Origin: Prasinococcaceae sp. CCMP 1430
Taxonomy: Eukaryota; Plantae; Prasinodermophyta
Reading direction: 5' to 3'
Assembly (NCBI GenBank): GCA_013416795.1
Contig: RQSC01000029.1
Location: forward strand, 6,458-70,457
DNA length: 64,000 nucleotides
A program made the position numbers and the translations under genes. Under the pieces are notes generated by a model, which was given only the letters and a program-made list of their open reading frames with translations, was not told the origin of the DNA and did no database searches. This document shows positions 1 through 64,000 of the stretch, piece by piece (within the stretch, counting starts at the first letter, position 1; every line of letters starts with the position of its first letter).

Positions 1-1866
1 GCGCACGAACACGTACGCGCTGCCGCTGAGGTAGTCGTGATGATCGTCATAATAGGCGCCCACTAGCGCGTAGTCGCCCGAGAGGGCCACGCTGACGCCG
101 AACTGGTCATCCGTCGCACCGTCGCTGGCCACCAGCTTGGCCTGCTGCGACCACGACGTCCCATCGCGCACGAATACGTACGCGCAGCCGCTGTCGATGC
201 CGTTTTCGCGGCCATGTACAGCGCCAACCAGCGCGTAGTCGCCCGAGAGCGCCACGCTGGAGCCGAAGCGGTCACCTATCGCGCCGTCACTTGCCAGCAG
301 CTTGGCCTGCTGCAACCACGACGTCCCATTGTGCACAAACACGTACGCGCTGCCGCTGGAGAAGCCGCCGTCGTCGTCCCCTGCGGCGCCAACCAGCGCG
401 TATTCGCCCGAGAGCGCAACGCTCCTGCCGAAGGCGTCATGGTCTGCGCCATCGCTGGCCAGGAGCTGGGCAGCGTCGCAGTGAATGTCGTAGTCGCAGT
501 CGCCGCCGTCGTAGCCGCACTCCGCGTTGTTGCACGCGCTGTCACAATAGCCGTCGTCGATCAAGCTGTCGTAACAACCGGGGGCGCACATGCAGTCGCC
601 GCCGTCGTAGCCGCACTCCTCGTTGTTGCACGCGCTGTCGCACACGCCGTCGGTGACCAAGCCGTCGTGACAACCGGGGGCGCACATGCAGTCGCCGCCG
701 TCGTAGCCGCACTCCGCGTTGTTGCAAGCCCAGTCGCAATAGCCGTTATTCAGCGAATGCTCGGGACAACCGGGGGCGCAGTAGTCGTAGTCGGTGTAAT
801 GCTCAAAGCCGTGGTCGTAGTCGTAGTCGCAGTCGCCGCCGTCGTAGCCGCACTCCGCATTGTTGCACGCGCTGTCGCACATGCCGTCGGTGATCCAACG
901 GTCAGGGCAACCGGGAGCGCACTCATGGTCGTCCTGCGGGTACCCCGGGTAGTGCGGGTACTGGTCTTCGTAGGGGTGGTGCTGATCGCTGCCGGTGAAC
1001 CAGCACTCGCCGTCATCCCACGAGCATATCGGCTGCGACTTGCAATCCTTCTTGTCGAAGTCCGACTCCTCGCAGTACTCCTCGCCCCTTGCCACGTAGT
1101 CCATGTAGTAGTTCTCGTCGTAGCAGTCGCCGCCGTCGTAGCCGCATTCCGCGTTGTTGCAAGCACTGTCGCACATGCCGTCGGTGATCCAATGGTCGTA
1201 ACAACCGGGGGCGCACATGCAGTCGCCGCCGTCGTAGCCGCACTCCGCGTTATTGCAAGCGCTGTCGCACACGCCGTCGTCCAGCCATCGCTGTGGACAG
1301 CCGGAGGCGCAATAGTCGTAGTCGTAGTCATAGTCGTAGTTCTTGACCTGTTTCTTATCCTTCTTCTTGCTCTTCTTCTTGCTCTTCTTCTTGCTCTTCT
1401 TCTTGCCCTTGCTCTCGCTCTTCTTCTTGCTCTTGTTCTTGCTCTTGCTCTTGCCCTCCTTTGCATTTGAGGGCGGCGACGGCGCGGCATGGTCTTCGTA
1501 GGGGTAGTAGTCGTCTTGACTAAGGCCTTGGAAGCCGCACGCGGTGATGATCTCCTCGCCGGCATCCGCAACTTCAGAACCCACGCAGTATTGGAGAGGC
1601 AGGATCACGGCGAGGGCGAAGCCGCAATCATAGTCGAGGAAGCACTTGTCGCCGTACTCATCGTCTCCCTCGGAGCACTTCGGGATGCCAAGCTCCTTGG
1701 CCTCCGTCTTGTCAAACGAGCAGTCCTTCTGGCAGCTGTCGAAGACGTCGTCGACCATCCCGTTGAGCTGCTCCGCCTCGGGACACTGGGTGGCATGCGT
1801 CATGCGCACCGCCAGCCCCAGCATCAGAGCCAGCAGCGCGACACCAGAACGACATGTGGCCGACAT
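1..1866 (-). CDS. Secreted protein: signal peptide, Cys-rich N-terminal region, Lys-rich tract, 6 LNR (Lin-12/Notch) repeats and at least 3 FG-GAP repeats; 3' end runs off the window
   Basis: Manual minus-strand translation from ATG at 1866 (MSATCRSGVALLALMLGLAV) shows no stop before position 1. Six copies of C-x-x-GC-x(5)-DG-x-CD-x-ACNNxECGYDGGDC are followed by repeats of ASDG..FGxSVALSGDYALVGA..SGxAYVFV. Confidence 0.85.
   Translation of the reverse strand, partial: MSATCRSGVALLALMLGLAVRMTHATQCPEAEQLNGMVDDVFDSCQKDCSFDKTEAKELGIPKCSEGDDEYGDKCFLDYDCGFALAVILPLQYCVGSEVADAGEEIITACGFQGLSQDDYYPYEDHAAPSPPSNAKEGKSKSKNKSKKKSESKGKKKSKKKSKKKSKKKDKKQVKNYDYDYDYDYCASGCPQRWLDDGVCDSACNNAECGYDGGDCMCAPGCYDHWITDGMCDSACNNAECGYDGGDCYDENYYMDYVARGEEYCEESDFDKKDCKSQPICSWDDGECWFTGSDQHHPYEDQYPHYPGYPQDDHECAPGCPDRWITDGMCDSACNNAECGYDGGDCDYDYDHGFEHYTDYDYCAPGCPEHSLNNGYCDWACNNAECGYDGGDCMCAPGCHDGLVTDGVCDSACNNEECGYDGGDCMCAPGCYDSLIDDGYCDSACNNAECGYDGGDCDYDIHCDAAQLLASDGADHDAFGRSVALSGEYALVGAAGDDDGGFSSGSAYVFVHNGTSWLQQAKLLASDGAIGDRFGSSVALSGDYALVGAVHGRENGIDSGCAYVFVRDGTSWSQQAKLVASDGATDDQFGVSVALSGDYALVGAYYDDHHDYLSGSAYVFVR
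1350..1460. repeat. Imperfect 12-bp tandem repeat (ttcttcttgctc) encoding a KKKS-type tract on the minus strand
   Basis: Directly visible; in frame within the LNR/FG-GAP gene. Confidence 0.85.
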
Positions 1867-2109
1867 GTCGAGAGCTAGCTTCTTGGGAGGGGAAGCTGCT
1901 GTTCGGGAAAGCGTCGAGCGTCAGCAGGCCCTTGCGCGTTAGCTTGCGTGCGGGGAGCGTGTGCGCACACTGCGGGCGGAGCTGCTCGTTCGCCGCCACC
2001 GCTCCCGCAACGAGGCACGGTGCGCCTGCGTGCAGGTGTGGCGCGCACGCGCCGCGGGCGAGCAAAGGCGGCGCGCGCGCGCATCGCGCACACGCCCGCG
2101 CCCGCGGCA

Positions 2110-3507
2110 ATGGCCGGCGGGCGAAGGGGCAGCGCGGCGGCGCAGCAGCCATTCGTGCCTGCGCGCCCCGCGTACGCACTGCCCGAGGACTACCACCGCT
2201 TCGGCCCGGGCATCGATGCGAACGGCCTCGCCGCGAGCGGGCTGCCGCGCGGCGAGAACATCGTGATGGGCGCCCCAGCTGCCATCCTGCAGGGCCTGGC
2301 CGCGCCCGGCCTCGACAAGCCCGGCCTCGACAAGTCCAACGCGGCCGGGGGCGCCACGAGCGGCGTGGCCGCTGCGGCGGCAGATAGGAGCCGCTCACAG
2401 AAAGGCATGGCGTCGCCGACGCCCGCGTCACGCAGCGGGGCCCGCAACGGCGCTCACGCGGCGGGGGGCGCCGCGCCCAGCAACGGGGCGAACGGGGCGG
2501 CCACGACGCCCGCGAAGGCGCCCGGGTCGGCGGCCAGGCGCAAGAGCAGCGGCTCGCGCTCCAAAGCGCCGGGTACGCCGGCCGGCACCACCGGCGGCTC
2601 CCAGAGCGAGCAGCGCACGCCTGGCAGCACGTGCCGCTACGACAGCTCGCTGGGCCTGCTCACCAAGAAGTTCATCTCGCTCATCGAGGAGGCGGACGAC
2701 GGGACCCTCGACCTGAACAGAGCGGCGGACATGCTGTCGGTGCAGAAGCGCCGCATCTACGACATCACCAACGTGCTCGAGGGCATCGGGCTCATCGTGA
2801 AGAAGTCGAAGAACAACATCCAGTGGAAGGGCATGGGGATGGGGGGGGGCGCCTTGGAAGGGCGGCAAGACATGGCGGGGCTGCAGAAGGACGTGGAGGG
2901 GCTGCATGAGGAGGAGCGCCAGTTAGATGAGGAGATCGCGGCGATGCGCGAGAAGCTGCACCTCTTTTGCGAGGATGGCGCCAACAAGCGCCTGCTGTAC
3001 GTGCGGCGCGACGACATCGTCGGGCTGCCCGCGTTCGCGGGGGACACGCTCATAGCGATCAAGGCGCCGCACGGAACCACGCTCGAGGTGCCTGACCCCG
3101 AGGAGGGCATGGACTACCCGCACAGGCGCTACCAGATGATCATGAAAAGCAGCGACGGGCCCATCGAGCTGCTGCTGCTCGCTGATCCTCAAAACGACGC
3201 CAGGCAGCAGCAGCAGCTGTTGCAGGGGCAGCAGCAGCACGCCGGCGCGGCGGGCGCGGCCGACATGGCCGCACCGAGGGAAGTGAAGCGCGAGACGAGC
3301 GACCTGCTTCCCGACGGCATCCCTGGCCTGCCGCCGGCAGAGGCTTTCCTTGACCCCGGCATTGTCGCGCCGACCAGCCCGATGCGTCCTATCCGTCCGC
3401 ACCCTGAGCCTGACGACTACTGGTTCGCGTCCACAGAAGATGGCAAGCCCCACGACGTGAATCTCGCAGAAATGTTTGGCGAGCCCGAAGATGCCTTCTT
3501 CGGCTGA
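2110..3507 (+). CDS. E2F: E2F transcription factor
   Basis: DNA-binding motif [13 protein letters not shown]...[18 protein letters not shown], then coiled coil and marked box ([16 protein letters not shown]), and a C-terminal RBR-binding-like DDYWF motif. Start ATG inferred at 2110. Confidence 0.95.
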
Positions 3508-3982
3508 GCGCCGCTTCTGATCCGTTGCGAGAGGCGGCCGAGGCCATATGGCGTGCGGCACAAGCACCTGTATCAACACACACAAAACACAGACAGACAC
3601 GCAGCAGCAGCAGCAGCAAGCACGTGCCCTTCGTACAGCGACGAGCGAGCACAACAGAGGCGTACACCCGCAGGATAGGAGTGAGATGCACCTGCAGGGA
3701 CAGGCCGCGAGCGGACAGCACTGGATGTCAGGCTCGAGTGGTTGCGCCACTGTTCTCTGACGAGCGCTTGGATGGCAGACATTCTGATAAGAAGACCTGT
3801 TACACTTGACTTTCGCGGCGCGGCGCGGCGGGGGCGCATGTGTGTCGGGGTGCTGAGAGGCGCGAAGAGGGCGGCGTGGACATAGCGCAGGAACAGAGAG
3901 GGGATCACAAGGTCTTCTTATTGCGACAATCACCGGATCTCTCAGTTCTGTGCAGCTGTTGCTGTACGCAGAGAATGGCGCT

Positions 3983-5688
3983 TTAAGCCGCGAGCACGGG
4001 GTCCTCACCCGGCAGCAGCTGGTAGCTGGGCGTCGACTTGGCGATGGTGAGCTCCTCCTCGTTCATGTCGGCGTTGATGGCCGCGAACAGCGGGGTGGAC
4101 ATGTAGCGCTCGGCAGTGTCCGGAAGCATGGTCAGGATGACAGAGCCCTTCTCGGCCTTCTCAGCGACTGTGCGTGCGCATGCGCACGAAGCGGCCGGTC
4201 AGAGTTGGTACGGGCCAATGCAAGCGTCAGGCGCAGACAAGCGCGGGCGCACGCGACGGGCGCGGCGTACGGCGCCAACGCACCCTTGAGCGCCGCCGCG
4301 ATGGAGCCACCACCGCTGATACCGGTGAAGATACCGTTAGTCGCAGCCAGCTTGAGCGAGCACTGCACGGACTCATCGCCGGTGACAGGCACGAGCTCGT
4401 CCATGATGTTCAGGTTGAGGCCATCCTCGCACACCCTGAAAGCGACGCAACGCAATCGGGTTGGGGGGGGGGGGGGGGGGAAGAGTCAGACGATGCGGAG
4501 ATGAGGGAGGTGGAGCGGGCGATGACGCGCAGCGGGCTGGGGGCATTGCAGCGCACGTACTTGGGGATGAAATCCGGGGTCCAGCCCTGCACGGGGTGCG
4601 CAGCGAACGCCGGATGCGACTCCTTGGGAGAGCCATCGGCGTTGCGGTTGGTCTTGATGCCCGATGCAATCAGGCCCGCCGCCTCGGGCTCGGCCAGAGC
4701 GATCTTCGGTGATGCAAGAGGCAGCAGAGGGGAGCGGCGGCGTCAGTTGGTGCGACGAGGGCGAAGATTGCGTGTGCGCGCGCGTGCGCGTGCGTGTGCG
4801 TGTAGGGGCTTTGACGCGACCCCTCCGGTCGTCGGTGGCCCCGGTGTGTCGGAGCGGCGCGTTGCAGGCGGCCCGCGGCGTCCGCAGCGGCACACACCTT
4901 GATGTCAGGGCGCGCGGCCTTGAGCACGCGGCCCACGCCCTGGAACGTGCCACCGGTGCCGTAGCCGGTGACCCAGTAGTCGAGACGCTTGCCAGCGAAG
5001 TCCTTGAGGATCTCAGGGCCGGTCGTGGAAGCATGGTACGCCGGGTTGGCGGCGTTCTCGAACTGGTGGCACAGAAACCAGCCATGCTTCTCGCACAGCT
5101 CCTCGGCCTTGCGCACCATGCCGGTGCCCTTGCCCGCCTTGGGCGTCACGATCACCTTGGCGCCGAGCATGCGCATGATCTTCCTGCGCTCGACGGAGAA
5201 CGGCTCAGCCATGCAGATCACGCAGTTGTAGCCGCGCTGCGCGCACACCATCGCAACCGCAATGCCGGTGTTGCCCGAGGTGGCCTCGACCACGGTGTCA
5301 CCGGGCTTGAGCAGGCCCTTCGCCTCGGCATCGCTAATCACGGAGATGGCGAGGCGATCCTTGACGGACGACAGCGGGTTGAAGAACTCGCACTTGGCGT
5401 AGAGGTCCACGCCCTCCGGGGCCAGGCCCTGGAGCTTGACGATGGGCGTGTCGCCGATGGTCTCGGTGATGTCGTTGTAGATCTGCGCGCTGTGGGGGAG
5501 GGGCGGCGGTGCGCGGGATGGGGGTGAGGCGTGCACGGAAAGGCGCATCAGCGCGCCGCACGCGCCGCTGCGTTCGCGGGCGCTGCGCGCGGGCACGCCG
5601 AGGTTCGCACGCAGGCCACCATCTGGCTGCTAGGCGCGGCGGCCGCCTTGGCGGCCGACGCCTTGGACGCGAGCGAGCACACGGACAT
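3983..5688 (-). CDS. cysK: Cysteine synthase (O-acetylserine thiol-lyase), about 5 exons, short N-terminal targeting-like exon
   Basis: PLP-lysine motif NPLSSVKDR, EATSGNTG, HQFENAAN, GYGTGGT and QGWTPDFIP. GT-AG introns join the exons (exon 1 5688-5620, exon 2 5482 to ~4899); stop TAA at 3983-3985. Confidence 0.92.
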
Positions 5689-6310
5689 GGCGAATCGCCG
5701 GGGGGAAAGCGCGGCGGGCGGCCGGGGCTCGGGGGTGAGCGGGCTGGCGGGGCGCGATCGGCGCGCGCGCGGGGTACTCTGTGGCACCGCCACAACAGGG
5801 CTCCGGCCTGCACCCCAATATGCCCCAACCACCCAAACAGGGGTCGCCGAAACCGCCAAAGGTGCCTCCATCGCCATCACTTTCCAAGCGGCCACGCGAC
5901 CCGGGCGGGCGAGCAACAACACCAACCAACACACGTTGGACACGTGTCCACGTGGGTGAAACGCACGCGGGCTGACCGAGCAGTACTGCAGTGTGTGTGT
6001 CTCTTGTGCGGCATCTTTGATCAACGTGCATTTGCATTGCATATGTAACCCTAATATGTTATGACCCTTACTGGCGCGCCCTAAGCCCTAACCTAAAGTC
6101 CGGATCGCCGCCGCGCGCGGCGAGTCCGCCGCGCGCGGTGGCGGGAGCCGTGTGCGCGCGCGCGCGCGGCATCGAAGTGCAGTGAGCGGTGTACTGTACC
6201 AGCTACGACCGTCGTCCTCTAGCTAGCTGGCAATGGCAATGCGACGTGGGGTGGTGGTCACCGCGGTCGTTTGACGGCGCAGGTGCGCCGCGGGCGAGCC
6301 CTGAGCTGCG

Positions 6311-7608
6311 TCATCTGAGCTGCTCCACGTTCACGAAGCCGTACTGCCGCTGCAGCTGCTGCAGCTCGAGCTGGTCGACCTCCTCGGCGACCTCCTTCCG
6401 AGGGAGGACTTTGAGCTTGCCCCGCGGCATCGGCCAGCTGCACGTGTGAACCACTGCCTTGATGTACACGAGTAGCACCACAAAGCCCATCAGGATGACG
6501 ACCAGCGCGATGAAGAGCGCGTCGGACAGCCCTTGGATGAGCGTCGGCCGGCTCTGGGGCGGGGGCGGAGGGGGCGACGGGGGTGAGGGCGGAGGCGATG
6601 GCAGCGGCGGAGGCGATGGGGGCGAGGGCGGCGACGGCGGCTCGGGCAGTGGGATGAGGATCGCAACGTCCGCCTGGCCGGCGAGCGCCGTGAATCTGCA
6701 CACTGCCGTCGCGTTGGCAGGGACAACCGCATTGCCGCAGCGTACAGGTGCAGCCGCGGCATCGCTGGGCGATGCAAGCGCCTGCCCCAGCTCGACCCAG
6801 TCTGTCGACCCAGATGCGAGGCTGCTGCACACCATCGGCACCTCCCCAAGCAGCTCAACCAAGTCTTGGGCGGGTCCGCCCTCCATCGCTCCCTCCTCTG
6901 CTGCTGCCGCCGCCGTTGCGAGCGGCAGTCTACGCAGCGCAATGGCGTGCCCAGTGGGAGCGGTGAGGGCCGCGAGTGACTCGAAGGGCTCGCCCGGCGC
7001 GACAGAGAGCTGCGCGTCGACGCTCACGAGCGTCGAGGCAACGGCGGCGCCCGCCCCCGGCAGCGACACTAGGGCTGGAGCGACCAGGCCATACCATGAA
7101 GGCTGCCAGACAGAAGAAAGGAGTGTGTGTGTGGAGCGGGGGGGAAGGGGGGAGGGCGAGATGGCCGAGTCAGCGGGCAGCACGAATGCGGGCATGCGCG
7201 CGCGTGCGTTTGTGCGCTCACTCGCCGCTCGCATACCTGTGCTGCCTCCTGCGGTGTGTGCGCCGTCGTGAGCGGCGCAAGTGGTGGCGGCACCGGTGGT
7301 AGGCACCTGTACGCCGTGAGCGTTATCCTTAGCGTGCCGTCCGGGGCGGCCGCGAGGAGGGTATCGGTGCTGAGGCCGCCCGCTGTTGCGCGCGTCACGC
7401 GCACGCCGCGGGGCACGCGCAGTGTGACGCCGCCGTCGGCTGCACCGACGTTCACGCCATTGCGGAAGGCGTGGCGTGCGCCGACGTTCACGGTGTACGC
7501 ATCTAGCGTCGTGCCTGCACGCACCGCGTATTCGGGCTCGCCAGCTGTTTCTGCGCGCGCCTGAAGCGCTGCCGACCACGCCACGAGCGCCACCGCTGCT
7601 GCGCGCAT
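6311..7608 (-). CDS. Uncharacterised type I membrane protein (signal peptide, SPPP-rich stalk, C-terminal TM helix), 2 exons
   Basis: Exons 7608-7237 and 7102-6311 join in phase 0 via a GTATGC...CAG intron. Hydrophobic N-terminus, PPSPPSPPP tract and TM segment LFIALVVILMGFVVLLVYI. Confidence 0.65.
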
Positions 7609-8021
7609 CGCGGCCGGCGCGCGGCCGGGCGCCTCAGGCGCGCCGCGTCATCCCACGCGTCCAAAGCCCCCTCCCCAACCCCCACCCGCACCGCCCACGC
7701 GGCGCTCACCCGCCCTCGGCCCTCCGCTTGTCCCGTGGTGTGACGCCCGCCGCACTACGCCGCGGACCGATGCGTCCCGTTGCGCGCGCGAGTCGCGAAC
7801 GTTTCTACGATGGTGCATGTACACCTGGGCAGCGCTGCTCACCCCAGGTCTGTGCAGGCATTCCCCGCTCATTTTCGGGATAATGTGCGTTTGCCAAAAA
7901 TTTCCCCCTAGGTTTTCTCAGGGGGCACAACTGATACTGTAGCAGCAGACGCGGCGTGCGGCCGGTGCGCGGCAGCGGGCGCCATAGTGCGCGCGGCGGG
8001 CGGGGCGCCCCCCCCCCCACG

Positions 8022-9527
8022 ATGGCGCTCGTTGCGGCGGGGTGGCGGGCGGCGGCTGCTGCCGCAGCGGCGGCAGCGGCGGTCGCGGGGGGAGCACCAG
8101 GGGCAGCGGGGGGGGCGGGGGCAGCCTTTGGGATGGCGGCGCGGCTCCCGCTGCGATATGGGGGAATTCAAAGGGCGCGCCTTGTGCGACGAGGGAGCGA
8201 TATGCTCGCTGCACTGCACTGCTCGCCCTCCGTGGCAGCTTCCATGGCCACGAACGCCCACAGCGCCAGTTCAGGGCTTCCGCCAGCGATCCTCTTCCTG
8301 GGCCCACCTGGCGTAGGCAAGGGCACGTACGCGGCGCGGGTCGCGTCACACCTGGGCGTGCCGCACGTCGCCGCAGGCGACCTTGTACGCGACGAGATTG
8401 AGAGCGGAACACCGCTGGGGAAGGCCGTCGCCGCGCACATCGCTGACGGAGGCATGCTCCAAGACGAGGAGGTGTTCGAGCTCGTGTCCAAGCGGCTGGC
8501 CACAGGAGACGTCTCTCGCGCCGGCGTGGTCCTTGACGGCTTCCCGCGCTCAGTTCGCCAGGCGCAGATGCTCGAGTCCGCCGCACGCGCGGATGTCGTC
8601 GTCAACCTCGGCATGCGCGAGGAGGCACTCGTCTCGAAGCTGCTCGGACGCGCGACGTGCGCCAACTGCGGCGCGAGCTACAACACCGCCGAGGTCGACC
8701 TGCCGGAGGTCCCTGAGCAGGGGAAGCCTGCGGTGTTTCTGAAATCGTTGCCAATGCCCGAGGCTGGATGCCGCGAGTGTGGACACACCGAACTTGTGCG
8801 CCGAGCTGACGACGACGAGGCGGTCATCTACAAGAGGCTGCGCGCGCACGAGGTTCAGTGCGCTGGCGTTGCCAACCACTACCGCAACAAGGCGACCAGC
8901 GACAGCGACATGCGTGTGGTGGACTTCGAGATCACCTCGGGGATCCCCGAGACGCTGCCACTTCTCATAGACGCAGTGGTGGGTCCGGGCACGAAGGTTG
9001 GCGTGCCAGCCGGCGACGAGGCCACCGCCGAGGCGGTCAAGAGGGCGCAGGAGGCAGAAGCCGTCGCACCGAGTTCGGGACACCAGGGTACTGCAGCGGG
9101 GGGCACACAGGCGGCGGCGGCGGCGACAGATGTTGAGCAACAAAACAGTGGCGTGCAAGACAGGACATGGGCGCAAGCGAAGGCACAAGCGCAACCCGAG
9201 GCCGAGCCCGCTCACGAGGACGGTGAGCTGATGTTCGTGTACACATGTGGCCAGTGTGGCACGCGCTCTGCCAAGCGCGTCTCCAAGCGCTCGTACTTCC
9301 ACGGTGTAGTGTTGGTGCGATGCGATGGCTGCAAGGCACTGCACCTGGTGGCGGACCGCAAGGGCTGGTTCGACGACAAGCCCATCGGACTGGAAGAGCT
9401 CGTCGGCGCTGGTGCGACCATACTGCCCAGCGGCGATGTGACGCTATCACCAGATGATGCGGAGCGCGTGAAAGAGGCCATGTCAGTGCCTCGGCGCAGG
9501 CCGGGGACATCAGGGACCAATTCTTAA
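8022..9527 (+). CDS. ADK: Adenylate kinase (plant organellar type) with a C-terminal DNL-type zinc finger (Zim17/Tim15/HEP-like)
   Basis: P-loop GPPGVGKGT, LDGFPR and RADD in the kinase. C-terminal FVYTCGQCGTR...Y..GVVLVRCDGCKALHLVADRKGWF matches the zf-DNL consensus. One continuous ORF; start codon uncertain. Confidence 0.85.
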   Translation: MALVAAGWRAAAAAAAAAAAVAGGAPGAAGGAGAAFGMAARLPLRYGGIQRARLVRRGSDMLAALHCSPSVAASMATNAHSASSGLPPAILFLGPPGVGKGTYAARVASHLGVPHVAAGDLVRDEIESGTPLGKAVAAHIADGGMLQDEEVFELVSKRLATGDVSRAGVVLDGFPRSVRQAQMLESAARADVVVNLGMREEALVSKLLGRATCANCGASYNTAEVDLPEVPEQGKPAVFLKSLPMPEAGCRECGHTELVRRADDDEAVIYKRLRAHEVQCAGVANHYRNKATSDSDMRVVDFEITSGIPETLPLLIDAVVGPGTKVGVPAGDEATAEAVKRAQEAEAVAPSSGHQGTAAGGTQAAAAATDVEQQNSGVQDRTWAQAKAQAQPEAEPAHEDGELMFVYTCGQCGTRSAKRVSKRSYFHGVVLVRCDGCKALHLVADRKGWFDDKPIGLEELVGAGATILPSGDVTLSPDDAERVKEAMSVPRRRPGTSGTNS

Positions 9528-9732
9528 GCGATCAGCGACAGATGCAATTTTTCCACCCTTTGCTCTGCATTACGTGCGGCGCCAGCAAGACGAGAAGGGC
9601 GCCCCGGCGACATGCACGCACGCAATCGCACGCACGCGCGCGCGCCATACTGGCAGGCCCCGGCGCCTCTTTGACACGCTGTCTTACGATGCTCTTGGTA
9701 CGGCAGGAACCCGCCGTGGTCCCCCGTTGCTG

Positions 9733-10806
9733 TCATCCTTTGACGATGTCAGTGAAGCTAAGCGCCCGTGACTTGGCTTCGTAGTCTCCTGTGCCGAGAG
9801 CTTGCTTGGTCGCCTGCGTGGCGGCCGCCAGCGTCACCCCAAAGTCCATATATGACGCCTTGGTCTCAAGCCACACAGCATCAAGCGCCTCGAAAGTGAA
9901 GGCATACAGCGAGTCGAAGGCTCGTGCGCCGTGCGCTCCATGGACGGAGAGCTGCTCAGCGAATGCGTGCAGCTCTGGCGATGTCGCGTGGGCCGGGATG
10001 ACGGCGCCGCCGGGCTCTGCTGGCGTCTCTGATGCCCCGACGGCAGCGCCGTTGTCAGTGTTTCCCCCCGCCAGCGCTGCCACCAGCGCCGGGTCGCGCA
10101 GGCCCAGCATCGACATCAGAGCGAAGGTGATGTTGACACCCGCCACCGCAAAAGGGTACTCAATGGACGCGCGTGTACCGCGGCTTTTGTTGAGCAGCGC
10201 AGAGAACGCCTGGGGGAAGTGCTGGTGCAGCCCCAGGAGGTTGTCGAGCCCCATCACGCCGCCCCCGCGGAAGTCCGTCGCAGGGTCCTTCCCCTGCCAG
10301 CCCATGTCTTTCCAGCGCTCGCTCGGCCCGCCATCGCTCGGGAGGTCACGGGGGAATGCTGCGGTCCACAACCGGGCCAGAGCGGCGCGATGCTCCGGGT
10401 TGTCGCCGTCAAACATGACCGCTGATCGCGCCACCAGTCCACGCAGCCTCCCTGCGGCGAGGGCACCGAGCACCAGCGGCTTGCCGCCTCGGCCCTTGTC
10501 CTTGCCGCCGAAGCCGCCCCCCCCTCGCTTGACGACGACGGCGCTCACGTTCGTCACTGCATCCAGGATCTTGCGCCATCCTGCCACGAGCGCTCTCAGA
10601 AGCGCCGCCCACACCTGCTGCTCGCGCTGCGAGCTGTCCGCCTCGCCACCGGCCCGCTCGTCGCCAGCCTGCTCATCTCCCGCGAGCAGCGGCGCGCGCA
10701 GCGCCGCGCCCTCCCCGTTGGCGGCGCCCCTTGGCATCCATCCGTCCTTGTCCCAGTGGCTGCCCCCGCCGCTCCCACGCCTGCGCCTCAGCCCCCCATC
10801 GCCCAT
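9733..10806 (-). CDS. ELMO/CED-12 domain-containing protein (ELMOD-like)
   Basis: WKDMGWQGKDPATDFRGGGVMGL and EYPFAVAGVNIT motifs. ATG at 10806 inferred. Confidence 0.9.
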   Translation of the reverse strand: MGDGGLRRRRGSGGGSHWDKDGWMPRGAANGEGAALRAPLLAGDEQAGDERAGGEADSSQREQQVWAALLRALVAGWRKILDAVTNVSAVVVKRGGGGFGGKDKGRGGKPLVLGALAAGRLRGLVARSAVMFDGDNPEHRAALARLWTAAFPRDLPSDGGPSERWKDMGWQGKDPATDFRGGGVMGLDNLLGLHQHFPQAFSALLNKSRGTRASIEYPFAVAGVNITFALMSMLGLRDPALVAALAGGNTDNGAAVGASETPAEPGGAVIPAHATSPELHAFAEQLSVHGAHGARAFDSLYAFTFEALDAVWLETKASYMDFGVTLAAATQATKQALGTGDYEAKSRALSFTDIVKG

Positions 10807-11131
10807 CGCCGCGCCACGCCACCCACCCCGCCGCGCCGCCTGCGCGCGCGCTCTGGCACCCGACTGGCACCCGCCCCCGGCCCGCCGCACCCCCCCACCG
10901 CTGCGGCGCGCAGCAGCAGCGCCGCGTGCGCGCGCCCATTCGGCGGGAAAGACCGGCCATCCGAAGAGGGTCCACGGATGTTCGAGAAAACCAAGCGTTT
11001 TGACCTTAAGTTAACGCGCGAAGTGGTTTAGGGTTCGGACCCTCTGACTGTACGTACAGTAAGAACTTAATTTACACGAATGGGGCGGCACTGAGGGTGC
11101 GAGGAACGGCTGGCGGTTTGCCCTCAAGCGC

Positions 11132-14100
11132 TCACGAGCCCGAGGCATCCGGCTGCTCTCCTGATTCCGCTTGGCTGCCCTGACGCGACGATTCCGTGAT
11201 GGACGGCATGAGGTCCATCGGGTCAACAGCGCGCAGGTTGAAGTCCGCCGTGTGCTCGGGCGCACTTGCCACGCGCCTGTGTGCCGAGCCACCCAGGCTC
11301 CTGCCTGACCTCGAGGAGGGTCCCCCTCCGGACTCACCGACCATCCCCAGGCGAGATGAATCGAGGCGGTTGAAGTCGACGTTGGCTGTCCTGGTGCGCC
11401 GGTGCTTGCTCCTCTTCTTCTTCTCGGGGCTAAGAAATTGGAAGGCTTTCGCCATCTGCTGCGCCTCGCCCGCGCTGATGGCGCCGCTCTGCCTGCGGAT
11501 GGTGTCGACGACCGTCTCGCGTTGCCACAGAGAACTGAGCGATGCCAGAACGTCTGGATCGGAAGAGCCACGCGACGTCCTGCGGCGGCCAGGTACGGCG
11601 CGCATGTCACGAGCGAATTCGACGTCGCGGAAGTCGCCACTCAGCGAGCCCAGTCGACTGCCGAAGGATGGAACCTTCGGGAGCGATGCGCCCCTCGAGC
11701 GACTCGAGCGACCCGCGCGCACGGGCGATCCAGGCGTCGGTGTCGCCGGAAGCGTTTCCACATTCAGAGGCTTGGTGATGACGCGGCTGTTGAATGACGG
11801 CCACGCCGCACCAGCCGCCACAGCTGAAATCGGTGCCACCGGGGCCACCGGCTCCGAGCTCGCCTCTGCATTGGGCTGTGTGCTACAGTCGTCGACAGCA
11901 GCCTTGACCACAGCCTCGGCACCGTCGCCGCTCTCCTTTGGAGTTTCAGCCCACTTGTTTGCAAGCCAGCCGCTCTCGATTTCCTGCAAGATGCCAACGT
12001 CGCCAGGGACCAGCAAACGCTTGGCGCCTACGAGGAGCATGTCGGGCAGCAGCGAGGTCACCACGGCGAGCGTGTACACCAACAGCCAACCAGGCGCGGT
12101 CTCGAGGTACTTCCACATGCCAGCCATATGGGGAAAACGCTGCTGCCAGCCCCACAAGGAGGAGCACGCGTAGAGGAACGGGAACCACAACGCAATCGAT
12201 ATCACCACGATGGACGCCCACTGAGGCCACGACCACCTGCACACGATCATGCCGATGCGCACATTCACAACGGTGATGCAGATGGTATACGCCACCACGC
12301 CGAGGAGCACCACCCCGCCAGACTGCATGCCGTCGTCAGCGGCGACCATACCGGGGTAGACCAAGAAAGGCACGTAGAAGACCACGAGCGAGTGCCAGAG
12401 CGCCAACACTATCCAGCCCGCAAAGCGCGGGAGGTACACGCTACGCATGGCACTAATAGCGACATGATCGTACACCGAGGGTGACTGCAGCACCGCCTTG
12501 TCGGACAGGTCCTTGTCGAAGATTGCCACTGCGATCGTGGGCAAGCTGGTCCAGAACATGTTGTACGTCGAGATCAGCGCCGCGGGATAAAAGGCCTGCG
12601 CCGAGAAGGCACTGTAACACGCGAAGTAGAAATTGGCCATGACGTACACGATGTTCTTGTAGAACGCGTAGCACACGAGGTCGGCGTTGCGCCGCTGGCT
12701 CTGACGGCCATGCACGAGGACCAGACGTTGCAGGTACGCGAACTGCGCCAGCGCAAAGTCAGACGCCAGCACCGCGCTCATGCCCTCTTTGCCTGAGATA
12801 CCAACGCCTACGTGCGCGTGCTTGATCATCGGCACATCGTTAGCACCGTCGCCGATCGCCAGCGTTGCCAACCCTTGCGGCGATTTCTCCTTCACCAGGG
12901 AGGTGATGGCCGCCTTTTCGAGTGGGCTCACACGGCAGCACACGACACTTTCGCACTGCGTACACAGCTGATGGAAGAGATCGCGGGAGTCGTCCCCTAG
13001 CAGATGGCGCACCGCCGATCCTTCGATGACCAGGCCGCACGGGGCCACGCTCGTGGTGTCCTCAGGCTGGTCAATGCCTGTCGCTGGATCTCGCGTGCCG
13101 TCGCTCGCCTGTGATAGCCTTGACGGCGACCTCGTGGGAAATCCCGACTCGATGCTGCTCTGCAATTTTTGGAGGAGCCCGTGGTCGGCTTCGTCCTCGT
13201 TCATTATGAATGAACCCGTCGAGCTACACCTCTGTAGCCTTGACGGCGACCTCGTGGGAAACCCCGACGCGATGCTGCTCTGCAATTTTTGGAGGAGCCC
13301 GTGGTCGGCTTCGTCCTCGTTCATTATGAATGAACCCGTCGAGCTACACCTCTGCATCTTGGAGCGGAACCCGTGCTCGCTGTCGTCTTCGTTCATGATG
13401 AATGAGCCGGTCGAGGTACGTGCATCCGATGTACGCGGCACGTCGCTCCAGTCATCGCTGTCGCTCCCCGACGCGGTGTACGCGCCGTAGGTGGCCGCGG
13501 GAGGCGTCCCGAGGTGCGTTTCCGACGGCGCCTTCACCATCTTGCCCCTGCCCTCCGGCGTCCCCTGCTCAACGACATCTTTGCCACAAGCCAGTGTTGC
13601 GGCGCGGGAGGTCTCACGCAGCAAGTTCCGCAGCGCGTCTGCCGGATTGTGGACCACGTCCTCCTCCCTGACGATGACTAGCTTCATCCATTCCTTGAGC
13701 AGGCTGCAGGTAAGGGCGATGGAGATGGCAGTCTCGAGCTTGTCGCCCGTGAGCATCCATACCTGGATGCCCGCCTCGCGAAGAGCATCGATAGTCTCGG
13801 GGACGCCCTCTTGCAGTTTGTCTTCCACAGCGGTCGCACCAAGCAGCTCGAGGTTCGTCTCGAGCCGCGCAGCACAAGCGCCCACCTTCTCCGATCGATT
13901 CTCCAGCGACACACTGGCCTCTTTGTACTCCTTAGCCCACTCATTCCATTCTTCCTCGGCGAGCACTCGGCGGCCGACGCAGAGGGTGCGCAAGCCGAGG
14001 CGCGCGTAGGTATACAGGTCCCTTTGTGTGACCTCGAGATGCTCCTGCGCGGGCGCGATGCGTTCGAGGATCACGCTGTCCGCACCCTTGCAGTAGACGA

Positions 14101-16937
14101 TCACCTCCCCTGTCGCTTGGCTGCGGCACACCGTGCTCATGCGCTTGCGATCCGATGAAAACTCGAGCACAGCGAGCACCTCGAAGACCTCGTCGACGCA
14201 CGCATCATCGGGCCCGGCTCCCTCATATCGGATGACCGCCTTGTCCGGTGTACGCGACACAAGCCGACATCCGCATTCCGCCACGCCCGTCACTAGGGCG
14301 TCTTCATCCGGTGAGGTGGCCTGGTACTCGAGTTGACCGTCTGTGCCGACGGCCGGGACCACCGTGTTGCAAAGTGCGAGGCATTCGAGGAAGCGTCTCG
14401 TCGCCTCCTCCTGGATGTCGAGGTGGAGCGTGTTCGACATCCGCCGCTGCCGTTGGTCATGTCCTGTTGAAGCATAGCTGCTTGCATCGCCACTGCCCAC
14501 TTTCAGGTCCACCTCGGACGGCGACCTCGGCTCAGAGTCGCCGGCCTCGTTCGACACCTGCGTGCGTGTGCGGACGAGCTCTGGCAAACACCTTGTCACG
14601 AGCTCCTGCACGGAACCATCGCGCGCCACGGCATGCACAGCGGCACACCCTTCCTTGACCCCCTGTGCCTGCCCCGTTGGAAATTTCCCTGGCGGATCGG
14701 TCCCTTCGCCAAAACGCACCCCGCGGATGCTCGTCGCGACGAATGCCATCCTGTTCTGCGTAAGCGTCCCTGTCTTGTCGCTCAGCACGCACGAGATGCA
14801 GCCCAGCTCCTCGTTGAGGTTTGTGGTCCGACACTGTGCTGGTGTGTCCGTTTCCTCGTGGTACATGGCAGCGTCGCGCATGATGAAGTAACACTGTCCA
14901 ACCTCTGCGCGCGGAGGTTTGGTGCGCGTGCGCGCGCGCCCGCGTGTGCGCGCGCCCGCGTGTGCGAGCGCAGGTAGGAGCAATGGTCAGATACAATGCA
15001 CAACATGGCGAAAGAAATGCTCGCACGGCCGACTGCGAAGGCGCCAACGCGCAGCTGCGATGACGTACTGACACACTCCAGCGAAATGTACAGGCTGATT
15101 GGTATGAGCTGCGCCATGAGGATGACGAAGCGCAGCGTCTGTGTGAGAACGCCAAGGGCACCCGCCCTGTACTCGGGCCACGCATCATCCTGCGATCCCA
15201 GGTAGTAGTGTCCCTTCGATGACGTCGTCCACCAGCCGTGCGAGGCGATCGCACTGATCAGGCATAACACAATCTGGAAGCTGAAGACGATTGGGACCAT
15301 CAGATTCATGTGACGCTCGAGCTGGCTAACTTTTCGTGGGGCGACTTCCTCGTTGCGCATGAGGCGCGTGTCTCGCCCGGTGTAGATCACAACGCCGTAC
15401 ACCGCCTCGACCTTGCGTAGCGTTGCTCCGCGCAGCAGAATGTTGTCCGCGACGATGGGTGCGACGAAGCAATCCTTGTTGCTGCCCCTTCCCGACGTGC
15501 CTCCACTAGCTCCTCTTTCCGCGTTTGCGCCCGCCCAACTCCCCTCGACATCCACAGTCCGTCCCGTTTCGGTGCCCCTGACGTTCTCAGCTTCACCGTC
15601 TTGTGCAGCGGCCATCCCCGTCTCCCGCAGATCGGCCCCGTCGGGGGATTGTTCTTGATCTCCCGGCGCGCCGCCGTTCCCACCACCATCGCCGTCGCCG
15701 TCCCCGCCGCCATTACCGCCGCCGTCGCCGCTGCTCTCGCCGCCGCCGTCGCCGCCACCATCAACGCCACCTTCACTTGTGCCTTCCAGTATCGAGTCGG
15801 ACGATGAGAGCGACGAGAACGACCTCAGGACATCGCCATCGACTCTGTATTCGATACTGCCTTCGAACTCATACAGCCGTGGGTTGGGACCCTCAGCGGT
15901 GATGAGAACGCCCTCAAATGCCTCCGCCACGGAGCGCGCCTCGGCCAGAGCGGCGCTCACCAAATCGATGCGCCTGTCTGTGGTGGGCACTGCACGCCCG
16001 ACCTGCCTCGGTGAGGGCTCGGTCGTCTGCACTCCGAGCATTGAGACAGCCTCGTAGTCCGGCGGCGCTGAGACGGCATTCTTGACCTTGAGGTTGGTCT
16101 CGCCATCCAGATTGGCTGTGTTACGGCCCGCGATGCACGGTGGGATCGGTGCGCGCCGGCGCGCCGCCCAAAAAGTTAGTTCGCGCGCGTTCGACCGCCT
16201 CAACTGGGCCCACGCACGCACGCACGCACGCACACACGAGCTGCTATGAAGCATCGCAGCACACGCGCATCCGATTGCAAACCAGCACACGCGCTGCTGC
16301 GTCGCCCGCCGCTGCTCCTCAATGGGGCCCGGGCCACACACAGAGTCGCGCAGTCGCGCGCGCGCGCACCTGTCTCAACGTATGCCACCCCATTGTCCTC
16401 GCTGCTGGAGACGAGCAAGAGGTCCGCGGGAATTTCCTGGTCCTTGTCGACGCGCAGGAGCATGCCCACCTCGACGTTGCGCCACTCGACCCTTCTCTCG
16501 GCGCCCTCTTTGCCGATGACGGCGACCGAGCGCGCGTTGACCTCCCTGTCGCTGATGTGGCGAAAGTAGTCGTCGTAGATTTCCTTGACGGCGTTGACGG
16601 CCAGCACGAGGCCCAGCGGCATCACCGTGGTGAACCAGTGCGTGGGCGACAGGCCTGGGATGAGCTGCAGCGCGGCGATGATGGCGAAGTACACGTTGGC
16701 GACGCGCGTGAACTGCTCGAACATGTTGATCGGCACGAACGTGAGCACTGTGTATTTGGATGTGGTCACCTCGTTGGTGCCGAAGGCGACCTCCTGCGGC
16801 GCAGCGGGGGAGCTGTCCTCGCCTTCCACGCCCACGCGCACCAAGCGCACGCCGCCATCATCGCGCGGGCGCTCGTCGCCGCGCCCGAGCAGCCGCAGCA
16901 CGTGCTCGCAAGCCCCGCGCACAGCCTCGGCCATCAT
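11132..16937 (-). CDS. ALA: P4-type phospholipid-transporting ATPase (ALA flippase), 3 exons
   Basis: NEVTTSKY, NLDGETNLK, PISLYISLE, phosphorylation site DKTGTLT, SPDE, MLTGDKLET and GDGANDV. Exons 16937-16370, 16115-15069 and 14904-11132 splice in frame (ETANLDGET; LECVKVGQ). Confidence 0.95.
13116..13354. repeat. 120-bp in-frame tandem duplication inside the P4-ATPase, with a third degenerate partial copy to ~13415
   Basis: Near-identical units start at 13116 and 13236, giving the protein repeat QRCSSTGSFIMNEDEADHGLLQKLQSSIxSGFPTRSPSRL. Confidence 0.9.
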
Positions 16938-17636
16938 CCCCCACAACCACCACACCACCAACACACACGCACACACACACACCTCCCTAGCGGCCCGCCC
17001 GCCCGCCCTGCCGCGGCAGCAGGGCCCGGCGCGGGCGGCCGCGCTCGCGCACCCGCGCCCGCGCCCGCGCCCCGTCCCAGCCCGACCTGACCGCCTCACC
17101 GCCTGACTGCGCGCGCGGCGCGCGCTCGGGGAACGGCGGCCCAGCCAGTCGATCAGAATCTGATGCAAGGCGGAATGGGACGCGGCGCCGTCCGGCCGAA
17201 GGCACGGCGCAGATCCCGAATCGCAGATTCGGGATCCGTCGATCGATCGAGGCTCGCCTCCTCCGCCGTCCGTCCCAGATCGACCGACCGACCGACCGAC
17301 CGAACAAAACAATGCACGCCGGGCAACCAACCAACATACAGTAACATCCAACCCCCAACCAACCAAAACCGGGTTGCGGGTCTCAGCCCCGGTTGGGACC
17401 TCCTGGATGTGTTGGGGCTGACTGTATTGTGAACTCGTCACTCGTCTAATATTCCTATTCCTTCCAACCTCACGCCCCGACCGACCGACAGATCTAGAGC
17501 CTGGCTGGCGGGGTTGATTGAGCACCAGCCGTCCAGTTTTGATGGTCGGTCCCGCTGCGCTGCGCAAAACCTCAAATAATGGTCGCTGGGAGCGGGGCGT
17601 TCTGGTTCGAATTGGTACGGGTGCCGTCCAAATGGG

Positions 17637-17644
17637 AAACCCTA
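17637..17644 (+). promoter_or_regulatory. Telo-box (AAACCCTA) upstream of WDR46/UTP7
   Basis: Exact AAACCCTA about 330 bp upstream of a ribosome-biogenesis gene, the gene class where plant telo-boxes are known. Function here is inferred. Confidence 0.45.
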
Positions 17645-17974
17645 CATTCCGGGGGCGCGCGACGGCTGGCCAGCCGCCGCCACACCGGCGCGCGCGCGCG
17701 CGGCGGCCGGCGGGGGGGGCGGGGCAGACGGGAGGGGGGCAGAGAGGAGGGCGCGCTCGCGCGCGCGGGGAAGGGAGGGGGGTTCGCGAGGCGGGAAGGC
17801 GAGAAGGGAGGAGAGGGTGCCAGGCGACGAAGGGGGGAGAGGGGGCGCTTGGGGCGGCGGGGGGCCGGGCAGCGGTCGCTTCACGTCGCTTCCGTTCGCT
17901 TCGCGCCGCGTGGCCTCAGCGGGCAGGCGGAGGCGGAGGCTGCGCACGCAGGCCTGGGCGGCGAGGGCTGCGCG

Positions 17975-19696
17975 ATGGCGGCGGGTGGCACCGACGGCGG
18001 CGCGCAGGGCGCGTCGCCCGAAAGCGAGCGCGCGCCGACGCGCGCCGAGCGGCAGGCAGCGGCGACGGTGTCCGCGAAGAAGCGCAAGGCTTCGCTCGAT
18101 GCGGCGACCAAGGCGACAGCCCGCGAGAAATACGCGCGCGCCCCGGGCGACGCCAAGGGTGTCACGACCGCCAAGATGCGCGACAAGAAGCTCAAGGGCC
18201 AGGTCAAGTCGCAGGAGAAGAAGTTCGCTGCGGCCGCGCGCCAGGCGGCGCTCATTGAGCGCTGGCTGCTGCCGTCCGAGGCGGGCTCGCTTGAGGCCGA
18301 CGGCCCGCTGGAACGCACGTGGCGCTTCAAGCAGGACGACATCCGGGCGGCGGTGGACAGGGCGTCGGCGAGGAAGGCGTTCGAGCTAACGCTGCAGGGC
18401 GGCCCCTACCGAGTCGACCTCACGCGGTCGGGCAGGTACGCGCTGCTCGCGGGGCACAAGGGCCAGCTCGCGGTGATGGACTGGAGCCGCCACCACGCGG
18501 TGACCGAGCTCGACGTGCGCGAGACTGTGCACGACGGCGTCTTCCTGCACAACGAGCGCTTCTTCGCCGCGGCGCAGCGCAAGTACACTTACATTTATGA
18601 CCAGCGCGGCATCGAGATTCACTGCCTCAAGAAGCACGCGGGTGCCACGCGCCTGACGTTCCTGCCGCACCACTACCTACTTGCGAGCGTGGGCTCCAAG
18701 GGCGTGCTCACATACCAGGACACAACGTGCGGCGAGGTGGTGGCGCAGCACAGAACAAAGTCGGGCGCGTGTGGCTGCCTCGCACTCAACCCGTGGAACC
18801 AGGTGAGCGTGCTGGGTCATCAAAACGGCACGGTGTCGCTGTGGACGCCAAACATGCCCGCGGCCGTGGCCAAGGTGCTCACGCACCGCGGCAACGTGCT
18901 TGCGGCTGCGGTGGACCCGCATGGGCGATACCTCGTGACGGCGGGCATCGACAGGCAGGTGGCAGTGTGGGACGTGCGCACCTACGCCAAGCTGCACGCG
19001 TACCAAGTGCCCACGCCTGCGACGGCGCTCGAGGTTTCGCAGCGCGGCGTGCTGGCGCTGGCGTACGGCCCGCACGTGCAGCTGTGGAAGGACGCGCTGG
19101 TGGAGAAGGCGCAGGCACCCTACCTCCGCCACTCGTATCCTGGGCGTGGCGCCATCCACGACGTGGCCTTCGTGCCGTACGAGGACGTGCTGTTTTGCGG
19201 TCACGGCAGCGGCGCGGGCACGGTGCTCGCACCGGGTGTGGGTGAGCCGAACTTCGACTCGTTCGTGGCCAACCCGTACGAGACGAAGAAGCAGCGCCGC
19301 GAGCAGGAGGTCCACCAGCTGCTCGACAAGCTGCCGCCCAAGACGATCCAGCTGGATCCTGACCGCATTGGCACGGTCCAAAAGGAGGCCAAGGAAGAGC
19401 AGATCGAGCGCCAGAGGGCTGCGGCGGAGGCGAATCGCTCGACCAACGTCAAGCGCAAGACGGAGGAGCAGGACACGAAAACCAAGCGCGTCAAGGGGCG
19501 CAACAGGGCGTCCAGGCGATTCAAGCGCAAGCAGCAGAACGTCGTAGACGTGGCGCGTTTCCAGGCGGAGGCGAAGGCAGAGGCGCTGGTGAAGAAGGCG
19601 GAGCGTGAGAAGGAGGCACTCAAGGAGAGGCAGCAGCGCCAGGCCGGAGCGATGGGCGACTCGGCTGCACTCTCCAAGCTCTGGGGCAAGCGCTAA
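17975..19696 (+). CDS. WDR46: WD-repeat SSU processome protein WDR46/UTP7 (BING4)
   Basis: LLPSEAGSLEA, GPYRVDLTRSGRYALLAGHKG, LGHQNGTVSLWTP and the C-terminal PGVGEPNFD...NPYET.KQRREQEV..LLDKL (BING4CT) motif. Confidence 0.93.
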   Translation: MAAGGTDGGAQGASPESERAPTRAERQAAATVSAKKRKASLDAATKATAREKYARAPGDAKGVTTAKMRDKKLKGQVKSQEKKFAAAARQAALIERWLLPSEAGSLEADGPLERTWRFKQDDIRAAVDRASARKAFELTLQGGPYRVDLTRSGRYALLAGHKGQLAVMDWSRHHAVTELDVRETVHDGVFLHNERFFAAAQRKYTYIYDQRGIEIHCLKKHAGATRLTFLPHHYLLASVGSKGVLTYQDTTCGEVVAQHRTKSGACGCLALNPWNQVSVLGHQNGTVSLWTPNMPAAVAKVLTHRGNVLAAAVDPHGRYLVTAGIDRQVAVWDVRTYAKLHAYQVPTPATALEVSQRGVLALAYGPHVQLWKDALVEKAQAPYLRHSYPGRGAIHDVAFVPYEDVLFCGHGSGAGTVLAPGVGEPNFDSFVANPYETKKQRREQEVHQLLDKLPPKTIQLDPDRIGTVQKEAKEEQIERQRAAAEANRSTNVKRKTEEQDTKTKRVKGRNRASRRFKRKQQNVVDVARFQAEAKAEALVKKAEREKEALKERQQRQAGAMGDSAALSKLWGKR

Positions 19697-20298
19697 GCCT
19701 CCATCGCCGCTGCGCGAGTAATAATTTTTGGTCGTTGGCGGCCTTCTTTCAGTACCCTCGCGCCCCTGCGGCGCGTGCTGCCACTGGTGTGATTCGCGCT
19801 CGCCCCTCGGAGTGCAGCCACCCGCTCCTGTCCCTCTGGTAAATTCGTTTACATCGCGCGTGGATACGATCAGTGCGAGCACTATCACGACGGAACTACT
19901 AGCTGCACGAGGACAGCGCCGCCGCCGCTCCTTTCGCTGCCCGTCCCCAGATGGTCGGCTTCGATGGGAATCAGCATGACCGCGATGGCGCCACTGAGCG
20001 TCGATGCCGCGCGCTCGATAAAACCAAATGACACGCGCCCCGCGCCTGCGTGGCCGTCGTCCTCGGCGGCAACCTTGCTTTCAGTCTGGGGAGGTGAATC
20101 CTGAAAGTCTGCCCAACCCTCCTCTGCATCACGAGGCGGCTGCTCTACTGGCGACGATGCCGCACCGGAGAGCGCACGCGCCACGGCGGCATAATAGAGC
20201 CCTGCTCCAACTGCAAATGCCCGCTGCGAGTCGGACTTTGGTGTGTCGGGCACGTCAAATACCGACGTGCGAATGTCAAGGAACGAGATGAGTGCGCG

Positions 20299-20410
20299 TC
20301 AATGCCACACGGGCGCGTCAGCACATGACGGTATGCCGCATCGCAGGCACGGGATCCGGGTGAGCGTGGGAGGTGGGGCTGTTGGGTCGGGAGGTGATCC
20401 CTTGGGGTCA

Positions 20411-20466
<56 letters not shown>

Positions 20467-22014
20467 TTGAAGGAAACGCACCAGCTGGGTGTTCAAGTCG
20501 TCCAGTGCCTGCGATGCCTCCGAGATGCAGTTGGCAGCTGCCTTGCGATAGCTCTGAATTTGTTTATCTCTCGCATCAGCGCGCTGGCATCCGGCCAAAG
20601 ACAGGACGCGCATGATCCCAGCGCGAGCCGCGCCGGCGAGGGCGCTCAACGACCTCAGAGAATCCAGCGAGGCGCTTGTTGCCACCGAAGTGTATTTCTC
20701 AAACGCAGAGCGTACGATGCCCAGCTTCGCGAGTTCATCTTTGCCCCTGGAAACGATCAGCCTCGCCTCCATCATCTTGTGGCACGTTTCTGTCGCTGCA
20801 ACCGCTGTGAGTGCGCTCGCCTCCCATGCCGCTGCTTCCCCACACGCGTCATCCAAAGTCCGCAGTAGAGAGCGAGCCTGAACCATATACTGCTGTAGGA
20901 CCTCGTCTTTTGCAACAGCGAGCTCCTCCCCCGAAGCACCCCTACCCCTTGCGTCCTTGCCTCCCCGTGCGTCGTCACTGGCAGCTGCGGACGATTCTGA
21001 TGTGCCTCGCCGCGATGATGGCATGCCCAGAGACGCCCGGACGGACCGCCCCGCGCTGCGCATGCTGCTGAAAAGCCCCGATGCCACTCTTCCCTTGCCG
21101 CGCTGCGACGTTGTCGGGAGTGCGCCTTCGGAGTCTGCACCGCGCGAGCTGATACTGCTGCTGCCGCTGCCGCTGCGAACGAGCTGACGCCGCTGTCCTC
21201 TCTTGTTGGTCGAAGGTATGGCACATTCCTCGCTGCTGCGTCCGTGAGCGTCCGTGGGGTGGATGTCCGTGTCGCTTTTTTGCCTTGGAACGGCTCCGTG
21301 CTCCTGTCCCTCACTTTGCAAAGACAATGAAGGCGCCGACCTGGTTGTTTGTGCGCGCATATGCCTATTGCTGTGATATTGGTGCCCAGTGTGAGCGAGC
21401 GTCGGCCTTCCGACGCACACCATCGACTGTGCGCTGCCTTGTTGGAGGCCTTCGTGTGGCTCTTCGTCGTCCTCGGACGAGCCTATGTCGTCGTCTGAAG
21501 GCTCATAATAACCTGTGCAGAGGTAGCAGTCGCGCGCGTTGGCGCCGCGGCGCTCCGTCAGCGAGTGACATGCTGACATCTGCACGTGTCTTGCCCTAAA
21601 TTTCGTTCGACGGAGGAAAAACAGCAACAATGACCACGACTTAGCGGGCGGTGCCATTCATGAGTTATCACGCGCATCGCGCCCCCGGCAACCGACAGTC
21701 CGACACGCGTGCGCGCAAAACGCCTGACGCGTACCTGTCTGCAGGCTCTTATCATCTCGTGCGACCCGTCGCTGGGTGAGGCCGCTGGCCTCGGACGCCC
21801 TCCTCCCGACTGCGCCTGCACCACGCACGATCGCCCCGGAGCCCTGCCGCACGAGCGCCGCCGCGCCTAGCACACCCGTTCCGAGCACAGGCACGGCGCG
21901 CAGCGCACTCTCAACCGCGCCATTGCCGCCGGTGCCACCACCAGCGCCGCCACCGCCCTTGCCGGACGCCTGCGGCTGGTACCGCCCGTGAGAAATGCTG
22001 CGAGAGTTGAGCAT
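20299..22014 (-). CDS. Uncharacterised multi-exon protein with low-complexity N-terminus and an alpha-helical region; 3' exons unresolved (may extend to ~19750)
   Basis: Exon 22014-21735 splices in frame to an exon starting at 21512 (TGYYEPSDDD), followed by a long open frame. No family motif recognised. Confidence 0.5.
20411..20462. repeat. 52-nt poly-G homopolymer
   Basis: Directly visible. May be intronic on the minus strand or a sequencing artefact. Confidence 0.8.
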
Positions 22015-35796: not shown

Positions 35797-36915
35797 ATGA
35801 CGCCCGATGACGCCGATGCGTGCCTGCGGTGCGCCCGCGACCTGAGGTCAGCGGGGATAACGGACGACTCGGCTTTCCGCAGGTGGAGCCGCACGGCGCA
35901 CCCCGACCGCGGCGGCGACACCGAGGCATACCAGCGCATGTCACAGTGCAGGACGATGGTGCTGATGGAGGGCTGCGAGGCCAGGGCGCGCGAGCAGCAG
36001 CGCCGCCGCGCGCGATGGGGCGACCCTCGGGGGGGCACCGCTGGAAACGGGTTCGCCAACGGGCGGGGCGGGCCATACGCCGGCGCCGGCGCCGACCCGC
36101 GGCGGCTGGCCGAGGTCACAGTCGCCGTGCTGCAGGCGATGAAGGCGCGAGGCGTCGCACTGGACGTGCACATGCCCGTCGAGCCGCGCCTGCGACGCGA
36201 CCAGCGCGCTGGAGGGGCGGGGCGGGGGCGCAGGCGCTTGCCCGGTGCCATTGGCGTGCGAATACTGCACCACCGCCCGCTCGGTATTCCGCTGCCATTC
36301 AAGCTGTGGCACGAGGCGGAGGTCGTAGTGGGAACAAGCGCCCGCTCGGACGCTGGCAGAGGTGGCCTTGAGGACTTGGGAGTGCGCCTCGAGGCGGTCG
36401 GCGTCGCCTGGCGGCTGGGAGAGAGACTGTCCGCGCACGCATCCGCCGTTCCCGCCGTGAATGGGGTGCGCACGCGCTTCGGCAGGATGGGGGGCATGAG
36501 CGTGGGCTCTCGTGTGACGGTGCGGCGGACCCTTGGTATGGGGCTCAGGCTTGAGGTAGGCGTCTCTGACGCCGGAGGCGCGCTGCAGCCCGTGGTCGGG
36601 CTCGTGGGCCACGGCGCGCTCTCGTACAAGCACGATGCTAACGACGGGTCGTCGCATACAGTGAGTGGGCTCGGGTGCAGCTACATTTGGACGCCCTCTG
36701 GAGATGACGTGCAGGGTGGTGCGCCGTCGCCGCCGGGCAATAGCAGTGGTGGCGGTGGCGGCGAGTTGCGCAAGCGAAATGAGCAGGACGCTCGCCGGCC
36801 CGTTGACGCGGCTGGCACCGCCGTGAGCGCGTTCACGCCGCCCGCAACCGACGAATCTGCCACGCGACCACCGACGAAATCGCCAGACGCGGACCACTCG
36901 GCGGCAGCAGCGTGA
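35797..36915 (+). CDS. Protein with a short J-domain-like N-terminus (HPD) and a beta-strand-rich C-terminal region
   Basis: FRRWSRTAHPDRGGDTEAYQRM in a single-exon 372-aa ORF. Confidence 0.6.
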   Translation: MTPDDADACLRCARDLRSAGITDDSAFRRWSRTAHPDRGGDTEAYQRMSQCRTMVLMEGCEARAREQQRRRARWGDPRGGTAGNGFANGRGGPYAGAGADPRRLAEVTVAVLQAMKARGVALDVHMPVEPRLRRDQRAGGAGRGRRRLPGAIGVRILHHRPLGIPLPFKLWHEAEVVVGTSARSDAGRGGLEDLGVRLEAVGVAWRLGERLSAHASAVPAVNGVRTRFGRMGGMSVGSRVTVRRTLGMGLRLEVGVSDAGGALQPVVGLVGHGALSYKHDANDGSSHTVSGLGCSYIWTPSGDDVQGGAPSPPGNSSGGGGGELRKRNEQDARRPVDAAGTAVSAFTPPATDESATRPPTKSPDADHSAAAA

Positions 36916-37009
36916 ACTAGTGGCGAGAGCGCCAGGTGCAGCGACTCTTATTACTTATTATTCGGACACTCGCTTCGATGTCGCATCCACTGCCGACCGC
37001 CACGCCGCG

Positions 37010-38197
37010 CTACAGCATCTCAGTGAGCCTCCTCCTCGGCTTGGCGGGCGCGCCGTCGTTTCCTGCTCTCGACCCGCTGGCGACGCCCGCCATGGCATCG
37101 TTCGTGAGGCTTTTCGCGTGCCGACCAAGCGCTAGCTTCGGTGTCCCGCGGTTGAGACCCTCGAGCAGGATGCACGCCTTGCAAAGGCGCTGGCTGGACA
37201 TGAAGCCACAGCGCTCGCACGCACCCAGCGACTGGCTCATGGTGGCCTTTCCCCTGCCTGCCTCCTCTGCTGGGAAGCGCATGAGCTCGCCCGACCGCAC
37301 CACGTCGAGAATGGCGCGCGGCCTCGCGGCCTCCAGCTGCTTGATGAGGTCGCGCGTCCAGCCGCGATAGGCGTTCGGTGAGTAGATGCATTCCGTCGAG
37401 AAGTACTCAAGCTTCTCGAAGTAAGCGTACATGACGATCTCCTTCTCGTACGCGAGGCGCAGCGGCTTCACGCGCGGCACGGCCGCCACGCCTTCCTTGC
37501 CGCCGCCTTCCCCCCCAGTTATCCCCGCCGTGCACCGCCGCAGCCGAGGCGCGTCGCCGCGCAACAGATTGAGCAGCACCGTCTCCGCCACGTCGTCGGC
37601 GTTGTGCCCCGTCGCTATGACGTCCGCGCCCACATGTCGGGCCCCCCGCTCGAGCGCCTGCCGCCTCAGCACGCCGCAGAAGGTGCAGTTGCTCTTGGCG
37701 CCTACCGCGCTGACGATCTCGTCCATGCTCCACCCGTAGAGCTCCTTGTACGACACGATGGTGAGCGGGATGCCGTAGGTCCGCTCGTTGCTCTTGACGG
37801 TCTCGAGCGAGTCGTCGCGGTACCCGGCGATGCCCTCGTCCACGGAGAGCAGGAAGAGGTCGAGCCCGTACCCGTGCCGCTCGTTGAGCACCGCCATCAC
37901 CTTGGCGAGCACCGTCGAGTCCTTCCCACCGGACGCACCTATGGCAACGCGCTGCCCGGGCGCGAAGAGCCCGTCGCGCACGATGGTGGCGTGCACCTCG
38001 TCCTCGAAGGCGCGCGCAAAGCATGCGCGGCACAGGCGCGCGCCCGTCGCCGGGCGGCGCAGCGCGGCGCGCGCCTCGCCGACCCCGCGCCGCCCGCGCG
38101 CCTGCGCAGCGCGAGCGCGCGCGCTCGCGCTCCGATCGCGCGCGCGCTCGCGGTAAAGAGGGTCCGTATTTGGACGAGTTTCTACGTCAAATGGCAT
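37010..38197 (-). CDS. CTU1: Cytoplasmic tRNA 2-thiolation protein 1; true start uncertain
   Basis: PP-loop [50 protein letters not shown] and C-terminal CxxC...CxxC. Confidence 0.95.
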
Positions 38198-38552
38198 CTC
38201 ACAGACCCGCCATACACGCGTGTAAAGTTACGGTATACCCCAAACCTTCATTTGGCGGAGGTGCGAACGTGCGCACGCGTTGTTGTTGATGACGGACGCG
38301 GATCACGGGTGCCCCGTCCGTTCGCGCCGCGGCCCGGCATCCCGGGTCCGCGCGTGGGTGCGCCGCGGCGCGTCCGCGCGCGGCGCGGACGCGCCCGTCC
38401 GCGCTTCCCCCAATCAATGTCCGGTATGAGCCGCTTTCACCCCTCCCTTGCAGGTTCTCCGTCGCGACGGTGGCGCAGTGCTGACTGGCTGGAGATGCGA
38501 CATTGATTGATGCCCTGTTTTTTTTTCCTTCGTTTTTTCAGGGTGTCTGTCG

Positions 38553-39812
38553 GTGGGCGGGAAAGCCGCGGGAGCAGTGGCACAGCGCGCACAAGCCCGC
38601 TGCCCCTCCCCCCCCCCTCCCTTCCCCCGGTCGCTAGGTGCGTCGACGCCCGCTGCGCGCGCCTCAGGCGGCCGCCGTGCTCCTCCTCGACTTGCCGTGA
38701 GTCGTCGCCCGGTGGTCGCCGCGGCGGCGGTCGAGACGGGCCGTGAGTGCGATGCGGAATCCACGCATGACCCGGACGTGCTCATCGAGTGCCGCGATGT
38801 GCACAAGTGGTTTGGCCAGAAGCACGTTCTTAGGGGCATGTCGTTCAGCATCCGCCGCGGCGAGGCGGTTGGCATCATCGGATCCAGCGGCACTGGCAAG
38901 TCGACCATCCTGCGCGTCATTGCCGGGCTGCTCATGCCAGACAATGGCGAGGTCATCATCGACGGCAAGGTCAGGAAGGGCCTGCTCAGTGATGAGGTGC
39001 GTGCGGCGTGCAAGCGCGTGCGAGCCAGCCCATGCGGGAGCCAGCGCTGCAGCCTTGGCCGCTCTCGAGGCCCACACCAACCCTAGCAAGAGAGAGCGTG
39101 ACCTCTCTCTCCTCACGTCTCACAGGCACGCACGGATGTGCTGACGTGCGCGACCGGTCGCCTGGACTGGGCTGCACCCCCCCACCCTCCGCGCGCGCGC
39201 GCTGGGGCCTCGCTCGCGCAGGACATGCGCAAGCGGCGCTTGCACGTGGGCATGGTCTTCCAGAGCGCTGCGCTCTTCGACTCGCTCACCGTCGGGCGCA
39301 ACGTCGGCTTCGTCCTGTACGAGCACTCGAACCTCCCGGACGCCGAGATCGAGAGGCGGGTCGCAAAGGTGCTTGGGCAGGTCGGCCTCAAGCCCGATGT
39401 AGCTGACCTATACCCTTCAGAGATCTCGGGCGGCATGAAGAAGCGCGTCGCGCTGGCGCGCGCAATCATCAGCGAGGCGGCGGAGGAGGGGGCAGATGGC
39501 GACGGCGGCGACGACGCTGACGAGCAGGTGATCATGTACGACGAGCCTACGGCGGGGCTGGACACCGTGTCGTCGACCGTGGTGGAGGATCTGATCGTCG
39601 GGCTCAAGGAGCACGCCGATTCGCAGGTCGTTTCGTACATCGTGGTCACGCACCAGCACTCGACCATCCGCCGCGCGTGCGACCGAATCATCTTTTTGCA
39701 TGAGGGGAAGGTGGTGTGGGAGGGGAAGGTGGAAGAGTTTGACACCACCGATGAGCCAATCGTCGTCCAGTTCCGCACTGGCAGTCTCGACGGGCCCATA
39801 CAGTACAAGTAG
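38553..39812 (+). CDS. TGD3: Plastid lipid ABC transporter ATPase TGD3 (MlaF-like), intron 38997-39221; 5' end uncertain
   Basis: Walker A GSSGTGKS, MVFQSAALFDSLTV, signature ISGGMKKRVALARAI, YDEPTAGLD and C-terminal QF.TGSLDGPI. Confidence 0.9.
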
Positions 39813-39913
39813 CGACCTTGCACTCGCTGCCACGTGTGCCGCCCGGTGCGCACGCACTGCGCACGCGTAAAAGTGTAAATAATATTGCTTATACACCACA
39901 TGTGCGCACGAGC

Positions 39914-40576
39914 TCACGCTACCTGCGCGTCCTTCTGCGCAAGGACGCGCTCAACCGTGTCGACAATGGCCTGGGTCTGAGGGTCGACTTCCACGTTGAC
40001 GGCATCGCCGACGGCGCGCGCGCCAAAGCACGTCGCGCGCAATGTCTCCGGGATGAGGTACACGCTGAAAGAGTCTTCGGTGACCTCGCCAACGGTCAAG
40101 GAGCAGCCGTCCACCGCGACAAAGCCCTTGGGCAGGATGTATTTCACCCACTCGCTGCCCACCCTGAACTCCATGCGCGTATTGTTGGCCGTCGTGTCTT
40201 TCGACACCACCTCCGCCGTGGCGCCGACGTGCCCGCTCACCGTGTGTCCGCCGATTTCGTCGCCCACACGGGCAGCCCTCTCGAAGTTGACGGCGTCGCC
40301 CTCCTGGCAAGTCGCCAAGTTGGTCCTCCGCAGGGTCTCCTCGATGATGTCAAAGGTGGCAGTTGCCGCGCCCTCGTCGAAGCTCGTCACCGTGAGGCAG
40401 ACGCCGTTGAGCGCGATGCTCGCCCCGATCTCGACCGCGGCAAGCGCGCCCTCCGGAAAAGTCACCGTGGCGGTGATGAAGTCCACTGGCGCGCCGTCCG
40501 TCCAGGGCAGCGCCCCGTTGCGCCGCTCGAGCGCCGTCAGCGTCGCCTTCCCCTGCACGATCCCTGTGAAGACCAT
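39914..40576 (-). CDS. ribE: Riboflavin synthase; a transit peptide may extend into the N gap
   Basis: (M)VFTGIV, GASIALNGVCLTV, VNFERA, GGHTVSGHV, KGFVAVDGCSLT, LIPETL and VNVEVD. Confidence 0.95.
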   Translation of the reverse strand: MVFTGIVQGKATLTALERRNGALPWTDGAPVDFITATVTFPEGALAAVEIGASIALNGVCLTVTSFDEGAATATFDIIEETLRRTNLATCQEGDAVNFERAARVGDEIGGHTVSGHVGATAEVVSKDTTANNTRMEFRVGSEWVKYILPKGFVAVDGCSLTVGEVTEDSFSVYLIPETLRATCFGARAVGDAVNVEVDPQTQAIVDTVERVLAQKDAQVA

Positions 40577-40780
40577 CGCAGTACGCGCGCGCCGCGTCGC
40601 CTCGTGGCCTCGTGCCGCTGCGCCCCGCCCCGCGCGTTGCACCGCGCGCCCCCCCGCGCCGCCGCNNNNNNNNNNNNNNNNNNNNNNNNNNNNNNNNNNN
40701 NNNNNNNNNNNNNNNNNNNNNNNNNNNNNNNNNNNNNNNNNNNNNNNNNNNNNNNNNNNNNNNNNNNNNNNNNNNNNNNN

Positions 40781-41491
40781 GCCCACCGGCCGCGCCAGCG
40801 CCGGCGACGGGCGGAGGCGGGCGTGTCGCGCCGCAGCGCGCTGAAGGGCGCCTTCGCGGCGCTCGAGTGCACGCTCTTCCCCGCCGCGACGGAGTTGCTC
40901 ACGCGACCGGGGCTCCCCGGCGAGCCCAAGGCCACCCCTTCCGACCTCTTGCGCCCGGAGGCGTGGAAGTCACTCGCGCCGTACGACATGGACGGTGCTG
41001 CTCAGGCGGAGGCAGCCGCTGCGCTCGCGCGGGGCGACGAGCTCGTCGCGAGTGGCGACCCGGCCGGTGCCGTCGGTGAGTACGAGCGCGCGGCAGATTT
41101 GGTCGGCAGCGGGCAGTACAAGCTCTGGCAGGCGGCCACGCTGCGCGGTGGCCATGCCAAGGAGCTTGCGGGGGACAGGGCTGCGGGCAACGCCAACTCG
41201 AGCGAGGTGTGGTGGTGGGGGCGCGGCCTGCGGTGGCCCGGATGGTACATCATTGCGTACCTGAGCGCACGCAGCGCCTACTACGACACTAAGTATCCCG
41301 ATGGCGTGCCTGCGCCCGCGCGAGCCACAAGCAGGGCCTCGGCGCGGGGCGCTCTCGGAGCGAAGGCGCGAGGCGCCGAGCCCAAGCGCAAGGCGGGCAA
41401 CGATCTGATATTCGAGCTCATCATACTCACCGTCGGTGGCATCGGGCTGCTCGCTGCGCTCCTCGAGTACGGCCTGCCAGATTACGTGTAG
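40781..41491 (+). CDS. Uncharacterised membrane protein, 5' end in the N gap
   Basis: Open frame from the gap to TAG with a C-terminal TM segment (LIFELIILTVGGIGLLAALL) and an SRR-x-x-L element that may be a Tat-like signal. Confidence 0.55.
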   Translation, partial: AHRPRQRRRRAEAGVSRRSALKGAFAALECTLFPAATELLTRPGLPGEPKATPSDLLRPEAWKSLAPYDMDGAAQAEAAAALARGDELVASGDPAGAVGEYERAADLVGSGQYKLWQAATLRGGHAKELAGDRAAGNANSSEVWWWGRGLRWPGWYIIAYLSARSAYYDTKYPDGVPAPARATSRASARGALGAKARGAEPKRKAGNDLIFELIILTVGGIGLLAALLEYGLPDYV

Positions 41492-41654
41492 CAGGGCCGC
41501 CAATTGTGTGTTTAGTGAACATTGAATATTACTTGGTGTGCGTGGCGTGGCGAGCGCGTGCTCGTGGGCGCGCCAGAGGAGTGGCGCGCGGTCGCGCACG
41601 CTTTGTGTGCGCGCGCGGGCGCGCGCGCGTGGTGTGCGCGCGCGGAGGGGCGCG

Positions 41655-42845
41655 CTACGAGTGGTCGCCGAGAGCGACGGCGCGTTCGATAACGAGGCCC
41701 ACATCCGTCGGCGGGTACCGCTGCAGCAGCTTGACGCACGCGGCGAAGTCGCCTTGCAGCAGCACCTCGCGCGAGTGCATGAGCATCGCGACGCAGAGCC
41801 TGAGCAGGCACTCCAGCCGATCGCGCTGCTCCGCCAGCAGAGCGTCCCACAGCGAGAGCGTGTCGGGCAGCGTAAACTCCTGGGTGAGCAGCAGCGTCAC
41901 CCATCTGAATGCGTACAGGGTCGGCGCCACCCCATGCGTCTCGGTGAGGTGCGTGTGCAACGTGGGGTCGCGCGCCTCCAGCATTTGGTCGAGCCGCGCG
42001 AGGGTCGCCTTCACGCCGACGTCCGAGTTGTCCAGCTGCTTGCAGTAATGGTCCCTGAATTCCCCCATGAGCGTGCTGAAGCAGAAGAATGCGTCCGCCT
42101 CCGCATCGACGTCGCGGGCACAGGAGGGCGCAGTGCGGAACACGTAGAAAAGCGGCGCGTAGAGCTCATTCATGCCCTGTACGTAGCGAATGCCGGGGTT
42201 GAGCTTGGCGTATACGAAGAGGGCACGCGCCATGCACGTCTGCTTGTCGTTCAGGCACGAGGCGTCCCCTCCGCCGCGGTGTGAAACGCTCTCGGGCTCG
42301 CCGTCGGCGCTCAGTCCGGAGAAGAAGTGCACGTCCGGATGAGTCCGTTCGACGTCCCGCACGATCTGCTCGAGCTCCTCGCTGTCCGCGAAGAAGGCGC
42401 GCCAGGTGCTGTCGCTCGCCTGTGACAGCGGGTCATCCGACACGGCCTCGCGGCGCAGCTCGCCCTGCGTGGTCGCCTCCCCGCCATCCCCATCGGCCCA
42501 ATCCCCGCGGTCCCCGTCCTCCCCGCTTCTACCGCCGAAGAGGCGGGGGTCCACCATCTCCTGCACGAATCGCTGGTATTCATTTCGCCTCGCAGCTTCC
42601 TCGTCCGCCCACGCCGACGAGTCGCGCGGCAGGTACCCTAGGAGGAGCTTCCACGCAGTCGCTCTGGCCGCCGCGGACACGCCAAGCCCACGCCACGCCC
42701 CGGCGAGCGCGCCGACGTCCACGCGCTCGCACGAGAGCAGCGAGGCCACCCTCACCCCCGGCGACGTGGGCCTGGGCAACTCCACTTGCTGCGCCTGCGC
42801 TCGTCCCCCGCCGGCTGGCCCCGTTCCCCCCGCCTCGCCCGCCAT
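41655..42845 (-). CDS. TBC-domain Rab GTPase-activating protein (TBC1D13-like)
   Basis: R..AWKLLLGYLP, arginine finger IVRDVERT, glutamine finger YVQGMNE, EADAFFCF and YAFRWVTLLLTQEF...LWD. Confidence 0.93.
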   Translation of the reverse strand: MAGEAGGTGPAGGGRAQAQQVELPRPTSPGVRVASLLSCERVDVGALAGAWRGLGVSAAARATAWKLLLGYLPRDSSAWADEEAARRNEYQRFVQEMVDPRLFGGRSGEDGDRGDWADGDGGEATTQGELRREAVSDDPLSQASDSTWRAFFADSEELEQIVRDVERTHPDVHFFSGLSADGEPESVSHRGGGDASCLNDKQTCMARALFVYAKLNPGIRYVQGMNELYAPLFYVFRTAPSCARDVDAEADAFFCFSTLMGEFRDHYCKQLDNSDVGVKATLARLDQMLEARDPTLHTHLTETHGVAPTLYAFRWVTLLLTQEFTLPDTLSLWDALLAEQRDRLECLLRLCVAMLMHSREVLLQGDFAACVKLLQRYPPTDVGLVIERAVALGDHS

Positions 42846-44442
42846 CCGCACGCCCCGCGCCGCGAGCGCGGCGCCGCGAGCGCCGATCGGCCCACCGCCA
42901 ACTGCTCCCACACACGCACGCGCTCGCTCGCACGCTCGTTCTGNCCGGCGCCGCGCGCGCGCTCTGGCTCGGGCGCGGCGCTCGCCTCGCCAGCGCCGCC
43001 CACCGTTAGGGTTCGGCCCCCCTCGAGCATGTCATCTGATGGGTGAATAGTGCGTACTGTACACAATTGCTGTAATGTGTCATGATGGTACACCGTGGCT
43101 CGATTGGACCTATATTGGGGTAGACCCTACCTCTCCTACCTCTCTCTCTCTGGCTCTGCAGTGGAGCGCAATAATCTGTTGCAGAGTGAAGGTGATTTGC
43201 GGGCGGGCTCGGATCCGGCGAGAGCCCGCACCCAACCAGCCAGCCCCCGAAAGCATCGATCGAATGCCCGGAAGGAAGTGGAAGGAGGGCGCACCAAACA
43301 AGCGAACGCAAAAGGGCTGGAAAAGGGCCAAAAACGGCGCGCACCCATCGAAGCGCGCGAGCGAGCGAGCGAGCGAGCGAGCGAGCGAGCGGGCAGTGGC
43401 GGGCGCGGCTGCCCGCCGTTCCCCTGGCACGCATGGCCGGGCTGGGGGCGGGGCGGGCGGGGGCGGGACGGCGGCGCCAGTCCGCGCGCAGCCTGGGAGG
43501 CGGGCGACGCAGGGTGGGGCAGGCGCAGGCCGAGGGAGGCCCGTGCCGGGCGGCGAGTGAGCCTCGACCAAGAGGGGGCGGCGCCACCGCTGCCGCCGCG
43601 CGCGCGCCCTGCCGCCGCGCCCATGACGGTCAGTGCGCCCACGCCGGGCGCAGCACGTGGGCCGCTTTCGAGCGTTGCGCGTGTGCGAGTGAGCACGGCA
43701 TCCGAGGCGGCGNGCGCTGCGGCGCCGCCGCGCGCGCGCGCCCCTTCGCGGCTCGGGGAACGGGCGCGTCCCAACAATTCCAATTTGCGGGGCGAAAAGC
43801 GCCGTTGCGGACCCATATTTTTGCACCCGAAACGCGCGGCGCGCGCGTCGCCTTTCGATCGCCCTCCGCGAAATCAAAACGTCCCGCGAAGCGCGCGCCC
43901 GGCGGGCTGTCGCGCGGGCGTCCCGCCAACCAAAAGCGCGCGTCCCGCGAAGCGGTGCGATGTGCCTCCTCGCGCGCGGGGCCGCCCGAGAGATTGCGCG
44001 CGAGCGGCCGCGGGGGTGCGGATGGGGGAGGGGAGGGGAGATATTGCGGGGCTCGCCGGGATATTTGATCGCAGTTCCTGTGCCCCGGGCGGCGCGCGCG
44101 CGTCAGCCGCGGGGGCGGCTGGGCGACCGCGCGGCCGCGCTCTCGATCGAGGCCCATGCATGGCGCGCGCCGAGAGCGCTCCGGCGGGCGCGCCGCGGGC
44201 GCGCGCGATGCGAGGAGCCGCGAGCGGCGCTAGGACCTCCAGGCGCGCAGAGGAGGAGGCGGGGTCCCGTGGCCTGGTGCGGAGGGTAGAGGCAGGAGGG
44301 ATCGGAGGAGCCGAACGGCGAGCGCGTCCCGCGCGCCTGTGCCTGTGCCGACCCGCGAGCTGCGTGCACGCGCGTGGCTGACGCTCCTCCTCCGACCGCG
44401 GCGAGCACAGGCCGGCGTCGCGTCGCGCTAGAGGTACACGGG

Positions 44443-46954
44443 ATGTTCGTGGAAGACAAGGCCTGCGAGGTCGATAAGGCCTCTGACGACGGCGACGAGT
44501 TGATGGCGCGTCACGTCGGCGGCGCGACGCCTGCATGCGCCGCCGCGCCGCTTGGCGTGGGCGGATTCCACGCGGCCGTCTACTCGTACGACATGGCCGA
44601 CGGCGGGCTGATAGATGGGAGCTCCCTGTCGGCTCCGGAAATTCTCACCAAGGACGACGGCACGCCCCTAGTCGGCACGCTGCCGGAGATTATCATCTTC
44701 CTGAACAGCAAGGAGAGCTACCTTCTGGACAAGGGCTTCAGCCCACACCTTCTGTACGCCGCGGACGACAGCGGCAAGCTCGAACAAATCCAACTTGCAG
44801 GCACGGGAGCAATGGGAGAGCGGATTGGAATGCACGAGCCCAGCTCAGTCTCCGACGTGCGTGCGTCTGCGCCCGGTAGCGCAGTGTCTGCGCCGTGCGG
44901 CGACTTTGATGCGCGCGCACGGCCCTCCAGCACCGCGGCAGGAGATGCACCTCGTGGTAGCGCGTCCGTGGTAGCCAGGTCATTCCTCGCCAACACAAAC
45001 AGCAAGTTTCTGCGGCTCAAGGTGGACGAATTCGTGGCGGAGACGTCACTGTCCGGACCTGGAGGTCCACGTCATGACGATGCTCGCATCTCCCCCGGCG
45101 CGCAGCCGCCCTACAACCGGGTGGCGCCACGCCAGAGCTCCTTCAATATGACCAAGCGCGGCGACGACGGCCCAGACCGACAAGACTCGCCTGCTGGCGC
45201 GCCTGCGGGTGGACCCAATTATCCCGAGCCAGCTGCACCGGCACTCAGTGCAGGCTCGGCCCCGCCCGTCAAGCGCGTCCCTGGGGCACCCGCAAGCGCT
45301 GAAACGGCGTGCGTCGTCACTACAATCGGCGATTCCGCGCAACAGCAGAGTCGACGCGAGGCCGACAAAGCTGGCGACCGCCAGCTCGGTGCCAATTTAG
45401 GTGGAATCGATGGCGTTCGCAGCGCCATGCTCTCGCAGCCACAGATACGTATGCAGGCTCTACTGCTAGCGCACACGGCCACGCTGCATGGCGATCGACC
45501 GCGCAGTGATGCTGCCACCAACGACGACGACGGCGACGGCGACGATCGGACTCTCATCCGCAAGGCAGCACACGCACCGGCCGTCGCAACGTCGGGAGGA
45601 GGAGGCTGCAATGTGATGAGTAGCCCGACCTTCGACGACGACAACCTCAACCTAGTCTTCGGTTTGGGCAGCGACGTGTTTGAGGCGCTCAACATAGGCT
45701 TCGAGGACGAAGACTTGCTGAGTGGGCTTGTTGATACCGCATCCGCACTCCCCGACCAGCCACAGTCAATATCTACCGGTGTTGGGCAGCGCACAGTCAG
45801 CGAAGAACTGTACGTGGCCACGCATGTGCACACGGGTGCGCTTAGTGGCAACAGTGACCGCGGCGCGCACTCGGCGCTCGCAATGGCCGAGGCAGCGGCC
45901 ATCATGACCTCAAATCACGACGACGCATTGCATGCTCTGGCATGCGACGGCGATCCCCTGATTCCGAGCGCCGCTGCTGCCGCCTCTGGGCGCCGCAGCG
46001 GCAGCAAGCGAATCCGCAACCGTCGTGGCAGTTACGAGCCGCTAGTGCGTGATCGGGCTGCGCAGGACGCCAGCACAAGAGGAAATGACTACAGCACACG
46101 CTGCAGCGATCACGCGGTGCACATCCCAACACCGCCGAGCATCTACAATGGCGCAAATGGCTGTGAACCTGACAGCATTCGAAGCGACGAGGACAGCGAG
46201 CACCGGCCCAGCGTGGCCCACAGACTTCCCACGCCACGATCGTCGCCCATAGGTAGGGCATTAGCGCCCACGCGGCGCCCGCGCTCGGCCGGCCAGACAA
46301 GGCCACCTTCTGGAAACAAAACCAAGGCGACCTCGGGTGGCGCACGTGCGAGCGTCAGGGGCACCGGGGATACCCGCAAGCCTGGCCAACTCGCGCAAGA
46401 CCTTGCAACAGAGCGCAAGAACCGCATCACGCTTGCCGATTTGTGCGCGCGATTCGACATGCCATTGGCTGAGGCCGCCGCAGATCTGGGTATTTGTGCG
46501 ACAATTCTCAAGAAGGTGTGCCGCAAGTTTGGCGTGCAGCGCTGGCCGCACAGAGGCCTCAAGAGGCTGAACACCACGCTAGCGATGATGGAGGAGCAGC
46601 TCTTCGGCGAGGGCGAGGGAGACCAAACCGCGAAGGTGAGATCTCTATCACACGAGGGCGTATGCGGCGCGCTGCGCATGCTGCACGCACAATCGTGTTT
46701 TGCGCGACTCAATCTGACCTCAGTCTCATCAACTCAACCGTACACCGTCTTCCGCCCCGCATATTCACACCCAGGCAATACTCCAGACGGAATACGAGCG
46801 CCTCAAGAAGGAGAAGGACGCCATCATGAGCGGCAAAGGCACCTGCATGCGCACGTTGCAGCAATCGGTTAGCAACGAGGGCGCGCCCGCGGCGCCAGAA
46901 GAGGGCCATGCGGCGGGCACGAGCATTGGCGGGGTGGGCGCGCCGACCGCATAG
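44443..46954 (+). CDS. RWP-RK transcription factor, intron 46636-46774
   Basis: ITLADLCARFDMPLAEAAADLGICATILKKVCRKFGVQRWPHRGL, with a spliced helical tail AILQTEYERLKKEKDAIM. Start codon inferred. Confidence 0.9.
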
Positions 46955-47192
46955 GTGGCAACGCATATCACTTCGTTGAGCTAGGGCGAGCACGCGCACC
47001 AAGCACTAGGCGAGGGAGGCAGGGAGCGAGGAGCTCTCCGGATTTTTTAAAGCTCCACAGGCCATGGATGAATTTCCATGGACAACGGCATTGACATAAA
47101 CTTAGGGTCCGTTGGCTACATCGCCGCACAGCACACACACAAAGCGCCCATTGCACGCGGTACGCGTCTCCAGCACCTGCCCCACCTCCTAG

Positions 47193-48614
47193 TCACGCCT
47201 TAGGCACTGATTCCTTGATGGCGTTTGCGAGTGCCGTCGCTGCTGCGGGGTTCTTGCACTTGACGCAGAACATCCTAGCCACGGGTGGCGCAGCAGCGGC
47301 CTCCGCGTCCGCCTTGGCTTGCTCGTCGGCGTTGTCCTTCAGCTCTGGCTCGACAGCCACCATCAGCGTCACCTAGAGCACACACAAGTCGGCGGCATGC
47401 GTCAGCACTGATCGGCATCAAAGCACACACAGATACAGCACCTGGCCCTTCCCTGACCCTCAACTCTCCACCCTCACTCCGTGATGATGATGAGGGTCAT
47501 GATTGGGGTCGTGATGAGCACCGCGTCGCGAGGATGGCAAACGCGCCCATATTCGAGCTCGCGCACGCACCAACACATTGTTCTTGGCCGGCTTTGGGTC
47601 CACTCCAGCGTGCAGCGCCGCGTTGAGTCGCACGGTGCCAAGCGAACCAGTGGTGAGCAGCACGCGCGGCTTGGATTCCTTGGTGCCCGCCGAGCTGCCG
47701 ACCTGGCGGCACACCTTGAAGGTGCCCGCGCCGCCCTTCTCCCGCCACGCATCCGATGCCTTCTCTTTGGTGTACACCTTGACCTTCATCTCGTATACAG
47801 CCTCCTCGCCATCCGCCAGCCCCGCGCTGCCCGCGATGGAGGGCGATGGCGGCTCGTCTGGCGCCTCCTCACCGTCTGCACCAGCAGCAGCGGCCGCCGG
47901 CGCTGGCGCCGGCGCTGCTGCCGCATTGCCAAAGAGGCTGACAGGCGCCCCCGCGGCAGGTGCTGCTCCCGGCGCGGCGCTGCCAAATCCACCGAAGGCA
48001 CCAAAGGGGCTGTCCGCCGGAGGGGCGGGCGCCGGTGGGAAGAGCGATGCGGGCTTGCTCTCGTCATCGCCGGGCGGCGCCGGCGAGTCGAGGAACGATT
48101 TGGGCTTTGGCAAGAGTGTGCTGCCTGGTTTGGGCAGCATCATCCCGCCCGATCCACCGGCGGGCGATGCGCCTGCGAGTGTTGCGGCTGACTCATTGGC
48201 GGGTGATGCACCGCGCGCGGCGCTGGGCACGGCGGACGTACCCGCGGCCACTCCGCCGAGGGCCTTCGAGACGCCGTGCTCCTCGGCGAGCTCCTCCGTG
48301 TAGCGCACATAGTCGCGCGCACCGGCTGCAAGGGATGCGGGCGGCAGCGAGGGCGAGACGTTGGCAGTCACCCAGTCGAGGAACTGCGCGTTGAGCTCGC
48401 CCAGAGCTTTGGCATACGCCCCCCCCCCCGCGCCCCCCGCGCCGTTTGCAGCAGGCTTTGGAGCCACAGGCATGGCGGCCGCCGCCCCGAAGCCCGCGAA
48501 TGGGTTCGCCGCTCCCCCGCCGCTGCCGCCGCCCGATGCGAACGGGTTGGCGCCCCGGCGGCCGCGCGACCCCGTGCCATTCAACGGAAGCCAAATTGAT
48601 GGTACAGAGTTCAA
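47193..48614 (-). CDS. NUP50: NUP50-like nucleoporin (NUP50 helix, FG/NPF motifs, RanBP1-type domain), intron 47570-47373; start unresolved
   Basis: KALGELNAQFLDWV...DYVRY, PFGAFGGFG and SLFG, and Ran-binding-domain-like VKVYTKE...WREKG..GTFKV...RVLL..G.LGTVRLNA. Confidence 0.75.
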
Positions 48615-48634
48615 TTTACACTATGTACTACAAA

Positions 48635-50008
48635 TCAGGCAGGCAGGAGTCGGTCCGTTTCATCGTCCGCATCGTTGCCAGCAGCGGCGTCGTCCCCAGT
48701 GCCGTCCCGGAGGCTGACCTCGACGAGGTCCGCGCCTTCGTCGGCGCCGCCTCCCGCGGCGAGCGCGCTGGCGCCACCGCCCTTCCATGCGCCGGCACCG
48801 CGCGCGCGCCCGCCGCCGCCCTCGGCGGCCACCGACGCGTCCAGATCCACGAGCTGAAGTCCGCTGCGACAGCGCCGCGCTGCGCCCGCCTCCGCTCGCT
48901 TCCGCCGCCGGTCGGAGCTCACAATGACCAGCCCGACGCCCACGAGCGTCACGCCGCAGCCGACCACGCTGTACACGCCCGGAATGGAAGCGACGCCAAT
49001 CTCGTAGCCCACCAGCGCCTGCGGCAGTGGCAGTACCATGAGCGCCACCGACACGACGATGGGCGGAAGGCGCTGGACGGCCCCGATCACACACGCGTGG
49101 CCGACCGCGGCCGCCACAGCTATTGTAGCCAGGCAAGGGAACAAGAAGTCGCTCGAGGGCCACTGCAAAAGGCCGAGGCTTTTGCCGTCCCCTGCAAAGC
49201 TGGCGTTCGCCGAGAGCAGCGGGAAGGTCAACAAAGTGATGGGCACCATGAAGACGTGCGCTGCACCCATGACGAGCAGAGGGGGGACCTCAGACAATTG
49301 CCACTTTGACCAGACCATGTACATGGCGTAGAGGCACGCGTTTCCCAGCGCAGCCATGTCCCCTTTGAGCGTCACCGGCGTTCCCGCCAGGCTGTTGTGC
49401 GCCTCCCCTCCGCCGTCAGAGCCGCAAGAAGCGCATTGAGCGCTCGCCGCCGCATCCTCAGCGTGCGAGGAGCCCAGCGCGGAAGCGATGGCCAGGCCCA
49501 CCACCGCCGCCACTGACCCCGCGACTTCGCCCGCAGATGGCGGTTCGGCCGGCACGCTACCGCCGACGGCTTCCACTGCGCGCCTCACCCGCGCCGAGTG
49601 GCGCGTTGCCAGCCACAGCGCACCCTCGCCCGACACCACGAACCACGGCACGAGCTGCGCGAGCACGGTCGCGTGCACGAAGCTGGTCGTGCTGATGCAG
49701 TAGTTCCATGCCATGAAAGAGAGCAGGAAGAGCATCGCACAAACAAACACCCGCCAGCCGACCCCCGGAGCGAGCGCAGCAGCGCGTCCCTCGTCGCCCG
49801 CCAGAACCCACGCGACTGGGCACAGCGCCGCGACGTACAGGGCCGCCGACGCCTGAATGCGCCAGCTCGTGCGCAAGAGCGGGTCCACATCCACCACCTT
49901 GAAGCACGGAGCGGCCACGCTGAAGACGCCCACGACAGTCGCGAGGCACACGAGGCCCACCGCGCGCCGGCGCGCGCCGGCATCGCCACCGCCCGCGCCC
50001 CCGACCAT
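48635..50008 (-). CDS. EamA/DMT-family membrane transporter
   Basis: About 10 hydrophobic helices, WRIQ, TTSFVHATVLAQLVP, GDMAAL and Y.VVGCGVTLVGV. Confidence 0.8.
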   Translation of the reverse strand: MVGGAGGGDAGARRRAVGLVCLATVVGVFSVAAPCFKVVDVDPLLRTSWRIQASAALYVAALCPVAWVLAGDEGRAAALAPGVGWRVFVCAMLFLLSFMAWNYCISTTSFVHATVLAQLVPWFVVSGEGALWLATRHSARVRRAVEAVGGSVPAEPPSAGEVAGSVAAVVGLAIASALGSSHAEDAAASAQCASCGSDGGGEAHNSLAGTPVTLKGDMAALGNACLYAMYMVWSKWQLSEVPPLLVMGAAHVFMVPITLLTFPLLSANASFAGDGKSLGLLQWPSSDFLFPCLATIAVAAAVGHACVIGAVQRLPPIVVSVALMVLPLPQALVGYEIGVASIPGVYSVVGCGVTLVGVGLVIVSSDRRRKRAEAGAARRCRSGLQLVDLDASVAAEGGGGRARGAGAWKGGGASALAAGGGADEGADLVEVSLRDGTGDDAAAGNDADDETDRLLPA

Positions 50009-50102
50009 CGCCGCGCGCCCGACCCGNNNNNNNNNNNNNNNNNNNNNNNNNNNNNNNNNNNNNNNNNNNNNNNNNNNNNNNNNNNNNNNNNNNNNNNNNN
50101 NN

Positions 50103-50740
50103 CGGCGCTCGCGCTCGGCGGCGGCCGCGCGGCGCGCACGGCGTACTACGAGCCGCAAGCGCTCGCGCCGAGCGCGGCGTACGAGCTGCGTGTGTCGTGG
50201 CCGGGGACGGTGAGGGCGCCTTGGCGACCGAGAGGTCGAGCGACGGCGTGCGCGAGCGCGAGCTCGAGCGCGAGCTCGCGGTGACTAAGCGCGCTGCCGC
50301 TGCCGAGCGCTCGTCTGACGCCCGCGCCACCTCCCCGCCTCGCTCTGTAGGTGCCGGTGCGATGGGAGCTGTCGCTCGCGTTCGTGGACGCGGCAGGCAC
50401 GGTGCGCCCCCTACCTGCGGCACGCCATCGAAGGGCGCTGCTCGACGCTGAGAAGCTCATCTTCCGAACTGACGCCGCCGCGCGCGTCGAGGGCTTGCCC
50501 GCTGCCGCCGCCGCTCCGCTTGTGGCCGTCACCGCGACGCGGTACGGGGTGCGGCCACTCGGCGACGCACCTGCCCCTGACGAGGTCGAGTATGCAGTCG
50601 CACTCGAGCGCGTGCTACTAGGCGTGCTGCCGACCTCCACGCTCCCCACCATCGCCGTCGCCGCCGCTCTCGCGTGCGCGTGCTATGTGCTCGCAGCGGA
50701 GCTCGCGCGGCGAGCGCCTGGCGAGCGCAAGGCCATGTAG
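50103..50740 (+). CDS. Uncharacterised small membrane protein resembling a conserved plant protein; 5' end in the N gap, one intron
   Basis: YELRVSWPG, then RRALLDAEKLIFRT, LERVLLGVLP and a C-terminal TM segment. The resemblance is from memory and is unverified. Confidence 0.55.
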
Positions 50741-50916
50741 ATCGCCAGCACCTTCGTGAGCGTCCGCGGCAGACCATCGAGGCGGGCCCTAATATTCACT
50801 AGCCCGTAGAGCCGTGTGCGCACCTGTACAAGTCAAATGCAAAGAATTACCTCGTGCGCATACCGCCTGCTTGCGTTCGCGATGGCGCGAGCGCACGCGG
50901 AGCCGCGCACGCGTGC

Positions 50917-52082
50917 TCAGTGGTGCTTCAGAAGGTTGCCCGCGCGCTTGACGGCGTCTGGCATCTCCAAGAGCCCTGCTTTGTATGCCCACATCGCCGC
51001 GCGGTCCATAAAAGCCTGCGGGCCGTCGAGGGAGGGACGGAGGTCGATGTGGATGGCCGCGGCCTGGCCAGGCAGCGCCGGCGCGTTGTAGAAGTCCACC
51101 ACGTAGCGCACGTCCGTGCCACAGCGGTCGACCACCTGCGATTTTTCATGTCCCAGCGGGATGCGTGCGCGCAGCCGCGGTGCGAGTCAGACGTGCACGC
51201 GCGCCGCGCGTGGGGGCGAGGGCAGGGGGGTGGCAGGGCCGAGCTGCACTCACCCAGTCGTGCCTGTCGAAGGGGGCCGAATAGCCCATTGCCATGAGGA
51301 AGCGCGCGCGGGGGCTGAGTTTCTTGGCATCGCCCGAGAAGCTCTTGAGGCGCACGCGGCGCGACCCGCAGTCGCCCTCGTGCAGCGCTTCCCACTCGAG
51401 CACCTGACCCCACGCGCGCTCGTTCACCGCGTTGTGGATGGCCACCACCGAGGGCATATCCTGCTCCTGTGGGTCCCAGCCCTTGCGCTTCATTGCGTTG
51501 AAGAACATCTGCTGCGAGGGATACATCCAGCGCGAGTGGCCCTCCGGCTGGTGCACGGGGCCCTCAGCAGTGTTGCGTTTGATGGACGACATTTCACGCC
51601 GCGTCGAGAGCGGCAACGTTTGTCCTGCATGCTGCTGCTGATCACCCGCGGGCATCATGTTGAGCGGGTTGACGCCGCCCACAGGCGAGCTGGCGCTCGG
51701 ACATGCGTCTGCGCCGCCTGCGCGCGTGCAGAGAATGCGCGGTCACATGCGTCAGCAGCTCCAGGGCGGATGGCCGGCGTGTCGGGCGGGCGCAGGCGCG
51801 TCGTCGCGCCGCGCGCGCACCTGCTGCCGCCCCGCACCCCGGAGGCGCGCCCGCGCTGGCGCCGGCGCTGCTCGCGTCGCCCTCGTGGTCGACGGGGCAC
51901 GACCAGCCCATCCATACTGACACGCCGTGCACCGCCTCCACAACAGGCCGCGGCACCACCCTCAGGAAGCCTTCCGCCTGTTGCTCCCTCTGGTGCCGTT
52001 GTCGCTGCTGCTGTGAGGCCTGCTCCTGCTCCTGCGTCCGCGCCTGTGCCTGCGCCTGTGGCGGCGGACCCGCCCCGCCCAT
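50917..52082 (-). CDS. HCCS: Holocytochrome c synthase (cytochrome c heme lyase), about 3 exons
   Basis: CP heme-regulatory motifs (CPVDH, ACPS), WMYPSQQMFFNAMKRKG, IHNAVNERAW, LSPRAR, PFDRHDW spliced to VVDRCG..VRYVVDFY, and DLRPSLD. Confidence 0.95.
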
Positions 52083-52665
52083 CCTCGCTCGGCGCTGTGC
52101 GGCGGCGGCGCTCGCTGCGCTGCGCTGCGCTGCGCTGCGCGGCGGGGCGGGGCTCGTGCGGGGCGGAGCTCGTGCGGCGCGCGAGCAGCAGCGCCAGCGG
52201 CGAGCTGCGACGGACAGGGCCCTTGGGTGGAGGCTTGAGTGGGGAGAGGTCGGAGTGGGAAGGGGAGGGGGAAGGGGCGCGGACGCGCGCCGTGTGGCCC
52301 CCCTGCGGCGGTGGCTGCCGGCGGCCAGATTTTTTTTCCTCCGATGCGCATTTTCGCGGATTTTTCGGTCCGAATTTCTCCCCCTCAGTTTTTTTTTTTT
52401 CGTCCATCCATCTCCAACTCTTTAGTACTGCTGACGTCTTCGAAACCCATATCAAAACGAAAGCGATTGGGGGCGCGGGCCGACCAGGCTGCGCGCGACC
52501 GAAGCGGCGGCGACGCGGCGCGCGAGCGAAGCCGACGCCCTCCGCGGCAATACTGCGCTTGCGCGCGCGAATCCGAAGTGCGCGGCGAGGCGCTGCCCGG
52601 CAGGGGTCTGCGCTGCCCGGCGCTGCGCGGCGCGACGCGGCGCGCTGGCGCGCCCGCGGGGTGTC

Positions 52666-53369
52666 ATGGCGTCGGCGGAGACCGAGACAGAGCCCATGAC
52701 CGAGACAGAGCGCATCAAGGCCGAGGTCACGAAAGCATTCGCGCTCTTCCAGGCGCACGAGTCATCGCCTGAAGTGGATGAGCGCGAGGTGCCTACCATT
52801 CTGGCCAGCCTCGGTCTTAACCTCACGCAAGAGATGCTGCGCGACTTCGTCAACGAGGTGCGCGGCGAGGACTCGACAACCGGCCTCCTTTCGTTCGACC
52901 GCTTCGCCAAGGCGGCAACTCGTGTGCTGCTCGAGCACAGGCAGGGCGAAGCCGCGCGTGACTCGGAGGAGAAGCTGCTCAGGGCGTTCAAGGTGCGCGA
53001 GCGTGCGATACAGCACGCGCACGAGCGCGTGTGCTTGCGGATGCGCACGTGCGGCGTGTGCTCTCCGGAGGCGTTCGTGCACTCGCGCCTGCGCGGTGGA
53101 CCGTGTCTCTGACGTTGGGCGCCTCGCGCCCACGCGTCGGGCTTTTCCACCCCGGCGTGCCGCAGGCGTTCGACCCTGAGGGTAAAGGTTACATCGAGGG
53201 CAGCTTCCTGAAGAACCTGCTGCAAACACGCGGCGACGCGTTCCGCGACGACGAGGCTGACGCGATGGTCGCCGCGGCGATGGACGCCGAGTCCGGCCGC
53301 ATCTACTACGAGGACTTCGCCGAGCTGCTCGCCAACGACGGCCGGCGGTCATTGGATGGCTCGGCATGA
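52666..53369 (+). CDS. DRC8: EF-hand protein EFCAB2/DRC8-like (dynein regulatory complex subunit 8), intron 52993-53165
   Basis: AFALF..VDEREVPTILASLG, SEEKLLRAFK spliced to AFDPEGKGYI, L.T.GD.F..DE...M..AA.D.ESG.IYYEDF. Confidence 0.8.
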
Positions 53370-53932
53370 GAGCGCCGCGGCTGAGAGAGACCCTCCCTGG
53401 CGCGGCGCTCGCGCTCACACCCTGTCCCCCCCCGCCGCCCCGATCCCCCGCCCCGCCCCCGCGCCCCGCCCTGCCTTCCTGAAACGGGCCTCGGCGGTCG
53501 GTTATTCAGTCAGGGAAAAAAAAAACGCTCGATTGTTGATATTTCTTCGGGTCTGTCCGGGATACCGCTTCCTTCCCAGGTCACCTTCGGGCGCACCGGG
53601 ATCGCTCCCGGCCGAGCGGGCGCGGCACCCGGGTCGCGCCCCGTTGCGCGTGCGCACGTCGAGAGGTCGAAACGCATGCGCCTCGGGCCCGGGGCCTGAA
53701 TGCGGGACACACACGCACCACATGTTGAGTCATATTGCACTTTTGCACGTGTTGACGTCGAATGTTTGCGAGGGGGGCGCCGCCGCGCCACACCGCACGC
53801 GCGCCCGGACGCGCCCCCGCGCGGCAGCGATGGAGGGGGACCCGCCGGCAGCGGGGGCGAAGCCGCCGNAGCTCGCCGAGATGGGCATGGCCGGCGCGGC
53901 GGGGGGCGGGCGGCGGCGGACGGCGTAGGGCC

Positions 53933-56308
53933 ATGGCAGGCCTTGGAGAGACGTCGGTGGCGGCGCCCTCGCGCGATGTGAGCAAGCGCGCCGCCGCCGA
54001 GGTGGCCTCTGCGCTCGGCCCTACCGCGGCTGCACAGGCGAAGCGCGCTGCCTCGGAGGTGGCGGCAGCGCTCGCCACTGCTGGGAAGGCCGCGCCGCAC
54101 GAGGCCGCCAACGGCACAGGGGACGAGGCCGACGTGCACGCGCGCATGGCCGAGCGCTGCCGCAAGCAGGCGGACGAGCTCAAGGCGACCACGGGAAAGG
54201 CGAAGGGTTCGGGCAAGAAGCGCGCGTCGATGCCGCTGCGCACAGGCGACGAGGTCGCAGTCAAGGCGTACTGGTTCGACGGCCCAGGAGAGCTCCGCGT
54301 GAGGGACCGCTGGAGCTATCAGACGTTCGGCGCCAAGTGGTACACCGCTGAGTGCATCGGCGTTGTGCGCGCCCGCGACAAGAACCCCCCGCGCGGTGGT
54401 GATAAGAAGGAGACGTGGTGGTCCATCGAGTTCGATTCGATGGACGGCACCGGCGCCACCGAGACGCACTCTTTCAAGAGGAGGGACATCCGCCTCGTGA
54501 AGGCCGTGCCGCGTGTGGTGGTGCCCCCGCCGGCCAAGGATCCCAAGGCGAAGGCCGTGCCGCGTGTGGTGGAACCATCATCTGCCAAGGAGCCCAAGAC
54601 TGACAAGGGCGAGGTGGGCGAGGGTCTCAGCAAGCCTCGCGGAAGGCCGCGAAAGAGCGTGTCGCGGCAGGTCGCTGGGTCCACCAAGCAGGCGCATGGG
54701 GGTACGAGGAGCTCCGCAAATGGCGATGGTGCGGCCGGCGGCTCAGCGCGGGACGGGGCCGACGCGGGATGCGCGAGCACACGCGGCGACGCGAAGCGAC
54801 GGCGAGGTGTAGCCAAGGGCAGCGAGGCCGCGCCACCGGGCGCCGCGCCACCGGGCGCCGGCGGCTCGCGCGGCTGGTTTCTTGACGCGCGGGCGCCGCC
54901 CGTCCCTGTAGCAAGTGTCAACCTGGCGGCTGTGCCCGAGGTCGAGAGGGTGTGCCTGCGCGATGTCGACTTTCGCCAACGCGCACTCAATTGCATGGCG
55001 AATGGCGGGGGCTGCGAGCACTGTGGGCGCATGCTCTCCGAGCGCTGGAAGTCGCGCCACGGGGTCGCCCACCAGCTCTGCTCCGAGTGTGGCCTGTACA
55101 AGCACCGCCATGGCGGCTCGCTGGATGCGCGGGCGTTGCACGCAAACCTGCCCAGGGCGCCCGCAACCTCCGACCGCGAGCATGAGGGAGCGCCCGCGGA
55201 GCAAGTGCCGCATGGCTGTGGGGTGTGGAGTCCGCAGCAAGAGCAGCAGCGATGGCAACATGGCCATGACTTGGACATTGACCACGTTGAAGGCCCCGGG
55301 GAGGCCGAGCTGGCCGCGCTCTGCAAGGGCGACGATGACGGCGACGATAGGGATGATGTGCGTGCCGAGCAGCAGCTGTACAGGCAGCGGCTGCTGCAAT
55401 GCACGCGCGAGGTCCCGCGCTCATTCGAAACGCTGAGGAGAAGAGCTCACGAGGAGCTCTACCTTCGGTTGCGACAGAAGGGGCACGCAAAGATCGCGCG
55501 TTCACCAGCCAGCAGAGGGCCCAGCACTGCAGCGGGTGCGGTGCGGCCTTCCCCGTCGCCGGCCACGCCCCTGGAGTCGCCTTGCGTCAACGTCTCGACG
55601 GGCGCAGGCGATGACTGCAAGAGCACGGACGCAGATCCGACACCCGTGGGCTCAGCGCAGCTTGTGGTGCCAGATAGCAACGAGAGGGAGGCCCCGCCAA
55701 CCACCAGCCTGCCCACGCGCGGCGATGCCCGTATAAGCGGATCGCCGGCAGATCGGTCGCCGCCGCAGCTAAAGCAGGAGGAGGTGTCACCCTCGAGGAG
55801 ACTCCTACAGCAAGCAGTGGCCCTCTCCCACCGGGCGCGAGCGAATGTGATCGAGCTGGCCAAAGGGGTGAGCAGTATGGCGAAGGAGGTCGGCGGCGGC
55901 GGCGAGGTGGGCATGGCCGCCAAGAGTGGCGTGGCCGTTGCGACGATTGAGAAGATGGAAACAAATCGCAAAGACCCGCGCTCGAACTCTTTGGCACCAG
56001 CACGCAGGGCAGATGCCGCGCTCAAGGACCTGAAGGGCAAGGTGACCAAGAACAAGACATCCGGCGGGCTGGAAGGTTTGAAAATGCGAAAGTCCGGCCC
56101 TTCTCTGAGCCCTCCTCTCAGGCTCACCTCCTCCTCCGGAGCGGGGGGTGCGCGGAAGGTGTCCACCAAGGGCAAGCCGCTCGACGTGCCAGTCGGGGCT
56201 TACGCGCACGTGCTCGCGCCTCCTGTCCGTGGCATGAGCAATGGCAAGCGCGCTTTCAGCGCCGCAATGCGCCTCGTTGCGAAGCTCGGGTCGCCCGAAG
56301 TGAAGTGA
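53933..56308 (+). CDS. Putative chromatin or transcription protein with an SH3/Tudor-like N-terminal region, AT-hook and degenerate GATA-type zinc finger
   Basis: KPRGRPRK and C-x2-C-x18-C-x2-C (CEHC...LCSECGLY) in a long open frame. Confidence 0.7.
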   Translation: MAGLGETSVAAPSRDVSKRAAAEVASALGPTAAAQAKRAASEVAAALATAGKAAPHEAANGTGDEADVHARMAERCRKQADELKATTGKAKGSGKKRASMPLRTGDEVAVKAYWFDGPGELRVRDRWSYQTFGAKWYTAECIGVVRARDKNPPRGGDKKETWWSIEFDSMDGTGATETHSFKRRDIRLVKAVPRVVVPPPAKDPKAKAVPRVVEPSSAKEPKTDKGEVGEGLSKPRGRPRKSVSRQVAGSTKQAHGGTRSSANGDGAAGGSARDGADAGCASTRGDAKRRRGVAKGSEAAPPGAAPPGAGGSRGWFLDARAPPVPVASVNLAAVPEVERVCLRDVDFRQRALNCMANGGGCEHCGRMLSERWKSRHGVAHQLCSECGLYKHRHGGSLDARALHANLPRAPATSDREHEGAPAEQVPHGCGVWSPQQEQQRWQHGHDLDIDHVEGPGEAELAALCKGDDDGDDRDDVRAEQQLYRQRLLQCTREVPRSFETLRRRAHEELYLRLRQKGHAKIARSPASRGPSTAAGAVRPSPSPATPLESPCVNVSTGAGDDCKSTDADPTPVGSAQLVVPDSNEREAPPTTSLPTRGDARISGSPADRSPPQLKQEEVSPSRRLLQQAVALSHRARANVIELAKGVSSMAKEVGGGGEVGMAAKSGVAVATIEKMETNRKDPRSNSLAPARRADAALKDLKGKVTKNKTSGGLEGLKMRKSGPSLSPPLRLTSSSGAGGARKVSTKGKPLDVPVGAYAHVLAPPVRGMSNGKRAFSAAMRLVAKLGSPEVK

Positions 56309-56411
56309 TTACGCTGGTCCGAAGTGATTGATAATATGGCATGAGCGCGAGCACTTCTGCCACTCCATTTAATGACGCACTGTTGACGCACACCTCGCCT
56401 GCTCGAGAGTA

Positions 56412-58886
56412 TTATTCAGCTACCTCAATGGCCTCGGACACGGGTGTGTCCTCGATCGGGGTCGCCGGTAGCTCAGCGACTAGCCTTGGCCCCTGAGGAA
56501 GCTCGCCAGGTGCGAGCGCGAACATCGGCGCGCACAGTGCATCGGGCACTGCGCTAGGCGCGTCCACCTTGTCGCCTTCCGCGCGCTGGTCGCCCCAGCA
56601 CGCGTCAAGCAAAAGCGCGACCTGCTCCGTGAGCTGCATCGCGCCAGTGCCAGCGTGAGAAGCCAACGCGGCGGATGCCGTGCGCACCAGCGCCAGTCCG
56701 AACTCCTGCAGCGTGAGGCGCTCGGTCGCCGCGAAGACGTCCGAGGCGAAGTTTGGTCCCGATACGGCAGCAAGAGCTGCGGCCACCGACAGCGACATAT
56801 CAGAGGCGGCCGGAGGAGCCACACTCACCGCGGGCTCCTCGTCGCCCTCCGCTCCGCCCTGCTCGCCGGCTGCGCCCGCGCCCTCGGTGTCGCGCTCTGT
56901 CTCGTTTCCGGCCGCAGTCATTGCGCCCTCGCCTGCGCCAGCGCCCCCGTCAGCAGGCTCCAAGCTCGTCTTGCCGTCGGCCGACGCGCTATCAGCGGCG
57001 TCAGCGGCACCGTTTGCGGCGTCAGCAACGCCCTCACTGCCATCCGCGGCGCCCCCCGCGGCGGCCTCGTCGTCGCCAGCCCCCCCTCCTTCCGCGGCAC
57101 CCTCGACCGGGCCGGTCTCGCCCTCACTTGCGTCGGCCGTGCTGTCCCTTGCGACTTCGACGGCGGCCCGCAGCACACGACTCGCATGTAGCGCGCGCAG
57201 CACTGCCCCAATCGACACGAGTCCCGAGCCGTCGTTCTCACCCGCATCAGCCGCCGTAGCGTGGAATGCTGCTGCGATTGCGGACGCGTGAGCGTCCGCC
57301 GCGCGCAGCGCGTCGGCTATTGCCCCGGGGCTACTGGTGGTGGCACCCGGTTTCAGCGGCGCGCCGCCACCGGCGCGCGCAGTACCAGCCGAGAGTTGCA
57401 AGTCCCCCACGAGCAAAGCGCTCACTCGCTCGGGTAGGCTCCCAAGATTGCGGTAGCGTGCATGCGCGAGGCGCACGAGCGTCTCAGCGAAGTCACGATA
57501 GAGCAGCCAGACCTCGGCGACGCCCTCGCCCGCAGCCGCACCCGACGTTGCAATCGCGCTACCTGCAAGCGCGGCGAGCGCAGCCTCCCTTATCTCCTCC
57601 ATCCGCAGCATGCGCCCGCCGGCATTGGCTTGCGTGGCGGTGCTGGCAGCTAGGGCCGTCGGCGCACACGCGATGCCGATACCTGCGTCCATGCACAGCG
57701 CACTGAGCTGCGTCAGTGCGAGGACGTAGGGCTGCGCGGGATCGCGCTCGAAGGATGAAAATCCGAAGCCCACCGGCGAATGCGCCGCGTAGCGGCGGTA
57801 GAGCGCACGTAGCTCCGAGCAGTGCTCGAGCAGTAAATTGAGTACGCGCTTCTCTGCGTCCGCCTCCAATGCTGGTTCCGACGCGCCCGCGCTCCCGCCC
57901 GGGGCGCCGAGCGCCAGCACATCGCCGAGGCGCAGCGTGACGCCGTTGGGAGAGTCGGGCCGAAGAAACACCGCGCGCCCCGTCGCGGGGTCAACCGCGC
58001 GGTCATCGACCCACTCGCACGAGCGGCTCGAGCCATCCTCGAATACGAAGATGCCGGTGCCGTGCTTGTGCCCGCGCACGAATGAGCCCGCGTACGTCGC
58101 ACCCGTTGAGTAGTAAAACACACCCTCGCCGTGGCGCTCGCCGTCCACGAATTCCCCCTCGTAGCGATTGCAGCGGCAGCGCTGTGCCGACATCGACTCG
58201 GCCTCGACCTCGAAGCCACCCTCGTCACCGTCTCCGTCCCCGACCGTTCCGAACCACACCATCACACCGCGCCCGTTGGGCTTGCCATCTACCCACTCCC
58301 CAGTGTAGCGTTGTCCGGCGGCCTTCCACGTCATGGTGCCGCTCCCGTGTTTCACATCGTCCACCCAGCCTCCCTCGTACACGTTGCCGCTCGGGTACTG
58401 CATGACACCGCGGCCGTGGCGGCGGTCTCTGACCCACTCGCCCTCGTACTGCCCGCCCCCTCCGTCGCTGCCGCAGTCGGCCTCGCCGGGCGCAGCGAAG
58501 CGCAGCACGCCCACGCCGTGGCGCGCGCCGCTGACCCAGTCGCCCGTATAGGAGGCGCCGCTCGCGAGCGTGAGCGTGCCGCGGCCGTGGCGCTCGCCGC
58601 GCAGCACGGCGCCCTCGTACACCGCGGCGCCCGCCGCCGATGCCGCGGGCCACTCGTATCGCCCCTCACCGCTCGCCTCGTTCGCCACGAAGTCGCCCGC
58701 GTAGCGCACGCCGTCCGGCCACGTGTACTCGCCCCGTCCGTGCATGAGGCCGCGCTCCCACGCGCCCTCGTATCGCGCCCCGGCGCCGCGGAAGGCGGCC
58801 TTCCCAGCGCCGTCCGGCAGGCCGCTCGCCGCGTCTCGCTCGCCCTCGTACGATTCCAACAGCACATCGAGCACCGCGGGCTCCAC
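56412..58886 (-). CDS. MORN-repeat protein, RSPH10B-like
   Basis: About 10 MORN repeats (YEGxWxxGxxHGxG), then EL..LYRRYA and LLYRDFAETLVRLAHARY helical motifs and an acidic tail. Confidence 0.8.
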   Translation of the reverse strand: MEPAVLDVLLESYEGERDAASGLPDGAGKAAFRGAGARYEGAWERGLMHGRGEYTWPDGVRYAGDFVANEASGEGRYEWPAASAAGAAVYEGAVLRGERHGRGTLTLASGASYTGDWVSGARHGVGVLRFAAPGEADCGSDGGGGQYEGEWVRDRRHGRGVMQYPSGNVYEGGWVDDVKHGSGTMTWKAAGQRYTGEWVDGKPNGRGVMVWFGTVGDGDGDEGGFEVEAESMSAQRCRCNRYEGEFVDGERHGEGVFYYSTGATYAGSFVRGHKHGTGIFVFEDGSSRSCEWVDDRAVDPATGRAVFLRPDSPNGVTLRLGDVLALGAPGGSAGASEPALEADAEKRVLNLLLEHCSELRALYRRYAAHSPVGFGFSSFERDPAQPYVLALTQLSALCMDAGIGIACAPTALAASTATQANAGGRMLRMEEIREAALAALAGSAIATSGAAAGEGVAEVWLLYRDFAETLVRLAHARYRNLGSLPERVSALLVGDLQLSAGTARAGGGAPLKPGATTSSPGAIADALRAADAHASAIAAAFHATAADAGENDGSGLVSIGAVLRALHASRVLRAAVEVARDSTADASEGETGPVEGAAEGGGAGDDEAAAGGAADGSEGVADAANGAADAADSASADGKTSLEPADGGAGAGEGAMTAAGNETERDTEGAGAAGEQGGAEGDEEPAVSVAPPAASDMSLSVAAALAAVSGPNFASDVFAATERLTLQEFGLALVRTASAALASHAGTGAMQLTEQVALLLDACWGDQRAEGDKVDAPSAVPDALCAPMFALAPGELPQGPRLVAELPATPIEDTPVSEAIEVAE

Positions 58887-59514
58887 GTGCGGCGCGCCCG
58901 CGGGCAGCGGCGGCGGCGCCGACGCCCCGCCAGATCACGCCGCGAAAGGTGAACTCGACGGGCTCTGTGGGCTCAGCTCGGCCATCCTCCCGCACGCGCC
59001 CGCGGGTGTGGCGCCCTCGCGTCGCCCCACCCCCTGCCCCCACTCCCCCGCGCGCGCACGCGCGCGTACGCTCGCGTGCAAACACGGACCCACGAAGGTT
59101 TCAGATTTAGATAATGGCCGAATTTTGGGGGCGGAAAGAACCCGTATTTGATCCGGAGTGGGCGCGCTATCCTGGGCCGTTCGAGGTGACTCCCGTGGAC
59201 ACTTATCGAGAAAATCATCCCGATTGGGCCAACGAGCGCGGCGGGGCTGAGCTCCGCGTGTGCGCGCGCGCGGGAAAAAAAAATCGGCACCGGGTGGCGC
59301 TGAGCTGGCCGCTGCGGGCAGCGCTCGCCCCCGCCCGCGCGCGCCACAGCCACGCGCGGCGCGCCTCGACCCGGCCCTCCACGCAGGGGCCTTCCGCCTC
59401 CCACGCGCGCGCGCGCCCGGGCTGGGGGGGGGGCCGGTGCAGCGGCCCGCGCTCGTCGCTTTCGCAGCGCCCCCGCGTGAGGAGGGGGACGGGGTGGCGG
59501 CGGCCGTGGCAGCG

Positions 59515-61356
59515 ATGGCGAGGCCGTGTGGGCCGTACGTGGGCGCCATCGACCAGGGTACGACGAGCTCGCGCTTCATCCTATTCGATGTGACGCGCAC
59601 CGCCGTGGCATCGCACCAGCTCGAGCACGACCAGGTGGAGGAGCGGCCGGGCTGGTGCGAGCACAAGCCAGCGCAGATCGTCGAACGCGTGCGCGAGTGC
59701 ATCGAGGTGCGGGCGCATGCGCGGGTAGGCGCACGCGAGCATGCGCGAGGGCGAGCATCAGGCGCGCGCGCGCGTAGGTGCGCCGCTGATGTCGGTGCGC
59801 GCGCGCACATCCCAGGTGGCGATGGCCCAGGCCAAGTCCGAGCACGGCATCGAGCCGCGCGACGTTGCTGGTGTGGGCATCACCAATCAACGCGAGACGC
59901 TCGTGGTGTGGGATCGCACCAGCGGCAAGCCCCTGCACAACGCGCTCGTGTGGCACGACCTGCGCACCGCCGCGGTCGCAGAGGGCATCAAGCGCGACCA
60001 CGGAGGCGCGGACGCCTTCCGCGACGTGACTGGCCTGCCTGTATCGACGTACTTCTCCGCGACCAAGCTCATGTGGCTGCGCGACAATGTACCGGCGGTG
60101 GCGGAGGCGCTGAGGGACGGCTCGGCGATGGTGGGCACGATCGACTCGTGGCTGCTCTACAGCCTCACGGGAGGCGCCGGCAAGGGCGTACACGTGACCG
60201 ACGTGAGCAACGCGAGCCGCACGATGCTGATGGACCTGCGCGCGCGCGAGTGGCACGCGCCCACGTGCGACACGCTCGGCGTGCCGCTCAAGTGCCTGCC
60301 CCAGATCCGCTCCAACGCCGAGGTGTATGGCGCCATTGTCGGCGGCCCACTGGACGGCGTGGCGCTGAGCGGCTGCGTGGGCGACCAGCAGGCGGCGGTG
60401 CTGGGGCACAGATGCGTCGAAGGGGAGGCGAAGAACACATACGGCACGGGTTGCTTTATGCTGATGCACACCGGTGACCGCGTGGTGCCATCCGCGCACG
60501 GCCTGCTGAGCACGGCACTCTTCCAGCTTGGGCCCGACGCCACGCCGCAGTACGCGCTCGAGGGGAGCGTCGCCACGGCCGGCTGCGGCGTCCAGTGGCT
60601 CAGGGACAAGCTGGGCATCATCTCCGAGTCCTCCGAAGTCGAGACGAAGGCAGAGTCGGTGCCGGACACCGCGGGCGTGTACTTCGTGCCCGCGCTGACC
60701 GGCCTGTACGCCCCGCACTGGCGCGCGGATGCGCGTGGCACCGTAGTTGGGCTCACGCACTACGCGACGGACGCGCACATCTGCCGGGCGATGCTCGAAG
60801 CCATCTGCTTCCAGTCGAACGAGGTCCTGGAGTCAATGGTCAAGGACGAGCAGTCTGAGGTGTGTGCGCGCCCCTCACCAGCGCGACTGCGCGCGCGAGG
60901 GGCGGGATGCGGGCGGTGTCGATGATGGCTGACCGCTGCGACCACGCACGTGCGCCAATCAGGGTGGTACCGTGGAGCTGAAGCGCCTGCTGGTGGATGG
61001 GGGTGCATGCGTGAACAACCTGCTGATGCAGACCCAAGCGGACCTGCTGGGCGTGCCGGTATTCCGCCCAGAGTACGTCGAGACGACTGCGTTGGGCGCG
61101 GCTATCGCGGCGGGCGTGGGCATTGGCGTGTGGAGCCAGGTGCGTGATACCGGTCGCCTTGGGCCACGGCTCGCGCAGGTGGCCGCTCGCGCAAAGCTCG
61201 CCGCTCCGGGCGCGTGCGGATGCGCTGACCCCAGTCCCACACCCGCGTGTGCGATGGCAGGAGATGCTCTTCGGCGAGGATGGCCGCGCGGACGCGGCCG
61301 GCACCACCTTTGAACCGGGCAACCACGCCAAGGATCGCGCGCGGCGCAAGCGACGC
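59515..61356 (+). CDS. glpK: Glycerol kinase, 4 exons
   Basis: [63 protein letters not shown] and VDGG..NNLLMQ.QAD. Introns 59707-59815, 60860-60962 and 61140-61260 splice in phase 0. Confidence 0.96.
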
Positions 61357-61688
61357 TGGGCGCAGGCGCTCGAGCGGAGCCTTGGCTGGGGGGAGGAGGA
61401 GGTGGTGGAAGACTAGATCTGCTGGGTGGGTTCCAAGTAGGGGGGAAGAGGGAGGGTGGGGCACAGCATCCGCGCGCCAATCGTAAGTGCACGCGCGCGT
61501 CGTTGTTTCAATTCTGTCTTACTACTTTGTACTGTAGGTTCGCGCAATTTACGCCTTCATTGCTAGGACGGCATGCCTGTCTTGTTTCGATGATATCATC
61601 TTCACGCTGGTGTAACTTTCTCTCAGAAAAATGAGGGGCGCATGCATGTAAGAGATTTGAGACCAGCAGAAGCGCTGGCGAGCGACGC

Positions 61689-64000
61689 TCACTCTGCGCT
61701 GCCTCCGTCACCAGAGCCACCTGCGCCTGCAGCCGGTGCTTCCCGATCCTTTGCTGCCGCCGCCGCTCCACTGGTTTCCTCGGTGCACATGCCCGTGGCC
61801 TGTGAGGCCGAGTTCGCAGCTCCACCGCTTCCTCCGGTGTTGTCCGATCCGGTCGCGTTGCCCGCGGCCGCGCCGCCCGAGTTTGAGGGGTCGTGCTTGA
61901 GGAATTGGCCCCGGAAGCGAGGCCGCGCCTCAGCAAGCTTCTTTCGGCTCATGTAGCGTATTTTCTTGGTGAAGGTGCGCGCCTTGCGCTTCTCCCTGAA
62001 CTTCTCGAGCGCGGCCGCACGATTACTGGTGGCAACCGCCTTGTCCACCAGCGAGTGTGGGTACTTGTGGCCCGTGGACGAGTCCGAGACCGCAGGCGCA
62101 ACACTCCCCGAGCCCCCTTGACCCTGCGCACTGGGCACGCTGGTGACGGCCGAGGGCCCAGCAGTACCGGACCCGATCACGCTGCCGTGCATGCCTGACG
62201 GTGGCATGGCGACCATCATCTGCGGCAGCGTTCCCGACTGCTGCATCTGCTGGAAGTGCTGCATCTGTTGCGCGTTCATGCTCATCACGCCAGACGCACG
62301 CGGGTCCGTCGGCGCGCCAGCATTGCCGCGCTGCACGCCGTCCGGTGTCATGGCGCCCACCTGCGAGGGCCGATTGGACGGCGTCACGACGGGGTAGCCG
62401 TTCGGGTTAAACGGGTCTGGCATCGACGCGGACATCGATGGCGCGCTCGGATCCGACATCGACATGGCGATCGGTGGCCCACTCGCGCTGAAGGGCATTT
62501 GCGGAAACTGGCCCATTCCGGGAAAGGGCGGAATCCCAGGCGGCATGCCAGGCGGCATGACGCCGGGTGGCATGATGCCCTGGGACTGCATCGCCTGGTA
62601 CACCTGCGCTGGCGGCATCGGACGCGCGCCCGCCATCCACATCTGCTGGGCCAACACCGCCTGCGTGGACATTCCCGCTTGCATGTTGACGTCGCCCATA
62701 GCGGCATTCATGGGCGGTCCGGCGGCCATTTGCATCGGCGGCGCCACGAGCATGGGCGGTCGCACCGGGCGAGCACTCGGTGCATTCCCAGTGCTGTTGC
62801 TTCCCGACACCCTTCGACCGTCCATGAGCACGTCCGTCGACGCAGTGCCATTAGTGCCGGCGCCATTGTTCGCACCGGTCGCGTGCTCCGAGATGGAGCC
62901 CGAGCCATTGCTTCGCCCGTTGCTGCCAGGTGCAGAGCCTGAGCGCCGCGCCCGCTCGCCGCTACTACGCCGAGTGCCGCTGCTCCCCCCACGGTGCTGC
63001 TTGCCGCCGCGACGGCCCGCCGGACCCGTCGCCCTACCCCCGCTATCCGCAGCACTCTTCCCCTGCAGCCGCGCTTGAGGCGCAGCGCCATTGCCCGTCC
63101 GCTTTCCATCCACCTTGGGCTGCGGTTGCTTGCCGCCAGCCCCAGCTGCCCCCGCGCTGGCGTGCCCGTCTGGCGACGTGCGCTTGATGCGCTTGTTGGT
63201 GGGCTCTTCGCCGTCAGCTCTGCGCGGCGAGTTCGAGTACGCCGCGAACGCGCTCGCCTTCTCGCCACTGTGGTCGCCGCTTGCGTCCTTTCCGTCTTTA
63301 GTGCCGTTGGTTCCGCCGCTGCTGCTCGGGTTGGCACTCGCGGCGCGCAGCCGTTTTGCTGGGACGTCCCTCTCAGTGCTGCCACGCGCCTGCTGGGCCT
63401 CGGGGCTGGCGCTGCCGTCGTTGCGCGCGCTGCCACGGCCATTCGTGGGCAGGCCCGCAGCGACTGCCGCCGCGCCTGCCACCGTGTCAGCGCCAGCCTT
63501 GGCGGCACTGTCCTTCTTCTTGGGCAGGCCCGTGTCGTCCACGGGGCTGCGTGAGCCACTCTTGTTGCCGCGGTCGCCATGGCCGGCGCCTGCCAGTGAG
63601 GCGTTGCCGCTGCCGCCGTTGCGCCCGCCGTCACTGCCACCGCCGCTGCCACTGCGATCGTTGGCACCACCCCCACTGCCGCCATCGCCGCTGCCACCTT
63701 CGCCACCGCTGCCACCTCCGCTGCCGCCGCCGCTGCCCTTGCCACCATTGGTGTCGTCCGCGGGTAGCGCGCCTGCATTCGCCGCCTTCGCGGCGCGCGG
63801 CGTCAAGCCAGAGCCAACGTGCGCGGGCGCTGTGGTAGGTGGCGAGTGCCTGCGCGTGGCAGGCGGCGGCGGCAAGCCTGCGGTGCCAGCAGTGCCGTTG
63901 CCGTTGCCATTGAGAGCATGGTAGGCGCTCATCGCAGTGCCATTGCCATTGCCGTTGCCATTGCCATTGCCGTTGCCATTGCCAGTGGCGGAGTACCCAT
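61689..64000 (-). CDS. CCT-domain protein (PRR/TOC1- or CONSTANS-like); 5' end beyond the window
   Basis: [40 protein letters not shown]. The frame stays open to the window edge. Confidence 0.9.
63895..63985. repeat. Hexamer repeats (gccatt/gccgtt) encoding poly-(Gly-Asn) in the CCT gene
   Basis: Directly visible; in frame on the minus strand. Confidence 0.85.

What the first reader, a model, noticed from the sequence alone, without database searches (positions are those of the whole stretch)
8022..9527. Adenylate kinase fused to a DNL zinc finger (Hsp70 escort protein)
Seen: one uninterrupted ORF holds a full ADK domain (with CxxC...CxxC in and near the LID), an Ala/Gln-rich linker of about 70 aa and a complete zf-DNL domain. 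Known: zf-DNL proteins (Zim17/Hep1, plastid HEP2/ZR) are normally stand-alone organellar Hsp70 escorts that act on the Hsp70 nucleotide-binding domain. Inference: the fusion could couple local ATP/ADP balance to Hsp70 activation in an organelle. I know of no described ADK-DNL fusion, which makes this one of the best candidates for real novelty here.
Basis: partly seen in the sequence, partly recalled or inferred. Interest (0 to 1): 0.7.

Follow-up and report, generated by a model that had tools for sequence, protein, structure and literature searches.

The report
Adenylate kinase fused to Hsp70-escort zinc finger
A marine green alga, probably Prasinoderma coloniale, has one real, transcribed, intron-free gene that joins an intact adenylate kinase to a Hep1/Zim17-type zinc finger by a floppy linker; I found this combination in no other organism and no paper, but whether the two halves cooperate is untested.

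Summary
ORF 8022-9527 (+) encodes 501 aa:
- an Ala/Arg-rich N-terminal extension (aa 1-88);
- an adenylate kinase (ADK, Pfam 2.3e-32; model pLDDT above 90) with a four-Cys, probably zinc-binding lid;
- an 80-aa linker predicted disordered;
- a zf-DNL domain (Pfam 1.8e-21; Tim15/Zim17 1.8e-12), which keeps both CxxC pairs 21 aa apart and the TRS and HLVAD motifs.

Seven environmental assemblies (mostly TARA) carry the same open frame at 98-100% identity. Their only length change is one in-frame codon, in the linker.

RNA-library contigs run colinearly from the kinase to the stop, with no splice and no cover over the intergenic DNA.

The protein already sits unnamed in UniRef and EukProt as a gene model. 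I found no paper on it.

An exhaustive HMMER scan of 1.84 billion representatives shows no other protein with both domains among its 150 best hits. The nearest kinases (about 50% identity) end right after the kinase.

Best reading: a lineage-specific, organelle-targeted bifunctional protein whose two modules keep their ancestral activities.

The compartment is unresolved, and I could not check whether the genome has separate HEP genes. The scan's only other note on this is the same stretch read again.

The parts
8022..9527 (+). Complete intron-free coding sequence, 501 codons plus TAA stop, of the ADK-zf-DNL fusion protein
   Evidence: ORF list and translation. Identical or 98-99% identical ORFs in seven environmental assemblies and in UniRef/EukProt. 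RNA contigs are colinear over 8116-9531, 8623-9496 and 8822-9260.
8022..8285 (+). N-terminal extension, aa 1-88. It is presequence-like: 31 Ala, 7 Arg and a single acidic residue. Alternative in-frame starts are M38 (8133), M61 (8202) and M75 (8244).
   Evidence: Composition. Low model confidence. Fast-evolving: 11 non-synonymous against 2 synonymous variable codons, and M75 is Val in some variants. Homologous plant and chlorophyte kinases also carry 45-100 aa extensions. An in-frame stop lies upstream of 7956, and 8022 is the first ATG.
8286..8981 (+). Adenylate kinase core, aa 89-320. P-loop GPPGVGKGT at 8301-8327, GDLVR at 8376-8390, DGFPR at 8535-8549, RRADDD at 8799-8816.
   Evidence: Pfam ADK 2.3e-32. 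TIGR01351 165.8 bits against a cut-off of 168. PDB sequence hits down to 4.8e-32. AF2 pLDDT above 90. Foldseek hits to Zn-lid ADKs 5g3y and 1zin, TM by target 0.75-0.83. Motif positions.
8658..8780 (+). Extended LID with a four-Cys (CANC ... CREC) putative zinc site and a plant-type insertion between the Cys pairs
   Evidence: positions. C213, C216 and C253 are invariant or nearly invariant across 67 homologues. All four Cys are shared with the nearest relatives P0002 and P0045, while plant and chlorophyte homologues keep only three.
8982..9221 (+). Ala/Gly/Gln/Glu-rich linker, aa 321-400, predicted disordered
   Evidence: Composition. pLDDT 30-37. 4 synonymous and 4 non-synonymous variable codons, plus one in-frame one-codon insertion in variant L005/P0026. 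No homologue aligns here.
9222..9416 (+). zf-DNL (Hep1/Zim17/Tim15-type) zinc-ribbon domain, aa 401-465. CGQC at 9246-9257, TRS at 9261-9269, CDGC at 9321-9332, HLVADRK at 9342-9362.
   Evidence: Pfam zf-DNL 1.8e-21. Aligns with yeast Tim15 (2e2z) at 1.8e-12. 47% identical to a stand-alone 133-aa zf-DNL protein, P0180. No variable codons among 8 sequences. pLDDT 57-79.
9417..9524 (+). C-terminal tail, aa 466-501, with one predicted helix (477-488) and no family match
   Evidence: Only 2 synonymous variable codons among variants. No codon-position GC signature.

Best explanation
This is a genuine nuclear gene of a GC-rich marine green alga, probably Prasinoderma coloniale. It is transcribed as one unspliced mRNA.

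It encodes a precursor protein with four parts: an organellar presequence, a catalytically intact long-form adenylate kinase with a zinc-type lid, an 80-aa flexible tether, and a Hep1/Zim17-type zf-DNL domain.

After import into the mitochondrion or the plastid, the two modules most likely keep their ancestral jobs. The kinase equilibrates ATP, ADP and AMP. The zinc ribbon binds the nucleotide-free or newly folding ATPase domain of the organellar Hsp70 and keeps it soluble.

The fusion arose recently in this lineage. It guarantees co-expression and co-import, and it places a kinase near Hsp70 whenever the escort is engaged.

Shown here: the gene, its colinear RNA cover, the integrity of both domains, the disordered tether, and the restriction to one lineage.

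Inferred: import, the compartment, kinase activity, Hsp70 binding, and any benefit from proximity.
For: - ORF and domains.
- Catalytic and zinc motifs are intact. They are conserved across 67 homologues.
- ADK fold: pLDDT above 90, with Foldseek hits to Zn-lid ADKs.
- The zf-DNL domain aligns with Tim15 at 1.8e-12, keeping the TRS Arg and the His and Asp of HL(I/V)AD. Both CxxC pairs are 21 aa apart, the spacing reported for the family. R81, H107 and D111 of human Hep1 are the reported Hsp70-binding residues (PMC4890766).
- RNA-library contigs cover 8116-9531 with no difference and no joint. They leave 7600-8004 and 9532-9638 empty, as expected for RNA rather than DNA.
- Seven environmental assemblies keep the frame. 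The zinc finger is invariant, and the only length change is one whole codon in the linker.
- The nearest kinases, P0002 and P0045 (about 50% identity), stop after the kinase. P0002 has TGTAA repeats just after its stop; I read these from memory as a green-algal poly(A) signal.
- No other two-domain protein appears among the top 150 of 23,716 hits in 1.84 billion representatives.
- Plant relatives of this kinase type (AK1/AK7/AK8) and all zf-DNL proteins are organellar (PMC7865908; PMC5853452; PMC9695410).
Against: - No experiment shows the 50-kDa protein, its import, or either activity.
- The contigs cannot show transcript ends, so an internal start producing a separate zinc-finger protein is not excluded.
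- The true start codon is uncertain (M1, M38 or M61), because a GCG-repeat stretch breaks the contigs at 8037-8115.
- The tripeptide that names the family is D-R-K here rather than D-N-L. Yeast Tim15 has D-H-L, so the position is variable.
- The zf-DNL part of the model is only moderately confident, and it rests on two families in the alignment.
- Population variation is too low for a real dN/dS test.
Confidence: 0.55

Rival explanations
1. Functionally coupled module. The zinc ribbon captures nucleotide-free Hsp70. The tethered kinase converts local ADP to ATP (2 ADP to ATP + AMP), or buffers adenylates, right at the open nucleotide site. Nucleotide binding then releases the escort and re-arms Hsp70. 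The fusion would therefore make Hsp70 recovery less dependent on bulk organellar ATP.
For: Hep1 binds nucleotide-free mtHsp70 or a folding intermediate of its ATPase domain, and ATP or ADP binding triggers its release. Hep1 plus ATP/ADP are sufficient for de novo folding (PMC3461517; PMC4890766). The 80-aa disordered tether would let the kinase reach a bound Hsp70. Both domains are intact. The frame is preserved across environmental variants.
Against: The fusion is confined to one species-level cluster, and its nearest relatives lack it, so there is no long-term selection for the join. Adenine nucleotides diffuse fast and are in the millimolar range in organelles (my own knowledge, not checked here), which makes channelling over a floppy tether a weak effect. 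ADP itself already releases Hep1. No test was done here.
Confidence: 0.25
2. Co-import polyprotein. The single presequence brings both parts into the organelle, and the exposed linker is then cut. The cell ends up with an ordinary free adenylate kinase and an ordinary free Hsp70 escort, so the fusion matters only for expression and targeting.
For: The linker is long, low-complexity and predicted disordered, so it is protease-accessible. It evolves freely, with 4 non-synonymous changes and an indel. Stand-alone is the rule for both families.
Against: No processing motif was identified. The linker is acidic (12 Asp+Glu against 5 Lys+Arg) and does not look like a second presequence. I know of no such polyprotein precursor in green algae (my own knowledge, not searched). 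This cannot be tested from sequence.
Confidence: 0.1
3. The zinc ribbon works in cis on the kinase, as a folding helper or regulator, and no longer on Hsp70.
For: The D-N-L tripeptide is changed to D-R-K, and the residue before the conserved His is Leu where Tim15 has Arg. Hep-type proteins have chaperone-like activity (PMC4890766).
Against: The TRS Arg and the His and Asp of HLVAD, which line up with the residues reported to bind Hsp70, are all kept. PfHep1 was specific for its Hsp70 and did not protect other test proteins. Related kinases fold without such a domain. The 80-aa disordered spacer argues against a fixed interface.
Confidence: 0.05
4. Artefact: two neighbouring genes read as one, through an assembly or frame error or a missed intron or stop.
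For: Automatic gene models disagree on the start (427, 441 and 501 aa). Contigs cannot prove a single transcript (note).
Against: The same uninterrupted frame is found in the window and in seven independent assemblies. A 1416-base RNA-library contig matches 8116-9531 with no difference. No stop occurs in 1503 bases. The kinase and the zinc finger both show a coding GC signature in the same frame.
Confidence: 0.03

Closest known systems
Hsp70 escort proteins of the zf-DNL family: yeast Zim17/Tim15/Hep1 (PDB 2e2z), human DNLZ/HEP1, Chlamydomonas HEP2, Arabidopsis ZR1/ZR2/ZR3 (Tim15-1/-3/-2)
   Same: Pfam zf-DNL at 1.8e-21. Two CxxC motifs 21 aa apart. The TRS Arg and the His and Asp of HL(I/V)AD are kept. 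Aligns to Tim15 at 1.8e-12 over 67 residues. Encoded in the nucleus behind a presequence-like N-terminus.
   Different: Known members are small stand-alone proteins, about 100-200 aa. Here the domain is the C-terminal part of a 501-aa protein behind a kinase. The tripeptide D-N-L is D-R-K. Which subgroup it belongs to (mitochondrial HEP1/ZR3 or plastid HEP2/ZR1/ZR2) could not be determined.
Plant/green-algal organellar adenylate kinases with an extended lid. From memory, this is the group of Arabidopsis AK1 At2g37250, AK7 At3g01820 and AK8 At2g39270.
   Same: 38-47% identity to chlorophyte and streptophyte proteins of 276-321 aa named adenylate kinase. Same P-loop, the same lid insertion (... 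YN.A.. L ... P..... P ...) and an N-terminal extension. These are also the nearest ESM Atlas clusters by shape and by features.
   Different: The plant and chlorophyte proteins end 10-40 residues after the kinase and keep only three of the four lid cysteines. This protein and its two nearest relatives (P0002, P0045) keep all four. Only this one carries the linker and zinc finger. I did not test the assignment to the Arabidopsis AK1/7/8 group with Arabidopsis sequences.
Zinc-lid adenylate kinases of Gram-positive bacteria (for example Geobacillus stearothermophilus, 1zin; reconstructed ancestor with Zn, 5g3y)
   Same: These are the best solved-structure matches by sequence (4.8e-32, 1.1e-30) and by fold (TM by target 0.75-0.77). 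They have a four-Cys lid.
   Different: The bacterial lids have about 16 residues between the Cys pairs, against 33 here. They have no presequence and no C-terminal domain.
Other adenylate kinase fusions (ADK-NDK, tandem flagellar ADKs, Arabidopsis AK5 with a C-terminal extra domain)
   Same: These show that ADK is often joined to other modules. Examples among the hits are P0177 (ADK + NDK) and many multi-ADK proteins.
   Different: None of those examined carries a zf-DNL domain.

Membership tests
Adenylate kinase (Pfam PF00406, long form with LID) | Profile match above the curated threshold | tested here: met
   PF00406 scores 112.6 bits against a cut-off of 26.8. The bacterial-type subfamily model TIGR01351 scores 165.8 against 168, just under its cut-off.
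Adenylate kinase (Pfam PF00406, long form with LID) | P-loop GxPGxGKGT and the conserved Arg/Asp of the AMP site and the lid | tested here: met
   GPPGVGKGT at 94-102, GDLVR (R123), DGFPR (R176), GR (R210), RRADDD (260-265) and R272. These columns are invariant or at least 90% conserved in 67 homologues.
Adenylate kinase (Pfam PF00406, long form with LID) | ADK fold (CORE, NMP-bind, LID) | tested here: met
   AF2 pLDDT above 90 for aa 89-320. Foldseek probability 1.00 to many ADK structures, TM by target up to 0.83.
Adenylate kinase (Pfam PF00406, long form with LID) | Phosphotransfer activity and nucleotide specificity (ATP:AMP versus GTP:AMP) | not testable with these tools
   Needs an enzyme assay.
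zf-DNL / Hsp70 escort protein (Hep1/Zim17/Tim15, HEP2, ZR) | Profile match above the curated threshold | tested here: met
   PF05180 scores 76.3 bits against a cut-off of 27, covering profile positions 2-58 of 64.
zf-DNL / Hsp70 escort protein (Hep1/Zim17/Tim15, HEP2, ZR) | Tetracysteine zinc site: two CxxC motifs separated by 21 residues | tested here: met
   C409/C412 and C434/C437, with 21 residues between C412 and C434. The spacing is as stated for the family in PMC4890766.
zf-DNL / Hsp70 escort protein (Hep1/Zim17/Tim15, HEP2, ZR) | Residues implicated in Hsp70 binding (Arg after the first CxxC; His and Asp of HL(I/V)AD) | tested here: met
   R415 (TRS), H441 and D445 align with the same residues of Tim15. 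PMC4890766 names R81, H107 and D111 of human Hep1. The mapping from human numbering to these motifs is my inference.
zf-DNL / Hsp70 escort protein (Hep1/Zim17/Tim15, HEP2, ZR) | The D-N-L tripeptide that names the domain | tested here: not met
   The sequence here is D-R-K (HLVADRKGWF). Yeast Tim15, an experimentally characterised member of the family, has D-H-L, and P0180 has D-N-L. The tripeptide is therefore not strictly required.
zf-DNL / Hsp70 escort protein (Hep1/Zim17/Tim15, HEP2, ZR) | Small stand-alone organellar protein | tested here: not met
   The domain is the C-terminal part of a 501-aa kinase fusion. This is the point of difference.
zf-DNL / Hsp70 escort protein (Hep1/Zim17/Tim15, HEP2, ZR) | Nucleotide-sensitive binding to the ATPase domain of organellar Hsp70, preventing its aggregation | not testable with these tools
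I did not run complex prediction for that reason.
zf-DNL / Hsp70 escort protein (Hep1/Zim17/Tim15, HEP2, ZR) | Mitochondrial or plastid targeting | tested here: inconclusive
   The N-terminal 88 aa are Ala/Arg-rich with one acidic residue, which is presequence-like. No predictor was available, and the start codon is uncertain.

The most novel reading that the evidence does not exclude
The tether turns adenylate kinase into a dedicated nucleotide supplier for the escort-Hsp70 complex. When organellar ATP falls and nucleotide-free Hsp70 accumulates, the zinc ribbon docks the kinase at the empty nucleotide site. There it makes ATP from ADP, which re-loads Hsp70 and releases the escort. That would be a built-in energy-stress rescue circuit for Hsp70, and the first natural case of an Hsp70 co-factor fused to a nucleotide-metabolising enzyme.
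Probability: 0.2. Interest if true: 0.7.

Novelty: new variant of a known kind. Interest (0 to 1): 0.45.

Why it matters
How escort proteins of the Hep1/Zim17 family hand Hsp70 back to its nucleotide cycle is still poorly understood, and the nature of their interaction with Hsp70 is still described as unresolved (PMC3461517).

A natural fusion of such an escort to the enzyme that interconverts ATP, ADP and AMP is a Rosetta-stone hint that nucleotide supply and escort release are linked. It also gives a ready-made construct for testing that in vitro.

If the two halves work independently, the gene is still useful in three ways:
- it shows that this kinase type and this escort share a compartment;
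- it corrects the database gene models, whose starts at M61 or M75 drop the probable presequence.

Tried and rejected
1. Word-index searches with the zinc-finger region. Among proteins of 275-877 aa only the gene's own cluster came back. As a 117-aa piece it found a single stand-alone hit, P0180. The index is clearly insensitive for this short domain, so these blanks are weak evidence.

2. Metagenome scan with a two-sequence zf-DNL alignment. 144 pattern matches, none confirmed. This says only that JGI metagenomes hold no close copy.

3. ESM Atlas by features and by shape. Only ADK-only and zf-DNL-only clusters appeared. Clusters under 50 members are invisible to this search.

4. Longer kinase homologues of 368-621 aa, as possible hidden fusions. 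They have low-complexity tails, NDK or tandem ADK, and no zinc finger.

5. Synteny with the nearest relative. The gene downstream of P0002 has no match in the window, and no zinc finger is hidden in any frame there. The origin of the fusion remains unknown.

6. A second zf-DNL in the 64-kb window: none. The rest of the genome could not be searched.

7. The 'joint' 9127 to 8051 reported in two metatranscriptomes (table 5c). It consists of 18- to 32-base matches of GC-rich low-complexity words inside short, deep, unrelated contigs. I rejected it as a splice or rearrangement.

8. dN/dS. There are too few differences, about 1-2% divergence, for a meaningful ratio. Only counts are given.

9. Complex prediction was not run. 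No cognate Hsp70 sequence was available, a bacterial DnaK surrogate would not have changed my odds, and I do not claim that the two domains bind each other.

10. Assignment to the mitochondrial or plastid zf-DNL subgroup. I had no reference sequences for ZR1-3, HEP1 and HEP2 other than Tim15.
Full report
**1. What is in the sequence**

The + strand frame is open from 7956 to 9527, and its first ATG is at 8022 (upstream sequence). Translation gives 501 residues.

Pfam places an adenylate kinase domain at aa 93-291 (2.3e-32). It places a zf-DNL domain at aa 405-461 (1.8e-21). The ADK_lid match at aa 210-263 is sub-threshold. NCBIfam's general adk model TIGR01351 scores 165.8 bits against a cut-off of 168.

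The motifs lie as follows:
- P-loop GPPGVGKGT at 94-102;
- GDLVR at 119-123;
- DGFPR at 172-176;
- lid cysteines C213/C216 and C250/C253;
- RRADDD at 260-265;
- zinc-finger cysteines C409/C412 and C434/C437;
- TRS at 414-416;
- HLVADRK at 441-447.

The linker is about 80 aa rather than 70.

**2. Is it one real gene?**

The exact protein, or versions 98-99% identical, form one 90%-identity cluster of 23 members. The cluster includes a 427-aa UniRef entry, a 441-aa EukProt entry and several TARA Oceans metagenome genes.

I fetched seven independent environmental contigs: L001 and L005-L010. All keep the frame open from the kinase through the zinc finger. The only length difference is one extra Gln codon in the linker of L005.

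Variable codons by region:

| Region | Synonymous | Non-synonymous |
|---|---|---|
| N-terminal extension | 2 | 11 |
| Kinase | 5 | 4 |
| Linker | 4 | 4 |
| Zinc finger | 0 | 0 |
| C-terminal tail | 2 | 0 |

The numbers are small. They fit a free-running presequence and linker flanking constrained domains.

GC by codon position shows the same coding signature in one frame for the kinase (0.73/0.45/0.81) and the zinc finger (0.65/0.46/0.78).

**3. Transcription**

Of the runs that hold the stretch, four were laid on 7600-10000:
- A run of the cultured organism, probably a transcriptome, gives a 1416-base contig matching 8116-9531 without a single difference or gap.
- A marine metatranscriptome gives an 874-base contig over 8623-9496.
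- A third run gives 8822-9260 and 9283-9555.

None of the four runs covers the upstream intergenic stretch 7600-8004. The first also leaves 9532-9638 empty, before the neighbouring gene on the opposite strand. This is the pattern expected of RNA rather than contaminating DNA.

No splice joint was reported inside the gene. The only listed 'joint' (9127 to 8051) comes from 18- to 32-base matches of GC-rich low-complexity words in short unrelated contigs, so I discount it.

Contigs cannot show transcript ends, so an additional internal start is not excluded. The 5' end is hidden by the GCG-repeat region 8037-8115, where contigs break.

**4. The organism**

Earlier notes of this scan name the genome as Prasinoderma coloniale. 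I did not verify that independently. It fits the window's GC against the 69.8% reported for that genome (PMC7455551). It also fits the marine metagenome sources and the plant-type nuclear neighbours: E2F/DP, RWP-RK, a CCT-motif protein, MORN, a P4-type flippase and ELMO.

The genome paper mentions one gene fusion (KYU-HAAO) and says nothing about adenylate kinase or DNL.

**5. The kinase half**

It belongs to the plant/green-algal group of organellar kinases of about 280-320 aa with an inserted lid. Identity is 38-47% to Raphidocelis, Monoraphidium, Dunaliella, Pistacia and Helianthus proteins.

The AF2 model is very confident over aa 89-320. It superposes on solved adenylate kinases, with the zinc-lid enzymes 5g3y and 1zin at the top.

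Plant and chlorophyte relatives keep three lid cysteines. This protein and its two nearest relatives, P0002 and P0045 (about 50% identity, from GC-rich marine contigs), keep all four. A structural zinc in the lid is therefore likely.

From memory, this group corresponds to Arabidopsis AK1, AK7 and AK8. These are reported as mitochondrial or dual-targeted (PMC7865908; PMC5853452). I did not test that correspondence with Arabidopsis sequences.

**6. The zinc-finger half**

It aligns to yeast Tim15/Zim17 (2e2z) at 1.8e-12 over 67 residues. It is 47% identical to a 133-aa stand-alone zf-DNL protein with its own presequence, P0180.

The family's two CxxC motifs are 21 residues apart, as described in PMC4890766. 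The Arg after the first CxxC and the His and Asp of HL(I/V)AD are kept. By my mapping, these correspond to the residues reported to matter for Hsp70 binding.

The eponymous D-N-L is D-R-K here. Yeast Tim15 has D-H-L, so this position varies in functional members.

Model confidence for this part is moderate (57-79), with very few sequences behind it.

**7. The linker and the ends**

Residues 321-400 are Ala/Gly/Gln/Glu-rich and acidic (12 acidic residues against 5 basic). They are predicted disordered (pLDDT about 30-37) and align with nothing.

The N-terminal 88 residues are Ala/Arg-rich with one acidic residue, like the extensions of the homologous organellar kinases. The database models that start at M61 or M75 cut this off. 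M75 is Val in some environmental variants, so that start is unlikely to be the true one.

**8. How widespread is the fusion?**

- An exhaustive HMMER search of 1.84 billion representative proteins gave 23,716 hits. I screened the best 150 (down to 125 bits) with the linker-plus-zinc-finger part. Only the gene's own cluster matched. A fusion with a recognisable kinase and zinc finger should score above about 140 bits and so would have been listed. A very divergent one could have been missed.
- Ten longer kinase homologues have no zf-DNL.
- The ESM Atlas has no cluster with both families.
- The word-index searches and the metagenome scan found nothing further, but they are insensitive here.
- The nearest kinases end a few residues after the kinase. 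In P0002 the stop is followed at once by TGTAA repeats, which I read from memory as the green-algal poly(A) signal. Its downstream gene is unrelated to anything in the window.
- Three full-text searches found no paper that links zf-DNL and adenylate kinase in one protein.

The join therefore looks young and lineage-specific. It is present in databases only as an unnamed model.

**9. How it most likely works**

Published work shows three things. Hep1 binds the nucleotide-free or newly folding ATPase domain (with the interdomain linker) of mitochondrial Hsp70. It prevents that domain from aggregating. It is released when ATP or ADP binds (PMC3461517; PMC4890766). Plastid homologues do the same for stromal Hsp70 (PMC9695410).

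Both halves are intact and sit on a flexible tether. The most economical reading is therefore a bifunctional imported protein whose modules keep their ancestral activities. The fusion ensures co-expression, co-import and proximity (confidence about 0.55).

It is mechanistically reasonable, but three points weaken it: the fusion is young, small nucleotides diffuse fast, and ADP alone already releases Hep1. I give it about 0.25.

The other rivals are lower:
- cleavage of the linker after import, about 0.1;
- a cis role of the zinc ribbon on the kinase, about 0.05;
- an artefact, about 0.03.

**10. What remains open**

- The compartment (mitochondrion or plastid).
- The start codon.
- Whether separate HEP genes exist elsewhere in the genome. 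The rest of the genome could not be searched here.
- Whether the protein stays in one piece.
- Any biochemical coupling between the halves.

I did not run complex prediction, because no cognate Hsp70 was available.

**11. Verdict**

This is a real, expressed and apparently undescribed domain architecture built from two well-known families. I class it as a new variant of a known kind. Interest is moderate (0.45). It would be higher if the coupling were shown, or if the fused copy proved to be the alga's only escort of its class.

Noticed in passing
window 8202-8246 (M61, M75) versus 8022: Public gene models of this protein start at M61 (441 aa, EukProt and several metagenome calls) or M75 (427 aa, UniRef). 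That drops the Ala/Arg-rich presequence-like N-terminus. Codon 75 is GTG (Val) in some environmental variants, so that start is probably wrong.
   Followed up: partly
window 8037-8115: A GCG/GCA triplet-rich stretch (Ala run) breaks RNA contigs and attracts short matches from deep, unrelated contigs. It produces a spurious 'joint' 9127 to 8051 in two metatranscriptomes.
   Followed up: partly
window 9733-10890 (-): An ELMO/CED-12 family gene is convergent with the fusion gene, its ORF ending about 205 bp from the fusion gene's stop. Environmental copies are called at 334 or 416 aa, so its start or exon structure is unsettled.
   Followed up: no
L002:1110-1260: The stand-alone kinase of the nearest relative (P0002, GC 69% marine contig) is followed directly by a run of TGTAA-containing repeats (CATGTAAC units). 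From memory this is probably a reiterated green-algal poly(A) signal. No such run follows the stop in the window gene.
   Followed up: no
window 6311-7579 (-): The divergent upstream ORF of 422 aa has a Pro/Ser-rich (SPPPS-type) block and a hydrophobic segment near its C-terminus. It has no Pfam match and could be a cell-surface or wall-type protein.
   Followed up: no
window 1948-3507 (+), 4670-5596 (-), 11132-14983 (-), 17579-19696 (+), 44374-46872 (+), 56412-58886 (-), 61689-63932 (-): The neighbours are ordinary nuclear genes of a green-lineage eukaryote: E2F/DP, a PLP-dependent enzyme, a P4-type phospholipid flippase, BING4/Utp7, RWP-RK, a MORN-repeat protein and a CCT-motif protein. No Hsp70 lies in the window.
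   Followed up: partly
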